DNA of 35,307 nt from Flavobacteriales bacterium (lineage in GTDB: Bacteria > Bacteroidota > Bacteroidia > NS11-12g > UBA955): assembly GCA_947472115.1 (NCBI GenBank), contig CANIZU010000002.1, forward strand, positions 1 through 35,307. The letters run 5' to 3'. Positions 1 to 35,307 of this stretch are shown here, one piece after another. The notes beneath the pieces were generated by a model that saw only the letters and a list, made by a program, of their open reading frames with translations, was not told the DNA's origin and did not search any database. The translations under genes were made by a program, and so were the position numbers. How positions within the stretch are numbered: the first letter of the stretch is position 1; each line of letters starts with the position of its first letter.

Positions 1-58
1 GATTTTTCCCTTTTAATGAGGAGTTTGGCTGTAAAAATGTTTATCATTGTGAAGTTAA

Positions 59-868
59 ATGAATACACAATCGGGCTTTGTTTATGAAGACTTTTTGCGA
101 CATGTTTTGGCACATGGCGACCATAAAACCGATCGCACCGGCACAGGTACAGTGAGTGTTTTTGGTTGTCAGTTGCGCTTTGATTTGCAAAAGGGCTTCC
201 CATTGATTACGACCAAGAAGGTCCACCTAAAGAGTATCATCTACGAATTGCTTTGGTTTTTAAAGGGTGAAACAAATACGGCTTACCTCAAAGAACATGG
301 CGTAAGCATTTGGGATGAGTGGGCTGACGAGAACGGAAATTTGGGTCCAGTTTATGGCAAACAGTGGCGTTCTTGGGAGGCAAAAGATGGTACAGTCATC
401 GATCAAATTTCAGAAGCAATAGAATTAATCAAACATTCTCCCGATAGCCGAAGAATTATCGTGAACGCATGGAATGTGGGTGAAATCAAGCAAATGGCCC
501 TGATGCCTTGCCACACGATGTTTCAGTTTTATGTCGCCAATGGCAAACTCAGCTGTCAACTTTACCAACGCAGCGCGGATTTGTTTTTGGGCGTGCCTTT
601 CAACATTGCCAGTTATGCTTTGTTAACGATGATGATGGCGCAGGTTTGCGGTCTGCAAGCGGGTGATTTTGTTCATACGTTTGGCGATGCGCACATCTAT
701 AACAATCACATGGATCAGGTAAATCTACAGCTTTCTCGTGAGGCCAGGCCTTATCCCACCATGAAAATCAATCCCAATGTTACAAGCATTTTTGATTTCA
801 CATTTGAGGATTTTGCCTTGGAAGGATATGATCCGCACCCAGGTATTAAGGCACCGGTTGCTATTTAA
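59..868 (+). CDS. thyA: Thymidylate synthase (folate-dependent ThyA)
   Basis: 269-aa ORF with hallmark ThyA motifs: DRTGTGT, the catalytic-Cys segment [28 protein letters not shown], and C-terminal APVAI. Confidence 0.95.
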
Positions 869-923
869 ACGGTTATTGTCAACCAGACCAAGCGGTTACC
901 TAGGTAATTGATAGCCAAAGTGC

Positions 924-931
924 TATTTTTG
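924..931 (+). promoter_or_regulatory. Bacteroidota-type -7 promoter box (TAnnTTTG) candidate
   Basis: TATTTTTG matches the TAnnTTTG consensus and ends 7 nt before the ATG at 939. That spacing would imply a very short or absent leader. Motif match only. Confidence 0.3.
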
Positions 932-938
932 TATTTTT

Positions 939-3341
939 ATGAAAATAAATTTCGGAAGGATATTCAAAGGTCTATTATTGATCATATCCATTTCACTGAC
1001 AGTTCTTGATGCGTCGGCCCAGAATTCGGCCCTTTCAAAAAGTACATTGAGTGGTTATTTGCGCGATAAAAGCAGCGGTGAAATGATGGGGAATGTAGTT
1101 GTCAATGCCCAAGTTTCTGGTGTTAGAACTACTACAAATAACTACGGATTTTTCTCCTTAACCATCACCAAGGGGGAAGGTCAATGGTTGCAGTTTAGAT
1201 ACCCTGGACTGATAACAGATAGTTTTTATTGGTCGGCGAAAAAGGACACTACCATTACGGTAGAATTGGCAGCGGTGGAACAGATTGCTGCGGTGGAAAT
1301 TCGTTCTAGGAAGACAACGATCGCGGATCGGGCCGACATGAGTAGGATTGATATTCCGGTGCAGCAAATCAAGGACATTCCGGCGTTGTTGGGCGAAAAG
1401 GATGTGATGAAGGTCATTCAATTGCTGCCGGGGGTACAAAAAGGCGGTGAAGGACAGGCAGGAATTTATGTTCGCGGTGGCGGACCTGATCAGAACTTGA
1501 TTGTATTGGACGAGGCGATAGTATATAATGCAAACCACTTGTTTGGTTTTTTCTCTTTGTTCAATGGCGATGCGTTGCGGAGTGTAGAATTGGTGAAGGG
1601 GGGATTCCCATCGCGCTATGGCGGACGATTATCGAGCGTAATCGACCTAAATATGAAGGAGGGTAACAATAAGAAATTTGCGGGGGAAGTGGGTATTGGT
1701 TTGATCAGTTCGAGAGCCGTTTTTGAAGGTCCGATCGTGAAAGGGAAAAGTTCATTTATGATTTCGGGACGCAGAACTTACTTGGATGCCTTGGCTCAGC
1801 CCTTGATTATGGCGGCAACACAGGGCGCCAACGCGGGTTATTTCTTTTACGATTTCAATGCCAAAGCCAACTATATATTGTCGGAAAAAGACAAACTCTA
1901 TGTGTCTGGTTATTTTGGACGCGATAAATTTTATTTTAACGAAAGCACTGCTGATACCAAGTTTAAAACCAATTTTGGATGGGGAAATCGAACATTAACT
2001 GCGAGATGGAATCACCAAATCAATCAGAAATTGTTTGCCAATGCATCTGCCATTTATAGTCATTATGATCTGTCGATCAATGTCCTACAAAAGGATGCCA
2101 ATTCAGATGCATTTGAATTAAACTACAAGAGCGATATCAACGATTACGGTGTGAAATACGATTTGGACTATCGTCCTAATCCAAAGCATATGGTCCGGAC
2201 GGGCTTCTCAAGTATCAATCACCAATTTAGTCCTAGCGCGGTGGTATTAAAGGTAGGGAGTAACTTTAATTTAGATCGTAAAATGTCGGTAATCAATACT
2301 TATGAGTCGGGTATTTACGTAGAGGATCAGTGGCGAGAGGGCAAGTGGAATTTCTATCCTGGATTAAGAATCAGTCATTATGTGGTGGACCAAACGCAAT
2401 ATTTGAAGCCAGAACCGCGTATGTCGTTTGCTTATAATTTGCGAAAAGACATCGCCTTAAAGGGCAGTTATGCGTTGATGAATCAATACATTCACTTGTT
2501 GAGTAGCACTGGCATTGGATTGCCTACGGATTTGTGGGTACCGGCTACCACCAATGTGAAACCAATGCAAAGTCAGCAGTGGGCCACAGGGATCGCGAAA
2601 GACTTCCGAAAAGGACTTTCGTTGAGTTTGGAAGGGTATTATAAAACGATGAGTCATGTGATTACGTACAAAGAGGGCGCGTCTTTTTTGCTTCAGGATA
2701 ATTTCTTTGATCCATCGGTGTCTGTGAATAACAAGGCTTGGGAAAGTCAGGTTACATCGGGTAAGGGTTGGAGTTATGGTACGGAGGTTTTTTTGCAAAA
2801 GCAGGTGGGAAAATTGAGTGGTTGGATTGGATATACTTTGAGTTGGACACAATTGCAATTTGATGCTGTGAACAATGGAGTGAAATATTATGCAAAATAC
2901 GATCGACGTCATGATGCTTCAGTGGTTTGTATCTACCGATTGAGTAAGTTGTTTACGGCCAGTATGACGTGGGTTTATGGAACAGGAAATGCAATTACAA
3001 TGCCTCAGGGATATTTGCGAGGAACGGGGCATTACCCATCAACGGCGCCGCAGGTTTGGGACCCAAGCAATCAGGCATTTAACAATGAGATGATTGACTA
3101 TGGCAAGCGGAATAGCTTTAGGATGGCGGCTTATCATCGTATGGATATCGGTTTGCAGTTTAAGAAGGAAAAGGCACATGGAATCAAGACTTGGGAGCTC
3201 AGTGTTTACAATGTCTACAATCGATATAATCCATTCTTTTATTATGGCCAGATGAATGATGCTGGCACTGTTCGGACGTTGAAGCAGGTCACTTTGTTTC
3301 CTTTTATTCCATCATTAAGTTGGACTTATAAATTTCGTTAA
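939..3341 (+). CDS. TonB-dependent outer-membrane receptor with carboxypeptidase-regulatory-like N-terminal domain
   Basis: 800-aa ORF with a signal peptide ending ...DASAQ and an N-terminal beta-sandwich-like segment (LSGYLRDKSSGEMMGNVVV). The plug motif is DVMKVIQLLPGVQ...GIYVRGGGPDQNLIVLDEAIVYN. A long Gly/aromatic-rich barrel ends ...LSWTYKFR. Confidence 0.85.
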   Translation: MKINFGRIFKGLLLIISISLTVLDASAQNSALSKSTLSGYLRDKSSGEMMGNVVVNAQVSGVRTTTNNYGFFSLTITKGEGQWLQFRYPGLITDSFYWSAKKDTTITVELAAVEQIAAVEIRSRKTTIADRADMSRIDIPVQQIKDIPALLGEKDVMKVIQLLPGVQKGGEGQAGIYVRGGGPDQNLIVLDEAIVYNANHLFGFFSLFNGDALRSVELVKGGFPSRYGGRLSSVIDLNMKEGNNKKFAGEVGIGLISSRAVFEGPIVKGKSSFMISGRRTYLDALAQPLIMAATQGANAGYFFYDFNAKANYILSEKDKLYVSGYFGRDKFYFNESTADTKFKTNFGWGNRTLTARWNHQINQKLFANASAIYSHYDLSINVLQKDANSDAFELNYKSDINDYGVKYDLDYRPNPKHMVRTGFSSINHQFSPSAVVLKVGSNFNLDRKMSVINTYESGIYVEDQWREGKWNFYPGLRISHYVVDQTQYLKPEPRMSFAYNLRKDIALKGSYALMNQYIHLLSSTGIGLPTDLWVPATTNVKPMQSQQWATGIAKDFRKGLSLSLEGYYKTMSHVITYKEGASFLLQDNFFDPSVSVNNKAWESQVTSGKGWSYGTEVFLQKQVGKLSGWIGYTLSWTQLQFDAVNNGVKYYAKYDRRHDASVVCIYRLSKLFTASMTWVYGTGNAITMPQGYLRGTGHYPSTAPQVWDPSNQAFNNEMIDYGKRNSFRMAAYHRMDIGLQFKKEKAHGIKTWELSVYNVYNRYNPFFYYGQMNDAGTVRTLKQVTLFPFIPSLSWTYKFR

Positions 3342-3343
3342 TA

Positions 3344-4279
3344 ATGAATCTGATGAAAACTATATTTAAATATATCATGCAGAGGGGGTCTGTGTTGTTG
3401 TTGTTATGGGCGGCTATTTCGCTACTGGGACTGGGAAGTTGTATTGAAAAGGACGCAAAAATTCCGCCTCCAGAGTATAGTAAACGAACGTCAATTATTT
3501 GTTATTTATCGCCCCGGAATGCCAATGTGAGCGTGCAATTGGGTTTTACCGTACCCTATTTTGGTGTGCAAAGTGATACCATTTCTTATTACTCCGATGC
3601 CAAAGTCACGGTTTCGGATTTAACCGCGGGAACTTCTGTGGTTTTGCCATTCAATAAAGTAGATTTTGTATACCGGGTTGGCAAAAATAAGATGCCTATT
3701 TTGAACGATCACCAATACCGAGTGGAAGTAGTTTTGGCCGATGGTAGGAGTTATACAGCCTCCACTCAAATTCCTCCTAAGTTGGGTCCAACGGATCTTC
3801 AATTGGGGAAATTTAGTGTGGGAAAGCTCGAGCAAAACCAGCAATTTGGTCAGCAAGTTTCTGTCAATGTGGAATTGAAAACGGGCAATACTCGCAAAGG
3901 ATTTTACTATTCGCCTCAGTTTGATATTGTACTTGAAGATGGCCAAGGAGATTTTTACGGCAACACGATGTATTTCAAAGGCTCGGGAGTGGAAGAGGGT
4001 TTGGGTTCAGACACATTGAGATTCTTCTATCAAGAGAGAATGTGGTTGCAGGGTGGCGGTGGAATGGGTGGTTCTACTGCGATTGATCCGATGAAGTTCA
4101 ATGGCGCTGAGGGCACTTTTTGGGTTTTCGATAAAGGTTACGCGGAGTCGTATAATAAGTTTTTTGAAGACACCGGAAATCCTTTTGCGGAGCCAATCTT
4201 ACTATACTCCAATTGGAGCAATGGTGCCGTGGGTACTTTGGGTTCCTTTGATTGGGAAGAAATGACAATCACGCCTTAG
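3344..4279 (+). CDS. DUF4249-like lipoprotein, the usual partner of this TBDR class
   Basis: 311-aa ORF starting 2 nt after the TBDR stop (TAATAATG). It has a lipobox-like LGLGSC. Size, position and early beta-rich segment fit the DUF4249 proteins that follow CarboxypepD_reg TBDRs in Bacteroidota. The family call is from memory of that synteny. Confidence 0.5.
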   Translation: MNLMKTIFKYIMQRGSVLLLLWAAISLLGLGSCIEKDAKIPPPEYSKRTSIICYLSPRNANVSVQLGFTVPYFGVQSDTISYYSDAKVTVSDLTAGTSVVLPFNKVDFVYRVGKNKMPILNDHQYRVEVVLADGRSYTASTQIPPKLGPTDLQLGKFSVGKLEQNQQFGQQVSVNVELKTGNTRKGFYYSPQFDIVLEDGQGDFYGNTMYFKGSGVEEGLGSDTLRFFYQERMWLQGGGGMGGSTAIDPMKFNGAEGTFWVFDKGYAESYNKFFEDTGNPFAEPILLYSNWSNGAVGTLGSFDWEEMTITP

Positions 4280-4394
4280 TCATTCACCAAACGCGAATTC
4301 AAATCGCTTGGGGATCTCTTTTTCATTCCATTAAACTAGTCATGTGGATTCATTGATTTGTGAATGGCTCTTGACATCGCGATTTTCGTAATAC

Positions 4395-5483
4395 ATGTTG
4401 GATGCATATTTTACGCCCATTGATGAGTCGATCTGGGCACCTTATAGGGAAAGTAAAGAGACCATTGGGGGCAAATTATTGGTCAATGGGAAGTCGTTTC
4501 CCAAACTCAAAAAGGTGAAGATTGCTTTGTTGGGTGGCGGTCCGGAGGCCGATGCATTTCGCAAGTCTTTTTACTCCTTAAGTTGGCGTTTTGGCGATTT
4601 GGTGATGGCGGATTTAGGTAACTTAGTGAGCAGTGCCGACGAGAAGCAGAACCAATTTGCAATGAGCGAAGCCATGGGTGAACTCATTGAGATGGGGATT
4701 CATGTATTGGTGATTGGCGGCGGTGAGGGACAAATTTATTCGCATTACAAGGCATATCGACAGCAGGGTTCACCGGTTGAAATCGTGCAAGTAACACCCG
4801 GAATTGATTTGGAAGAGGGAACACCTCTGAGGCAAATTTTGGTGGAGAAACCGAGCAATTTATTTAACATTGATTTTGTAGCGACTCAATCATATTATAT
4901 ATCAGAAGGCACTTCAGCGCTGTTGGAAAAGATGTATTTCGAAAATCATCGACTGGGTGAAGTGAGGGATGGCATCGAAGAAACTGAGCCTATTTTACGA
5001 AGTGCTCATTTGTTCCAATTTGATCTGAATGCAGTTAGAAAAAGTGATGCGGGATGCACCAAATTGGCATCACCCAATGGATTGTATGCGGAGGAAGCGG
5101 CAAGAATTTGCAGGTATGCTGGGGTGTCCAATCAGTTGAGCTCGGGGTATTTTTATGGGTTGGAAGGCATTGGGGCGGACGAATCTTCGGCGACCTTGGT
5201 TGCGCAAATGGTTTGGTATTATGTTGACGGGTTCATTTCTAGGTACCACGATCACCCCACACATGATTCTGGTGATTTCTTAATTTATCGTAACCGATTG
5301 AATTCTACGGGTCATGAAATCGTGTTTTACAAGAGTAGGAAAAGCAATCGTTGGTGGATGGAAATCCCTCATCCGTATGAAGATCGCACCTATTTTATTG
5401 GTTGTTCTTATAAGGATTATGAAACCGTTTGTGCCGATGATATGCCCGATAGATGGTGGAGAGCTTACCAGCGTTTGATGTAA
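4395..5483 (+). CDS. Conserved hypothetical protein, possible arginase/formiminoglutamase-fold protein with substituted metal ligands
   Basis: 362-aa ORF with no signal peptide. VLVIGGGEGQ, TPGID and FQFDLNAVRKSD sit with spacing reminiscent of the arginase-family GGDHS, DAHxD and SxDxDxxD motifs, but most Mn-ligand residues are replaced. The coding call is solid. The fold call is tentative. Confidence 0.45.
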   Translation: MLDAYFTPIDESIWAPYRESKETIGGKLLVNGKSFPKLKKVKIALLGGGPEADAFRKSFYSLSWRFGDLVMADLGNLVSSADEKQNQFAMSEAMGELIEMGIHVLVIGGGEGQIYSHYKAYRQQGSPVEIVQVTPGIDLEEGTPLRQILVEKPSNLFNIDFVATQSYYISEGTSALLEKMYFENHRLGEVRDGIEETEPILRSAHLFQFDLNAVRKSDAGCTKLASPNGLYAEEAARICRYAGVSNQLSSGYFYGLEGIGADESSATLVAQMVWYYVDGFISRYHDHPTHDSGDFLIYRNRLNSTGHEIVFYKSRKSNRWWMEIPHPYEDRTYFIGCSYKDYETVCADDMPDRWWRAYQRLM

Positions 5484-5542
5484 ATCTTGGTCATTTCTGA
5501 AACCAAATGCGTTTTGATGTGTTCTTCTCGCTACAACTGAAC

Positions 5543-5550
5543 TAAATTTG
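5543..5550 (+). promoter_or_regulatory. Bacteroidota-type -7 promoter box (TAnnTTTG) candidate
   Basis: TAAATTTG is an exact consensus match ending 8 nt upstream of the ATG at 5559, inside a 75-nt intergenic gap. Confidence 0.35.
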
Positions 5551-5558
5551 CACTCAAT

Positions 5559-6635
5559 ATGAAAGAAGGATTTTTCCCCTTAACAATTAAAAAATTAGTA
5601 CGTGAAACTGCCGATGCTACCACGTTTTATTTTGATATCCCAGCCGAGCTAAAGGACACTTTTGTCTACACTGCAGGCCAATACCTCACCTTTGAAGTGG
5701 AAATCGATGGCGAAAAAGTACGTCGTTCCTACTCTTTATGCACTTATGCCGGTGTTGATGCGGATCCTGCCGTTACCGTGAAAAAAGTGGATATGGGAAA
5801 GATGAGTACCTACATGAACTCTGTTTTAAAAGAGGGGGATGTGATGCAGGTGATGCCTCCAATGGGTAAATTTACCTTGGTTCCCGACACTTCAAGGTCT
5901 CAACACTATGTATTGTTCGGTGGTGGTAGCGGAATTACACCTGTTTTGGGCATCGCGAAAGCCGTTTTGGCTGCTGAACCCAATAGTCAAGTGACGTTGG
6001 TGTATGCCAACCGCAATCCTGATTCAGTGATATTCAAGCAAGTTTTGACTGATATGGAAAAGGCGAATGGTAGCCGTTTTAAAGTTCATCACAATTATGA
6101 TTCAGCCCCGATTACCTATTTTGGTTTGAAAGGAATGTTAAGTCCCGACAAAGTTCAATCTATTGTGAAATCAAAAATTGGTGGTTCGTTTGATACGTAT
6201 CAATACTTTATCTGCGGACCAGGCCCAATGATGGAAGTCATCAAGGATGGTTTGAAAGGATTGGGTGTAAATCCAGATCGCGTTCACACAGAGTATTTTT
6301 CAGCGCCGACTTCTAAAAATGCGGCCGATGAAAAACCCCAACAGGAAACGGACTTTGCTGGTGTATCAGAAATTACATTAACGGTTTACGGCCGTACTCA
6401 TACTATTTCTTGTGATCAAAATACTACCATTTTGAATGCGGCAATGAAACAAGGTATCGATCCGCCATACAGTTGTACGGTGGGCGTTTGTACTACCTGT
6501 CGTGCGAAAGTAACGGTAGGAAAATTGCACATGTTGGAGCGTGAAGGTCTTAGCGATGCTGAGATTGCCGAAGGATACGTACTCACTTGTCAGTCCATAC
6601 CCCGCAGTTCCCAGATCACACTCAAATACGAGTAA
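5559..6635 (+). CDS. FNR-family flavin reductase fused to a plant-type 2Fe-2S ferredoxin (PaaE/PaaK-like oxidoreductase)
   Basis: 358-aa ORF with FAD-binding RSYSL, NAD(P)-binding GGGSGITP, and a C-terminal 2Fe-2S cluster motif CTVGVCTTCRAKV ... LTCQS. Confidence 0.8.
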   Translation: MKEGFFPLTIKKLVRETADATTFYFDIPAELKDTFVYTAGQYLTFEVEIDGEKVRRSYSLCTYAGVDADPAVTVKKVDMGKMSTYMNSVLKEGDVMQVMPPMGKFTLVPDTSRSQHYVLFGGGSGITPVLGIAKAVLAAEPNSQVTLVYANRNPDSVIFKQVLTDMEKANGSRFKVHHNYDSAPITYFGLKGMLSPDKVQSIVKSKIGGSFDTYQYFICGPGPMMEVIKDGLKGLGVNPDRVHTEYFSAPTSKNAADEKPQQETDFAGVSEITLTVYGRTHTISCDQNTTILNAAMKQGIDPPYSCTVGVCTTCRAKVTVGKLHMLEREGLSDAEIAEGYVLTCQSIPRSSQITLKYE

Positions 6636-6637
6636 TC

Positions 6638-7687
6638 CTAATCTTCGTCGTCCCCATCAATTCCGGGTGCCGTCTGTGTATACTTCCTGATTTTGTTCAG
6701 TAATTGGTCGAAATCTTCGGCCAAATCGCTGCTAAAAAACATCTTTTCACCTGTCCTTGGATGAATGAATCCCAATTCTTTGGCGTGTAGGGCTTGCCTT
6801 GGCATCAAAGTGAAGCAATTTTCAATAAATGGTTTGAATTTTGGCAATGCAGATCCTTTTCTGACTTCCATTCCGCCATACAATTCATCGGAAAAAAGCG
6901 GGTGCTTGATACTAGAAAAGTGTGCTCTGATTTGATGCGTTCTTCCAGTTTCTAACTCACATTGCACCAAAGATGCGAAGTAAAACGATTCTAATGTTTT
7001 GTAGTGGGTAATGGCCAATTTGCCTTCTTCTTCGTCTTGGAAGCACTTCGATCTTCTGCGATCGGCGGGATCACGCGACAAATAACTGCGAATCGTACCA
7101 TCCTTTGGTTTTGGCTCTCCCCAAACTAGGGCCCAATAACGCCTGTGAATACTGTGGTCGTAAAACTGTTTTCCCAAATGACTGAGGGCAAACTCTGTTT
7201 TTCCAACAACCAACAAACCCGAAGTGTCTTTGTCGATGCGATGCACCAAACCGGGTCTATGATATTGATCTTTGGTTGGTAACTGCCCAAAATGATAAAC
7301 CAAAGCATTCACCAAGGTTCCACTGTAATTGTTGTGGCCGGGGTGAACGACCATTCCTGCTGGTTTGTTGACAATCAATAGGTCATCGTCTTCATAAACG
7401 ATGTTCAATGGGATGTTCTCAGGATAAACTTCAGTATCTCGCGGTGCGGTTGGAAGTAGCACGCGAACAGTATCGTTTGGTTTGATTTTGTAATTGTTTT
7501 TGGTGGGTTTTTCGTTTACCACCACGGCGCCTGATTCGATGCCGGCTTGTATTTTAGAACGACTTGCATTGGCAATTTTATGCATCAGCCATTTGTCAAC
7601 CCGCATTTGTTCCTGTCCAGGATCTGCGGTAAAAGAATAATGTTCGTATAAACCCTCTTCTTGGATTTCGTCTTCGGTTTCGCTCAC
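6638..7687 (-). CDS. rluD: 23S rRNA pseudouridine synthase, RluD subfamily (RluA family with S4 domain)
   Basis: 349-aa ORF with an N-terminal S4-like segment (MRVDKWLMHKIANASRSKIQAGIESGAVVVN), the catalytic motif HRIDKDTSGLLVVGKT, and a conserved GRTHQIRAH. Confidence 0.9.
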   Translation of the reverse strand: MSETEDEIQEEGLYEHYSFTADPGQEQMRVDKWLMHKIANASRSKIQAGIESGAVVVNEKPTKNNYKIKPNDTVRVLLPTAPRDTEVYPENIPLNIVYEDDDLLIVNKPAGMVVHPGHNNYSGTLVNALVYHFGQLPTKDQYHRPGLVHRIDKDTSGLLVVGKTEFALSHLGKQFYDHSIHRRYWALVWGEPKPKDGTIRSYLSRDPADRRRSKCFQDEEEGKLAITHYKTLESFYFASLVQCELETGRTHQIRAHFSSIKHPLFSDELYGGMEVRKGSALPKFKPFIENCFTLMPRQALHAKELGFIHPRTGEKMFFSSDLAEDFDQLLNKIRKYTQTAPGIDGDDED

Positions 7688-7695
7688 ACTGCAAA

Positions 7696-8634
7696 TTAAA
7701 CGCTAAACTGCAGTTGTCCGAGCATTAATCCGCCCCAACCTGCTTGATTTACCAAAACAGTTTTTCCTTTTGCATTTTTCACCGCGGTGGCCTCGGTCAG
7801 GAAAGTGTGGGTATGTCCACCCAAAATGGCCGCGATACCGTGGGTTTGTTGTCCCAATTTGATATCGTCGATTTTATCGCTATCGTATTCATAACCAAGG
7901 TGTGAAAGCACAAAAACCAAATCACATTGGTCGATGTTATGGAGTTCATCGACAGTTTTTTGTACGGCATTTACGGGATCGTTGTAAGTTAAACCGGGAA
8001 TCAATCGCTCCATGATGAGATTGTCCGGGTTAATTCCCACTCCTGTAATACCGATTCGTTTATGATTGATTTCGACAACAATTTTTTGTTTCACGAAGGG
8101 GGAAAGGGAGGTGTTTTTGAGGGAGTAGTTACAATTCACCATTGGGATTTTCGGGTGAAGGGCCAACATGTTGGCAAGGTGATCGATGCCATTGTCGAAA
8201 TCGTGGTTTCCCATGGTTGTTGCATGATATCCCATTTTTGTCATCCATGCATATTCAACCGATCCACCAAAATAATTAAAATAGGGCGTTCCTTGAAACA
8301 CATCTCCTGAATCTAGAAGTAGGTTATTGGGATTGGCTTCTCGTTGTTTTTGTATCAGCGTTGTCAATTGCTGAATTCCCCCTTTTCCGGCTTGGGGGTG
8401 GTTGGCGGGGAAGGCTTCGATGCGCGAATGAAAATCGTTCGTGTGCAGCAGATTAAGTAGGAAGGATTCGTTGTTTTTTGGCGGAGTATTTAGGGTTTCT
8501 AGCCAGTGGGTCATTCCGTTTAATGGGCTTTTGGCGGCGGCAGCGGCCGCGGCCGCTAGTAGCAAAAATTTCTTCCGCCCCACCTGTTCAAACTTTCCCG
8601 GAAACAAGGGTTTATCCTGTGAATCAATATTCAT
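7696..8634 (-). CDS. Metallophosphoesterase, equivalent to the N-terminal catalytic domain of UshA-type 5'-nucleotidase, with a Tat-like signal
   Basis: 312-aa ORF with calcineurin-like phosphoesterase motifs: LLHTNDFHS, DSGDVFQGT, MGNHDFD, GGHTH. The N-terminus GRKKFLLLAAAAAAAAK resembles a twin-arginine leader but has RK instead of RR. It overlaps the upstream gene in an ATGA start/stop overlap at 8631-8634. Confidence 0.8.
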   Translation of the reverse strand: MNIDSQDKPLFPGKFEQVGRKKFLLLAAAAAAAAKSPLNGMTHWLETLNTPPKNNESFLLNLLHTNDFHSRIEAFPANHPQAGKGGIQQLTTLIQKQREANPNNLLLDSGDVFQGTPYFNYFGGSVEYAWMTKMGYHATTMGNHDFDNGIDHLANMLALHPKIPMVNCNYSLKNTSLSPFVKQKIVVEINHKRIGITGVGINPDNLIMERLIPGLTYNDPVNAVQKTVDELHNIDQCDLVFVLSHLGYEYDSDKIDDIKLGQQTHGIAAILGGHTHTFLTEATAVKNAKGKTVLVNQAGWGGLMLGQLQFSV

Positions 8635-9653
8635 TTTGAATCCTCCGCTTTAGTTGGGTAAACCCGTAGTTGTTTTCTGGGTGCTACCCATTGAAACGCA
8701 TCAAACTCGCTCTTCAAACCATTGGCAATCGCATCCCTCAATTGAATCCCGGTATAAAGCGTCTGCTTTGCCCCCTTTAACATCGTAAATCCATCGCCAC
8801 CCATCGACATATAAGAACTTGTGGCAACCAAATAATCCCGTCGGCTATCAAAAGGCAGCTGACTTCCATTCATCAGGATTTGATTATTGCCCTGGTTCAT
8901 CCCATCTGAGGATTGACCGTTGGATGATACCCCTGAACCTGGTTTTTGTTCCTGCGACCCATTCAGAAAAAGCAGATCGGCAGGCGTTGAAATAATCTTG
9001 CTGTTGATTTTTGCTTTCACAACGCGATTTTTTGCAGGTTTGTCGGCCTTTTCAAATTCTAACAATAAACCCGAAACAGGCGTCCCTGTTAACTGAGCGA
9101 TATATCTCAACAAGCTGTCTGTAGCCCCACCACTCAACTGCAATATCACCAACTCATTGTCGAATGGCATCACCTCAAAAACATTTCTCATCGTAACCGC
9201 CCCCGGAAACAGACCAGCGCGCAATCCACCGTTGTTTGCTACCGCGAAATGACATGGGATTCCAATGTTTTCCATGCTATATTGAGTGGCTGTTAGAAGC
9301 ATGTAATCCGCCACCAACCGACCTAAATTTCCTGTGTAAAATGTATTGTAAAATGGCGAGTCGATTTGTGCCAATCTTGTCGATAAGCTTTGATTCAACG
9401 AATCTGAATATGGCTTAATGAAATTTGCTATCTCCGCATTTTCCGCAATGCTGGAATCCACGGAAATATTGGGTGTGGGTATGTATGAGATTGCGGCTCG
9501 TTGCGACGGTGATTCGTTAACAGAGTGCCTTGTGCCATGTTGGAATTGTTTGCCGCTGCCGCATCCTGTTGAATACGCGGACGTCCAAACGAAAATCAAT
9601 ATCGAAACATATCGAAAAACGTGTTTTTGGGCGATGCGATTTGATATATTCAT
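8631..9653 (-). CDS. 5'-nucleotidase C-terminal (substrate-binding) domain lipoprotein
   Basis: 340-aa ORF with lipoprotein signal ...AYSTGC. The 5_nucleotid_C-like core is GNLGRLVADYML ... VANNGGLRAGLFPGAVTMRNVFEVMPFDNELVILQLSG. It contains an internal low-complexity insert (QEQKPGSGVSSNGQSSDGMNQGNNQ). Confidence 0.75.
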   Translation of the reverse strand: MNISNRIAQKHVFRYVSILIFVWTSAYSTGCGSGKQFQHGTRHSVNESPSQRAAISYIPTPNISVDSSIAENAEIANFIKPYSDSLNQSLSTRLAQIDSPFYNTFYTGNLGRLVADYMLLTATQYSMENIGIPCHFAVANNGGLRAGLFPGAVTMRNVFEVMPFDNELVILQLSGGATDSLLRYIAQLTGTPVSGLLLEFEKADKPAKNRVVKAKINSKIISTPADLLFLNGSQEQKPGSGVSSNGQSSDGMNQGNNQILMNGSQLPFDSRRDYLVATSSYMSMGGDGFTMLKGAKQTLYTGIQLRDAIANGLKSEFDAFQWVAPRKQLRVYPTKAEDSK

Positions 9654-9758
9654 TTAAAACACAAAATTGCACGAAAATTGGTGTTTTTCTACATTAAATT
9701 ACTGATAATTAAGGCCTCAAAACGACCAACTTGTCGATTTTTTTGGCATTTTTGCAAC
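9654..9758. promoter_or_regulatory. Divergent promoter region between the 5'-nucleotidase pair and the LTD/TBDR/nuclease array
   Basis: 105-nt AT-rich gap between divergent start codons. Near-consensus -7-like boxes CAnnTTTG face each gene: CAATTTTG on the minus strand at 9662-9669 and CATTTTTG on the plus strand at 9747-9754. Each lies 4-8 nt from its ATG. Confidence 0.3.
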
Positions 9759-10712
9759 ATGATAAAAAAGATTGTCATTTTTTGCATTACTACAATGCTT
9801 TCTGGCTTCGTTTCAGCCCAATGCAATGAGTTGTTTATTTCAGAATACGTAGAAGGTTCTAGGAACAACAAAGCCCTGGAAATCTACAATCCCACCGATA
9901 AACCCGTGGATCTTTCGCAGTATCGTGTAACGCGCTGGCAAAATGGTTCTGCCGCTTGGACAGCCCAAATGTCGGATGCCCTTTCTGGTACCCTTCAGCC
10001 GAAAGACGTCGTTGTGCTTGTCTTAGATCGACGCGATACTACCAAAATTGGTCAAGATACCCCTGTGGTTCTCTCTTTGCGTTTGAAAGCCGATCTTTTC
10101 TTGAGTAAGGATTACAATACCAGTTTTAGTATGAGTTTTAATGGGGATGATGCAATGAGTTTGGATAAGTTAAATACAACCACCAGCAAATTTGTCCCTG
10201 TAGATATTTTTGGAAAAATTGGTGAGCGTCCAAGTCCAGCCTGGAGCGACAAAGCACCATACACCGGAACCGGCACGTGGTATACTTTGGATAAAACGCT
10301 CATTCGTAAAGATAGCGTGATGTCCGGAGTGACGAAGAACCCATTGGAATTTAATCCTACGAAAGAATGGGAATTAAATCCCCGCGATCAATTCGATTCT
10401 TTGGGTTATCACAAGTGTTTGTGTGAAAAAACTGCTTCTACCAAATTAATTCAAAAACATAAAGTTGTGTTGTTCCCGAATCCCACCCAAAATGCGAACA
10501 ACGGCATCGTTACGGCCATTACCGATTTTGTACCGGTTGCTATGATTTGTAAAAATATGCAGGGTGCGGATGTTGCCCTTCATTATTCGATCAACTCATC
10601 CTCAATGATGGTTCAAACCCAAATTGCAACCGCAGAATTGGCGGCAGGGGTTTACACGTTGGAATTCATTTCTGCAAGCGGAGAACGTGTTTCAACTAGA
10701 TTGATCAAATAA
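9759..10712 (+). CDS. Secreted lamin-tail-domain (LTD) protein with type A T9SS C-terminal sorting domain
   Basis: The ORF track starts at a TTG at 9678. The first ATG, at 9759, begins a clean signal peptide MIKKIVIFCITTMLSGFVSAQ. CNELFISEYVEGSRNNKALEIYNPTDKPVDLSQY matches the LTD signature seen at N-termini of ExeM/NucH-type extracellular nucleases. The C-terminus VVLFPNPTQN...GVYTLEFISASGERVSTRLIK is Por_Secre_tail-like. Confidence 0.7.
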   Translation: MIKKIVIFCITTMLSGFVSAQCNELFISEYVEGSRNNKALEIYNPTDKPVDLSQYRVTRWQNGSAAWTAQMSDALSGTLQPKDVVVLVLDRRDTTKIGQDTPVVLSLRLKADLFLSKDYNTSFSMSFNGDDAMSLDKLNTTTSKFVPVDIFGKIGERPSPAWSDKAPYTGTGTWYTLDKTLIRKDSVMSGVTKNPLEFNPTKEWELNPRDQFDSLGYHKCLCEKTASTKLIQKHKVVLFPNPTQNANNGIVTAITDFVPVAMICKNMQGADVALHYSINSSSMMVQTQIATAELAAGVYTLEFISASGERVSTRLIK

Positions 10713-13420
10713 TGCGTAGAGGATTCTTACTGTTTTTTGTTCTTTTGGCGATGGGTACCCTCAGTGCCCAAGTGACCGTGAAAGGTCGTGCCGTGGATGC
10801 AATTAGCGGAGAATTTTTAGAAAATGTTCTCATTTCCACCAGAAATCAATCGGCTCAAACAGCCAAAGATGGAACGTTTAGTTTGGTTCTTCCAATGGGA
10901 GAATATCTCTTGGTTGCTAAGTTAGACGGGTACGATAACGACTCGATTTTTATTCAGGCCGATCGCAATCTGATCACCGACATCAATTTTAAGTTGGAAA
11001 ATTTGAGCGCCAGTATGCAGGCGGTTCAGATTACCACTTCGATTGCCAAGAATAGAAAAACGCCTGTTGCCTATTCCAATGTAACCGGAAAAGACATCGC
11101 AGAGCGTTTGGGAAGTCAGGATTTGCCCTTGTTGTTAAATCAGATGCCAGGTGTTTATGCCACCTCTCAAGGAGGCGGATCTGGCGACGCCAGAATCAGT
11201 ATTCGTGGATTCAGTCAGCGCAATATCGCGGTAATGGTGGATGGTATCCCCGTGAACGATATGGAAAACGGTCAGGTGTATTGGAGCAATTGGTTTGGTT
11301 TGGGAAGCGTTACAGCGTTAACCCAAGTGCAGCGTGGTTTGGGCTCGAGCAGAATTGCCAATCCAGCGGTGGGTGGAACCATGAATATCATCACCAAAGG
11401 ACTTTCACAACAAGCAAAATTGGAGGCCAGTGTTGAATTTGGTGATTCAAAATACGAACAGTTTGGTGTGAATTATAGCAGCGGTAGATTGAAGGGTGAT
11501 TGGGGCGTGATGATGAGTTTCACGAAACGTCAGAGTGCCGGCTATGTAGATTACTTGTTTGATGACATGTATTCCTATTTTGGAAAGGCAGAAAAGCAAT
11601 GGAAAACCAAATCGCATGGATCGCACACGCTAAGTATCGCCGTAATGGGCGCACCGCAAAGTCATGGACAGCGTAGCTATAGAGCTCGTTTGAGTATGTA
11701 CGATAAGGCGTTGGCAGAGAAATTGGGCGTGGATACTGTTTTGCCAAGAATGGCTTACAATCAAGGGCGCAAATACAATCAGCATTGGGGGAATCTCAAT
11801 CAGGCCACAGTGAGCGACGACAAAACCGATACGATTTGGGGTAGGTCTCAAGTAGTAAACGAGCGAGTAAATATGTTTCACAAACCCCAAATGTATGTCA
11901 AGCATGACTGGGCCCTATCGAAGAAAACCTTAATCACATCTACCGTTTATGCGTCCTATGGAAGAGGCGGTGGAGTGAGTTCAAATAGTAGCCTAAAAAT
12001 CCCTCAAATTCCCCAAAATTATGGACAGTTCGATTTTCAGAGTACCTATTTCTTAAATACATCGGGCAGCGACTTTACGACGCCGATTGATCCAAAATAT
12101 TCACTCACAGAGAACAAGTCGACAGGTATTTTGCAACGCGCGGTAAACAATCACAATTGGTATGGTTTGTTGAGTACGATGCAGCATAAAATCAACAATT
12201 TTTGGTCGTTTACGGGCGGAATCGATTTGAGAACTTACCATGGAAGGCATTACCGTGAGGGTTATGATTTGTTAGGCGGCGACTATTTTATCCCTTCTCA
12301 AGCGGAGAAAAATCCGAATTACGATGCCAAGCATATGTATCGTGCGGGTGATGTTTTTGGTTACAACAACGACGGTTTGGTTCGATGGGCGGGTGCTTTT
12401 GGTGAGATGGAGTACAGCAAGAATCGGACAACGTGGTTTTTGAATACGAGCGCATCAAATACATGGTTAAAACGCATCGATTATTTTAAGTTGGATAAGG
12501 ATAAAAACTATGGCCAGCCTACGGCTTGGGTGCAGCGCAAAGGCGTGACTTTGAAAACTGGTTTGAACCACAACATCTCAAGGAAATTCAATCTTTTTGG
12601 GAATGTGGGTTATTTGAATCGTCCAACGCGGTTTAGCAATGTATTCGACAATCGAAATGTGCAGGTCAAGGACATTCGAAACGAAAAAGTATATGCGTTG
12701 GAAGGCGGATCAGGATATAAGTCGAAGCGATTGGCCTTGAACTTTAACGCATATTACACTTTGTGGAAGAACAAACCGGTGGATTTCCTTTCTACTTTTA
12801 CAGATTTAGACGGCAATAATTACAGCTTTAATATCAATGGTTTGGGGGCAAGGCACATGGGTGCGGAGCTTCAGGCATCGTTTAAGGCGGGTGATGGTAT
12901 TACTTTGGAAGGCAGTTGGTCTTTGGGCGATTGGATTTGGAATTCAGGCAGCGAAGTGATTGTTAGAAATGATTTGGGTGATTCCATTGCCAAGGTCGAT
13001 TTTGATGCCACTGGCGTGCATGTGGGTGATGCCGCTCAACGACAGCAAGCGTATTTGTTGCGCTGGGAACCAACCTATTTAAAAGGGGCTTATTTTACAC
13101 TTCAATACATTCATTTCGCCAAGCACTATGCGGATTTTGACCCTACATCGTTGACGGGAAAATACAAAGGACAAGAGTCGTTTTTGCTGCCAACCTATTG
13201 GTACATGAATGTGACGGGGGGATATAAGTTGGATCTGAAAAATGGCATTAAAATGCAGTTTTACGGAACGGTAAATAACATTACAAATAATCTTTACATC
13301 ACAGACGGCCAGCATCGTAATGTGGACGACAATCCGATTAATACGTTTAACCCCAAGAATTTGGAAGTCTATGTATCTTCAGGATTGAGATTTACCACAG
13401 GCGTTCGAATTAGCTTTTAA
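10712..13420 (+). CDS. TonB-dependent outer-membrane receptor (CarboxypepD_reg + plug + barrel) with no adjacent SusD
   Basis: 902-aa ORF whose ATG overlaps the upstream stop (TAATG). It has signal peptide ...GTLSAQ and an N-terminal VTVKGRAVDAISGEFLENVLI. The plug motif is DLPLLLNQMPGVYATSQGGGSGDARISIRGFSQRNIAVMVDGIPVND. The terminal beta-strand is ...GLRFTTGVRISF. Confidence 0.85.
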   Translation: MRRGFLLFFVLLAMGTLSAQVTVKGRAVDAISGEFLENVLISTRNQSAQTAKDGTFSLVLPMGEYLLVAKLDGYDNDSIFIQADRNLITDINFKLENLSASMQAVQITTSIAKNRKTPVAYSNVTGKDIAERLGSQDLPLLLNQMPGVYATSQGGGSGDARISIRGFSQRNIAVMVDGIPVNDMENGQVYWSNWFGLGSVTALTQVQRGLGSSRIANPAVGGTMNIITKGLSQQAKLEASVEFGDSKYEQFGVNYSSGRLKGDWGVMMSFTKRQSAGYVDYLFDDMYSYFGKAEKQWKTKSHGSHTLSIAVMGAPQSHGQRSYRARLSMYDKALAEKLGVDTVLPRMAYNQGRKYNQHWGNLNQATVSDDKTDTIWGRSQVVNERVNMFHKPQMYVKHDWALSKKTLITSTVYASYGRGGGVSSNSSLKIPQIPQNYGQFDFQSTYFLNTSGSDFTTPIDPKYSLTENKSTGILQRAVNNHNWYGLLSTMQHKINNFWSFTGGIDLRTYHGRHYREGYDLLGGDYFIPSQAEKNPNYDAKHMYRAGDVFGYNNDGLVRWAGAFGEMEYSKNRTTWFLNTSASNTWLKRIDYFKLDKDKNYGQPTAWVQRKGVTLKTGLNHNISRKFNLFGNVGYLNRPTRFSNVFDNRNVQVKDIRNEKVYALEGGSGYKSKRLALNFNAYYTLWKNKPVDFLSTFTDLDGNNYSFNINGLGARHMGAELQASFKAGDGITLEGSWSLGDWIWNSGSEVIVRNDLGDSIAKVDFDATGVHVGDAAQRQQAYLLRWEPTYLKGAYFTLQYIHFAKHYADFDPTSLTGKYKGQESFLLPTYWYMNVTGGYKLDLKNGIKMQFYGTVNNITNNLYITDGQHRNVDDNPINTFNPKNLEVYVSSGLRFTTGVRISF

Positions 13421-13429
13421 CAAAATAAA

Positions 13430-15652
13430 ATGAAAAACAAGAACATATTTGGTTTGATGCTTGCGATGGTAGCGGGCATTTCCTCGTTGATGGCCCAGGC
13501 CACATTGCCAGCATTTTGGAATTGTAATGATCCAGCATCGGTGCCTTCAGGTTGGACATTGAACCAGGGAACCACAGGGACATTTGTTTATACATCTGCT
13601 TCGCTCGTAAAGAGCACACCTGCGGCAATCCGTTTGGATGTAACCGGTGAGTGGATGAAGGTGAATTATTCAGGTTCTGCGGATACGGTTTGGTATTATA
13701 TTTCAGGAACCGGCGCTTCTGGCGTGACCGTTTGGAAAGGTACCTGCAACGTTGAAGAGAGTACGGATGGAACTACTTGGAAATCTGTACGTCAATATGT
13801 AGACGGAGATATGCCAATGGGAATCACACAGCATTTTACTCAGGTGAGCAGTGCTGCAAAATTTGTTCGGTTTATTTTAACCACGAAAGTTTCGGGTTAT
13901 AATTTGGCGATCGACGATGTAAATGTTCGTCCAGGAAAAGGCGGTGCAAAACCAGAGTTACAGGTATTGTACAGTGGCAAAATCCAGTTGAACAAAGCGG
14001 AGATTCGTCCTGGTACAACCACTCCTTTTGCGGTGGTAGTGAAAAACAATAGCACAGCGGGAGATTTAACCGTCTCTAAAATTCAATTTTCTGGTAGCAA
14101 TGCAGCTAGCTTTAGCACCAAACAAACCACACCATTTACGGTGAAGGCGGGAGAACAACTTTCGATTGATGTGGATGTTGCCAGTGGTGCACCTGCGGGT
14201 TCGTTGAGATCGACCATGAGTTTTAGCAGCAACGACAGTAACAATTTGCCTTTTGATTTGAATATTTTTGGAATTTCTGGTAAGTATGGAACAGAGCCTA
14301 CGGCATCGACCACATTCACGATGGTTAGCAATTTGGCTTGGAAAACTACAATCAATGCCAAGGGTGTTGCGGCGGATGGATATTTGGTGATGGTGAGTAA
14401 AAATCCCATTACGGAAGTGCCGGTGGATGGAACGATTTATCAGCGCGGACAAATCATCAATGGGGTTCGTATCATGCATATGGGCGCTGCAGGCGATATC
14501 GTTTTGGATAACGTTTGGGCCGATACAAAGTACTATATCAAGGCGTATTCTTTTGGTGGGTACGATGCATTTGTTAACTATTTTTCGGGTGCTTCGGCAG
14601 ATTTAACATACACCAGTGTGGGTTTAAGTGAAGGTAGCTACTATGGCGGATTGACATCCTCTGATACTTCTTTGGTGAGTAAGATTCGCAACGTGGTACG
14701 TCCGCACTTCCAAGTGTATTATTCCAATTTTGGCAGTACGATGGCGATGAATTTTGAGGCAAGGGATACCACCGAAGGCAAGAAAATCATCAATTGCTTT
14801 TACACTGGCTATCCGTATGTGTTTACCCCTCCTTTCTTTTTTGATGTCAACGATCCAAACTATTTGAGTCGCGAACACTCTTATCCTTTCTCTTGGATGG
14901 GCGAGGCGAGTCAGGACAGTGCCAATTACAGCGATTTGTATTTGTTATACGCAGTGCATCAAAACAAGGGAAATGCGGTAAGAAGCAACTATCCGATGAA
15001 CAACTTAAAAACGGTGACCACTACTTTTTGGGGTGGTAAATTTGGTACAGATTCTACGGGCGGATTTGCATACGAGCCCAGAGATTTTGCCAAAGGTTCT
15101 ATGGCGCGTTCCAACTTTTATATTTGTGCTACCTACAACCGTCCGGGAGTTCCTTTTACTATTCCTACTGCCAATACTTTTTTGGGAATGGATCAGGATC
15201 AGAACGTATTGAAGCGTTGGAACAAGCAATTTCCTCCCAATGGTTGGGAAAAGGCGAGGGCCGAATATGTGGCTTCGATTCAGAAAAACCGCAATCCATT
15301 CATTGATCACCCAGATTGGGCTTGTTATATCGATTTTTCAAAGATGAAATACGTTGCCAATGGCGTTTCATGCGGTGCGGGACCTGTCACTTCAACGTCG
15401 GTTAAACCAGCGATTGTGGGTATTGTGGCTTATCCTAACCCATCGAACAAGACAATGACGGTTGATTTGGCTGCTTTCAAGGGCGAATCAGCGGTGGTGA
15501 CCTTGGTGGATTATTTTGAGCGGACAGTGTTTGAGCAATCGGATGTACGTGAAAGCCTTTCTTTGGATGTAAGTCGTTTCGCAGCAGGAAGCTATTTGTT
15601 GTTGGTGCGCAGCGCGAGCAAGCAAGCGGCAACGGCGGTGATTGTGAAATAA
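13430..15652 (+). CDS. Multidomain secreted endonuclease I family nuclease with type A T9SS C-terminal domain
   Basis: 740-aa ORF with signal peptide ...SLMAQA. Endonuclease I motifs are SREHSYPFSW (the catalytic EH), NKGNAVRSNYP, KGSMARSNFYICATY and IQKNRNPFIDHPDWA. Upstream lie a discoidin/CBM-like module and an Ig-like module (ELQVLYSG...LTVSKIQFSGSNAASFS). The C-terminus VAYPNPSNKTMTVDL...GSYLLLVRS...AVIVK is Por_Secre_tail-like. Confidence 0.8.
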   Translation: MKNKNIFGLMLAMVAGISSLMAQATLPAFWNCNDPASVPSGWTLNQGTTGTFVYTSASLVKSTPAAIRLDVTGEWMKVNYSGSADTVWYYISGTGASGVTVWKGTCNVEESTDGTTWKSVRQYVDGDMPMGITQHFTQVSSAAKFVRFILTTKVSGYNLAIDDVNVRPGKGGAKPELQVLYSGKIQLNKAEIRPGTTTPFAVVVKNNSTAGDLTVSKIQFSGSNAASFSTKQTTPFTVKAGEQLSIDVDVASGAPAGSLRSTMSFSSNDSNNLPFDLNIFGISGKYGTEPTASTTFTMVSNLAWKTTINAKGVAADGYLVMVSKNPITEVPVDGTIYQRGQIINGVRIMHMGAAGDIVLDNVWADTKYYIKAYSFGGYDAFVNYFSGASADLTYTSVGLSEGSYYGGLTSSDTSLVSKIRNVVRPHFQVYYSNFGSTMAMNFEARDTTEGKKIINCFYTGYPYVFTPPFFFDVNDPNYLSREHSYPFSWMGEASQDSANYSDLYLLYAVHQNKGNAVRSNYPMNNLKTVTTTFWGGKFGTDSTGGFAYEPRDFAKGSMARSNFYICATYNRPGVPFTIPTANTFLGMDQDQNVLKRWNKQFPPNGWEKARAEYVASIQKNRNPFIDHPDWACYIDFSKMKYVANGVSCGAGPVTSTSVKPAIVGIVAYPNPSNKTMTVDLAAFKGESAVVTLVDYFERTVFEQSDVRESLSLDVSRFAAGSYLLLVRSASKQAATAVIVK

Positions 15653-16506
15653 TGGATTTTCGATCTCAAGAAATTATAGAATTGATTGATCGCTGTTTTG
15701 CTGAGGATATCGGCAGCGGCGATCACAGTAGTTTGGCTTCCATTCCGCAAGGGACGGTGGGTGAATCTCGGTTGCTTTTGAAGCAGGATGGGGTGATTGC
15801 CGGACTTGAATTGGGCGAGGTAATTTTACGTCGTTTAGACCCCAATTTAGAATGGGTTGCGATGGCCAAAGACGGCGATTATTTGCATTCTGGTACCCAG
15901 TTGGCATCGGCTAGTGGGAATGTGCATGCTTTGCTTGCAGGAGAGCGTTTGATGCTCAATTTCATGCAACGGTTGTCGGGTGTGGCAACCCAGACGCACA
16001 ATGCTGTGGAGATTGTAAGGGGCACGGGCGCTACGATTTTGGATACTCGAAAAACTACGCCAGGACTTAGGTTGTTAGAGAAATGGGCGGTGACTATGGG
16101 GGGCGGTAAAAATCATCGCATCGGACTTTACGATATGGTGATGCTAAAGGACAACCACAATGATTCGGCGGGCGGGATTACTGCGGCGGTGAATCGTACC
16201 AAAGCCTATTTATTGGAAAATGGCTTGGACCTAGGCATCGAAGTGGAAACCCGAAACATGGATGAAGTCAATGAGGTTTTGGCCGTGGGTGGCGTTCAGC
16301 GAATTATGTTGGACAATTTTTCGCCGTCGGCATGTGTTGAGGCGGTGAAAGTGATTGCTGACAGATGCGAAACCGAAGCATCAGGGGGCATCAATTTGGG
16401 GAATTTGCGCAGTTATGCAGAGACTGGAGTGGATTTTATTTCTTTGGGCTCTTTAACGCACAGCGTATCTTCGTTAGATATTAGTTTTAAAACCAAAGTT
16501 ATATGA
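15652..16506 (+). CDS. nadC: Nicotinate-nucleotide (quinolinate) phosphoribosyltransferase
   Basis: 284-aa ORF with LAGERLMLNFMQRLSGVAT, TRKTTPGLRLLEKWAV, GGGKNHRIGLYDMVMLKDNH and a C-terminal SGGINL. Its ATG overlaps the nuclease stop (TAATG). Confidence 0.9.
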   Translation: MDFRSQEIIELIDRCFAEDIGSGDHSSLASIPQGTVGESRLLLKQDGVIAGLELGEVILRRLDPNLEWVAMAKDGDYLHSGTQLASASGNVHALLAGERLMLNFMQRLSGVATQTHNAVEIVRGTGATILDTRKTTPGLRLLEKWAVTMGGGKNHRIGLYDMVMLKDNHNDSAGGITAAVNRTKAYLLENGLDLGIEVETRNMDEVNEVLAVGGVQRIMLDNFSPSACVEAVKVIADRCETEASGGINLGNLRSYAETGVDFISLGSLTHSVSSLDISFKTKVI

Positions 16507-17153
16507 AAATTCAAAAATTGAGAATCTTTGGCGTTGCCATGTCGATGGGTTTTTCATTGCTTACAATTGCCGGATTTCAGGGGGGGTGTAATTCACCGAG
16601 CAAAGCTGCAACCGCACATGGCAACACATCCAATAGCTCATCAGAGGCAGTTCAAGGCGATGCGTCTAATGCATCAGCGGAAACTTCTTCAAGTGATTCG
16701 TCGATAAAATCGAGTGAAACGGCATCGTCCGCTACGCATCAAACCGATGGAAAGTTGACATGGATGGACTTCGCCGAGGGGTATACAAAAGCCAAGGCAG
16801 AGAATAAAATTTTGTTGGTTGATGCCTATACCGACTGGTGCAGTTGGTGTAAAGTGATGGACAGAGAAACCTACACAAATGCCCAAGTGATTGCGGTGTT
16901 GAACAATGAATTTGTCTGTGTAAAGTTTAATCCAGAAGTAGAAAAAAAGCACAAATTTGGTGCTTATAATTTGAGCAGCAACGAGCTGTTGTATTGGTTG
17001 GCCAACGGTCAGCCTGGGGGATATCCTACGAGTTATTTTATATTTAATCCGGCCAAGAACGACAAACGTGCGGCGCAGGCGGGTTATTTGCCGCCAGACC
17101 AGTTCTTGAACTTGTTGGGCGAGGTGATAAAGAGAAAGAAGCAATCTGAATGA
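16503..17153 (+). CDS. Thioredoxin-fold (DUF255/thioredoxin_7-like) lipoprotein
   Basis: 216-aa ORF with lipobox ...FQGGC, a Ser/Ala-rich linker, then a thioredoxin-like core with CxxC (DAYTDWCSWCKVMDRE). ATGA overlaps link it to both neighbours. Confidence 0.7.
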   Translation: MKIQKLRIFGVAMSMGFSLLTIAGFQGGCNSPSKAATAHGNTSNSSSEAVQGDASNASAETSSSDSSIKSSETASSATHQTDGKLTWMDFAEGYTKAKAENKILLVDAYTDWCSWCKVMDRETYTNAQVIAVLNNEFVCVKFNPEVEKKHKFGAYNLSSNELLYWLANGQPGGYPTSYFIFNPAKNDKRAAQAGYLPPDQFLNLLGEVIKRKKQSE

Positions 17154-18547
17154 CAAGAAAAATAAAAGAGTTTCGCATATTCGAGAAACTAACCATTGAA
17201 TCGGCTGCGGCCGAGGGACATAGTATTGGCCGTCACGACGGACAGGTAATTTTTGTAAAATATGCCGCGCCGGGCGATGTGGTGGACGTGCAAATCGTGA
17301 AGAAGAAAAAGAACTTCATGGAGGGCAAGATCATCAAGTTTCATGAGAAATCTGCAATGCGGGTTGATCCTACGTGTAAGTATTTTGGCACATGTGGCGG
17401 TTGCAAATGGCAGCATCTGGGCTATGCGGATCAGTTGGCATTCAAGCAGCAGCAGGTGGTGGATGCGATGGAGCGGATTGGCAAGGTGGAAGGATTTGAG
17501 GTGATGCCTATTTTGGGTAGCGGACAGGTTTATGGGTATCGCAACAAGTTGGAACTGACGTTTGCCGATCGCAGTTGGGTGACGGTGATGCCTGCTGAGG
17601 GTGAGCCTTTTCCAACGGCGTTGGGGTTTCATATGCCGGGAAAATTCGACAAGGTATTGGATATTGAGGCGTGTCATTTGATGCCCGATTACGTGAATTT
17701 GATTCAGCGCGGGGTGAAGGGGTATTGCGAGGCGAATGGGATCGACTTTTTCAACGTGATTAAGCAGGAAGGACAGATGCGAAACATCATGTTCCGATGC
17801 AACCGCGATGGCGAGTGGATGGTTTTGGTATCGTTTCACGAGGAGCGCGATGAGAATGCGGGGCTGATGCAGTACATCGCCGATACTTTTGATAAAATTG
17901 TGTGTTTGGTGTACGTGATCAATCCCAAGCGGAATGATACCTTGCAGGATTTGGAGGTACAGTTGTTTGCGGGTAAGCCCTATTTAACGGAGCGATTGGG
18001 CAACAGAACGTATAAGGTGAGGCCGCAGAGCTTCTTTCAGACCAATACGTTGCAGGCCGAGAATTTGTATGAGATTACCAAGGATTTTGCCGGGTTAACA
18101 GGCGATGAGTTGGTGTATGATTTGTATACGGGAACGGGCAGTATTGCTTTGTTTGTGGCCGATCAAGCGAGGGAAGTTGTGGGTATTGAGTATGTGGAAG
18201 AGGCGATCAAGGATGCCAAGGACAACATGCTGTTGAATGGGGTGGAGAACTGCAAATTTTACGCAGGCGATATGAAGGATATTCTCACGGCAGAGTTCAT
18301 TGCGGAGCACGGAAGACCCGATGTGGTAATCACCGATCCACCGCGCGATGGCATGCATCCGAGTGTGGTTGAGCGATTGCTGGAGGCCAGACCCAAGCGC
18401 ATTGTTTACGTAAGTTGCAATCCAGCGACCCAGGCCCGCGATGCGGCGTTGTTGGATGCTGCGTATCGTTTGGTGAAGGTTCAGCCCGTGGACATGTTCC
18501 CACATACGCATCACGTGGAGAATGTTGGACTCTGGGAGTTGCGGTGA
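17150..18547 (+). CDS. rlmD: 23S rRNA (uracil-C5)-methyltransferase RlmD/RumA family
   Basis: 465-aa ORF with an N-terminal TRAM-like domain, the Fe-S Cys cluster CKYFGTCGGCKWQH, SAM-binding VYDLYTGTGSIALFVA, DPPRDG, and the catalytic-Cys segment VYVSCNPAT. Confidence 0.9.
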   Translation: MTRKIKEFRIFEKLTIESAAAEGHSIGRHDGQVIFVKYAAPGDVVDVQIVKKKKNFMEGKIIKFHEKSAMRVDPTCKYFGTCGGCKWQHLGYADQLAFKQQQVVDAMERIGKVEGFEVMPILGSGQVYGYRNKLELTFADRSWVTVMPAEGEPFPTALGFHMPGKFDKVLDIEACHLMPDYVNLIQRGVKGYCEANGIDFFNVIKQEGQMRNIMFRCNRDGEWMVLVSFHEERDENAGLMQYIADTFDKIVCLVYVINPKRNDTLQDLEVQLFAGKPYLTERLGNRTYKVRPQSFFQTNTLQAENLYEITKDFAGLTGDELVYDLYTGTGSIALFVADQAREVVGIEYVEEAIKDAKDNMLLNGVENCKFYAGDMKDILTAEFIAEHGRPDVVITDPPRDGMHPSVVERLLEARPKRIVYVSCNPATQARDAALLDAAYRLVKVQPVDMFPHTHHVENVGLWELR

Positions 18548-18818
18548 GACTTTGATAGATAAGTAGTCGTAGTAAGTTTTCTTATTTGTATTGGAATCGG
18601 TTTGATTGAAAAAATCGAGTCGTAACTGTGATAATTAGAATGTCAAAGGATTAATCTTCAGTACACTAACTGTCGATGCATCACATTGCCATTGATTTGC
18701 TGAATACCGAAAATAAATACTTGCTTGTTTGGGTTAGGGTAGCTGATGATTGCTTCAGTGTTTGGTGCATTCAAATTGATTTGTTGCAAAGAATCAACGC
18801 TTTAAATAAATATTCTTT
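18493..18818. repeat. Copy A of a duplicated block: rlmD 3' end, intergenic DNA, 3' stub of a 552-aa-gene paralog, and the last codons of a CTD gene
   Basis: By manual alignment, 18493-18786 matches 26691-26982 with one 2-nt indel and scattered substitutions. 18783-18818 matches 28542-28577. The two matches abut at a shared GTTG. Copy A therefore equals copy B with about 1.56 kb (26983-28545) removed. Confidence 0.85.
18658..18786 (-). pseudogene. 3'-terminal stub (stop plus about 42 codons) of a paralog of the 552-aa T9SS protein gene
   Basis: Near-identical to 26854-26982, the C-terminal codons of the intact minus-strand gene at 26854..28512. It has no upstream coding continuation because the homology jumps to 28546. 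Confidence 0.8.
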
Positions 18819-18879
18819 CTTATTTTTTTGATAATAATGGTACTTGAAACTGTCTTATATTTACCAAAATAAAATTTAT

Positions 18880-21800
18880 ATGTTTGCTGAATTTAGAATT
18901 TTCTTTTCTTTTCTGTTTGGATTAATAGGAGTTTTAGCAAATGCACAACCCAAAGCAGTTCAAAATAATTCAACTCAACCGGCATATTTTATTCCTGATG
19001 AAGGACAATTCAAAGACCCCAAACCGTATTTGTATTTTGTTCAATTAGAAGAAAACGAAATTCAAATTAAGTCCGACGGAATAACTTGGGCTACAAATGT
19101 TTTGGTGCCTAGTAAGCCTTTATTGGGTGGATTAATGACTAAAATAAAAAAATCAAATCAGTCAGAAGAATCAGAGGAAGATAAACCTGCCTTTAAAAAT
19201 CAACAGTCGAAAATTGATTTACATTTTATTGGTTGCAATACCTCTTGCGTTATTATGGAATCAAATAAATCGCCCTTTTATTACTCCTATGGCGATAGAA
19301 CTAATCCTGTATATGGATTTAAGGAATTAAAATTTGTGGATTTTTATCCCAATATTGATTTGATTTATACTGTTGAGGATCAAAATAAGAGTTTTAAATT
19401 TTCTTTTTTATTAAAGTCAGGGGCTGATGTTTCAGCGATTCAATATGAGTATAGGCACAACGGACAGTTGATGCCTGTTTTGGATAAGAACGAATTGACA
19501 ATTGCGTCTTCCTCTTTTAAATTAAGGGAGTATGGCTTATCAATTGGTCCTTTGAATAAGCAAAAGAGCGATGATAGTCTAGCTGTAAAATATCGAATCT
19601 CGAATGGTGTCATTGGATATGCAATTACTGGAAATTCACAGAATTCAGAATTACTCATTGATCCATTCGTAATAAAACTATTGGATTTAACCGGCTCCAT
19701 TGTTGCAGTAAATAATCTAGAAAATATCCTGATTAAGACAGATGTAGATGATTTAGGTAATATTTATGTTTGGGGAGGCGGGGTTTATCCCAATCAACCC
19801 AAGCTAGCGAAGTACACACCCTCTGGTAATTTGATCTGGATTTTCATGGGTGAAATTCCTTCCATGAATTGGTATGCAACATCATACAAAGCTGGTAATC
19901 CTTGGTTATATTATCTTGGCACCTTTGTGTTAGCAAAAGAAACGGGGTATACATTTATTTGCCCGGGCTGTGCATCTGCAAATTTCACAATTATTGGATT
20001 AGATGATTCTGGTTTTGCAACAGGGTTTTCAAATGATACCAAAAATAGTTATTCCACTGAAGGATGGGAAATGTTGTTGAACTGCAAAAATGATATTTTG
20101 TATTATTTCGGTGGGGATTGGGGTTACACGAGTTATTATAAAATGAAACTAGATACCTTGCATCCTAGGATACAAAATTTTGGATTGTTCGGAATGTCAG
20201 CAGCGGCTGTTGATATTACTTCGGCTGTAATGGATGATTCAGGTGATGTTTATTTATTACTAAATGGGGGGTCTAGTAACCCGAAATTAAGGAGTTATGA
20301 ATGGAACAATGTGATTGTTAAAATGCATAATGATACCAGTAGAATTTTTTCTAGAAAAACAGGCTTTGATATCGCGGAGCGAGGTACGCATCCTCTATTT
20401 CCATGGAAAGCCGGTTCAAGAATGGCTTACGGCAATTATGGATTATCCAATAGCAGCAATGATTTAGCAATAGACGATCGTTATGTTTATTATTTTGATG
20501 GCAGGTATATGGCTGCATTCACTAAAGATAGTGGCTTTAGGGTGGGTGCGGATTCCATCAAAGCCTATGGACAATATACCCAAGCGGGCATTGCTGCAGA
20601 TTTAAAACAACATGTATTCTTAGGCGGCGACAGTGCTAAGTTGCATTGTTACACATTCAAAGATTCTATCTTTTCCCTGGATACCATTTTGTATTTAAAT
20701 CCCAAATCCAATCCCAAATCCAATCAGAAAATTCATGATGTAGTCTACTTGACAGCCACCCAAGAAATTGTGGTGATTGGCGACAGTCTTTTGGCAAAAG
20801 TAGAATCCCCCTACAAAACCATCGACTCAAATTATGTGTTCTCATTGTCCTCGCAACGTTTTTGTGGAGATTATGTGGTGGCAAAAATTCTAACCACCCC
20901 TTCCAAGAGCATGTCGTTCCAGTGGCTAGACAGCACAACTGGCAAATTGGTAAGACACGTAGATATCATCAATACAGACTCAGACACTTTGCCCAATCCT
21001 ATAGAAGGCCATGTTTATGTAGTGAAATTAGGAGATGCAAAAAAATGTGAGCGATGGTTATTTCAACATGTTTTTAAGGCCAAAATCCTGAAACCGGACA
21101 CGATAATTCAAAAGTTGTGCGAAGGAGATACCTTTATCGTTTCCAAAAATACGATTACACGAGATTCCATATTTAGCGTAAAACTTAAGACCGCCCATCA
21201 ATGTGATTCGCTGTTGAATTATCAAATAACGTTCTTAAAGAAATCCTCGACCAATCTAGATTTCAATATTTGCAAAGGAGATTTTATTCAAATAGGAAAA
21301 TCCAAATATTTCAGCGCAGGCAATTTCTCTGACACCTTCTCTGCCGCCAATGGCTGCGATTCAATTGTCCATAGTCAAATCAAGGTAAAACCAGATACAA
21401 CGGTGACGCACAATTTCTTGATTTGCAAGAAAGATACCATCGTTGTTGGCAATAGCAAATACTACCAAAGTGGGACCTACCTGGATACATTCATTCGATT
21501 TAATGGTTGTGACTCGGTGATTCAGACGAAAATCACCCTATTGGCCGACACGCTAGTTTATTCAACCGCCAAAATCTGTCTAGGCGATTCCTTCAATTTC
21601 GGAGGGTTGTATGTTAAATCACCGGGAAAATACTCGCATCAGTTTGTGCGCAGCAATGGCTGTGATTCCCTTGTGAATTTAACGCTGCAGGCATTGACAG
21701 ACACCACGGTTTTGTTAAATGCAAAGATCTGCAATGGCGAAACGATAACAATTGGCGCACAGGCATTCAAAAACGCGGGAAGTTATTCAATTCCGCTTCA

Positions 21801-22542
21801 AAGGCAATCGGGATGCGATTCTATCATCAAATTGAACGTAACTGTTTTGCCCACTGCTACATCGAATAAGCGAATTGTATTTTGCAATATTGATTCCTTT
21901 GAATATCGAGGTAAATTTTTCCCGTTGCCATTGAAGATATCGGACACTGTATTGGCACAAAATGGTTGTGATTCTATTTTGAAGATTGATATTGGTAGCA
22001 AATTTGTAAAAGCGGGTATTGCCATTGATACTTCAAATTCACCCACGGTACAATTCTTTAGCACTTCTACCAATGCCAATTTCTGGAAGTGGAATTTCGG
22101 AGATTTAAAATCATCTGTTATAGAAAATCCGTTAAATAATTTCCCTAAATCGCACAATTGGATCGTTTATAAAGTATGTTTAATTGTCAGCGATTCAACG
22201 GGTTGCAGCGATACATTGTGTTTAAACCTACCCATGAAACCCGGAGATTTGTTCTCTATCCCGGAGGGAATATCACCCAACGGCGATGGGGTTAATGATG
22301 TGCTTGAAATTTCTGGCCTCTGGGAATATCCGAATGCAAAGTGGACAATTTTTAACATTTGGGGGCAGGTGCTATTTAAATCTAGTACCACCGAAAATTA
22401 TAAATGGGATGGATTTGCTAGGGATGCGGCAGGCATAACGAATAAGAATGCGCTGTTGCCGGAAGGTGTCTATTATATCATTTTTGATTTTAATGATGGC
22501 AAGAGACCTGCTGTCGTTCAAAACCTATATCTCAAAAAGTAG
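18880..22542 (+). CDS. Very large T9SS cargo protein (about 1220 aa): propeller-like N-terminal region, six Cys repeats, PKD-like module, type B (gliding-motility-associated) CTD
   Basis: The ORF track start at 18844 is a TTG. The ATG at 18880 begins signal peptide MFAEFRIFFSFLFGLIGVLANAQ. Motifs shared with the 1111/1105-aa paralogs are FIPDEGQF, FYYSYGD, PNIDLIY, IDPF and D..GNIYVWGG. The PKD-like module has FWKWNFGD. The type B CTD is IPEGISPNGDGVNDVLEI...WTIFNIWGQVLF...KWDG...LPEGVYYIIF. Confidence 0.85.
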   Translation: MFAEFRIFFSFLFGLIGVLANAQPKAVQNNSTQPAYFIPDEGQFKDPKPYLYFVQLEENEIQIKSDGITWATNVLVPSKPLLGGLMTKIKKSNQSEESEEDKPAFKNQQSKIDLHFIGCNTSCVIMESNKSPFYYSYGDRTNPVYGFKELKFVDFYPNIDLIYTVEDQNKSFKFSFLLKSGADVSAIQYEYRHNGQLMPVLDKNELTIASSSFKLREYGLSIGPLNKQKSDDSLAVKYRISNGVIGYAITGNSQNSELLIDPFVIKLLDLTGSIVAVNNLENILIKTDVDDLGNIYVWGGGVYPNQPKLAKYTPSGNLIWIFMGEIPSMNWYATSYKAGNPWLYYLGTFVLAKETGYTFICPGCASANFTIIGLDDSGFATGFSNDTKNSYSTEGWEMLLNCKNDILYYFGGDWGYTSYYKMKLDTLHPRIQNFGLFGMSAAAVDITSAVMDDSGDVYLLLNGGSSNPKLRSYEWNNVIVKMHNDTSRIFSRKTGFDIAERGTHPLFPWKAGSRMAYGNYGLSNSSNDLAIDDRYVYYFDGRYMAAFTKDSGFRVGADSIKAYGQYTQAGIAADLKQHVFLGGDSAKLHCYTFKDSIFSLDTILYLNPKSNPKSNQKIHDVVYLTATQEIVVIGDSLLAKVESPYKTIDSNYVFSLSSQRFCGDYVVAKILTTPSKSMSFQWLDSTTGKLVRHVDIINTDSDTLPNPIEGHVYVVKLGDAKKCERWLFQHVFKAKILKPDTIIQKLCEGDTFIVSKNTITRDSIFSVKLKTAHQCDSLLNYQITFLKKSSTNLDFNICKGDFIQIGKSKYFSAGNFSDTFSAANGCDSIVHSQIKVKPDTTVTHNFLICKKDTIVVGNSKYYQSGTYLDTFIRFNGCDSVIQTKITLLADTLVYSTAKICLGDSFNFGGLYVKSPGKYSHQFVRSNGCDSLVNLTLQALTDTTVLLNAKICNGETITIGAQAFKNAGSYSIPLQRQSGCDSIIKLNVTVLPTATSNKRIVFCNIDSFEYRGKFFPLPLKISDTVLAQNGCDSILKIDIGSKFVKAGIAIDTSNSPTVQFFSTSTNANFWKWNFGDLKSSVIENPLNNFPKSHNWIVYKVCLIVSDSTGCSDTLCLNLPMKPGDLFSIPEGISPNGDGVNDVLEISGLWEYPNAKWTIFNIWGQVLFKSSTTENYKWDGFARDAAGITNKNALLPEGVYYIIFDFNDGKRPAVVQNLYLKK
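20701..20724 (+). repeat. Perfect in-frame 12-nt tandem duplication (CCCAAATCCAAT x2)
   Basis: Read directly from the sequence. It encodes the NPKSNPKSN segment inside the ~1220-aa protein. Confidence 0.9.
21115..22009 (+). repeat. Six tandem ~50-aa Cys-containing protein repeats (C-x-G-D ... G-x-Y ... G-C-D-S)
   Basis: Repeats begin LCEGDTF, ICKGDFI, ICKKDTI, ICLGDSF, ICNGETI and FCNIDSF. Each ends (N/S/H)(G/Q)CDS + hydrophobic stretch, for example NGCDSIVHSQIKV. Four equivalent repeats occur in the 1111-aa gene (about 23119-23706) and in the 1105-aa gene (about 29102-29689). Confidence 0.8.
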
Positions 22543-22569
22543 ACTTACCCAAAATTAACTTTCTGTACT

Positions 22570-24008
22570 TTACTGCTTCAAATAAATATTCTTTGATAAG
22601 TTGGGGCGATGACCGTCGTTGTAATTGAACACGATGTAGTAAACGCCCTCGGGGAGTAGTTCTGCGGGTTTATTGTTTTGGCTTTGGCCCGATGCGTGAT
22701 TGCGGCCGTCCCACGCGATGTTTTGTTGGGCATTGGATTCAAAGACCACCTGTCCCCAGCGATTAAATATCACCCATGATGCTTTTGGGAAGGCCCAGAG
22801 TCCGGGTATCACCAATGAGTCGTTGAGGCCATCTCCGTTGGGTGAAATGCCTTCCGGGATTTGGATTTCGGCCTCGGGTTTGATGGGTAGGTCCAGACAA
22901 AGCGTGTCATCGCAGCCAAATGAGTCCCTCACCACCAAGCAAACCTTGTAGCTGATCCATAGAAATGATTTGACATAACTGTGCGTGGGACTTTGTATGT
23001 TGCTGCTGTTTAGGTCCCCAAAATCCCACATCCATTGCTTGGCGTTGGTGGTTTTGCCGATGAATTTGAGCGTTGGAAACTGCGAAGAGTCTATCGAAAA
23101 ATCGGACTTAATGTTGTGGCTGATGACCGATAACGTGAACACCGAATCGCAGCCGGTGAAGGCCAATAGCGTATCGCGGAGCGATAATGGCAATGGGTGT
23201 TTTTTGTTTCGGTAGGCAAAGGAATCGGTGTTGCAGAGACTGAGTTGCTGAGATACAAATTGGGGTGAATTGACGGTCAACTGAAGGTTGATTAACGAAT
23301 CACAGCCGTTGGTACGGGCGGTTTTGATTTGGTAGTTTCCCGTGGCAAAAAACGGCAAGTTGTTGAAGCGAAGGGTATCACCCAAGCAAATGGCCGACTT
23401 GATAAAAATGGTGGTGTCGGTGAGGACGGTCAGGCTCGTGTTGACAATGGAATCGCAACCGCGGAAATTGGTGAAGGTATCGGCGTAAGAGCCAGAAATC
23501 CGGTAAGCCCGCGCGCCAACCGTGAAACTATCGCCCCGACAGATTTTCGGATTTAAAAAAGTAAACGAGCGGGGCTTGAAAGTGAGCTTGTACTGAATGA
23601 GGGAGTCGCAGCTGAATTGGTTTTTGAGGGAGTCGGTGAAGGTGGTATCGCGGAAATGTGAGAGTCCATTGTGGAACCAAGTATCAGCGGCACAGAATTG
23701 CAGCGATTGGGGGACGAAATTTTTGGGGTTGGACTGAAGTTGATACCGAGTAAATGCGCCTTTGCAATGAAAATTGCGCTGGATTTTCACGGTGTATTGC
23801 TGTCCGGCGGTGGGGTTAAACAGGGTATCTGAAAAGTGGTTGAGCGAATCGACTTGCTTTACGATTTGTTGGGTTTTGTTATCGGTCCAAACGAATGAAT
23901 ACTTGGAGGCTGAATCGCATTGGGGCAAGGTAACAAAGAGAAAATCATCGCAGGTGGCGGGGCCGTTGGAGTTGAATAACAGGGTGGAATCGATGCTGAA
24001 GTAAGGGT
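22570..24008 (-). repeat. 1.44-kb high-identity 3' gene module, copy 1 (direct repeat of 28553-29990)
   Basis: The manual alignment is colinear, with lengths 1439 vs 1438 nt. At protein level I count about 41 substitutions and no indels over about 478 residues. Identity collapses within a few tens of nt upstream of the NPY(F/T)SIDSTLLFNSNGP segment. Confidence 0.9.
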
Positions 24009-25905
24009 TGGATATTTTGGCAATCAAACTATCCCCGGTAACTATGAGTGTATTGCTGTTGATGTCATATTTCACATCTTGAATGCGACGGCGAGATTTG
24101 GAGATGAGAACTATTTCAGGTTGGGGAGTGAACTTTTTTCCGTCAAAATAAAAAACTTTTATGTTGCTTGAATCGCCGCCAACAAACACGTGATTGCTAT
24201 AATCAACGGTGACACCGGATTGTTGACGTGGGGTATCACAAATTGTTGAATCAACAGCGAGTAATTTTCCGGAATTAGCATGAAATCCGTAGAGGTTTTT
24301 TCCTTCATAGACAAAAATGTAATTTTTATCTGATGCAGTAGCATTCATGCTCCAAATTGGATAATACCGGACAGAAATATTCTTTACACCTGCATATTTT
24401 GCTACATCTCTCCAATTTGTGTAAATTCTTCCGCTAATTAAACGATTTGCGTAACCAGCTAAAAATGAATCAAGGAATATATGGGACCAAATTGAAGAGT
24501 CTAGGCCTTTATTTATTTTTATCAAAGAAGTCTCAATGATGTATGAATTGTTATTGGTTTGGGTGCGTGTTTTATTTCGACCGAATAACACAAATCTATT
24601 TCCGCTGGGGTCTTGGGTAGCATTATTAATTTGATGCTGATTTTCTGGCCATTGCCATTTTTCTGGGTGAGAAAAACGCTGAATTCCCGTGTCAGAAAAT
24701 TTGAGAATTAACTCTTCACTTCCATTGCCACCATAAGAACTCCAAGCATCTGATCCAAACGCAGTGTAGGAATTGTCCGTGCAATTACATAATAATTTAT
24801 CCACTCGGAATCCGTTACGATAGTTAAAATCTAATTTTTTGGTTTTTAGTTGTCTGATAAAATTGTCATAGTTTCCATTAGAATCGAGTCGAATCAGTTT
24901 ATTTCCGTTTAATTCATTGAAATCTTGAGTGATGTAAATTTTGTGTTTACCGGGAGTAACTAGAAAGTTCCCTGCGCCAAACCAATTTGAGTTACTATAC
25001 CAATTAAGACTGTCGATTTTTCCTTGAAAAATCCAATTGAGGGCCCCATGGGTATTGTATTTGGCTATTCTAAATAAGTTATTTTTTCCTGACAAACCAG
25101 AATTCTCTAATCCACATCCGCCATAAACATACACATTGCCCACTTCGTCAAAATCTGCATTGATTCCAGAATTTCTATAGAACGGGTACTTCGTATATTT
25201 TAATGTGTCCATGTTTGTTATTGTATAAACCCATGGGTCTATGTTGTAGGCTTCGTGCAGTTTGTAGGATTGTATTTGAAGTTTTACAGTATCATTTTCG
25301 CGAATAAACCTTAAGGAAACTGGCGTGCCTATTTCGTCGTAAACCTTCCATTCAGTTTGGTTGATGATTAAATATTTGGATATAATTGTGGTCTTGGCCG
25401 TAGAACTCCAAGTAGAGGAATCATCACCAGTAATTTTCCATGAAATATCAGAAATATTGGATCCTTTTTTTAAAATAATAGAGTATTTGAATCCGGAGGC
25501 TATTTCTGGATGTACTTCATATCTAATATCAATATTGGGGTAGAGATTTTGGATGGTAACAGATGCGTAACCATATGCGTTCAATTTGGCCAGACCATAG
25601 CTAAAATAATGTTGGGTTTTACCCTCTACGATGATCGTTGCATTGGGGTTTGTGTTTGTGAAAATTTGAGATATTTGTTTGCTTCCTGCTACACAAGAAA
25701 AACCATTTTTAAATATTTGGATGTCACAATCTTTGTCATTCAATTCAAAATCTGGTGCAGCGGAAAATTCACTATTGGAATTGAATTGACCCTTATTTTC
25801 AATGAAATAATGCAGCGGAAAGGGGTTGGTGTTGACAAACTGTGTTTGGCTTTTTAGTATTGACGCGAGTGTAAAAAAAGTAAGTAGTATTATTTTAACT
25901 CTCAT
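22570..25905 (-). CDS. Large T9SS cargo protein (1111 aa), paralog: propeller-like region, four Cys repeats, PKD-like module, type B CTD
   Basis: Signal peptide MRVKIILLTFFTLASILKSQ, then FVNTNPFPLHYFIENKGQF, YFSYG, PNIDIRYEV, IDPWV and DEVGNVYVYGG. The PKD-like module has QWMWDFGD. The CTD is IPEGISPNGDGLNDSLVIPGLW...WVIFNRWGQVVFES...AWDG...LPEGVYYIVF. Confidence 0.9.
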   Translation of the reverse strand: MRVKIILLTFFTLASILKSQTQFVNTNPFPLHYFIENKGQFNSNSEFSAAPDFELNDKDCDIQIFKNGFSCVAGSKQISQIFTNTNPNATIIVEGKTQHYFSYGLAKLNAYGYASVTIQNLYPNIDIRYEVHPEIASGFKYSIILKKGSNISDISWKITGDDSSTWSSTAKTTIISKYLIINQTEWKVYDEIGTPVSLRFIRENDTVKLQIQSYKLHEAYNIDPWVYTITNMDTLKYTKYPFYRNSGINADFDEVGNVYVYGGCGLENSGLSGKNNLFRIAKYNTHGALNWIFQGKIDSLNWYSNSNWFGAGNFLVTPGKHKIYITQDFNELNGNKLIRLDSNGNYDNFIRQLKTKKLDFNYRNGFRVDKLLCNCTDNSYTAFGSDAWSSYGGNGSEELILKFSDTGIQRFSHPEKWQWPENQHQINNATQDPSGNRFVLFGRNKTRTQTNNNSYIIETSLIKINKGLDSSIWSHIFLDSFLAGYANRLISGRIYTNWRDVAKYAGVKNISVRYYPIWSMNATASDKNYIFVYEGKNLYGFHANSGKLLAVDSTICDTPRQQSGVTVDYSNHVFVGGDSSNIKVFYFDGKKFTPQPEIVLISKSRRRIQDVKYDINSNTLIVTGDSLIAKISNPYFSIDSTLLFNSNGPATCDDFLFVTLPQCDSASKYSFVWTDNKTQQIVKQVDSLNHFSDTLFNPTAGQQYTVKIQRNFHCKGAFTRYQLQSNPKNFVPQSLQFCAADTWFHNGLSHFRDTTFTDSLKNQFSCDSLIQYKLTFKPRSFTFLNPKICRGDSFTVGARAYRISGSYADTFTNFRGCDSIVNTSLTVLTDTTIFIKSAICLGDTLRFNNLPFFATGNYQIKTARTNGCDSLINLQLTVNSPQFVSQQLSLCNTDSFAYRNKKHPLPLSLRDTLLAFTGCDSVFTLSVISHNIKSDFSIDSSQFPTLKFIGKTTNAKQWMWDFGDLNSSNIQSPTHSYVKSFLWISYKVCLVVRDSFGCDDTLCLDLPIKPEAEIQIPEGISPNGDGLNDSLVIPGLWAFPKASWVIFNRWGQVVFESNAQQNIAWDGRNHASGQSQNNKPAELLPEGVYYIVFNYNDGHRPNLSKNIYLKQ

Positions 25906-25936
25906 GTTTTTATTTTATGCTTGTTCTACAAATATT

Positions 25937-26326
25937 ATGAAAAATAAGTTCTTGATTTTTATTTTATTACTTTTTGTTCAAGTATGCAGCGCGCAGACAT
26001 TCGAAATCGAAGAACAAAATATGATAGTTCCTTGTACAACGGGTATTTGGCAAGTGAAGGATTCTTCAGGCTCAATACTTGTTTTCGGTTCATTTAAATC
26101 TGGAATCACACCTAGTAATGGTACATGTCATTCTGGAATTCCTCACAGTGTAGTTTTCAATAGTACAGTTTGCACACCTAGTATGGTGACAGTAATTGTT
26201 GGTGGTCCATCTGGTATTGCTGATTGTACATGTGCATCGACCACCTCAACACAGAAAGTTCAATATATTGCAAATGCCAAATCACCGACAGGTAATTGTA
26301 CTATGATGCTGTCAATTATTTATTAA
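25937..26326 (+). CDS. Small secreted Cys-rich protein of unknown function (129 aa)
   Basis: The ORF track start at 25826 would overlap the 1111-aa gene start. The internal ATG at 25937 gives a canonical signal peptide MKNKFLIFILLLFVQVCSAQ. The mature ~109 aa contain 6 Cys after the signal peptide and are Ser/Thr/Gly rich. I recognise no family. Confidence 0.55.
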   Translation: MKNKFLIFILLLFVQVCSAQTFEIEEQNMIVPCTTGIWQVKDSSGSILVFGSFKSGITPSNGTCHSGIPHSVVFNSTVCTPSMVTVIVGGPSGIADCTCASTTSTQKVQYIANAKSPTGNCTMMLSIIY

Positions 26327-26483
26327 CTCGACGTTAATCGCAAACGCAAAATTTTGGGTGATCTAAAATTTTTGTGTGACAATATTGCGAAATTAAACGT
26401 TCCTTTCGGGAAGAAGCCCTGCACTTCGCTCGCAGGCCTGTATACTTTGTGCCTTGTGATGTTTATGAACTCAAGAAATACCA

Positions 26484-26690
26484 TTAACGTTTCAGATAAA
26501 CATCCACCGAGATGTTTTTGTGAAGACCGTCACTGTATTCAAAAACGATAAAATAGATGCCTTCGGGAAGCAGGGTGTTGTTTTGAGATTGGCTTGAAAT
26601 GTTGTTGGCAGAGGCAACATTCCCCCTAACGGATACATTGCTTTTGCCATCCCACGCGATGTTTTGTTGGGCATTGGATTCAAAGACTAG
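26484..26690 (-). pseudogene. Truncated type B T9SS CTD fragment (C-terminal ~68 codons only) of a third paralog
   Basis: It translates to ...VFESNAQQNIAWDG...LLPEGIYFIVFEYSDGLHKNISVDVYLKR*. The stretch 26650-26689 is nearly identical to the 1105-aa gene CTD (about 28706-28745). Homology stops abruptly at 26690, where the rlmD 3' relic begins. The only start is a junction-created ATG. Confidence 0.8.
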
Positions 26691-26743
26691 CATGTTCACA
26701 CACCCATCACTTGGAGAACGTGGGTTTATGGGAGTTGCGGTAA
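26691..26743 (+). pseudogene. Relic copy of the last ~17 codons of rlmD, including a stop
   Basis: CATGTTCACACACCCATCACTTGGAGAACGTGGGTTTATGGGAGTTGCGGTAA aligns to rlmD 18493-18547 (CATGTTCCCACATACGCATCACGTGGAGAATGTTGGACTCTGGGAGTTGCGGTGA). It is noticeably more diverged than the adjoining intergenic repeat. Confidence 0.8.
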
Positions 26744-26982
26744 GACTTTGATAGATAGGTAGTCGTAGTAAGTTTTCTTGTTTGTATTGGAATCGGTTTG
26801 ATTGAAAAAATCGGGTCGTAATAGTGATAAAAAGATTGGCAAAGGATTAGTCTTCAGTACACTAACTGTCGATGCATCACATTATCATTGATTTGCTGAA
26901 TACCGAAAATAAATACTTGCTTGTTTGGGTTAGGGTAGCTGATGATTGCTTCAGTGTTTGGTGCATTCAAATTGATTTGTTG
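26691..26982. repeat. Copy B of the duplicated rlmD-3'/intergenic/552-gene-3' block
   Basis: Aligns to 18493-18786 (see copy A). Here it continues into the intact 552-aa gene. Confidence 0.85.
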
Positions 26983-28512
26983 GAGCAATTTTCCATTCAG
27001 ATCCCATATAAAAATGTCTTGAAAGGCCGAGGAAGATTGAATATTCCATTGGTCTTTTTCTGAAGGAATGGGACCAATTTTTACGGGTGATTTTGTAATA
27101 ACATGGTTAGAAGCTTTGTTTTTAGATAATTGCGCATAGGCGACTGCAATGGTGTTCCCTGTTGTGTTGTAGATGTCTGAACCGAAGAAGTTAAACGGTG
27201 CGTTAAATGCGTTCAATGGCAGGTGGTATGCACAGCTACTAGGATCAAAGAAACTATAGTTATAAGAGGCCCCTTCATCTTGCCAAGCTTGTTTGTAGTT
27301 CCCATTTAAATCAAACAAAATACACATACTTCCAGATGAATTTTTAATTGAATCTGGGAGATTCGGCCAAAGAGAAGAAGGACATCCATTAAGGCGCAAT
27401 CTTGGTCCTAAATTATTGCATCCCTCTATGAGCTCAAATTGAATTATGGGACTGTAGGAATTGGAGTCGCAAATGAAGAATTTTTTGGGACTTCCATTAG
27501 TTTCATTAAGTATCGCCATAGCACAGTTTGGGTCTCCGGCAAAAGGTACTTTGAGTTTTTTACCCAGCCAATTGCAGTTTCGTTTATAAATTAAACCCAA
27601 ATAAACGTTTCCATGATTGTCTGAACAGAAGTTGTTTCTGTTTGCTCTTGCACCTGAACTGTCGGCCCGTTTCACCCATAGGAGGTTGCCGTTTTTTGCA
27701 TAACAAAAGGTAATTACATCGATGAGATTTCCACCGGCAGGTGATGTGCGTTGGTCAGTTGCTTTGTAAACGGAGAATTTGTTGCGAAAACTGCTCGACT
27801 TGGATATTTCGACCTGTAAAAGAATCGACTGATTGGAAAATGCAATCGTCCTTGAAGTGCCTCCCGTGCCTAGATATTGGGCATTTATTACCTGTCCGAA
27901 ATTATTGATCTCCAATGAATAATACCCGCCGATGGAGTCTAATTTGAGTTCGCTAAAATTAGTGTCGGATGAAGATTTGTAATATCCAAGTGCAATTTTA
28001 TTTTGATTTACGGTTCTAAGCTCTTGGATACTAAAGCCAGTTTTAAACCACAGAAAATCACCGTTGGTATTAAATGAAAATAGCCTTGCGTTTGAAGGGT
28101 AATTGGTACCTCTGTAACTTCCAGCCCCTGAATTCTGCACCAATATTGTGATTTGGTTATTGTTTGTGATTACAATATCAATCAAGGCCATCGAAGAATC
28201 ATTAGATTTAAATGGATAAGCCCACGCATTGGAGGCATTGGATTTATTAATTTTGGTTAATACAGTATTGTAACCGTCTGATTTGCGATAAACCCCATTT
28301 GTTAATCGCAGTGAGTCGCCAATGTTAAACAGAGAATAGATATTACCCAAACTATCAAACACAACTTTCCTGGCTTGAGGAATTTGCCATAGTCCAGTTT
28401 TTCGTTTACCGAAATTTTGGACTTCCTTTATCCATTGAACTTTGGGTGTTGGGATTTGTGCTTCAATTTTCAGTGAAGTGAAAATTAACAGAAAAATGAA
28501 AATTCTTTTCAT
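26854..28512 (-). CDS. Secreted beta-propeller-like (SBBP-repeat-like) protein with type A-like T9SS CTD (552 aa)
   Basis: Signal peptide MKRIFIFLLIFTSLKIEAQ. There are recurring D..GN(I/V)Y motifs (FDSLGNIYSL, DNHGNVYLG). The C-terminal ~75 aa, IGPIPSEKDQWNIQS...IFIWDLNGKLLQQINL...VFIFGIQQ...RQLVY, resemble Por_Secre_tail. The CTD class call is tentative. Confidence 0.75.
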   Translation of the reverse strand: MKRIFIFLLIFTSLKIEAQIPTPKVQWIKEVQNFGKRKTGLWQIPQARKVVFDSLGNIYSLFNIGDSLRLTNGVYRKSDGYNTVLTKINKSNASNAWAYPFKSNDSSMALIDIVITNNNQITILVQNSGAGSYRGTNYPSNARLFSFNTNGDFLWFKTGFSIQELRTVNQNKIALGYYKSSSDTNFSELKLDSIGGYYSLEINNFGQVINAQYLGTGGTSRTIAFSNQSILLQVEISKSSSFRNKFSVYKATDQRTSPAGGNLIDVITFCYAKNGNLLWVKRADSSGARANRNNFCSDNHGNVYLGLIYKRNCNWLGKKLKVPFAGDPNCAMAILNETNGSPKKFFICDSNSYSPIIQFELIEGCNNLGPRLRLNGCPSSLWPNLPDSIKNSSGSMCILFDLNGNYKQAWQDEGASYNYSFFDPSSCAYHLPLNAFNAPFNFFGSDIYNTTGNTIAVAYAQLSKNKASNHVITKSPVKIGPIPSEKDQWNIQSSSAFQDIFIWDLNGKLLQQINLNAPNTEAIISYPNPNKQVFIFGIQQINDNVMHRQLVY

Positions 28513-28552
28513 ATTACTATGTGACGCTTAAAATGCAATTAGTTGCAAAGAA

Positions 28553-29990
28553 TCAAAACTTCAAATAAATATTCTTAGATAAGTTGGGTCGATGACTGTC
28601 GTTGTAATTGAAGACAATGAAATAGACACCCTCGGGGAGTAGTTCTGCGGGTTCAGTGTTTTGGCTTTGGCCCGATGCGTGATTGCGGCCGTCCCATGCG
28701 ATGTTTTGTTGGGCATTGGATTCAAAGACTACCTGTCCCCAACGATTAAAAATCACCCATGATGCTTTTGGGAAAGCCCACAGTCCTGGAATTGCCAATG
28801 AGTCGTTTACGCCATCGCCGTTGGGTGATATGCCTTCCGGGATTTGGATTTCGGCCTCGGGTTTGATGGGTAGATTGAGACAAAGCGTGTCATCGCAACC
28901 AAATGAATCCCTCACCACCAAGCAAACCTTGTAGCTGATCCATAGAAATGATTTGACATAACTGTGCGTGGGACTTTGTACGTTGCTGCTGTTGAGGTCC
29001 CCAAAATCCCATATCCATTGTTTGGCGTTGTTGGTTTTGCCGATGAATTTGAGCGTTGGAAACTGGGATGAGTCTATCGAAAAATCGGACTTAATGTTGT
29101 GGCTGATGACCGATAACTCAAAAACCGAATCGCAGCCGGTGAAGGCGGACAGCGTGTCGCGGAGCGATAATGGCAATGGGTATTTTTTGCTTCGGTAGGC
29201 AAAGGAATCGGTGTTGCAGAGGCTGAGTTGCTGCGTTATAAATTGGGGTGGATTGACGGTCAACTGAAGGTTGATCAGCGAATCACAGCCGTTGGTACGG
29301 GTGGTTTTGATTTGATAGTTTCCCGTGGCAAAAAACAGTAAGCTGTTGAATCGGAGGGTATCGCCCAAACAAATGGCCGACTTGATAGAAATGGTGGTGT
29401 CGGTGAGGACGTTCAGGCTCGTATTGACAATGGAATCACAGCCGCGGAAATTGGTGAAGGTATCGGCGTAATTGCCTGAAATCCGGTAAGCCCGCGCGCC
29501 AACAGTGAAACTATCGCCCCGACAGATTTTTGGAAAAAGAAAAGTGAACGAGCGGGGCTTGAAAGTGAGCTTGTATTGAATGAGCGAATCGCAGCCGAAT
29601 TGGTTTTTGAGGGAGTCGGTGAAGGTGGTATCGCGGAAATGTGAGAATCCATTGTGGATCCAAATATCGGCGGCACAGAATTGCAGCGACTGGGCGATGA
29701 AATCTTTGGGGTTGGAGCGGAGTTGGTAGTTGATAAATGCGCCATTGCAATGAAAATTACGCTGGATTTTTACGGTGTATTGCTGTCCGGCGGTGGGATT
29801 AAACAGAGTATCTGAAAAGTGGTTTAGCGAATCGACTTGCTTTACGATTTGTTGGGTTTTGTTATCGGTCCAAACGAATGAATACTTGGAGGCTGAATCG
29901 CATCGGGGCAAAGTGACAAGGAGATAATCATCACAGGTTACGGGGCCGTTGGAATTGAATAATAGGGTGGAATCGATGCTGGTGTAGGGG
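28553..29990 (-). repeat. 1.44-kb high-identity 3' gene module, copy 2 (direct repeat of 22570-24008)
   Basis: See copy 1. Both copies are on the minus strand, so they form direct repeats whose start positions lie about 6 kb apart. Confidence 0.9.
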
Positions 29991-31870
29991 TTTGCAATGG
30001 CCGCAACCAATTTTTCTCCGGTAGCATAAATTAGGTTGTTTTGGATGTTGTATTTTACGTCCTGTATGCGACCAATTTCTTTGATTCTAGAGGAGTCGAT
30101 GATGATATCTGCTTCTTTTTTAAACGTATCTCCGAGGAAAGTAAATACTGCCAATTTGGGCCGATAATTCCCAACAAAGATGTGATTGGCATAGTCGGTG
30201 GCCACACCAAATTGCATATTTTGCGTATCGAGATTGTTGGTGAAGGTATCGAGTATTTTACCGGTTTTTTTATTGTAAGCTGTGAGCGTTTTTCCATCAA
30301 AAGTGAAGGCGAAATAATTGTTAGCGGCTACGGCATTTGAATTGAAAATTTTTAGGTTTCTGTAAGGTGAAAAGCGCCATGTTCTGCCACCACTGCCCAG
30401 AAAATGTATCGGAGGGGATTGTGTCCAGAGATTGCTTTGTGAGTTTTTGTTTACCCGAAATAGGGTGTCATTGATTGTGCCCAAAGAAGCCGTGGCATCG
30501 AATTTCACTAAGTTAAATAGATTTCCCGATGGGTCTTGGGCTGCGGATCGAATGTCTTTGTATTGCCCCGTGTAGGTATACAACATTTTCGAAGAAATAA
30601 TACCCGTGTCGTTGAGTTGGACCATCACACCATTTGTGCCCAAGGCTTTGTATTTATTTTCGATGCAATCACAGTGCATTTGATTGAAGGTATTTGTCTT
30701 GTGGGGATAGGTCTTAACGAATCCGTCATAAAAACCATTTGAATCCAATCTAACGATGCGGGGTTTATTGAGTTTGCCTGTGGTAAAATCATAATCAGGT
30801 GCATCTTGTCCCAAAATTAGACTGTGTTTTACAGGTTCAACCATGAAATTGGTGTAATTGCCTGTTGTAGAGCCGTTTAGGTGCCATTTAATCGTATCTA
30901 TCGTGCCTTGAAAAATCCATTTCAGTGAACCATTTGCGGCGCTGTATTTGGCAATTTTTGTGGAGTTTCCAGCCAGGTACCATCCCCATTGTCCCGCACC
31001 GCCATATACGTAAACGTTGCCATGGCTGTCGTACTGTAAATTGAGTCCACAATTCCTCGCCAAGATCGATGCTTTGTTTGCTGCATCCCAAGAGGGCCAG
31101 CTTGCCGTGTCCATGTTGTTAATCACATGAACCCAGGGGTCGATGATGAGAGTTTGTTTTGGATTATACTGTGTTACATCAAGTAAATAATGGCTTTGAT
31201 TTTTTTGTATTGAAAACGCTATTGGCAGTGAATCTTGCTGAAAAATACGCCACTGGGTTTGTGAAACCTGCATGGAGGGCAATTTGGATACCATGGTGGC
31301 ATTGGCATTGATTTCTGTTTGTGATTCTGGCGAAATTTGCCATCGAATGGATTGAATATTACCACCTGGATGTACGAAGAAAGAGTATTTGAAACCCGCT
31401 GAATTGGGCTGGATTTCGTAGATTAGGTCAATGTGCGGATAGAAGTTTTTAAAAGTGATTTTTGAATAACCATAGGATTTTTTGTTTTGATCGCCATAGC
31501 TAAAATAGAATGGGGATTGGTCCTCGCTGTGGATTTTAGCATCGGAATTGGCGTATTCGAATTTTTGGAAAAACCGACTACGTCCATTGTTGATTGCAAA
31601 TCCGTTATTTAAAATTGCCACTTGGGCATGGTTGTCCTGGTACATGAACAACGGCTTAACCAATGGCGCTTGACCGTCGGGTAGGATGGGTTCAAATTGA
31701 CCCTTATTTTCAATGAAATAATGCTGAGGAAAGGGGTTGGTATTAACAAACGGGGTTTGGGCCCACAAGTTTTTGTGAATTAAAAAAAATAATAGCCACT
31801 GAAATCGTTTCAATATTGCAAACGAATTGTGTATGTGCAATTTCCTCTCGGACTCATGTGAATACAGCAT
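28553..31870 (-). CDS. Large T9SS cargo protein (1105 aa), paralog: propeller-like region, four Cys repeats, PKD-like module, type B CTD
   Basis: N-terminus ...FQWLLFFLIHKNLWAQ, then FVNTNPFPQHYFIENKGQF, FYFSYGD, PHIDLIYEI, IDPWV and DSHGNVYVYGG. The C-terminal 478 aa are about 91% identical to the 1111-aa paralog and include the CTD IPEGISPNGDGVNDSLAIPGLW...WVIFNRWGQVVFES. Confidence 0.9.
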   Translation of the reverse strand: MLYSHESERKLHIHNSFAILKRFQWLLFFLIHKNLWAQTPFVNTNPFPQHYFIENKGQFEPILPDGQAPLVKPLFMYQDNHAQVAILNNGFAINNGRSRFFQKFEYANSDAKIHSEDQSPFYFSYGDQNKKSYGYSKITFKNFYPHIDLIYEIQPNSAGFKYSFFVHPGGNIQSIRWQISPESQTEINANATMVSKLPSMQVSQTQWRIFQQDSLPIAFSIQKNQSHYLLDVTQYNPKQTLIIDPWVHVINNMDTASWPSWDAANKASILARNCGLNLQYDSHGNVYVYGGAGQWGWYLAGNSTKIAKYSAANGSLKWIFQGTIDTIKWHLNGSTTGNYTNFMVEPVKHSLILGQDAPDYDFTTGKLNKPRIVRLDSNGFYDGFVKTYPHKTNTFNQMHCDCIENKYKALGTNGVMVQLNDTGIISSKMLYTYTGQYKDIRSAAQDPSGNLFNLVKFDATASLGTINDTLFRVNKNSQSNLWTQSPPIHFLGSGGRTWRFSPYRNLKIFNSNAVAANNYFAFTFDGKTLTAYNKKTGKILDTFTNNLDTQNMQFGVATDYANHIFVGNYRPKLAVFTFLGDTFKKEADIIIDSSRIKEIGRIQDVKYNIQNNLIYATGEKLVAAIANPYTSIDSTLLFNSNGPVTCDDYLLVTLPRCDSASKYSFVWTDNKTQQIVKQVDSLNHFSDTLFNPTAGQQYTVKIQRNFHCNGAFINYQLRSNPKDFIAQSLQFCAADIWIHNGFSHFRDTTFTDSLKNQFGCDSLIQYKLTFKPRSFTFLFPKICRGDSFTVGARAYRISGNYADTFTNFRGCDSIVNTSLNVLTDTTISIKSAICLGDTLRFNSLLFFATGNYQIKTTRTNGCDSLINLQLTVNPPQFITQQLSLCNTDSFAYRSKKYPLPLSLRDTLSAFTGCDSVFELSVISHNIKSDFSIDSSQFPTLKFIGKTNNAKQWIWDFGDLNSSNVQSPTHSYVKSFLWISYKVCLVVRDSFGCDDTLCLNLPIKPEAEIQIPEGISPNGDGVNDSLAIPGLWAFPKASWVIFNRWGQVVFESNAQQNIAWDGRNHASGQSQNTEPAELLPEGVYFIVFNYNDSHRPNLSKNIYLKF

Positions 31871-31916
31871 TGCATCGTAGACTAAATTAGTAAAATACTA
31901 AGGTAGTTCTATTGAT

Positions 31917-32105
31917 ATGGAAAAAACAAAAGAAATCATTGATTATTTAAAATATTCAACCAAATTAAGGGTTTTGCGCTATGCTAAAGATTGCGGCAAA
32001 AATAAAGAGGCGTGTGAAGTTTTTGGGGTGAAAAAGAGTACATTTTACAAATGGAAAAGGAGTTTGAATAGCATGTATAAAGGCAATTCGCAAATTACTT
32101 CTTAA
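31917..32105 (+). mobile_element. Relic of an IS transposase N-terminal helix-turn-helix module (IS481/IS3-like), with no catalytic domain
   Basis: 62-aa ORF. LRVLRYAKDCGKNKEACEVFGVKKSTFYKWKRSL has the typical transposase HTH pattern (...a..fGVs.sT.YkW.kr). The ORF stops right after the HTH. The next ORF, 8 nt downstream, is an unrelated T9SS protein, so no DDE domain follows. Confidence 0.5.
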
Positions 32106-32112
32106 ATTTACA

Positions 32113-33936
32113 TTGATGAAAACTAGGTCATATCTATCAGGATGCAAAATAACATTAGGATTTTTGATATTCTGCTTATGCTTTGGATTCGTGAACCAAG
32201 TTCAATCTCAGCAGTTTGTCAATGGTAAGTTGGTGCGTAAAGAAAAATTTCCTGGTGGCGAAGGAGACACTTATTTAAAGTATGGTGCAGACTATAAAAA
32301 ATTATATACTCAAGCAAATATGGCTTCTGACCTGAATCAAGAAGGATATTTTAGGCAATATTACATTGATGGCCTTGATACGCTCAGACATAATTCTTGC
32401 AAGGGCTTTGCGTTAATACAAAATTGTTCTAAATATGGGGTTATTTCCACTGCCGATTCCAGTGTTTCTGCTGAAATTCTCGTGAACGGTGATACTTTTT
32501 CCGATTTCGGATTTAGTTTAAAAATAAATGCCCCATTACTAAAAGACAGCAATTACGATCTGAGCTTTCTGGTCGCTTCGATCGAAGCTTATCGCATTCC
32601 ATTTAAATTTTTTAATAAAAAGTTGAATCCCTATGAAGACTTTAAAATTTACATCACGCAAAGTAATAGCCCAAATTCCGAAGGCGATATTATTGCCATA
32701 ATTCGTAGACAGGATGTATACGAACTCGATTCGAGTACTTATTTCCCTTATACTTCAACAATTTATCCCAGAAACTCATTGCCTTGCACAACGATGGAGA
32801 CATTTTATTATCGGGTAAAAAAAGAGATTAAAGGAGCAAATTCGGGACAATATATCACCATAAGGGCAAAAACGCAAATCACCGATTCTGTATCGCGGCT
32901 TTTCAGGTATAATTGTAAACCTAGCGTATTATTCTGGAAAAATCAAAACCTTTTGGAGAGGGGCTTTTTATCCACCGACTACCAAATTCAATGCCCGTTT
33001 ACATTGATAAAAACTGGAGATTTATGTAATCAAAAAAATCCGCTTGCATTGAAAAGTTCTTCCCAGCATAACACCGATAAGTTTCTGTGGTCTACCGGTG
33101 ATACCTCCCCTACCTTAAATGTCATTAGCCCAGGTTTGTATTGGGTTGAGAAAAATAGAAATGGATGTATTGCACGAGATTCCATCATTATTAATAAATC
33201 GGTGACTGTAACAACAAGCACTGTAACCGTCAACAAATGTAAGGACAGCCTATTAACCATCGGCTTACAATCATCCCCAAATCAGAATAATTACCAATGG
33301 AATTCCGGCAGTAAAAATCAACGGTTATCCGTTTCAATACCAGGCTGTTATATACGAAATTCTCAAATGCTTGGTTGTTCCCTAGTTGACACATTTATGG
33401 TTCAAAATCACCCCAAGCACAAAGCCATTGACAAAATCAATTACACATTGTGTATGGGAGATTCCATCGTCTTGACAGGCCTAACAAGCAAGTTGGCTTG
33501 GTATCGTAAAAACTTTTTTTTGAGCAATGTTAGCGTTTTGCAGATTCACGGAGTTCAAGACGACACATTGGTATTGAAATCCATTGATAACTGCTGGCAA
33601 TTGGACACAATCGTCATAAAAGTAGAGAACTGCAATTTCTATGATACCGGGTTTCTCTACATCCCCAATGCTTTCACCCCCAATAAAGATGGTAAAAACG
33701 ATGTGTTTATTATTCCAGGAAAATCGATTCACAATTTCGAAATGACAATTTACAATCGCTGGGGAGAGCAGGTATTCTTTACTACCAACGCCGCCGAAGG
33801 TTGGGATGGTACATATCGAAACATCGATGCGCCTGCCGGTCCCTATATAGTTGTTTTGAAAAACAAATCAAACAGTAACTCGGGATCTCAAAACAATTCA
33901 CAGGACCTAAATATACCCATTCAATTGTTGCGTTAA
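32113..33936 (+). CDS. T9SS cargo protein (607 aa) with type B (gliding-motility-associated) CTD
   Basis: Signal peptide ...FCLCFGFVNQVQSQ. Internal W-x-(T/S)-G ... G-x-Y ... GC repeats are FLWSTGDTSPTLNVISPGLYWVEKNRNGC and YQWNSGSKNQRLSVSIPGCYIRNSQMLGC. The CTD is YIPNAFTPNKDGKNDVFIIPG...MTIYNRWGEQVFF...GWDGTY...APAGPYIVVL. Confidence 0.85.
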   Translation: MMKTRSYLSGCKITLGFLIFCLCFGFVNQVQSQQFVNGKLVRKEKFPGGEGDTYLKYGADYKKLYTQANMASDLNQEGYFRQYYIDGLDTLRHNSCKGFALIQNCSKYGVISTADSSVSAEILVNGDTFSDFGFSLKINAPLLKDSNYDLSFLVASIEAYRIPFKFFNKKLNPYEDFKIYITQSNSPNSEGDIIAIIRRQDVYELDSSTYFPYTSTIYPRNSLPCTTMETFYYRVKKEIKGANSGQYITIRAKTQITDSVSRLFRYNCKPSVLFWKNQNLLERGFLSTDYQIQCPFTLIKTGDLCNQKNPLALKSSSQHNTDKFLWSTGDTSPTLNVISPGLYWVEKNRNGCIARDSIIINKSVTVTTSTVTVNKCKDSLLTIGLQSSPNQNNYQWNSGSKNQRLSVSIPGCYIRNSQMLGCSLVDTFMVQNHPKHKAIDKINYTLCMGDSIVLTGLTSKLAWYRKNFFLSNVSVLQIHGVQDDTLVLKSIDNCWQLDTIVIKVENCNFYDTGFLYIPNAFTPNKDGKNDVFIIPGKSIHNFEMTIYNRWGEQVFFTTNAAEGWDGTYRNIDAPAGPYIVVLKNKSNSNSGSQNNSQDLNIPIQLLR

Positions 33937-33974
33937 GTTGTTTAACCACGCTGAAGTTGAATCTCTGTATACCC

Positions 33975-33996
33975 TAATGAATATAGAAATTCATTA
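33975..33996. terminator. Candidate bidirectional hairpin between convergent genes
   Basis: TAATGAAT-ATAGAA-ATTCATTA forms a perfect 8-bp stem with a 6-nt loop in the 80-nt gap between the 607-aa gene and sucA. The stem is AT-rich, so predicted stability is low. Confidence 0.25.
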
Positions 33997-34016
33997 AATC
34001 AACAAAACTAAATCAA

Positions 34017-35307
34017 TTACGCAAAACACGCCGCAACAATCTCGGCTTGTTCTTTGTCGTAGATCTTCTTGTAGCCCGTAGCGGGTGATGCACTGCTCTT
34101 TCTGCCGATGTATCGCAAAGCCGATGGAAAATCGTAGCGAGCCAAATGCAACCAAGTACCCTGGTTTTTGGGTTCCTCTTGTGCCCAGCAGAATTCGGCG
34201 CCTTTGTACTGCTCGAAAATCTCAGCCAACTTCCACTCTGGTAATGGATACAACTGTTCGATGCGCACAACCGCCACATCGCTGTGGTTGCCGACTTCCT
34301 TGCCCGCCAAAATATCGTAGTAAATTTTCCCGGTGCAGAAAACCACCCGGCGGACCTTCTTGCCCACTTGGGTGTCGTTGATTACCTCTTGGAATTCGCC
34401 CTCGCTGAGGTCTTTCATCGTGCTGACACATTTGGGATGACGCAACAAGCTCTTGGGACTCATGATTACCATCGGAACTTGGAAGTCACGCTTCAATTGG
34501 CGACGCATCGCATGGAACAAACTACCCGGGGTAGAGCAGTTCAATACTTGCATGTTGGAACCGGCGCACAACTGTAGGTAACGCTCCAAACGCGCACTGG
34601 AATGCTCAGGGCCTTGGCCCTCTTGTCCGTGCGGCAACAGCATCACTAAGCCGCTAAATTTGCCCCATTTGGTTTCGGCGCTGGCGATGAATTGGTCGAT
34701 GATAATTTGCGCACCGTTCGAGAAATCCCCAAACTGGGCCTCCCAAATCGTTAACCCGTTGGGTGTGCTGCTGCTGTATCCGTATTCGTAACCCAAGGCC
34801 GCGTATTCGCTCAACAAAGAGTTGAAAATGCTCAATTTGGCCTGGTTTTCTGTCAAATGGTTCAAAGACACATACTCTTGCTCGCTGTCTTCCTTTTTGA
34901 TAACCGCATGTCGGTGCGAGAAAGTGCCCCGCTCCACATCCTGACCCACCATTCTCACGGGGTGACCTTCGGCCAACAGGGTAGCATAGGCCAACAATTC
35001 GCCCATGGCCCAGTCGAAGGTGCCGTTATCAACCATTTTGGCGCGCTCGGCAAAGAGGTTTTGTACTTTTTTGATCGGCAAGTTGTCTTCTGGGATGAAG
35101 GCCAATTTTTTGCCCAATGTTTGCAGGGTTTTGACATCAACGCCCGTTTTTACTGGGTTTTGGAAATCCTTAGATTTTGCGTGGTGGAACCCTTCCCAGG
35201 TATTTTTTACATCAGAGGTTTTGGGTTTGAAATCGCCTTTGGCTTCTTCAAATTTGGCTTGCAGTTGGGCACGGAAATCGGCTTCCATCTCTTGGGCCAA
35301 AGCCGCA
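34017..35307 (-). CDS. sucA: 2-oxoglutarate dehydrogenase E1 component, C-terminal part (gene continues beyond the window edge)
   Basis: The reading frame is open to the window end. Motifs are VRMVGQDVERGTFSHRHAV, LLPHGQEGQGPEHSSARLERYLQL and WAQEEPKNQGTW. The Met at 35300 in the ORF track is internal, not the start. Confidence 0.9.
   Translation of the reverse strand, partial: AALAQEMEADFRAQLQAKFEEAKGDFKPKTSDVKNTWEGFHHAKSKDFQNPVKTGVDVKTLQTLGKKLAFIPEDNLPIKKVQNLFAERAKMVDNGTFDWAMGELLAYATLLAEGHPVRMVGQDVERGTFSHRHAVIKKEDSEQEYVSLNHLTENQAKLSIFNSLLSEYAALGYEYGYSSSTPNGLTIWEAQFGDFSNGAQIIIDQFIASAETKWGKFSGLVMLLPHGQEGQGPEHSSARLERYLQLCAGSNMQVLNCSTPGSLFHAMRRQLKRDFQVPMVIMSPKSLLRHPKCVSTMKDLSEGEFQEVINDTQVGKKVRRVVFCTGKIYYDILAGKEVGNHSDVAVVRIEQLYPLPEWKLAEIFEQYKGAEFCWAQEEPKNQGTWLHLARYDFPSALRYIGRKSSASPATGYKKIYDKEQAEIVAACFA

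What the first reader, a model, noticed from the sequence alone, without database searches (positions are those of the whole stretch)
7696..15652. Putative extracellular DNA/nucleotide scavenging locus built around a SusD-less TonB-dependent receptor and two T9SS-exported proteins
Seen in the sequence: a divergent promoter region (9654-9758) separates the split 5'-nucleotidase from three tightly packed genes. These are an LTD protein with T9SS CTD, a TBDR whose ATG overlaps the LTD stop (TAATG), and, 9 nt later, a 740-aa endonuclease I. The nuclease has an intact EH catalytic motif, extra binding-type modules and a T9SS CTD. Established knowledge: in Vibrio and Shewanella, extracellular nucleases (Dns/Xds, ExeM/ExeS) together with UshA-type phosphatases allow growth on extracellular DNA as a P source, and LTDs are typical N-terminal modules of ExeM/NucH nucleases. 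Inference: this is a PUL-like pathway for nucleic acid. It would involve surface capture (LTD), cleavage (endonuclease I), TonB-powered import of oligonucleotides or nucleotides, and periplasmic dephosphorylation. To my knowledge a TBDR dedicated to nucleic-acid fragments has not been characterised in Bacteroidota.
Basis: partly seen in the sequence, partly recalled or inferred. Interest (0 to 1): 0.65.

Follow-up and report, generated by a model that had tools for sequence, protein, structure and literature searches.

The report
Conserved DNA-scavenging gene cluster in Bacteroidota
A freshwater Bacteroidota genome carries a widely conserved three-gene unit (a secreted lamin-tail-domain protein, an outer-membrane TonB-dependent transporter and a secreted DNA-cutting enzyme, often next to a periplasmic 5'-nucleotidase) that most likely harvests extracellular nucleic acids; it is an undescribed environmental variant of the DNA-utilisation loci reported in gut Bacteroides in 2025.

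Summary

The main new result is comparative. Among 80 species-level genomes with an orthologous TBDR, an LTD/T9SS protein lies directly upstream in 67 of 69 informative loci. A T9SS-exported nuclease is adjacent in 54 of 56, down to about 37% TBDR identity. The nuclease's catalytic domain is exchangeable: Endonuclease_1 in most loci, Nuc/NucT-type PLD in L051, L053, L080 and L082/L083, and both in L064. Six related nucleases (L025, L046, L051, L064, L080; L053 by clustering) carry DUF5689, the domain of the DNA-uptake partners DdbD and Riemerella RA0C_RS04920. The 5'-nucleotidase pair is linked in 17 of 33 fully informative loci, in two arrangements. Lake metatranscriptome contigs cross the TBDR-nuclease junction.

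So a PUL-like nucleic-acid scavenging route is well supported, though inferred. A DNA-dedicated TBDR system in Bacteroidota was published in 2025 (ddbABCDEF). No Pho box is evident. DNA capture by the LTD is untested, and its acidic pI gives no support. Verdict: a new variant of a known kind, of moderate to high interest.

The parts
7696..8634 (-). Catalytic (metallophosphoesterase, UshA N-domain-like) subunit of a two-gene 5'-nucleotidase. The N-terminus carries a degenerate Tat-type signal (GRKKFLL).
   Evidence: Metallophos 8e-16; UshA, NadN and CpdB-type NCBIfam hits around 1e-23. Orthologues carry clear twin-arginine motifs such as SRRKFLK, NRRSFIRR and KRREFIQ. Starts 4 nt inside the upstream gene (ATGA overlap).
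8631..9653 (-). Substrate-binding (5_nucleotid_C) subunit of the split 5'-nucleotidase; predicted lipoprotein with no acidic surface-export motif after the Cys.
   Evidence: 5_nucleotid_C 1.3e-21. Lipobox ...YSTGC in the window and LxAC|S in orthologues. The two-gene order, C-domain first, is conserved in 32-37 loci.
9654..9758 (.). Divergent intergenic/promoter region. AAAATTG at 9663-9669 and 9674-9680 are -7-box-like elements (TAnnTTTG type). The T-rich element TTTTTTTGGCATTTTTGCA at 9738-9756 abuts the LTD ATG.
   Evidence: Sequence. Alignment of 20 orthologous upstream regions: one CAAA(A/T)TTG element about 75 nt upstream and the ATG-proximal element are conserved, while the duplicated 7-4-7 form occurs only in the closest strains. 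No Rfam family hit.
9759..10712 (+). Secreted lamin-tail-domain protein, 317 aa: signal peptide aa 1-20, expanded LTD beta-sandwich aa about 21-215, linker, T9SS type-A CTD aa about 236-317. It is the invariant partner of the TBDR.
   Evidence: LTD 7.5e-13. ExeM N-terminal region match 1.2e-16 over aa 18-219. TIGR04183 23.2 bits. AF2 model pLDDT 75.6 with lamin A/C Ig-fold among the matches. Present upstream of the TBDR in 67 of 69 informative loci.
10712..13420 (+). TonB-dependent transporter, 902 aa: signal peptide, CarboxypepD_reg-like N-terminal beta-sandwich (aa 20-97), TonB-box-like segment AVQITTS (aa 104-110, nt 11021-11041), plug, full beta-barrel. Not SusC/RagA type and has no SusD.
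   Evidence: Plug 1.3e-14 and CarbopepD_reg_2 2.2e-08; no TIGR04056 hit. AF2 pLDDT 84, pTM 0.79. Best PDB folds are PqqU, YncD, Fiu, FecA and FhuA, with no SusC-like in the top 50. Orthologues align end to end at 37-40% identity, whereas a paralogue in the same window aligns only over NTE plus plug.
13430..15652 (+). T9SS-exported modular endonuclease I, 740 aa: signal peptide; N-terminal jelly-roll-like module (aa about 23-172, weak F5/8-C hit); Ig-like choice-of-anchor-D module (aa about 190-271); fn3-like module (aa about 288-398); Endonuclease_1 catalytic domain (aa about 400-645, nt 14627-15364); T9SS CTD (aa 668-740).
   Evidence: Catalytic E482/H483, N515, E549, R560 and N620-R-N-P-F are conserved. 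52 of 54 complete neighbours of orthologous TBDRs have Endonuclease_1 and 53 of 54 have a T9SS CTD. Metatranscriptome contigs cover it and cross the junction with the TBDR.

Best explanation
This is a conserved outer-membrane module for harvesting extracellular nucleic acid, with an invariant core of the LTD protein and the TBDR.

Proposed mechanism, with the status of each step:
1. The LTD protein and the multi-domain endonuclease I are exported by Sec and then by the type IX secretion system. They are released or tethered to the cell surface through their type-A CTDs. This is inferred from the signals.
2. The nuclease, a Vvn/EndA-type Mg-dependent non-specific enzyme, cuts DNA (and probably RNA) near the surface into short 5'-phosphorylated fragments. 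Family membership and catalytic residues are shown; activity is inferred.
3. The LTD protein works with the nuclease and transporter on the same substrate, most likely holding the polymer or its fragments at the transporter. This rests on strict gene pairing and on LTD-nuclease fusions elsewhere. Binding itself is untested.
4. The classical-type TonB-dependent transporter imports nucleotides or short oligonucleotides into the periplasm. This is inferred from synteny only.
5. In this lineage a two-subunit 5'-nucleotidase (Tat-exported catalytic subunit plus lipoprotein cap subunit) removes phosphate in the periplasm. Phosphate and nucleosides then enter through transporters encoded elsewhere. 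Domains and signals are shown; the role is inferred.

The likely physiological purpose is P (also N, C or nucleoside) acquisition by planktonic freshwater and marine Bacteroidota.
For: - Synteny: LTD is upstream in 67 of 69 informative species-level loci, and a T9SS nuclease is adjacent in 54 of 56, down to 36-40% TBDR identity and across 14 lineage groups. All other neighbours are lineage-specific housekeeping genes.
- Non-orthologous replacement of the catalytic domain in the same slot: Endonuclease_1 or PLDc_2 of the Nuc/NucT clade, with L064 holding both and L051/L053 holding the PLD nuclease upstream.
- DUF5689, which the held literature mentions only for DNA-uptake or DNA-utilisation partners of TBDTs (PMC12478041, PMC8459023), is fused to the nuclease in L025, L046, L051, L064 and L080.
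- Rosetta-stone links: LTD is fused to nucleases in ExeM (the window LTD protein matches the ExeM N-terminus, 1.2e-16) and in F. johnsoniae EndA1/EndA2 (fn3+LTD+Endonuclease_1), which are induced by phosphate depletion (PMC8115612).
- The 5'-nucleotidase pair is linked in 17 of 33 fully informative loci in two different arrangements, including a tight five-gene co-directional cluster. Its Tat and lipoprotein signals place it in the periplasm.
- The nuclease active site is intact.
- The TBDR is a complete transporter with a TonB-box-like segment, and its fold is closest to small-ligand TBDTs.
- In-situ transcripts exist, and contigs span the TBDR-nuclease junction.
Against: - There is no direct evidence for the transported substrate. 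TBDT specificity cannot be read from sequence.
- The mature LTD domain is mildly acidic (median pI 5.5) and its model matches only generic Ig folds, so a DNA-binding role is unsupported.
- The locus encodes no periplasmic exonuclease or phosphodiesterase to turn oligonucleotides into the mononucleotides a 5'-nucleotidase needs.
- The 5'-nucleotidase is absent from the neighbourhood in about half of the loci.
- No Pho box or other regulatory signal for P limitation was found.
- B. thetaiotaomicron used DNA poorly as a sole C, N or P source despite its ddb locus (PMC12478041), so 'nutrition' need not be the pay-off.
- The RNA evidence consists of unstranded contigs from strains 90-95% identical and could include DNA carry-over.
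Confidence: 0.65

Rival explanations
1. This is a DNA-uptake apparatus for natural transformation. As proposed for Riemerella RA0C_RS04915/RS04920, the TBDR would be the outer-membrane conduit for transforming DNA, the LTD protein the surface DNA receptor, and the nuclease would trim or process incoming DNA.
For: The ddb locus and the Riemerella competence genes are related (PMC12478041). RA0C_RS04915 carries the same minimal annotation (CarboxypepD_reg-type TBDR) as this family. DUF5689 is present in nucleases next to orthologous TBDRs. The NucT-like PLD nucleases are named after a Helicobacter nuclease linked to competence (my own knowledge).
Against: No comEC, dprA, comF or HhH competence genes lie in the window or recur in the 84 loci. 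Linkage to a periplasmic 5'-nucleotidase points to catabolism. Endonuclease I enzymes are non-specific degraders, and the Vibrio homologue Dns antagonises transformation (established knowledge). The barrel fold resembles small-ligand TBDTs. A direct comparison with RA0C_RS04915 could not be made.
Confidence: 0.12
2. This is a general phosphodiester or organophosphate scavenging module, not one specific to nucleic acid. The secreted enzyme (EndoI or PLD) would release any phosphodiester-derived product, for example from phospholipid head groups or teichoic-acid-like polymers, and the TBDR would import small organophosphates, like the Pi-starvation-induced TBDTs of Flavobacterium.
For: The PLD superfamily includes phospholipases (one search lists cardiolipin hydrolase homologues). 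Flavobacterium induces several non-SusC TBDTs and phosphodiesterases under Pi depletion (PMC8115612). The TBDR fold resembles small-ligand importers such as PqqU.
Against: In 52 of 54 loci the enzyme is endonuclease I, a dedicated nuclease. The PLD variants match the Nuc/NucT nuclease models best, and four of them (L051, L080, L082, L064) were confirmed by scan to carry nucleic-acid-associated DUF5689, fn3 or both, with L053 and L083 placed in the same family by clustering only. The 5'-nucleotidase is nucleotide-specific.
Confidence: 0.1
3. The extracellular nuclease and LTD protein serve matrix or eDNA remodelling (biofilm dispersal, escape from DNA traps, surface cleaning for gliding). The TBDR would be functionally unrelated and merely share an operon.
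For: Extracellular nucleases including B. thetaiotaomicron BT3563, ExeM and Dns/Xds have documented biofilm roles (PMC8851478, PMC6085458, PMC6746945).
Against: Across 14 lineage groups the TBDR and LTD are the invariant pair, and the nuclease is the exchangeable part. That pattern is the opposite of what an incidental transporter would show. The carriers are mostly planktonic freshwater and marine MAGs.
Confidence: 0.08

Closest known systems
ddbABCDEF DNA-utilisation locus of Bacteroides thetaiotaomicron (Sharan et al., PNAS 2025, PMC12478041)
   Same: Both are PUL-like Bacteroidota loci that combine a non-SusD TonB-dependent transporter, an adjacent non-catalytic extracellular partner and secreted nucleases. 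DUF5689, the DdbD domain, occurs in the nucleases of several loci orthologous to the window's. The logic is the same: extracellular cleavage followed by TonB-powered import.
   Different: The partner here is an LTD protein, not a DUF5689 protein; there is no DUF5689 hit even at E<=10. The extracellular components are T9SS cargo with type-A CTDs, not SPII lipoproteins. There is a single nuclease of the endonuclease I (or PLD) type and no periplasmic nuclease equivalent to DdbB. A split periplasmic 5'-nucleotidase is linked in many lineages. The hosts are aerobic freshwater and marine Flavobacteriales, Saprospiraceae and Sphingobacteriales, not gut Bacteroidales. Homology of the TBDR to DdbC could not be tested.
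Riemerella anatipestifer natural-transformation genes RA0C_RS04915 (TBDR) and RA0C_RS04920 (DUF5689/DUF5017, choice-of-anchor J) (PMC8459023)
   Same: A TBDR annotated only by its CarboxypepD_reg-type domain is paired with an adjacent extracellular beta-rich protein implicated in handling DNA, with a nuclease gene nearby. The order is Flavobacteriales.
   Different: The demonstrated function there is transformation, and comEC lies a few genes away. Here there are no competence genes, a degradative endonuclease I and a 5'-nucleotidase. The partner domain differs (LTD, not DUF5689).
Phosphate-utilisation systems and Pi-starvation-induced EndA1/EndA2 nucleases of Flavobacterium johnsoniae (Lidbury et al., ISME J 2020/21, PMC8115612)
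   Same: They use the same building blocks: Endonuclease_1, LTD and fn3 in exported nucleases (Fjoh_4721 and Fjoh_4723), and non-SusC TBDTs induced by Pi depletion. They support a P-scavenging role for such enzymes in Bacteroidota.
   Different: In F. johnsoniae the LTD is fused to the nuclease and the nucleases are 'orphans'. The gene between them, Fjoh_4722, is a 21.7-kDa protein and not a TBDR. The described PUS loci use SusC/SusD-like PusCD pairs.
ExeM/NucH and Dns/Xds extracellular nucleases with UshA-type phosphatases in Shewanella and Vibrio
   Same: The route from extracellular nuclease through periplasmic 5'-nucleotidase to phosphate from eDNA is the same. The window's LTD protein is homologous to the N-terminal LTD region of ExeM (1.2e-16), and DUF5689 segments in related loci match the next part of the ExeM/NucH model. 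Dns belongs to the same endonuclease I family.
   Different: In those gammaproteobacteria no dedicated TBDR is part of the system, and the genes are not clustered in this way. Secretion is by T2SS or GlyGly-CTERM, not T9SS. The ExeM catalytic domain is of the EEP type.
Classical SusC/SusD polysaccharide utilisation loci
   Same: The overall strategy is shared: surface binding protein, surface hydrolase, TonB-dependent import, periplasmic finishing enzyme, all co-localised in one locus.
   Different: There is no SusD, no SusC/RagA signature and no CAZymes, and the barrel fold is closest to classical small-ligand TBDTs.

Membership tests
Endonuclease I (PF04231; Vvn / EndA / Dns) | Profile match above the curated threshold | tested here: met
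   85 bits against a cut-off of 25, E=8.8e-24, aa 479-628. A profile of the catalytic region hits Vvn 1oup at 2.3e-18.
Endonuclease I (PF04231; Vvn / EndA / Dns) | Catalytic Glu-His pair and Mg-binding Asn | tested here: met
   S480-R481-E482-H483: E482 is invariant and H483 nearly invariant in 54 homologs. N515 aligns with the Asn at chain position 109 of 1oup in the motif VNGDRSN; equating this with Vvn Asn127 is my own residue numbering.
Endonuclease I (PF04231; Vvn / EndA / Dns) | Nuclease activity on DNA/RNA | not testable with these tools
   Requires expression and assay.
ddb-type DNA-utilisation locus (PMC12478041) | TBDT homologous to DdbC (the authors used >50% identity and >75% coverage to one of four DdbC types) | not testable with these tools
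   DdbC (WP_008762511.1) and RA0C_RS04915 sequences cannot be retrieved by accession. The attempt to reach them through DUF5689 failed.
ddb-type DNA-utilisation locus (PMC12478041) | Adjacent DUF5689 (DdbD) partner of the TBDT | tested here: not met
   No DUF5689 hit in the LTD protein or the nuclease N-terminus at E<=10. DUF5689 is present only inside the nucleases of related loci L025, L046, L051, L064 and L080.
ddb-type DNA-utilisation locus (PMC12478041) | Secreted nuclease(s) encoded in the locus | tested here: met
   Endonuclease I with signal peptide and T9SS CTD.
ddb-type DNA-utilisation locus (PMC12478041) | Extracellular components exported as SPII lipoproteins; periplasmic SPI nuclease (DdbB) | tested here: not met
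   Both extracellular proteins carry T9SS type-A CTDs instead. No further nuclease lies in 7696-15652.
SusC/SusD-type PUL | SusC/RagA-family TBDT (TIGR04056) with an adjacent SusD-family lipoprotein | tested here: not met
   No SusC/RagA NCBIfam hit. No SusD Pfam family in any neighbouring gene. There are no SusC-type structures in the top 50 fold matches.
TonB-dependent transporter | Plug domain, 22-strand barrel, TonB box | tested here: met
   Plug 1.3e-14. The AF2 model has plug and barrel at pLDDT 84, with TMt 0.79-0.82 to PqqU and YncD. The conserved segment AVQIT(A/T)S lies before the plug. The strand number was not counted explicitly.
T9SS type-A cargo | C-terminal sorting domain (TIGR04183 / PF18962) plus N-terminal Sec signal | tested here: met
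   Nuclease: PF18962 32.5 bits (cut-off 27) and TIGR04183 24.2 (cut-off 23). LTD protein: TIGR04183 23.2 (cut-off 23) and PF18962 19.5, which is below its cut-off, though most of the listed homologs pass. The AF2 model shows a separate C-terminal beta-sandwich at aa 236-316.
T9SS type-A cargo | T9SS machinery present in the genome | not tested
   Core T9SS genes are not in the window. Three or four other CTD-bearing proteins (CHU_C type) are, which suggests a T9SS organism.
ExeM/NucH extracellular nuclease | LTD N-terminus, EEP-type nuclease domain and GlyGly-CTERM in one polypeptide | tested here: not met
   Only the N-terminal LTD region matches (59.9 bits against a cut-off of 1300). The catalytic domain here is endonuclease I on a separate protein.
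UshA-type 5'-nucleotidase | Metallophos N-domain and 5_nucleotid_C domain in one periplasmic polypeptide | tested here: not met
   Both domains are present but on two overlapping genes in inverted order (C-domain gene first), conserved in 32-37 loci. All whole-protein NCBIfam scores are far below their cut-offs. It works like UshA but is a distinct two-subunit form.
Pho regulon member | Pho box in the promoter or induction by Pi limitation | tested here: inconclusive
   No conserved 7-4-7 direct repeat beyond the closest strains. The Bacteroidota Pho box is not defined in the sources read. Induction is not testable here.

The most novel reading that the evidence does not exclude
The LTD protein and the TBDR form a previously unrecognised two-component outer-membrane importer. 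A T9SS-delivered, surface-anchored lamin-tail-domain protein, not a SusD- or DdbD-type lipoprotein, would act as the extracellular substrate-binding partner of a classical-type TonB-dependent transporter that imports oligonucleotides. The nuclease would be a plug-in module, either EndoI or PLD. This would be the environmental counterpart of DdbCD and a main route by which abundant freshwater and marine Bacteroidota turn over dissolved DNA and its phosphorus.
Probability: 0.3. Interest if true: 0.75.

Novelty: new variant of a known kind. Interest (0 to 1): 0.58.

Why it matters
Dissolved and particulate extracellular DNA is a large pool of organic phosphorus and nitrogen in lakes, oceans and sediments. 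Bacteroidota are repeatedly named as its degraders (PMC8289736, PMC11495043), but how the products cross their outer membrane has been shown only for gut Bacteroides (ddb, 2025).

This locus gives a concrete, widely distributed candidate for environmental lineages. At least 285 species-level genomes encode a relative of the TBDR. The candidate has a clear, testable gene set and at least one cultured carrier (the isolate behind CP034120.1).

It also shows a modular design principle: an invariant transporter and LTD pair, with an exchangeable nuclease catalytic domain and exchangeable binding modules. It connects three bodies of work that have been treated separately: Vibrio/Shewanella eDNA nutrition (ExeM, Dns, UshA), Flavobacterium Pho-regulon nucleases, and the Bacteroides/Riemerella DNA-uptake TBDTs.

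If the LTD protein proves to be a T9SS-delivered partner of a TBDT, that would add a new class of transporter 'lid' or accessory.

Tried and rejected
1. Direct comparison of the window's TBDR with DdbC or RA0C_RS04915.
2. Reaching DdbD-like proteins by searching with the full-length DUF5689 domain of L046. Only 4 hits came back, and their contexts (L085-L088) have no TBDR. This was a dead end.
3. The Pho-box idea. AAAATTG-N4-AAAATTG at 9663-9680 has the 7-4-7 geometry of a PhoB site, but it is confined to the closest strains, while more distant orthologous promoters keep a single -7-box-like copy. Rejected as evidence for PhoB control.
4. A riboswitch or structured leader. There were no Rfam hits in the window at gathering thresholds and nothing meaningful in 9400-10000 at E<=1.
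5. The sigma-70 promoter and terminator scan found no enrichment over shuffles. It is not informative for Bacteroidota.
6. The LTD protein as an OB/HIN-like DNA binder comparable to DdbD. The AF2 model gives only generic Ig-fold matches, and the domain is acidic.
8. Whether a TBDR lies between the Pi-induced EndA1 and EndA2 genes of F. johnsoniae. Fjoh_4722 is a 21.7-kDa uncharacterised protein, so the triad layout is not present there.
9. Apparent exceptions to the triad. Most were contig ends. L051 and L053 have the PLD nuclease upstream. The true exceptions are L029, L066, L052 and L069.
10. An NAD-salvage reading, based on nadC being translationally coupled to the nuclease and on NadN-like hits of the 5'-nucleotidase. 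nadC linkage is confined to one lineage group, so this is not a property of the module.

Full report
**1. What is there**

The window is from an uncultured freshwater Bacteroidota (Flavobacteriales-like) population. The closest public contigs are lake and river MAGs, 96-97% identical in the TBDR protein, and lake metagenomes hold 99% of the locus's sampled words.

Their domain content agrees:
- 7696-8634(-): a metallophosphoesterase, the 5'-nucleotidase N-domain.
- 8631-9653(-): a 5_nucleotid_C protein.
- 9759-10712(+): a lamin-tail-domain (LTD) protein ending in a T9SS type-A C-terminal domain.
- 10712-13420(+): a 902-aa TonB-dependent receptor with a CarboxypepD_reg-like N-terminal domain and a plug.
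- 13430-15652(+): a 740-aa protein with an Endonuclease_1 domain (85 bits against a cut-off of 25) and a T9SS CTD.

The junctions are TAATG (10710-14), a 9-nt spacer (13421-29), and a second TAATG that couples the nuclease to nadC (15650-54). Flanking genes are housekeeping: rluD, nadC, a thioredoxin-like protein and rumA.

**2. The components in more detail**

*Nuclease.* The nuclease has an intact active site. S480-R481-E482-H483, N515, E549, R560 and N620-R-N-P-F are invariant or nearly so in 54 homologs. A profile of the catalytic region aligns to Vvn (1oup) at 2.3e-18, with N515 opposite the Mg-binding Asn. Upstream of the catalytic domain are three beta-rich modules: a weak F5/8-C-like module, a choice-of-anchor-D/ASH-type Ig module, and an fn3-like module.

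*TBDR.* The TBDR model is confident (pLDDT 84, pTM 0.79). It shows an N-terminal beta-sandwich, a plug and a complete barrel. Its best structural neighbours are classical small-ligand transporters (PqqU, YncD, Fiu, FecA, FhuA), and no SusC-type structure appears in the top 50. There is no SusC/RagA signature and no SusD gene.

*LTD protein.* The LTD protein is one expanded beta-sandwich (aa about 21-215) plus the CTD. The sandwich is homologous to the N-terminal LTD region of the Shewanella nuclease ExeM (1.2e-16). Fold search gives only generic Ig folds, including lamin A/C. The domain is mildly acidic (median pI 5.5 over 50 homologs).

*5'-nucleotidase.* This is a conserved two-subunit form, not a broken gene. 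The C-domain gene comes first and encodes a lipoprotein with no acidic surface-export motif. The catalytic gene follows and carries a twin-arginine signal in orthologues (SRRKFLK and similar; degenerate GRKKFLL in the window). Both signals indicate a periplasmic location.

**3. Comparative genomics: the decisive evidence**

A scan of one genome per GTDB species found 285 genomes encoding a relative of the TBDR, and the best 80 loci were retrieved. Orthologues align end to end even at 37-40% identity (587 bits for L044). A second TBDR in the same window aligns only over the N-terminal domain and plug (49 bits). The family is therefore well defined.

Counting only loci with enough flanking sequence:
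- An LTD/T9SS gene lies immediately upstream in 67 of 69.
- An endonuclease I gene lies immediately downstream in 51 of 56.

Of the five apparent exceptions:
- L080 has a PLDc_2 protein in the same slot.
- L051 and L053 have that PLD protein immediately upstream of the LTD gene.
- L029 (a sodium:solute symporter in the slot) and L066 lack a nuclease.

Marine TARA relatives (L082, L083) also have the PLD form, and L064 has both types. The PLD proteins match the Nuc/NucT/Zucchini nuclease clade and carry T9SS CTDs.

Across 54 complete neighbours, 52 have Endonuclease_1, 2 have PLDc_2, 53 have a T9SS CTD and 4 have DUF5689. DUF5689 was also found in L051.

A clustering of all 824 ORFs in the loci shows that only the TBDR and the LTD protein recur in all 14 lineage groups. 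The nuclease cluster recurs in 6 groups (more when the domain-shuffled forms are counted). The two 5'-nucleotidase genes recur in 2 large groups. Everything else is lineage-specific housekeeping.

The 5'-nucleotidase pair is linked in 17 of 33 fully informative loci:
- Divergently upstream, as in the window, in 7.
- Co-directionally downstream, forming a five-gene cluster with 0-45-nt gaps in Fluviicola/Crocinitomicaceae, in 10.

Retention of this linkage through a rearrangement, together with replacement of the nuclease's catalytic domain in situ, argues strongly that these genes act on one substrate: nucleic acid.

**4. Expression and regulation**

Lake metatranscriptomes contain contigs 90-95% identical to the locus. 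These cover the 5'-nucleotidase genes, the LTD 5' end, most of the TBDR and the nuclease. Contigs cross the TBDR-nuclease junction (X5 13180-13839; X17 13403-13893; X16 13078-15900) and the nuclease-nadC junction.

This evidence is moderate. The contigs are unstranded, come from related strains, and may include DNA carry-over.

Footprinting of the region upstream of the LTD gene in 20 loci shows a conserved CAAA(A/T)TTG element about 75 nt upstream, which resembles the Bacteroidota -7 box TAnnTTTG. It also shows a conserved TTTTTTGnGATTTTTGCA element abutting the ATG. The 7-4-7 repeat that could pass for a Pho box is confined to the closest strains. No Rfam family matches.

**5. Relation to what is known**

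- Sharan et al. (PNAS 2025, PMC12478041) showed that ddbABCDEF of B. thetaiotaomicron is required for depletion of exogenous DNA. It encodes three nucleases, the TBDT DdbC, the DUF5689 protein DdbD that is predicted to cap it, and DdbE. The locus is related to RA0C_RS04915/RS04920, which are essential for natural transformation in Riemerella (PMC8459023).
- Lidbury et al. (PMC8115612) showed that F. johnsoniae induces two fn3+LTD+Endonuclease_1 nucleases and several non-SusC TBDTs under phosphate depletion.
- Wasmund et al. (PMC8289736) and the activated-sludge secretome study (PMC11495043) highlight Bacteroidota as carriers of extracellular nucleases and periplasmic nucleotidases.

None of these, nor any other paper found in seven full-text searches, describes an LTD-TBDR-nuclease unit with T9SS-exported partners.

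DUF5689 appears in the held literature only in the Riemerella and ddb studies. Its presence inside the nucleases of six related loci is therefore a specific link between the two systems. These DUF5689 segments and the window's LTD protein both match successive N-terminal parts of the ExeM/NucH models. The extracellular proteins here thus look like ExeM/NucH-type modules redistributed over two genes, with a different catalytic domain.

**6. Most likely mechanism and its weak points**

The best reading (confidence about 0.65) has four steps:
1. T9SS exports the LTD protein and the nuclease.
2. DNA/RNA is cleaved at or near the surface.
3. The TBDR imports nucleotides or short oligonucleotides.
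4. In this lineage the split 5'-nucleotidase dephosphorylates them in the periplasm.

*Shown:* gene content, signals, catalytic residues, transporter integrity, conservation, modular replacement, and in-situ transcription.

*Inferred:* the transported ligand, the role of the LTD protein, surface anchoring, and regulation by phosphate.

*Weak points:*
- The LTD domain is acidic.
- The locus encodes no periplasmic step from oligonucleotide to mononucleotide.
- The 5'-nucleotidase is absent from half the loci.
- B. thetaiotaomicron gained little growth from DNA despite its ddb locus.

*Rivals:* a transformation apparatus (0.12), broader phosphodiester scavenging (0.10), and matrix remodelling with an unrelated transporter (0.08).

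**7. Verdict**

The locus is best classed as a new variant of a known kind: a T9SS/LTD-type DNA-utilisation module of environmental Bacteroidota. It works like the ddb locus, but it fails the one ddb membership criterion that could be tested (an adjacent DUF5689 partner) and could not be tested on the other (DdbC homology).

Noticed in passing
window 939-4279 (+), after thyA at 59-868: A second TonB-dependent receptor (800 aa, Plug 9.2e-10) is followed 2 nt later by a DUF4249 protein (311 aa). This is another SusD-less TBDR-plus-partner pair. It is conserved in the 8 closest loci. Its substrate is unknown.
   Followed up: partly
window 15650-16506: The nuclease stop overlaps the nadC start (TAATG), and metatranscriptome contigs cross this junction. 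The nadC linkage is confined to one lineage group (13 loci), so it looks like local operon capture. The 5'-nucleotidase also gives NadN-like hits, but a link to NAD metabolism was not pursued.
   Followed up: partly
window 7696-9653 (-) and 32-37 related loci: The 5'-nucleotidase is a conserved two-subunit enzyme whose subunits use different export routes: the catalytic subunit uses Tat and the C-domain subunit is a lipoprotein. The gene order is inverted relative to UshA. In the window the twin-arginine motif is degenerate (GRKKFLL against SRRKFLK in relatives). Whether export still works in this strain is open.
   Followed up: partly
window 9738-9756: A T-rich element, TTTTTTTGGCATTTTTGCA, directly abuts the LTD start codon. 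It is conserved down to relatives with 64% TBDR identity. It could be a promoter for a near-leaderless mRNA, a translation-initiation element typical of Bacteroidota, or an operator. Unresolved.
   Followed up: partly
L044 = CP034120.1, 2704846-2723572: A complete genome labelled Glaciecola amylolytica THG-3.7 (a gammaproteobacterial name) carries the five-gene LTD-TBDR-EndoI-5NT_C-MPE cluster with T9SS CTDs. The cluster is organised as in the Fluviicola MAG loci L041 and L048. The record is probably mislabelled, and it points to a cultured Bacteroidota carrier usable for genetics.
   Followed up: partly
L009, L013, L027, L028, L034, L072 (record titles): Several MAG records that hold this Bacteroidota locus carry implausible organism labels: uncultured Bifidobacterium, Chryseobacterium gleum, Chitinophaga pinensis, uncultured Akkermansia. 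These are likely binning or labelling artefacts in the public records.
   Followed up: no
L046 6809-17622: This is an expanded version of the locus: LTD protein, TBDR, a 142-aa lipocalin-like protein, a 1194-aa nuclease (DUF5689 + choice-of-anchor D + Endonuclease_1 + SprB repeats + CTD), and then a second 919-aa T9SS protein with Ig-like repeats and another LTD.
   Followed up: partly
L029 2458-12905: This is one of two true exceptions. LTD-TBDR is followed by a 701-aa sodium:solute symporter in place of a nuclease, and a response regulator with a PglZ (alkaline-phosphatase-like) domain lies two genes upstream. It may hint at the inner-membrane step or at regulation.
   Followed up: no
window 18844-33936: A run of very large predicted T9SS cargo proteins with type-B CHU_C C-terminal domains: 22570-25905(-) and 28553-31870(-), both with DUF7948 and PKD, and 32113-33936(+). 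There is also a 1232-aa ORF at 18844-22542 and a 552-aa ORF (26854-28512, -) with no Pfam hit. GC content drops to 34-39% in parts of this region.
   Followed up: no
L051 10740-12318 and L053 6205-7733: In the Sphingobacteriales loci the slot downstream of the TBDR holds a 261-272-aa protein with no Pfam hit, followed by a papain-like Peptidase_C70 protein. The PLD+DUF5689 nuclease sits upstream of the LTD gene.
   Followed up: partly

What the first reader, a model, noticed from the sequence alone, without database searches (positions are those of the whole stretch)
18493..28577. Segmental duplication scars: a relic rlmD 3' end 8.2 kb downstream of the real one, and a 1.56-kb deletion at a GTTG microhomology
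Seen in the sequence: 18493-18786 comprises the last ~55 nt of rlmD, 110 nt of intergenic DNA and 129 nt matching the 3' end of the 552-aa gene. This block recurs at 26691-26982 with one 2-nt indel. In the downstream copy it continues into the intact 552-aa gene and then the 1105-aa gene. In the upstream copy the homology jumps at GTTG (18783-18786) straight to the equivalent of 28546-28577, which is the spacer and last ~8 codons of a CTD gene, reading ...KNIYLKR*. GTTG is present at both deletion edges in the intact copy (26979-26982 and 28542-28545). The downstream copy begins exactly where a truncated CTD fragment (26484-26690) ends. Inference: a block of at least [rlmD 3' end - 552 gene - giant CTD gene] was duplicated, by tandem duplication or by insertion into another CTD gene. 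One copy of the 552 gene was then deleted by microhomology-mediated recombination. The rlmD relic is more diverged than the adjacent non-coding repeat, consistent with loss of constraint.
Basis: partly seen in the sequence, partly recalled or inferred. Interest (0 to 1): 0.65.

Follow-up and report, generated by a model that had tools for sequence, protein, structure and literature searches.

The report
Recombination scars in secreted-protein gene island
The repeated gene ends are real scars of DNA joining and deletion in a fast-shuffling island of secreted-protein genes in an uncultured lake bacterium, and they reflect mixing of different versions of the island rather than one simple duplication.

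Summary
Every sequence observation was recovered at the stated coordinates. These are the 294-nt block (18493-18786 vs 26691-26982, 92.2%, E 1e-119), the jump at GTTG to 28546-28576, and the CTD fragment ending at 26690.

Relatives show what the scars mean. Sister lineages carry the single-copy order rlmD, 552, giant CTD gene, sucA. The rlmD-sucA interval is a hypervariable island of T9SS type-B-CTD cargo genes. I found at least seven gene orders among close freshwater lineages.

- The fragment|rlmD-relic junction is an illegitimate join with TA microhomology. It is also present in a haplotype lacking the upstream copy and the 1232-aa gene.
- The upstream 552 copy lost 1,563 bp between ATT(T/A)GTTG repeats.

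- The 1111-aa gene is an old mosaic paralogue, not a product of this duplication.
- Most of the relic's divergence is allelic. For 16 of 23 differing columns, the relic's state also occurs in intact single-copy relatives.

The two copies are not each other's closest relatives: a1 groups with one sister lineage and a2 with another.

My best reading is module exchange between structurally different haplotypes, followed by microhomology deletion of the redundant 552. These mechanisms are known, so interest is modest.

The parts
17150..18547 (+). Intact rlmD (465 aa), the last conserved core gene on the left edge of the variable island.
   Evidence: TIGR00479 RlmD equivalog at 349 bits against a cut-off of 183. 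Pfam TRAM plus tRNA_U5-meth_tr. Syntenic in all relatives.
18493..18786 (.). Upstream copy a1: the rlmD 3' end (55 nt), the intergenic 110 nt, and a relic of the last 129 nt of the 552-aa gene (minus strand, 18658-18786).
   Evidence: 92.2% identical to 26691-26982. 99.0% identical to sister lineage L086, with 0 of 110 differences in the intergenic part.
18779..18786 (.). Deletion junction, ATTTGTTG. The two edges in the intact copy are GATTTGTTG|G (26975-26982) and ATTAGTTG|C (28538-28545). 1,563 bp are missing.
   Evidence: Sequence read. A Logan contig in run X1 (18757-19968, 0 differences) crosses the junction. At least 10 runs hold it.
18787..18817 (-). 7 nt of the 552-to-CTD-gene spacer, then R': the stop codon and last 7 codons (KNIYLKR*) of a type-B-CTD gene.
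   Evidence: 39-nt match to 28538-28576. The 18-nt core CTT[T/C]AAATAAATATTCTT occurs 3 times in the window against 0.12 expected. R' occupies the position of the 100-243-nt CTD fragment R2 that precedes the 1232-aa gene in lineage B.
18818..22542 (+). 5' region (18818-18879) and the 1232-aa ORF. The likely start is the ATG at 18880, giving 1220 aa. Domains are DUF7948, PKD and a type-B CTD.
   Evidence: Pfam and NCBIfam. 93% aa identity to lineage B, with the same 5' region as L095. Absent (depth 0) in haplotype C runs. Preceded by a 107-aa gene in haplotype F.
22570..25905 (-). 1111-aa mosaic type-B-CTD gene. 22570-24089 is the shared 1.5-kb 'H' region. 24090-25783 is a divergent N-terminal body. 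25784-25849 is a conserved mature N-terminus.
   Evidence: Orthologues lie at other positions in haplotypes B, D and E.
25937..26326 (+). 129-aa small Cys-rich secreted ORF with a signal peptide.
   Evidence: ORF and signal peptide. Called as a 129-aa gene on contig L100. 44% aa identity to its counterpart in lineage B. No family match.
26484..26690 (-). Truncated CTD fragment of 68 codons plus stop. Only 26646-26689 is of the 1105/1111 type.
   Evidence: CHU_C at E 0.0016. Alignment and translation. It occupies the position of R2 in L097, which continues past the break point.
26688..26743 (+). Illegitimate junction (TA at 26688-26689, shared by both parents) and the rlmD 3' relic (53 nt from 26691, with a 2-nt frameshifting deletion).
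   Evidence: The junction lies inside Logan contigs of haplotypes W and C (X11 contig 26270-26869 with 1 difference; X15 contig 25805-26903). At least 14 runs hold it.
26744..26982 (.). Rest of the downstream copy a2: the intergenic 110 nt and the 3' 129 nt of the intact 552-aa gene.
   Evidence: The intergenic part differs from a1 at 10 sites and from L091 at 4.
26854..28512 (-). Intact 552-aa gene, a secreted all-beta orphan protein.
   Evidence: Only 16 clusters in 5.8 billion proteins. No Pfam or NCBIfam match. Low-confidence all-beta model, pLDDT 36.
28513..28552 (.). Spacer between the 552-aa gene and the 1105-aa gene. It holds the right-hand deletion edge ATTAGTTG (28538-28545).
28553..31870 (-). 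1105-aa type-B-CTD gene, the orthologue of the single 1093-aa gene of sister lineage L086.
   Evidence: 93.5% nt identity over 26691-31762. 94% aa.
31763..34010 (.). Second window-specific segment: the 5' end of the 1105-aa gene, a 62-aa HTH ORF (31917-32105) and a 607-aa type-B-CTD gene (32113-33936). L086 has 118 nt here.

Best explanation
The interval between the core genes rlmD and sucA is a hypervariable island of T9SS type-B-CTD cargo genes. Close lineages exchange and reshuffle its modules by homologous recombination. The anchors are rlmD, sucA and the conserved 1.5-kb CTD-coding 3' part ('H') of the gene family.

The window is a composite of two structurally different haplotypes.

- Right-hand backbone: 1111-aa gene, 129-aa ORF, CTD fragment | rlmD relic, IG, 552, 1105-aa gene. 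It carries an older scar. A block that began 55-57 nt before the end of rlmD (rlmD 3' end, IG, 552, onwards) was joined by illegitimate recombination at a 2-nt TA microhomology to position +178 of a resident CTD gene. The other end was resolved through CTD or downstream homology, either in a homology-facilitated illegitimate recombination (HFIR)-like way or as the join point of a tandem duplication.
- Left-hand module: rlmD 3' end, IG, 552, spacer, short CTD remnant, 1232-aa gene. It comes from a haplotype in which 552 still lay next to rlmD. It was placed on that backbone by crossovers in rlmD and in H.

This gave two copies of IG-552. The redundant upstream 552 then lost 1,563 bp between ATT(T/A)GTTG repeats. 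The scars themselves have no function.

Shown: the junctions, the microhomologies, the alternative haplotypes, and the allelic relationships of the two copies. Inferred: the order and the mechanism of the events.
For: 1. Single-copy order rlmD-IG-552-G-sucA occurs in sister lineages at 95-97% nt identity.
2. At least seven orders exist between rlmD and sucA:
- A (L086, L091)
- B (rlmD-552-1111'-ORF-R2-1232-G; L094-L097)
- C (rlmD stop abutting the 1111-aa gene, no 1232-aa gene, relic junction present; Logan contigs in runs X11, X15 and X1)
- D and E (rlmD abutting a CTD gene, no 552)
- F (rlmD-107 aa-1232-1111-like)
- W (the window)
3. The left junction of C (CGG GAC TGA TTTATC GCTTCAAAT) is homologous to that of D and E (CGT GAT TGA TCACC GCTTCAAAT). 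It is therefore an inherited arrangement, not a deletion product of W.
4. W, C and F share a nearly identical 1111-aa gene (97-99%) but have three different left modules.
5. a1 and a2 belong to different allelic lineages: ((a1,L086),(a2,L091)),B. In the intergenic 110 nt, a1 differs from L086 at 0 sites, a2 from L091 at 4, and a1 from a2 at 10. For 16 of 23 differing columns, the a2 state occurs in single-copy relatives.
6. H is equidistant among five copies, and the 1111-aa gene is mosaic.
7. The junction sequences show TA and ATT(T/A)GTTG microhomology.
8. Island genes have lower G+C (36-41%) than the flanks (44-50%).
Against: - No contig of the predicted donor haplotype (rlmD-IG-intact 552-spacer-CTD remnant-1232) was found.
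- Haplotype C rests on short Logan contigs (130-820 nt) from three runs, not on a long contig.
- The direction C to W versus W to C cannot be told, because either is one homologous replacement.
- The pattern a1=L086 and a2=L091 is also expected if an old intragenomic duplication collapsed reciprocally by a1 x a2 recombination in those lineages. The a1-type tract begins at about 18502, close to the repeat's left edge at 18493, which fits that rival.
- The short CTD remnant R' (24 nt) does not have the same junction to the 1232-aa gene's 5' region as R2 of L095, so at least one extra small deletion is needed.
Confidence: 0.5

Rival explanations
1. A classical intragenomic tandem duplication. In an ancestor with the order rlmD-IG-552-...-CTD gene, the segment from 55-57 nt before the rlmD stop to +178 of a CTD gene was duplicated once, with join point = fragment|relic. 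Recombination among CTD repeats and the 1,563-bp deletion then trimmed the copies. Single-copy lineages L086 and L091 are secondary collapses by a1 x a2 recombination that kept different halves.
For: - One novel junction with 2-nt microhomology is what a tandem duplication leaves.
- Lineage B has 552-1111'-ORF-R2 in the right order to supply both ends.
- The L086-like tract of a1 and the a2-like tract of L091 start within about 10-30 nt of the repeat's left edge.
- a1-a2 divergence in the intergenic part (9%) is of the order of the neutral divergence among these lineages (4-fold sites 0.09-0.135).
Against: - It needs three to five further events to place the 1232-aa gene and remove the second copies.
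- Haplotype C has the relic junction together with an inherited-type rlmD|CTD abutment that no deletion would recreate.
- a1 and a2 are not sisters.
- Three different left modules sit on one backbone.
Confidence: 0.33
2. A mobile element (IS or transposon) carried the 1232-aa gene or the 552 block. The 18-nt direct repeats (18800-18817 and 22576-22593) or the 55-nt rlmD repeat are target-site duplications.
For: - 18-nt direct repeats flank the 3.76-kb segment with the 1232-aa gene.
- A 62-aa HTH ORF with weak IS3/IS481 transposase similarity lies at 31917-32105.
Against: - There is no transposase, integrase or terminal inverted repeat in or beside either segment.
- The left 18-nt repeat is the shrunken remnant of a 100-243-nt CTD fragment that precedes the 1232-aa gene in lineage B.
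- 18 and 55 nt are outside the usual target-duplication lengths.
- The HTH remnant is 5-13 kb from the scars.
Confidence: 0.03
3. Assembly chimera: co-occurring strains with different island orders were joined at the 97-nt identical stretch or at the 1.5-kb H repeat.
For: Logan unitigs break inside the repeats at 18614-18757 and 26679-26781. Several haplotypes co-occur in one lake.
Against: - Two k=141 contigs from different samples span both copies (L001 at 32 kb, L002 at 17 kb).
- The longest identical stretch (97 nt) is shorter than k.
- Both unique junctions lie inside contigs from many runs.
Confidence: 0.02
4. The repeated block is kept in two copies because it is a functional element, such as a shared terminator, a small RNA or a regulatory site.
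For: The intergenic 110 nt is identical between a1 and L086. The last 97 nt are identical in all copies.
Against: - No Rfam match.
- No terminator-like site.
- Folding energies are no better than shuffles, z -0.4 to +1.6.
- The intergenic part varies freely among lineages, with 19-24 differences to B.
- Haplotypes A and C have one copy.
Confidence: 0.03

Closest known systems
Tandem duplication join points formed by illegitimate recombination at short or no homology. This is described for Salmonella and E. coli (my own knowledge of work by Roth and colleagues) and in PMC11111574 and PMC3411829, found.
   Same: There is one novel junction between two unrelated positions, with 2 nt of shared sequence. 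A truncated gene end is left as a relic, and redundant copies are later lost.
   Different: The two copies here are not each other's closest relatives. A haplotype has the junction without the second copy. The event is old and fixed in natural populations, not an unstable laboratory amplification.
Homology-facilitated illegitimate recombination (HFIR) during uptake of related DNA. This is described for Acinetobacter baylyi and Streptococcus pneumoniae (own knowledge). The term is used in PMC6382021 and PMC8116780, found.
   Same: One end of an incoming block is anchored by homology (CTD/H or sucA side). The other end joins at a 2-8-nt microhomology. This adds foreign DNA and duplicates a short stretch of the recipient.
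   Different: Nothing is known about competence or DNA uptake in this uncultured lineage. The donor haplotype is inferred, not observed.
Microhomology-mediated (slipped or end-joining type) deletion of redundant DNA.
   Same: Exactly one copy of a short repeat (GTTG; 7 of 8 for ATTNGTTG) remains at the junction. The deleted 1,563 bp lie between the two repeat copies in the intact locus.
   Different: None of note. This is a textbook case.
Recombination-driven diversification of surface-protein gene families through conserved terminal segments. T9SS type-B-CTD proteins and their partner genes are reviewed in PMC9143113 and PMC12618676.
   Same: Paralogues share a conserved C-terminal coding part of 1.5 kb at 85-91% nt identity, while their N-terminal bodies are 22-49% identical at the amino-acid level. 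Hybrid genes and CTD fragments mark past exchanges.
   Different: No PorP/SprF-like partner gene was detected next to these type-B-CTD genes. The neighbouring 552-aa gene matches no family. No programmed switching machinery, such as an invertase or a retroelement, is present.

Membership tests
Intragenomic tandem segmental duplication | Two direct copies in one genome, with one novel join point between the end of the unit and its start. | tested here: met
   Direct copies at 18493-18786 and 26691-26982. The junction at 26689/26691 joins CTD +178 to rlmD -55/-57.
Intragenomic tandem segmental duplication | The copies are each other's closest relatives, that is, they arose within the lineage. 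| tested here: not met
   a1 is 99.0% identical to L086. a2 is closest to L091 (94.9%). a1 and a2 are 92.2% identical.
Intragenomic tandem segmental duplication | Everything between the two starts is a copy of what follows the second start. | tested here: not met
   Beyond the 294-nt block, the only counterparts are the 31 nt after it (18787-17 ~ 28546-76), 1.5 kb of H and a 66-nt piece. The 1232-aa gene, the N-terminal body of the 1111-aa gene, the 129-aa ORF and most of the CTD fragment have none.
Intragenomic tandem segmental duplication | The unduplicated state exists in relatives. | tested here: met
   L086-L089 and L091 carry rlmD-IG-552 in single copy.
Homology-facilitated illegitimate recombination / additive integration | One junction at a microhomology of a few nt, with the other side continuous with homologous DNA. 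| tested here: met
   TA at the fragment|relic junction. To the right, the block runs collinear with L086 for 5 kb.
Homology-facilitated illegitimate recombination / additive integration | The inserted block is of a different allelic origin from the resident copy. | tested here: inconclusive
   The relic and intergenic part are of another allele type than the resident rlmD end in both W and C. However, 552 and the 1105-aa gene are as close to L086 as the flanks are.
Homology-facilitated illegitimate recombination / additive integration | DNA uptake or another transfer route exists in the organism. | not testable with these tools
   This is an uncultured freshwater Bacteroidota lineage, and only contigs are available.
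Microhomology-mediated deletion | A short identical sequence at both edges in the intact copy, with one copy left at the junction. | tested here: met
   GTTG at 26979-26982 and 28542-28545, with one copy at 18783-18786. Extended match 7 of 8. 1,563 bp removed.
Transposon or IS insertion with target-site duplication | A transposase or integrase, terminal repeats, and a short target duplication. | tested here: not met
   No such gene or inverted repeat at the segment ends. The 18-nt repeat is a CTD-gene remnant.
T9SS type-B-CTD cargo proteins (TIGR04131 / PF13585 CHU_C) | A C-terminal type-B sorting domain and an N-terminal signal peptide. | tested here: met
   CHU_C at E 1e-17 to 1e-18 in the 1232-, 1111-, 1105- and 607-aa proteins. 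TIGR04131 at 34-47 bits against a cut-off of 35, so two are just below it. Signal peptides are seen.
T9SS type-B-CTD cargo proteins (TIGR04131 / PF13585 CHU_C) | A cognate PorP/SprF-like gene next to the cargo gene (PMC9143113). | tested here: not met
   The gene downstream of the 1105-aa gene, 552, matches no Pfam or NCBIfam family even at E up to 1. Its structure model is too poor to judge.

The most novel reading that the evidence does not exclude
The conserved 1.5-kb CTD-coding 3' part of this DUF7948/type-B-CTD family, and its last about 25 nt that recur as orphan remnants, may act as a portable recombination handle. That would make the rlmD-sucA island a natural cassette-exchange locus. 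In it, N-terminal bodies and whole genes of surface proteins are swapped within and between co-occurring freshwater lineages, probably under selection from phages or grazers. The scars would be the by-products of a standing diversification process, not of a one-off accident.
Probability: 0.25. Interest if true: 0.55.

Novelty: new member of a known kind. Interest (0 to 1): 0.3.

Why it matters
This is a well-resolved natural example of how accessory islands of secreted or surface proteins are rebuilt in uncultured lake bacteria. It shows several things:
- Anchors in core genes and in a conserved sorting-domain coding region let whole modules be swapped.
- Rare illegitimate joins leave datable relics.
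- Redundant copies are removed at microhomologies.

It also carries a methodological caution. An apparent 'decayed' relic can be a preserved older allele, so dating a duplication from the divergence of its copies can mislead in recombining populations.

It does not reveal a new mechanism or function.

Tried and rejected
- **Dating from a1-a2 divergence and from the three-way comparison of the 1.5-kb H region.** I abandoned this once five-way alignments showed that the differences are allelic and that H is star-like or mosaic.
- **The 18-nt repeats around the 1232-aa gene as a target-site duplication.** Rejected, because lineage B has a 100-243-nt CTD fragment at the same place.
- **Haplotype C as a deletion derivative of W.** Rejected, because its rlmD|CTD abutment is homologous to that of haplotypes D and E.
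- **A functional RNA or terminator in the repeated intergenic block.** No Rfam hit, no terminator-like site, and folding no better than shuffles.
- **Function of the 552-aa protein.** No Pfam or NCBIfam match at E up to 1. The AlphaFold model from 8 sequences had pLDDT 36, so I ran no fold search.
- **Search for the predicted donor haplotype with an intact upstream 552 next to the 1232-aa gene.** Not found. The search gave haplotype F instead.
- **Genome collection scan.** It gave only relatives at 66% rlmD identity or less with unrelated downstream genes, plus one contig that ends inside rlmD.
- **One NCBIfam call failed** on a wrong reading frame and was repeated.


Full report
**1. Observation**

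The window encodes, in order:
- rlmD (17150-18547, +)
- a 1232-aa DUF7948/PKD/type-B-CTD protein (18844-22542, +; likely start at 18880)
- a 1111-aa paralogue (22570-25905, -)
- a 129-aa Cys-rich secreted ORF (25937-26326, +)
- a 68-codon CTD fragment (26484-26690, -)
- the 552-aa gene (26854-28512, -)
- a 1105-aa paralogue (28553-31870, -)
- a 62-aa HTH ORF and a 607-aa type-B-CTD gene
- sucA (34017-35300, -)

Self-BLAST and the repeat finder recover the claimed matches. 18493-18786 matches 26691-26982 over 294 columns at 92.2% with one gap (E 1e-119). 18779-18817 matches 28538-28576 over 39 nt at 90%. GTTG stands at all three stated places. The shared motif is ATT(T/A)GTTG, and exactly 1,563 bp are missing.

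Further repeats are:
- 22576-24089 vs 28559-30072 (90.4%)
- 25784-25849 vs 31695-31760 (91%)
- a 44-nt block at the right end of the CTD fragment (95-98%)

**2. Not an artefact**

The same order is found on five contigs from five samples. Two of them (32 kb and 17 kb, k=141) span both copies. The longest identical stretch between the copies is 97 nt. The fragment|relic junction is held by at least 14 lake or freshwater runs from five or more studies. The deletion junction is held by at least 10 runs from three studies. Logan contigs cross both junctions.

**3. The single-copy state exists**

The 552-aa protein belongs to a tiny family of 16 clusters. A relative with a 93%-identical 552 lies on a 27.5-kb contig, L086. 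There the order is rlmD, then the 551-aa, 1093-aa and sucA genes, all convergent with rlmD. L086 is 95-97% identical to the window and collinear with 13286-18786, 26691-31762 and 34011-35300. L087-L089 and L091 also have one copy. More distant relatives have unrelated genes after rlmD.

**4. The island is hypervariable**

Searches with the 1232- and 1111-aa proteins gave further orders:

| Haplotype | Order between rlmD and sucA | Source |
|---|---|---|
| A | rlmD, 552, G, sucA | L086-L089, L091 |
| B | rlmD, 552, 1111', ORF', CTD fragment R2 (100-243 nt), 1232, G', sucA | L094-L097 |
| C | rlmD stop joined within 12 nt to the 3' end of the 1111-aa gene; no 1232-aa gene (depth 0 over 18.9-22.4 kb); fragment\|relic junction and 552 present | Logan contigs in X11, X15, minor in X1 |
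| D | rlmD abutting a 1111-like gene, then sucA | L099 |
| E | rlmD abutting a G-like gene, then a 1111-like gene, then sucA | L098 |
| F | rlmD, a 107-aa gene, 1232 (97.6% to the window), a 1111-like gene | L103, L104 |
| W | the window | L001-L005 |

A W-like contig with a 137-aa gene between 552 and G also exists (L100).

The rlmD|CTD junction of C (..CGG GAC TGA TTTATC GCTTCAAAT..) is homologous to that of D and E (..CGT GAT TGA TCACC GCTTCAAAT..). It is therefore inherited, not a deletion product of W.

**5. The giant CTD gene was not part of one duplication**

The 1111-aa protein matches the 1105- and 1093-aa proteins at 80-100% only over its C-terminal 500 residues. Its N-terminal 600 residues are 22-49% identical, apart from the first 22 mature residues. 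The shared 1.5 kb ('H') is 85-91.5% identical in all pairs among five copies from W, A and B. It shows no orthology signal and has clustered differences. The block 24210-26645 of W is only 43-69% identical to its positional counterpart in B, although the flanks are about 90%. This is the pattern of an old, recombining gene family.

**6. The two copies are different alleles**

In a five-way alignment a1 is 99.0% identical to L086. a2 is closest to L091 (94.9%). Lineage B is the outgroup.

| Sub-block | a1-L086 | a2-L091 | a1-a2 |
|---|---|---|---|
| rlmD 3' 55 nt | 2 | 8 (a2-B: 5) | 11 |
| Intergenic 110 nt | 0 | 4 | 10 |
| 552 3' 129 nt | 1 | 3 | 2 |

(Differences.)

Of the 23 columns that differ between a1 and a2, 16 show the a2 state in an intact single-copy relative. 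All eight such columns in the relic are synonymous variants of functional rlmD genes. Only a 2-nt deletion and one substitution are unique to the relic. Its extra divergence is therefore allelic, not decay.

Four-fold-site divergence among W, L086 and L091 is 0.09-0.135. So a1 and a2 are about as far apart as orthologues of sister lineages. Haplotype C has an a1-type functional rlmD end and an a2-type relic. The L086-like tract of W begins at about 18502, with 15 sites against 2.

**7. The junctions**

- *Fragment|relic.* The CTD parent reads ..AAAGACTA|CCTG.., the rlmD parent (allele GGTAGACATG) reads ..GGTA|GACATG.., and the product is ..AAAGACTAGCATG... That is 2 nt of microhomology, so the join is illegitimate. 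In L097 the positional counterpart of the fragment runs on past +178.
- *Deletion.* ATT(T/A)GTTG lies at both edges.
- *R' before the 1232-aa gene.* The 24-nt gene end with 7 nt of the 552-G spacer is the remnant of a CTD fragment like R2 of B. It is followed by the same 5' region as in L095, but with a different break point. The 18-nt core occurs three times against 0.12 expected.

**8. Best explanation**

W, C and F share one backbone (the 1111-aa gene at 97-99%) but carry three different left modules between rlmD and that gene. The simplest account has three steps.
1. An older illegitimate join put [rlmD 3' end-IG-552-G] into the 3' end of a resident CTD gene. The other end was resolved by homology. 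This could have been an HFIR-like event or a tandem-duplication join point.
2. A left module from a haplotype with 552 next to rlmD and a CTD remnant before the 1232-aa gene was placed on this backbone by crossovers in rlmD and in H.
3. The now redundant upstream 552 was deleted at the microhomology.

The main rival is an old intragenomic tandem duplication followed by recombination among CTD repeats and reciprocal collapse in L086 and L091. It explains the tract boundary near 18500. It needs more steps, however, and it does not explain the inherited-type junction of C. I give about 0.5 to the first and about 0.33 to the rival. That the scars are recombination and deletion scars is nearly certain.

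**9. No function for the scars**

There is no Rfam match, no terminator-like site, and no folding better than shuffles. The 552-aa protein remains an all-beta secreted orphan.

**10. Comparison and novelty**

The mechanisms are known: illegitimate join points, HFIR, microhomology deletion, and recombination among paralogues (papers found, plus my own knowledge). The locus is a new, well-documented instance in an uncultured freshwater Bacteroidota lineage. Interest is modest.

Noticed in passing
window 31917-32105 (+): A 62-aa ORF with an HTH_28 domain (E 4e-7) and weak IS3/IS481 transposase N-terminal similarity. It lies between the 1105- and 607-aa genes, inside a 2.2-kb segment (31763-34010) that L086 lacks. 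It may be an IS remnant.
   Followed up: partly
L023 (JBKCJE010000024.1), locus 10001-10753: A MAG contig ends inside rlmD. Residues 1-251 are 98% identical to the window, while the upstream neighbours are only 44-91% identical. This is either a recent transfer of rlmD DNA between lineages or a chimeric contig end.
   Followed up: no
window 27757-28072 (inside the 552-aa gene): A patch of about 300 nt where the window differs from both L086 and L091 (73-80% identity), while the rest of the gene is 97-100% identical. It looks like an imported tract.
   Followed up: partly
window 16800-17199 (end of the 216-aa thioredoxin-like gene, start of rlmD): L086 is only 81% identical here, although its flanks are 94-97%. 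The window equals L091 at 43 of 47 informative sites. This is another recombinant tract.
   Followed up: partly
L100 1338-1751 and L091 117-599: Some haplotypes carry a 137- or 160-aa Cys-rich secreted ORF between 552 and the CTD gene. Homology to the window ends at 28461, inside the 552 signal peptide. The 129-aa ORF of the window (25937-26326) is a similar small Cys-rich secreted protein.
   Followed up: partly
L095 9750-9777: A further orphan 28-nt piece of a CTD-gene 3' end (96% to L086) lies just upstream of the G' gene start. The last 25-30 nt of these genes recur as remnants at several junctions.
   Followed up: no
runs X15 and X17, joints 22767>28800, 22708>26650 and 25849>22575: Logan contigs in other lakes join the CTD regions of different paralogues or place a CTD 3' end directly upstream of the 1111-like gene. 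This suggests still more hybrid arrangements.
   Followed up: no
P0015 and P0016: Two database proteins share only the N-terminal 120-160 residues of the 552-aa protein (84-96% identity) and continue with unrelated sequence. One has an RNA polymerase Rpb2 domain hit. They are either chimeric contigs or modular variants.
   Followed up: partly
window 18844-34010 vs flanks: Island genes have lower G+C (36-41%) than the left flank (44%) and sucA (50%).
   Followed up: no

Follow-up and report, generated by a model that had tools for sequence, protein, structure and literature searches.

Results

Gene organization of the locus

The window, meaning the whole 35,307-nt stretch of DNA that we analyzed, comes from an uncultured freshwater Bacteroidota bacterium and was compared with 44 related contigs, all of them short-read metagenome or MAG contigs. 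Two genes on the (-) strand, A (22570..25905, 1111 aa) and B (28553..31870, 1105 aa as listed), have the same architecture. The true start of gene B is uncertain and may lie about 10 codons downstream of the listed one; its orthologs are 1093-1105 aa long. Each gene ends in a copy of a module consisting of stalk, PKD and C-terminal domain (CTD), located at 22570..24009 (-) in A, stop codon included, and at 28553..29992 (-) in B. The remainder forms the head (24010..25905 (-) in A, 29993..31870 (-) in B), which in A comprises a DUF7948 beta-sandwich and a beta-propeller. A 3' sub-module of about 1.14 kb (22570..23711 (-)) is also common, at about 92% identity, to otherwise unrelated F-type genes on other contigs.

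Gene C (26854..28512 (-), 552 aa) sits between both module genes and travels with A as a cassette; the stretch covering C and A (28457-23800) was 99-100% identical to contigs L021 and L006, and profile searches of Pfam and NCBIfam gave no family match for C. Gene D (18844..22542 (+), a 1232-aa ORF with an ATG at 18880) is an older third paralog, convergent with A. Gene E (32113..33936 (+), 607 aa) encodes a further T9SS type B cargo protein (CHU_C 64 bits, TIGR04131 47.5 bits) and is present or absent across related contigs, being missing from L002, L011 and L013. A 62-aa HTH_28/transposase-like ORF lies at 31917-32105. The region is flanked by two conserved genes identified with Pfam, one for an rlmD-like RNA (uracil-5) methyltransferase (17150..18547 (+), GC3 0.61) and the 3' part of sucA, encoding 2-oxoglutarate dehydrogenase E1 (34017..35300 (-), GC3 0.62).

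The window arrangement, together with the A and B module sequences, was recovered in two further independent assemblies, L043 (8 mismatches in 22.7 kb) and L044 (26 mismatches in 16.5 kb, chiefly at the L044 contig end within the B module).

Protein architecture and predicted secretion

Genes A, B and D share one order of parts: putative signal peptide, DUF7948, beta-propeller head, a stalk built of Ig-like repeats that bear Cys, PKD domain (PKD_4 in A, 28.6 bits) and CHU_C. The CHU_C family (PF13585) scored 66.0, 65.2 and 61.6 bits in A, B and D, and DUF7948 (PF25778) 63.5, 81.5 and 78.3 bits, all above the cut-off of 27; TIGR04131 scored 36.9 in B, above its cut-off of 35, and 34.1 and 34.7 in A and D, just under it. 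From these profile matches we assign the predicted sorting domain to T9SS type B (CHU_C/TIGR04131) and not to type A. The N-terminus of gene A reads MRVKIILLTFFTLASILKSQ, for which AlphaFold gave a helix at residues 2-15.

The AlphaFold model of the A head (pTM 0.81) matched 7-8-bladed propellers, BamB, WDR91 and YncE among them, in Foldseek, in agreement with the propeller-like head proposed in the initial annotation. The predicted structure of the module consists of all-beta repeats at module residues 100-480, residues 1-96 being of low confidence, and its best Foldseek matches were PKD domains and the stalk of the grappling-hook protein GhpA, which is likewise consistent with the proposed chassis of stalk, PKD and CTD. 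The D tail has 36-45% aa identity to the module and carries two additional Cys repeats.

A host of type B CTD cargo would be expected to encode the T9SS machinery, along with a PorP/SprF-like protein as the cognate anchor (PMC9143113). The window holds further T9SS cargo, at 13430-15652 (Por_Secre_tail) and in gene E, which implies a T9SS in the host; the machinery genes lie outside the window, and Pfam gave no PorP/SprF family match among window ORFs of at least 150 aa. A and B are predicted to be surface-displayed proteins with a putative adhesin function.

The shared module of A and B ends at a sharp boundary

When the tails of A and B were aligned without gaps from their stop codons, 123 of 1440 nt (480 codons) differed, giving 91.5% identity with 0 indels, and 42 of the 480 aa differed. 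The near-identical, indel-free 1.44 kb and the roughly 41 changes in about 478 residues reported earlier were thus correct. In 30-nt bins identity ranged from 0.77 to 1.00 as far as A 24009 / B 29992, dropped to 0.53-0.63 over 90 nt and then to 0.10-0.40. The heads shared 10-57% aa per 30-codon bin in a codon-aligned comparison and 34% aa by BLASTP. The boundary at 24009/24010 is a step and not a gradient, as the initial annotation had described it.

Synonymous divergence changed at the same boundary. The modules gave dS 0.27, dN 0.047 and dN/dS 0.17, while dS of the heads was 2.7 (saturated), 10-fold above the module. At identical residues the two genes used the same codon in 367 of 429 cases in the module and in 100 of 187 in the head. 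Pairwise dN/dS was 0.1-0.35 everywhere, leaving diversifying selection on the heads without support. Sixteen identical runs of at least 25 nt, the longest 78 nt, are left between the two modules and constitute the remaining substrate for recombination between the copies.

A second island of high identity had been noted near the 5' ends, and it is real: the patch at 25784..25840 (-) in A, encoding FVNTNPFPLHYFIENKGQ, differs from its B partner (31695..31751 (-)) at 4 of 57 nt, the leading 30 nt being identical. As an A/B exchange tract it was not significant, since 14 of its 19 same-residue codons used the same codon as compared with 100 of 187 elsewhere in the head (binomial P=0.06, Fisher P=0.07). 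The patch contains the F-x-E-N-K-G-Q motif of DUF7948, which was invariant or nearly invariant across 29 homologs of 20-30% identity (F34, G39 and Q40 invariant, E36 and N37 nearly so). Amino-acid conservation of this motif explains the patch, which therefore provides no evidence for a second A/B exchange tract. A and the A' heads carried by other genomes do have a real 5' block in common, about 390 nt long.

Heads and tails have separate histories across related contigs

The module was carried by at least five head types, namely A, A' (60% aa identity to A), B, F (27%) and a PIG-L deacetylase, and the breakpoints varied among related contigs (24009, 24089, 24317, 24366 and 23711), with L035 having the last 280 aa only. 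The 23711 breakpoint was found by blastn in L026, L029, L030, L031 and L042, and in F-type genes the sub-module edge is a step from about 45% to about 94% identity. In sliding-identity plots the near-100% tract shared by the window and L021 ended at about 23760-23800, roughly at this edge. These combinations support the notion of a variable head on a constant chassis.

Neighbor-joining trees of the head cores grouped sequences by head type with 100% bootstrap. Trees of the 3' part of the module grouped them by island lineage with types mixed, at bootstrap values of 96-100%: L002_B, L024_A' and L031_F formed one clade (100), L025_B and L026_F another (96), and the clade split had a value of 98. 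Head and chassis phylogenies are strongly incongruent, as had been anticipated for exchange. A PHI-type test gave p<=0.001 for the modules (Rm of at least 52) and p=0.74 for the B heads.

Physically linked paralogs were nearer to each other in the module than were orthologs across lineages. L017_A' and L042_F, on one contig, shared 92.9% and L026_x and L026_F 91.4%, as compared with only 86.7% for L042_F and L026_F. Within module clade 1, however, co-resident copies were no nearer: the window copies of A and B shared 92.0%, and window A and L021_A 92.6%. This suggests that homogenization draws on a common pool of alleles and is not strictly confined to a single genome. Orthologs of A showed the reverse of the A/B pattern. 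The A heads of the window, L021 and L006 were 99.5-100% identical (dS 0.008; 99.4-99.7% aa between the window protein and the other two), while their modules were about 92% identical (dS 0.22), and the break between the two regimes fell about 250 nt into the module.

The locus is rearranged between conserved flanks

Gene order between sucA and rlmD was different in nearly every spanning contig, and structural variants of the locus were abundant among the related contigs; the rlmD-like gene adjoins the island in all spanning contigs. In L025 and L027 the B head and module are followed directly by D, the arrangement that would result if recombination between the two modules removed the 5,983-bp interval. 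The initial annotation had pointed out that the direct-repeat geometry allows the loss of the intervening 6 kb, and these two contigs match the predicted tail-to-tail product. Direct repeats of 286 nt (copy 1 at 18501..18786; copy 2 at 26697..26982, overlapping the gene C 3' end; 93% identity) bracket an 8.2-kb segment containing D and A that is missing in L005, L014, L026 and L040.

Two relics lie in the window. A degenerate module-CTD pseudogene fragment in the A-C spacer (26487..26690 (-)) matched module aa 422-480 in tblastn (53.5% identity, E=4e-18) and has a 44-nt core 95% identical to both modules. A relic of the gene C 3' end (18661..18817 (-), 42/43 aa) abuts a 39-nt relic of the module end and its downstream flank. 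These relics and the 286-nt direct repeat are scars of earlier events. The flanks themselves were anomalously similar across lineages; for the rlmD-like gene dS was 0.26-0.36, as compared with 1.9-2.9 for its neighbors.

Base composition of the module

The initial annotation had described the 3' module as richer in GC than the rest of the gene. The direction was right and the figures were overstated, the module having 48.7% GC in A and 47.4% in B (0.45-0.53 in 300-nt windows) instead of 53-58%, and the heads 35.8% in A and 41.0% in B. The contrast sits at third codon positions, with GC3 values of 0.62 and 0.58 in the modules of A and B and of 0.33 and 0.45 in their respective heads, the last value being similar to the core genes of the window. 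The GC3 jump tracks the breakpoint of each gene, including that of the shorter tract of the F genes. The module values match the backbone genes of L021, L016 and L042 (0.54-0.65), and the lineage of origin, besides conversion, is probably behind the break in composition.

It is possible, though we do not favor it, that the high GC3 arose instead through GC-biased gene conversion in an often-recombining tract. In each gene type the jump in GC3 and the exchanged tract fall together, which is consistent with this explanation, as are the GC3-rich recombining flanks, and bacterial recombination has been reported to be associated with GC3 (PMC4450053). However, a GC3 of 0.58-0.63 is the native backbone level in the L021, L016 and L042 lineages, so simple import accounts for the same data.

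Discussion

We consider it likely that the A/B mosaic is the product of ordinary homologous recombination over evolutionary time in a hypervariable island of T9SS cargo. A and B would be tandem paralogs of a T9SS cargo family whose heads are old, diverged alleles and whose 1.44-kb module has a far younger common ancestor. The module would have been copied among paralogs and strains through homologous recombination, presumably of the RecA type, by non-reciprocal gene conversion and by crossovers. Acting as a portable homology arm, it would allow crossovers within it to put heads onto other tails, to delete, duplicate or permute the genes between two module copies, and to end tracts of imported DNA. 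The whole locus between sucA and the rlmD-like gene would then be such an island, its conserved flanks having themselves been exchanged between lineages of unlike base composition, and the GC3-rich module would fit a GC-richer sister lineage. The time scale would be that of evolution and populations, and not that of a programmed switch. The likely benefit is variation of the exposed binding heads, which may serve adhesion or escape from phages or grazers, while the parts that fit the machinery stay constant.

More speculatively, the module could go beyond a domain that is homogenized passively and provide a portable chassis for display and an arm for recombination, common to several co-occurring freshwater Bacteroidota lineages that differ in base composition (backbone GC3 of about 0.38, 0.45 and 0.60), with binding heads and even the unrelated PIG-L enzyme traded onto it across species-level boundaries. 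In such a scheme, which we hold only tentatively, sucA, rlmD and the module would make up a three-point homology scaffold for exchange of the island, and GC-biased conversion would have left the GC3 excess as its footprint at a sub-genic scale.

Programmed variation is known from pilE/pilS, vlsE, shufflons and diversity-generating retroelements, and the initial annotation had suggested a contingency or diversification system at this locus. It appears improbable to us that heads are switched at high frequency, perhaps under regulation, on an expressed chassis in a clonal population. The geometry is permissive, since the 1.44-kb copies are direct repeats that lie 5,983 bp apart and share identical runs of up to 78 nt, and there are small module-end relics and the short transposase-like ORF nearby. 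However, the copies in the window genome are 8.5% diverged, which argues against recent conversion in this genome, and the same arrangement occurs in three independent assemblies. Pfam detected no recombinase, invertase, reverse transcriptase or integrase in any window ORF of at least 150 aa. The window likewise contains no strong inverted repeats or invertible segment (best 70-75% over 30-55 nt), no silent archive of promoterless cassettes (two short scars only) and no SSR tracts bar one A8 run. The suggestion of a switch was not upheld.

Short-read chimeras across paralogous or strain-variant repeats could in principle have generated the mosaics and gene orders, and an implausibly high Rm, the many related contigs (most of the MAG contigs) that end within the module and the concentration of L044 differences at a contig end inside the B module all point in that direction. 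Some of the fine-scale mosaicism (Rm of at least 52) could indeed be due to assembly path-switching between paralogs or strains, or to homoplasy at GC-biased synonymous sites. As an account of the whole pattern we find assembly error quite unlikely. The window arrangement was recovered in three assemblies whose A and B modules were identical, and the A/B step lies within single contigs in which the copies were not collapsed, as their 123 differences attest. An identical head with a module about 8% different recurs across unrelated projects, in L021 (JGI), L006 (a reservoir MAG) and L015/L003, and the junctions of module ends with unique flanks (rlmD, C and D) fall outside the repeat. Least credible of all is an ancient duplication with divergence uniform in time and a tail kept similar by stronger purifying selection: the need to fit the T9SS and the anchoring machinery constrains the tail, whose dN/dS is low, but the contrast in dS between module and head excludes uniform divergence, and it is also opposed by the codon matches at identical residues, the homologous D tail at merely 36-45% aa (showing that the domain tolerates divergence), the reverse pattern in orthologs and the incongruent trees. 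The initial annotation had preferred exchange over uniform post-duplication divergence and named three observations that would refute it; all three came out in favor of exchange, the breakpoints being sharp (with the dS contrast to match), the head and chassis trees in conflict and structural variants abundant.

Diversification of surface proteins by recombination is already known, and the homologous recombination favored here is a well-documented further example without a new mechanism. The rgpA, kgp and hagA genes of Porphyromonas gingivalis share adhesin modules of more than 90% aa identity in different combinations and undergo domain rearrangement and allelic exchange, giving a mosaic unrelated to strain phylogeny and attributed to homologous recombination and gene conversion (PMC5266723). 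As at our locus, the gingipain and haemagglutinin genes encode T9SS-secreted Bacteroidota surface proteins whose paralogs share modular C-terminal parts. Their heads, however, are catalytic protease domains and their shared modules consist of adhesin domains (CAD/DUF2436) followed by a type A CTD, whereas A and B combine a variable DUF7948 and beta-propeller head with a constant Cys-repeat stalk, PKD and type B CTD. The two families are unrelated in sequence, the host here is an uncultured freshwater lineage, and the exchange spans lineages whose neighboring core genes are synonymously saturated. In Helicobacter pylori, the paralogs babA, babB and babC encode outer-membrane adhesins and have homologous 5' and 3' regions with a divergent middle, and conversion yields chimeras and locus occupancy that varies from strain to strain (PMC4552749). 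The resemblance lies in paralogous surface-protein genes with a shared end region and chimeric genes formed by conversion. The bab loci differ in being dispersed, in not encoding T9SS cargo and in being also phase-variable via CT repeats, a tract that has no counterpart here; moreover, H. pylori switching is seen within infections, while the exchange described here is documented on an evolutionary scale only.

Flexible genomic islands such as O-antigen and capsule loci occupy a fixed site between core genes and vary in content among close relatives. Our island resembles them in that the flanking core genes are anomalously similar across lineages and would serve as homology arms, and it differs in carrying secreted proteins with a rearrangement-mediating internal module instead of glycosyltransferase cassettes. 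Aureispira is a predator among the Bacteroidota, and its GhpA is a T9SS substrate. The modeled module resembles the Ig-like beads-on-a-string stalk of GhpA (PDB 9flp, 9flw and 9fly; Foldseek E 5e-15 to 1e-12), but with TM-scores of about 0.15-0.26 (flexible arrays) and 13-16% identity the likeness is one of fold class and not of family membership, and GhpA is a 5000-aa heptameric hook.

The locus offers a clean, quantified case, from an abundant uncultured freshwater group, of T9SS surface proteins that vary by swapping their exposed heads while the chassis for secretion and anchoring is conserved, with swaps that span lineages whose neighboring core genes are synonymously saturated. It explains why such loci break metagenome assemblies, and orthology assignment or strain typing will mislead if it is based on module genes or on the rlmD and sucA flanks. 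For surface display in Bacteroidota it suggests a design rule, in which about 380-480 C-terminal residues may be enough as a transferable tail.

Module and heads of genes A and B

Three large paralogous T9SS cargo genes lie in the window: gene A (22570-25905, minus strand, 1111 aa), gene B (28553-31870, minus strand, 1105 aa) and gene D (18844-22542, plus strand, 1232 aa). When A and B were anchored at their stop codons, the last 1440 nt (22570-24009 in A and 28553-29992 in B) aligned without a gap, with 123 mismatches (91.5% identity) and 42 amino acid differences in 480 codons, confirming the figures of the initial annotation. The step-like boundary described for this module is indeed sharp: in 30-nt bins, identity was 0.77-1.00 up to A 24009 / B 29992, 0.53-0.63 in the next 90 nt and 0.10-0.40 beyond, and the remaining 5’ parts (the heads) are 34% identical as proteins. 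Two independent assemblies (L043 and L044) carry the arrangement of the window with essentially equal sequence.

Nei-Gojobori estimates for A versus B gave a dS of 0.27 and a dN of 0.047 in the module, compared to a dS of 2.7 (pS 0.73, saturated) and a dN of 0.66 in the head, and identical residues used the same codon at 367 of 429 positions in the module and 100 of 187 in the head. Uniform divergence with differing protein constraint cannot yield this contrast in dS and codon usage, which indicates that the two modules have a much more recent common ancestor than the two heads. Pairwise dN/dS was 0.1-0.35 in heads and modules alike, and positive selection on the heads is therefore unsupported.

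A second island of identity had also been described at the 5’ ends. The 57-nt patch (25784-25840 in A, 31695-31751 in B) does have only 4 mismatches, but we reject it as a sign of a second conversion tract shared by A and B, because the same codon is used at 14 of 19 identical residues against 53% in the head background (P=0.06) and homologs of just 20-30% identity preserve the encoded F-x-E-N-K-G-Q motif with little or no variation. We attribute the patch to amino acid conservation. The signal-peptide region of gene B contains an A8 run (T8 on the coding strand) at 31782, a borderline slippage site and the only homopolymer of at least 8 nt in the two module genes.

Predicted protein architecture

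The products of A, B and D have Pfam matches to an N-terminal DUF7948, PKD_4 and CHU_C, the T9SS type B sorting domain; TIGR04131 scored just at threshold on all three. The AlphaFold model of the A head (pLDDT 75, pTM 0.81) is a beta-sandwich followed by a beta-propeller, with 7-8-bladed propellers such as BamB, WDR91 and YncE as the best structural matches. In the model of the module (pLDDT 72) the first 96 residues are poorly modelled; from residue 100 it is an all-beta array of four ~51-residue repeats with conserved C...GCDS motifs, then the PKD domain, then the CTD, and its top structural matches are the grappling-hook stalk of Aureispira GhpA and PKD domains. The proposed picture of a propeller head on a stalk-PKD-CTD chassis is fair in the light of the Pfam matches and models, with the correction that the CTD is of type B. 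Domain architecture and models suggest that A/B-type proteins may be displayed on the surface and act in adhesion. The core-like genes upstream (regions 9678-13420 and 13430-15652) encode an Endonuclease_1 protein ending in a T9SS tail of type A, indicating that the organism uses a T9SS, and also a lamin-tail-domain protein and TonB-dependent receptors.

Related loci and head types

DNA pattern scans with the module located loci in freshwater Flavobacteriales/Bacteroidota MAGs and in lake metagenomes, 14 of them from species-representative genomes and 28 from metagenomes. The majority of the MAG contigs stop inside the module, as is typical of a repeat. A protein-database search with the module returned only four relatives at 88% identity or above, the others being generic Cys-repeat/CHU_C proteins at 20-35%; these matches were of no help in typing the heads, which rested on the DNA-level scans.

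Across the related loci the module has 74-96% amino acid identity to that of A. The heads of the related contigs include A heads (97-99.7% identical to the window’s A), B heads (90-97%) and two further types. A’ heads are 60-62% identical to A; ~390 nt at the 5’ end (90-97% identity) and the final ~120 head codons are common to both. F heads are 27% identical to A or B, and the common part of the module is limited to its final ~1.14 kb, with the step at the equivalent of 23711. Relative to gene A, breakpoints in these sequences, all of them short-read assemblies, fall at 24009, 24089, 24317, 24366 and 23711. A 633-aa protein of contig L035 (385-2286) joins a PIG-L family deacetylase to the final 280 module residues (88% identical; PKD and CHU_C), showing that the module tail is also carried by an unrelated enzyme head.

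Phylogenetic and recombination tests

We built separate neighbor-joining trees (JC distances, bootstrap) for head and module from a codon alignment of 19 full-length genes. The head-core tree grouped the genes strictly by head type, with 100% support each for A, A’, B and F. The tree of the 3’ part of the module mixed the types: L002_B, L024_A’ and L031_F grouped at 100%, L025_B and L026_F at 96%, and two clades, each with A or A’, B and F genes, split at 98%. This incongruence bears out the suggestion that heads and chassis have separate histories.

Over the last 1.14 kb, paralogs on the same contig were 92.9% (L017_A’ and L042_F, on one 68-kb contig) and 91.4% (L026_x and L026_F) identical, closer than F orthologs of different lineages (L042_F and L026_F, 86.7%), a signature of concerted evolution. 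Strict intragenomic homogenisation was ruled out by the first module clade, in which co-resident copies are no closer to each other than to copies from other contigs. Nor does the module clade track the backbone: the window and L026 share a backbone (nadC 95% amino acid identity) and have modules of different clades, and the window and L021, with saturated backbones, have modules of the same clade.

Orthologs reverse the pattern of the paralogs, their modules being more diverged than their heads. The A genes of the window, L021 and L006 have heads that are 99.5-100% identical (dS 0.008) and modules at ~92% (dS 0.22), with the identity switch ~250 nt inside the module; B orthologs have a dS of 0.18-0.29 in the head and 0.38-0.60 in the module. 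A home-made PHI-type permutation test gave p<=0.001 for the modules, where 58% of informative site pairs failed the four-gamete test and Rm was at least 52, a value high enough to raise the suspicion that assembly path-switching or homoplasy contributed to it. The same test on B heads gave no significant recombination signal (p=0.74).

Layout of the island

The variable cargo-gene island extends from 18548 to 34016, with an rlmD-like methyltransferase gene on one side and sucA on the other. From sucA to rlmD, the window has the order E, B, C, A, D; L021 has C, A, B, abiEii; L016 has A’, AAA+; L017/L042 has A’, four other cargo genes, F, AAA+; L025/L027 begins X, B, D, A’; L023 has E, B; L015 has A only; and L026 ends with F, C. 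Structural variants at the locus had been anticipated, and gene order does vary among the spanning contigs. In L025/L027, D comes directly after B head and module, joined to them by the 27-nt spacer found behind A in the window, a junction matching the product that would be expected from recombination between the two modules.

A direct repeat of 286 nt (93% identity; 18501-18786 and 26697-26982) brackets the 8.2-kb D+A segment, and L005, L014, L026 and L040 have a single copy of it without that segment, which fits an insertion or deletion event mediated by recombination of the two copies. The minus strand also carries a degenerate CHU_C CTD pseudogene relic in the A-C spacer (26487-26690; E=4e-18) and, just downstream of rlmD, a relic of the last 43 codons of gene C (18661-18789; 42/43 aa) abutted by a 39-nt module-end relic, both within 18661-18817. 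The repeat and relics are scars of earlier events. Between B and E, a 62-aa ORF (31917-32105, plus strand), annotated as a gene in ENA contig L043, has weak similarity to HTH_28 and the N-terminus of IS3-IS481 transposases (E ~1e-3) and may be an insertion-sequence remnant.

Gene C (26854-28512, minus strand, 552 aa) has no match in Pfam or NCBIfam. It moves together with the A head, the 4.4-kb tract of the two having 99-100% identity in L021 and L006. On visual inspection the C-terminus of gene C resembles a T9SS type A tail, matched by no model. Next to rlmD, the island of L021 contains an AbiEii toxin gene (13897-14850) of the type IV toxin-antitoxin / abortive infection kind, and that of L016 contains a gene for an AAA+ ATPase (12626-14056), which L030 and L042 also have; several type A CTD cargo genes (FG-GAP, PKD) are present in the island of other genomes. 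The island gathers surface and defence functions.

Exchange between lineages and base composition

Between the window and L021, dS is 2.9 for nadC and 1.9 for trx (both saturated), 0.41 for sucA, 0.36 for rlmD, 0.18 for the B head, 0.11 for gene C and 0.008 for the A head. On the rlmD side, identity steps at one place, ~16776, inside the trx gene, in six contigs. The spread of dS and the common step argue that island and flanks moved between lineages in several layers, with lineages assigned from the few genes adjoining the island; the flanks rlmD (17150-18547) and sucA (34017-35300) themselves appear to have been exchanged.

The modules are GC-richer than the heads, as the initial annotation had noticed, but the difference was overstated: GC is 47-49% in the modules, 36% in the A head and 41% in the B head. 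The contrast is located at third codon positions: GC3 is 0.62 in the module and 0.33 in the head of gene A, and 0.58 and 0.45, respectively, in gene B. GC3 jumps at each gene’s own breakpoint, including that of the shorter common tract of F genes. Backbone GC3 is 0.54-0.65 in L021, L016 and L042, ~0.45 in the window (core genes mostly 0.40-0.49) and 0.36-0.41 in L015 and L012. Values matching those of the GC-rich lineage are found in the modules (0.58-0.62) and in the window’s rlmD and sucA (0.61-0.62); the B head agrees with the window, and GC3 in the A head, C, D and E does not exceed that of the GC-poor lineage. Because of these matches to backbone genes, the compositional break in our reading chiefly reflects different lineages of origin, with GC-biased conversion as a live alternative source.

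Mechanism and known systems

The idea of a programmed contingency switch found no support in the window, which encodes no recombinase, invertase, reverse transcriptase or integrase and has no strong inverted repeats, no repeat tracts beyond the A8 run and no silent-cassette archive. The module copies share 16 identical runs of at least 25 nt (longest 78 nt), which suffice for RecA-type recombination, although with lower efficiency. General homologous recombination over evolutionary time, in a gene pool common to related lineages, is the mechanism with the best support; it comprises gene conversion, crossovers that are unequal and the import of foreign tracts ending in the module.

The closest T9SS-cargo analogue is rgpA/kgp/hagA of Porphyromonas gingivalis, in which common adhesin modules and allelic exchange produce mosaics unrelated to strain phylogeny (PMC5266723), and outside T9SS cargo the nearest counterpart is the bab family of Helicobacter pylori, whose genes have conserved ends around a divergent middle and form chimeras by conversion (PMC4552749). 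The A/B system is set apart from both by its protein family, by which end stays constant, by its type B CTD and by exchange documented between lineages whose core genes have diverged to saturation. Phage or grazers may plausibly drive head diversity through frequency-dependent selection. The A/B case is surface-protein mosaicism of an already known type in another protein family.
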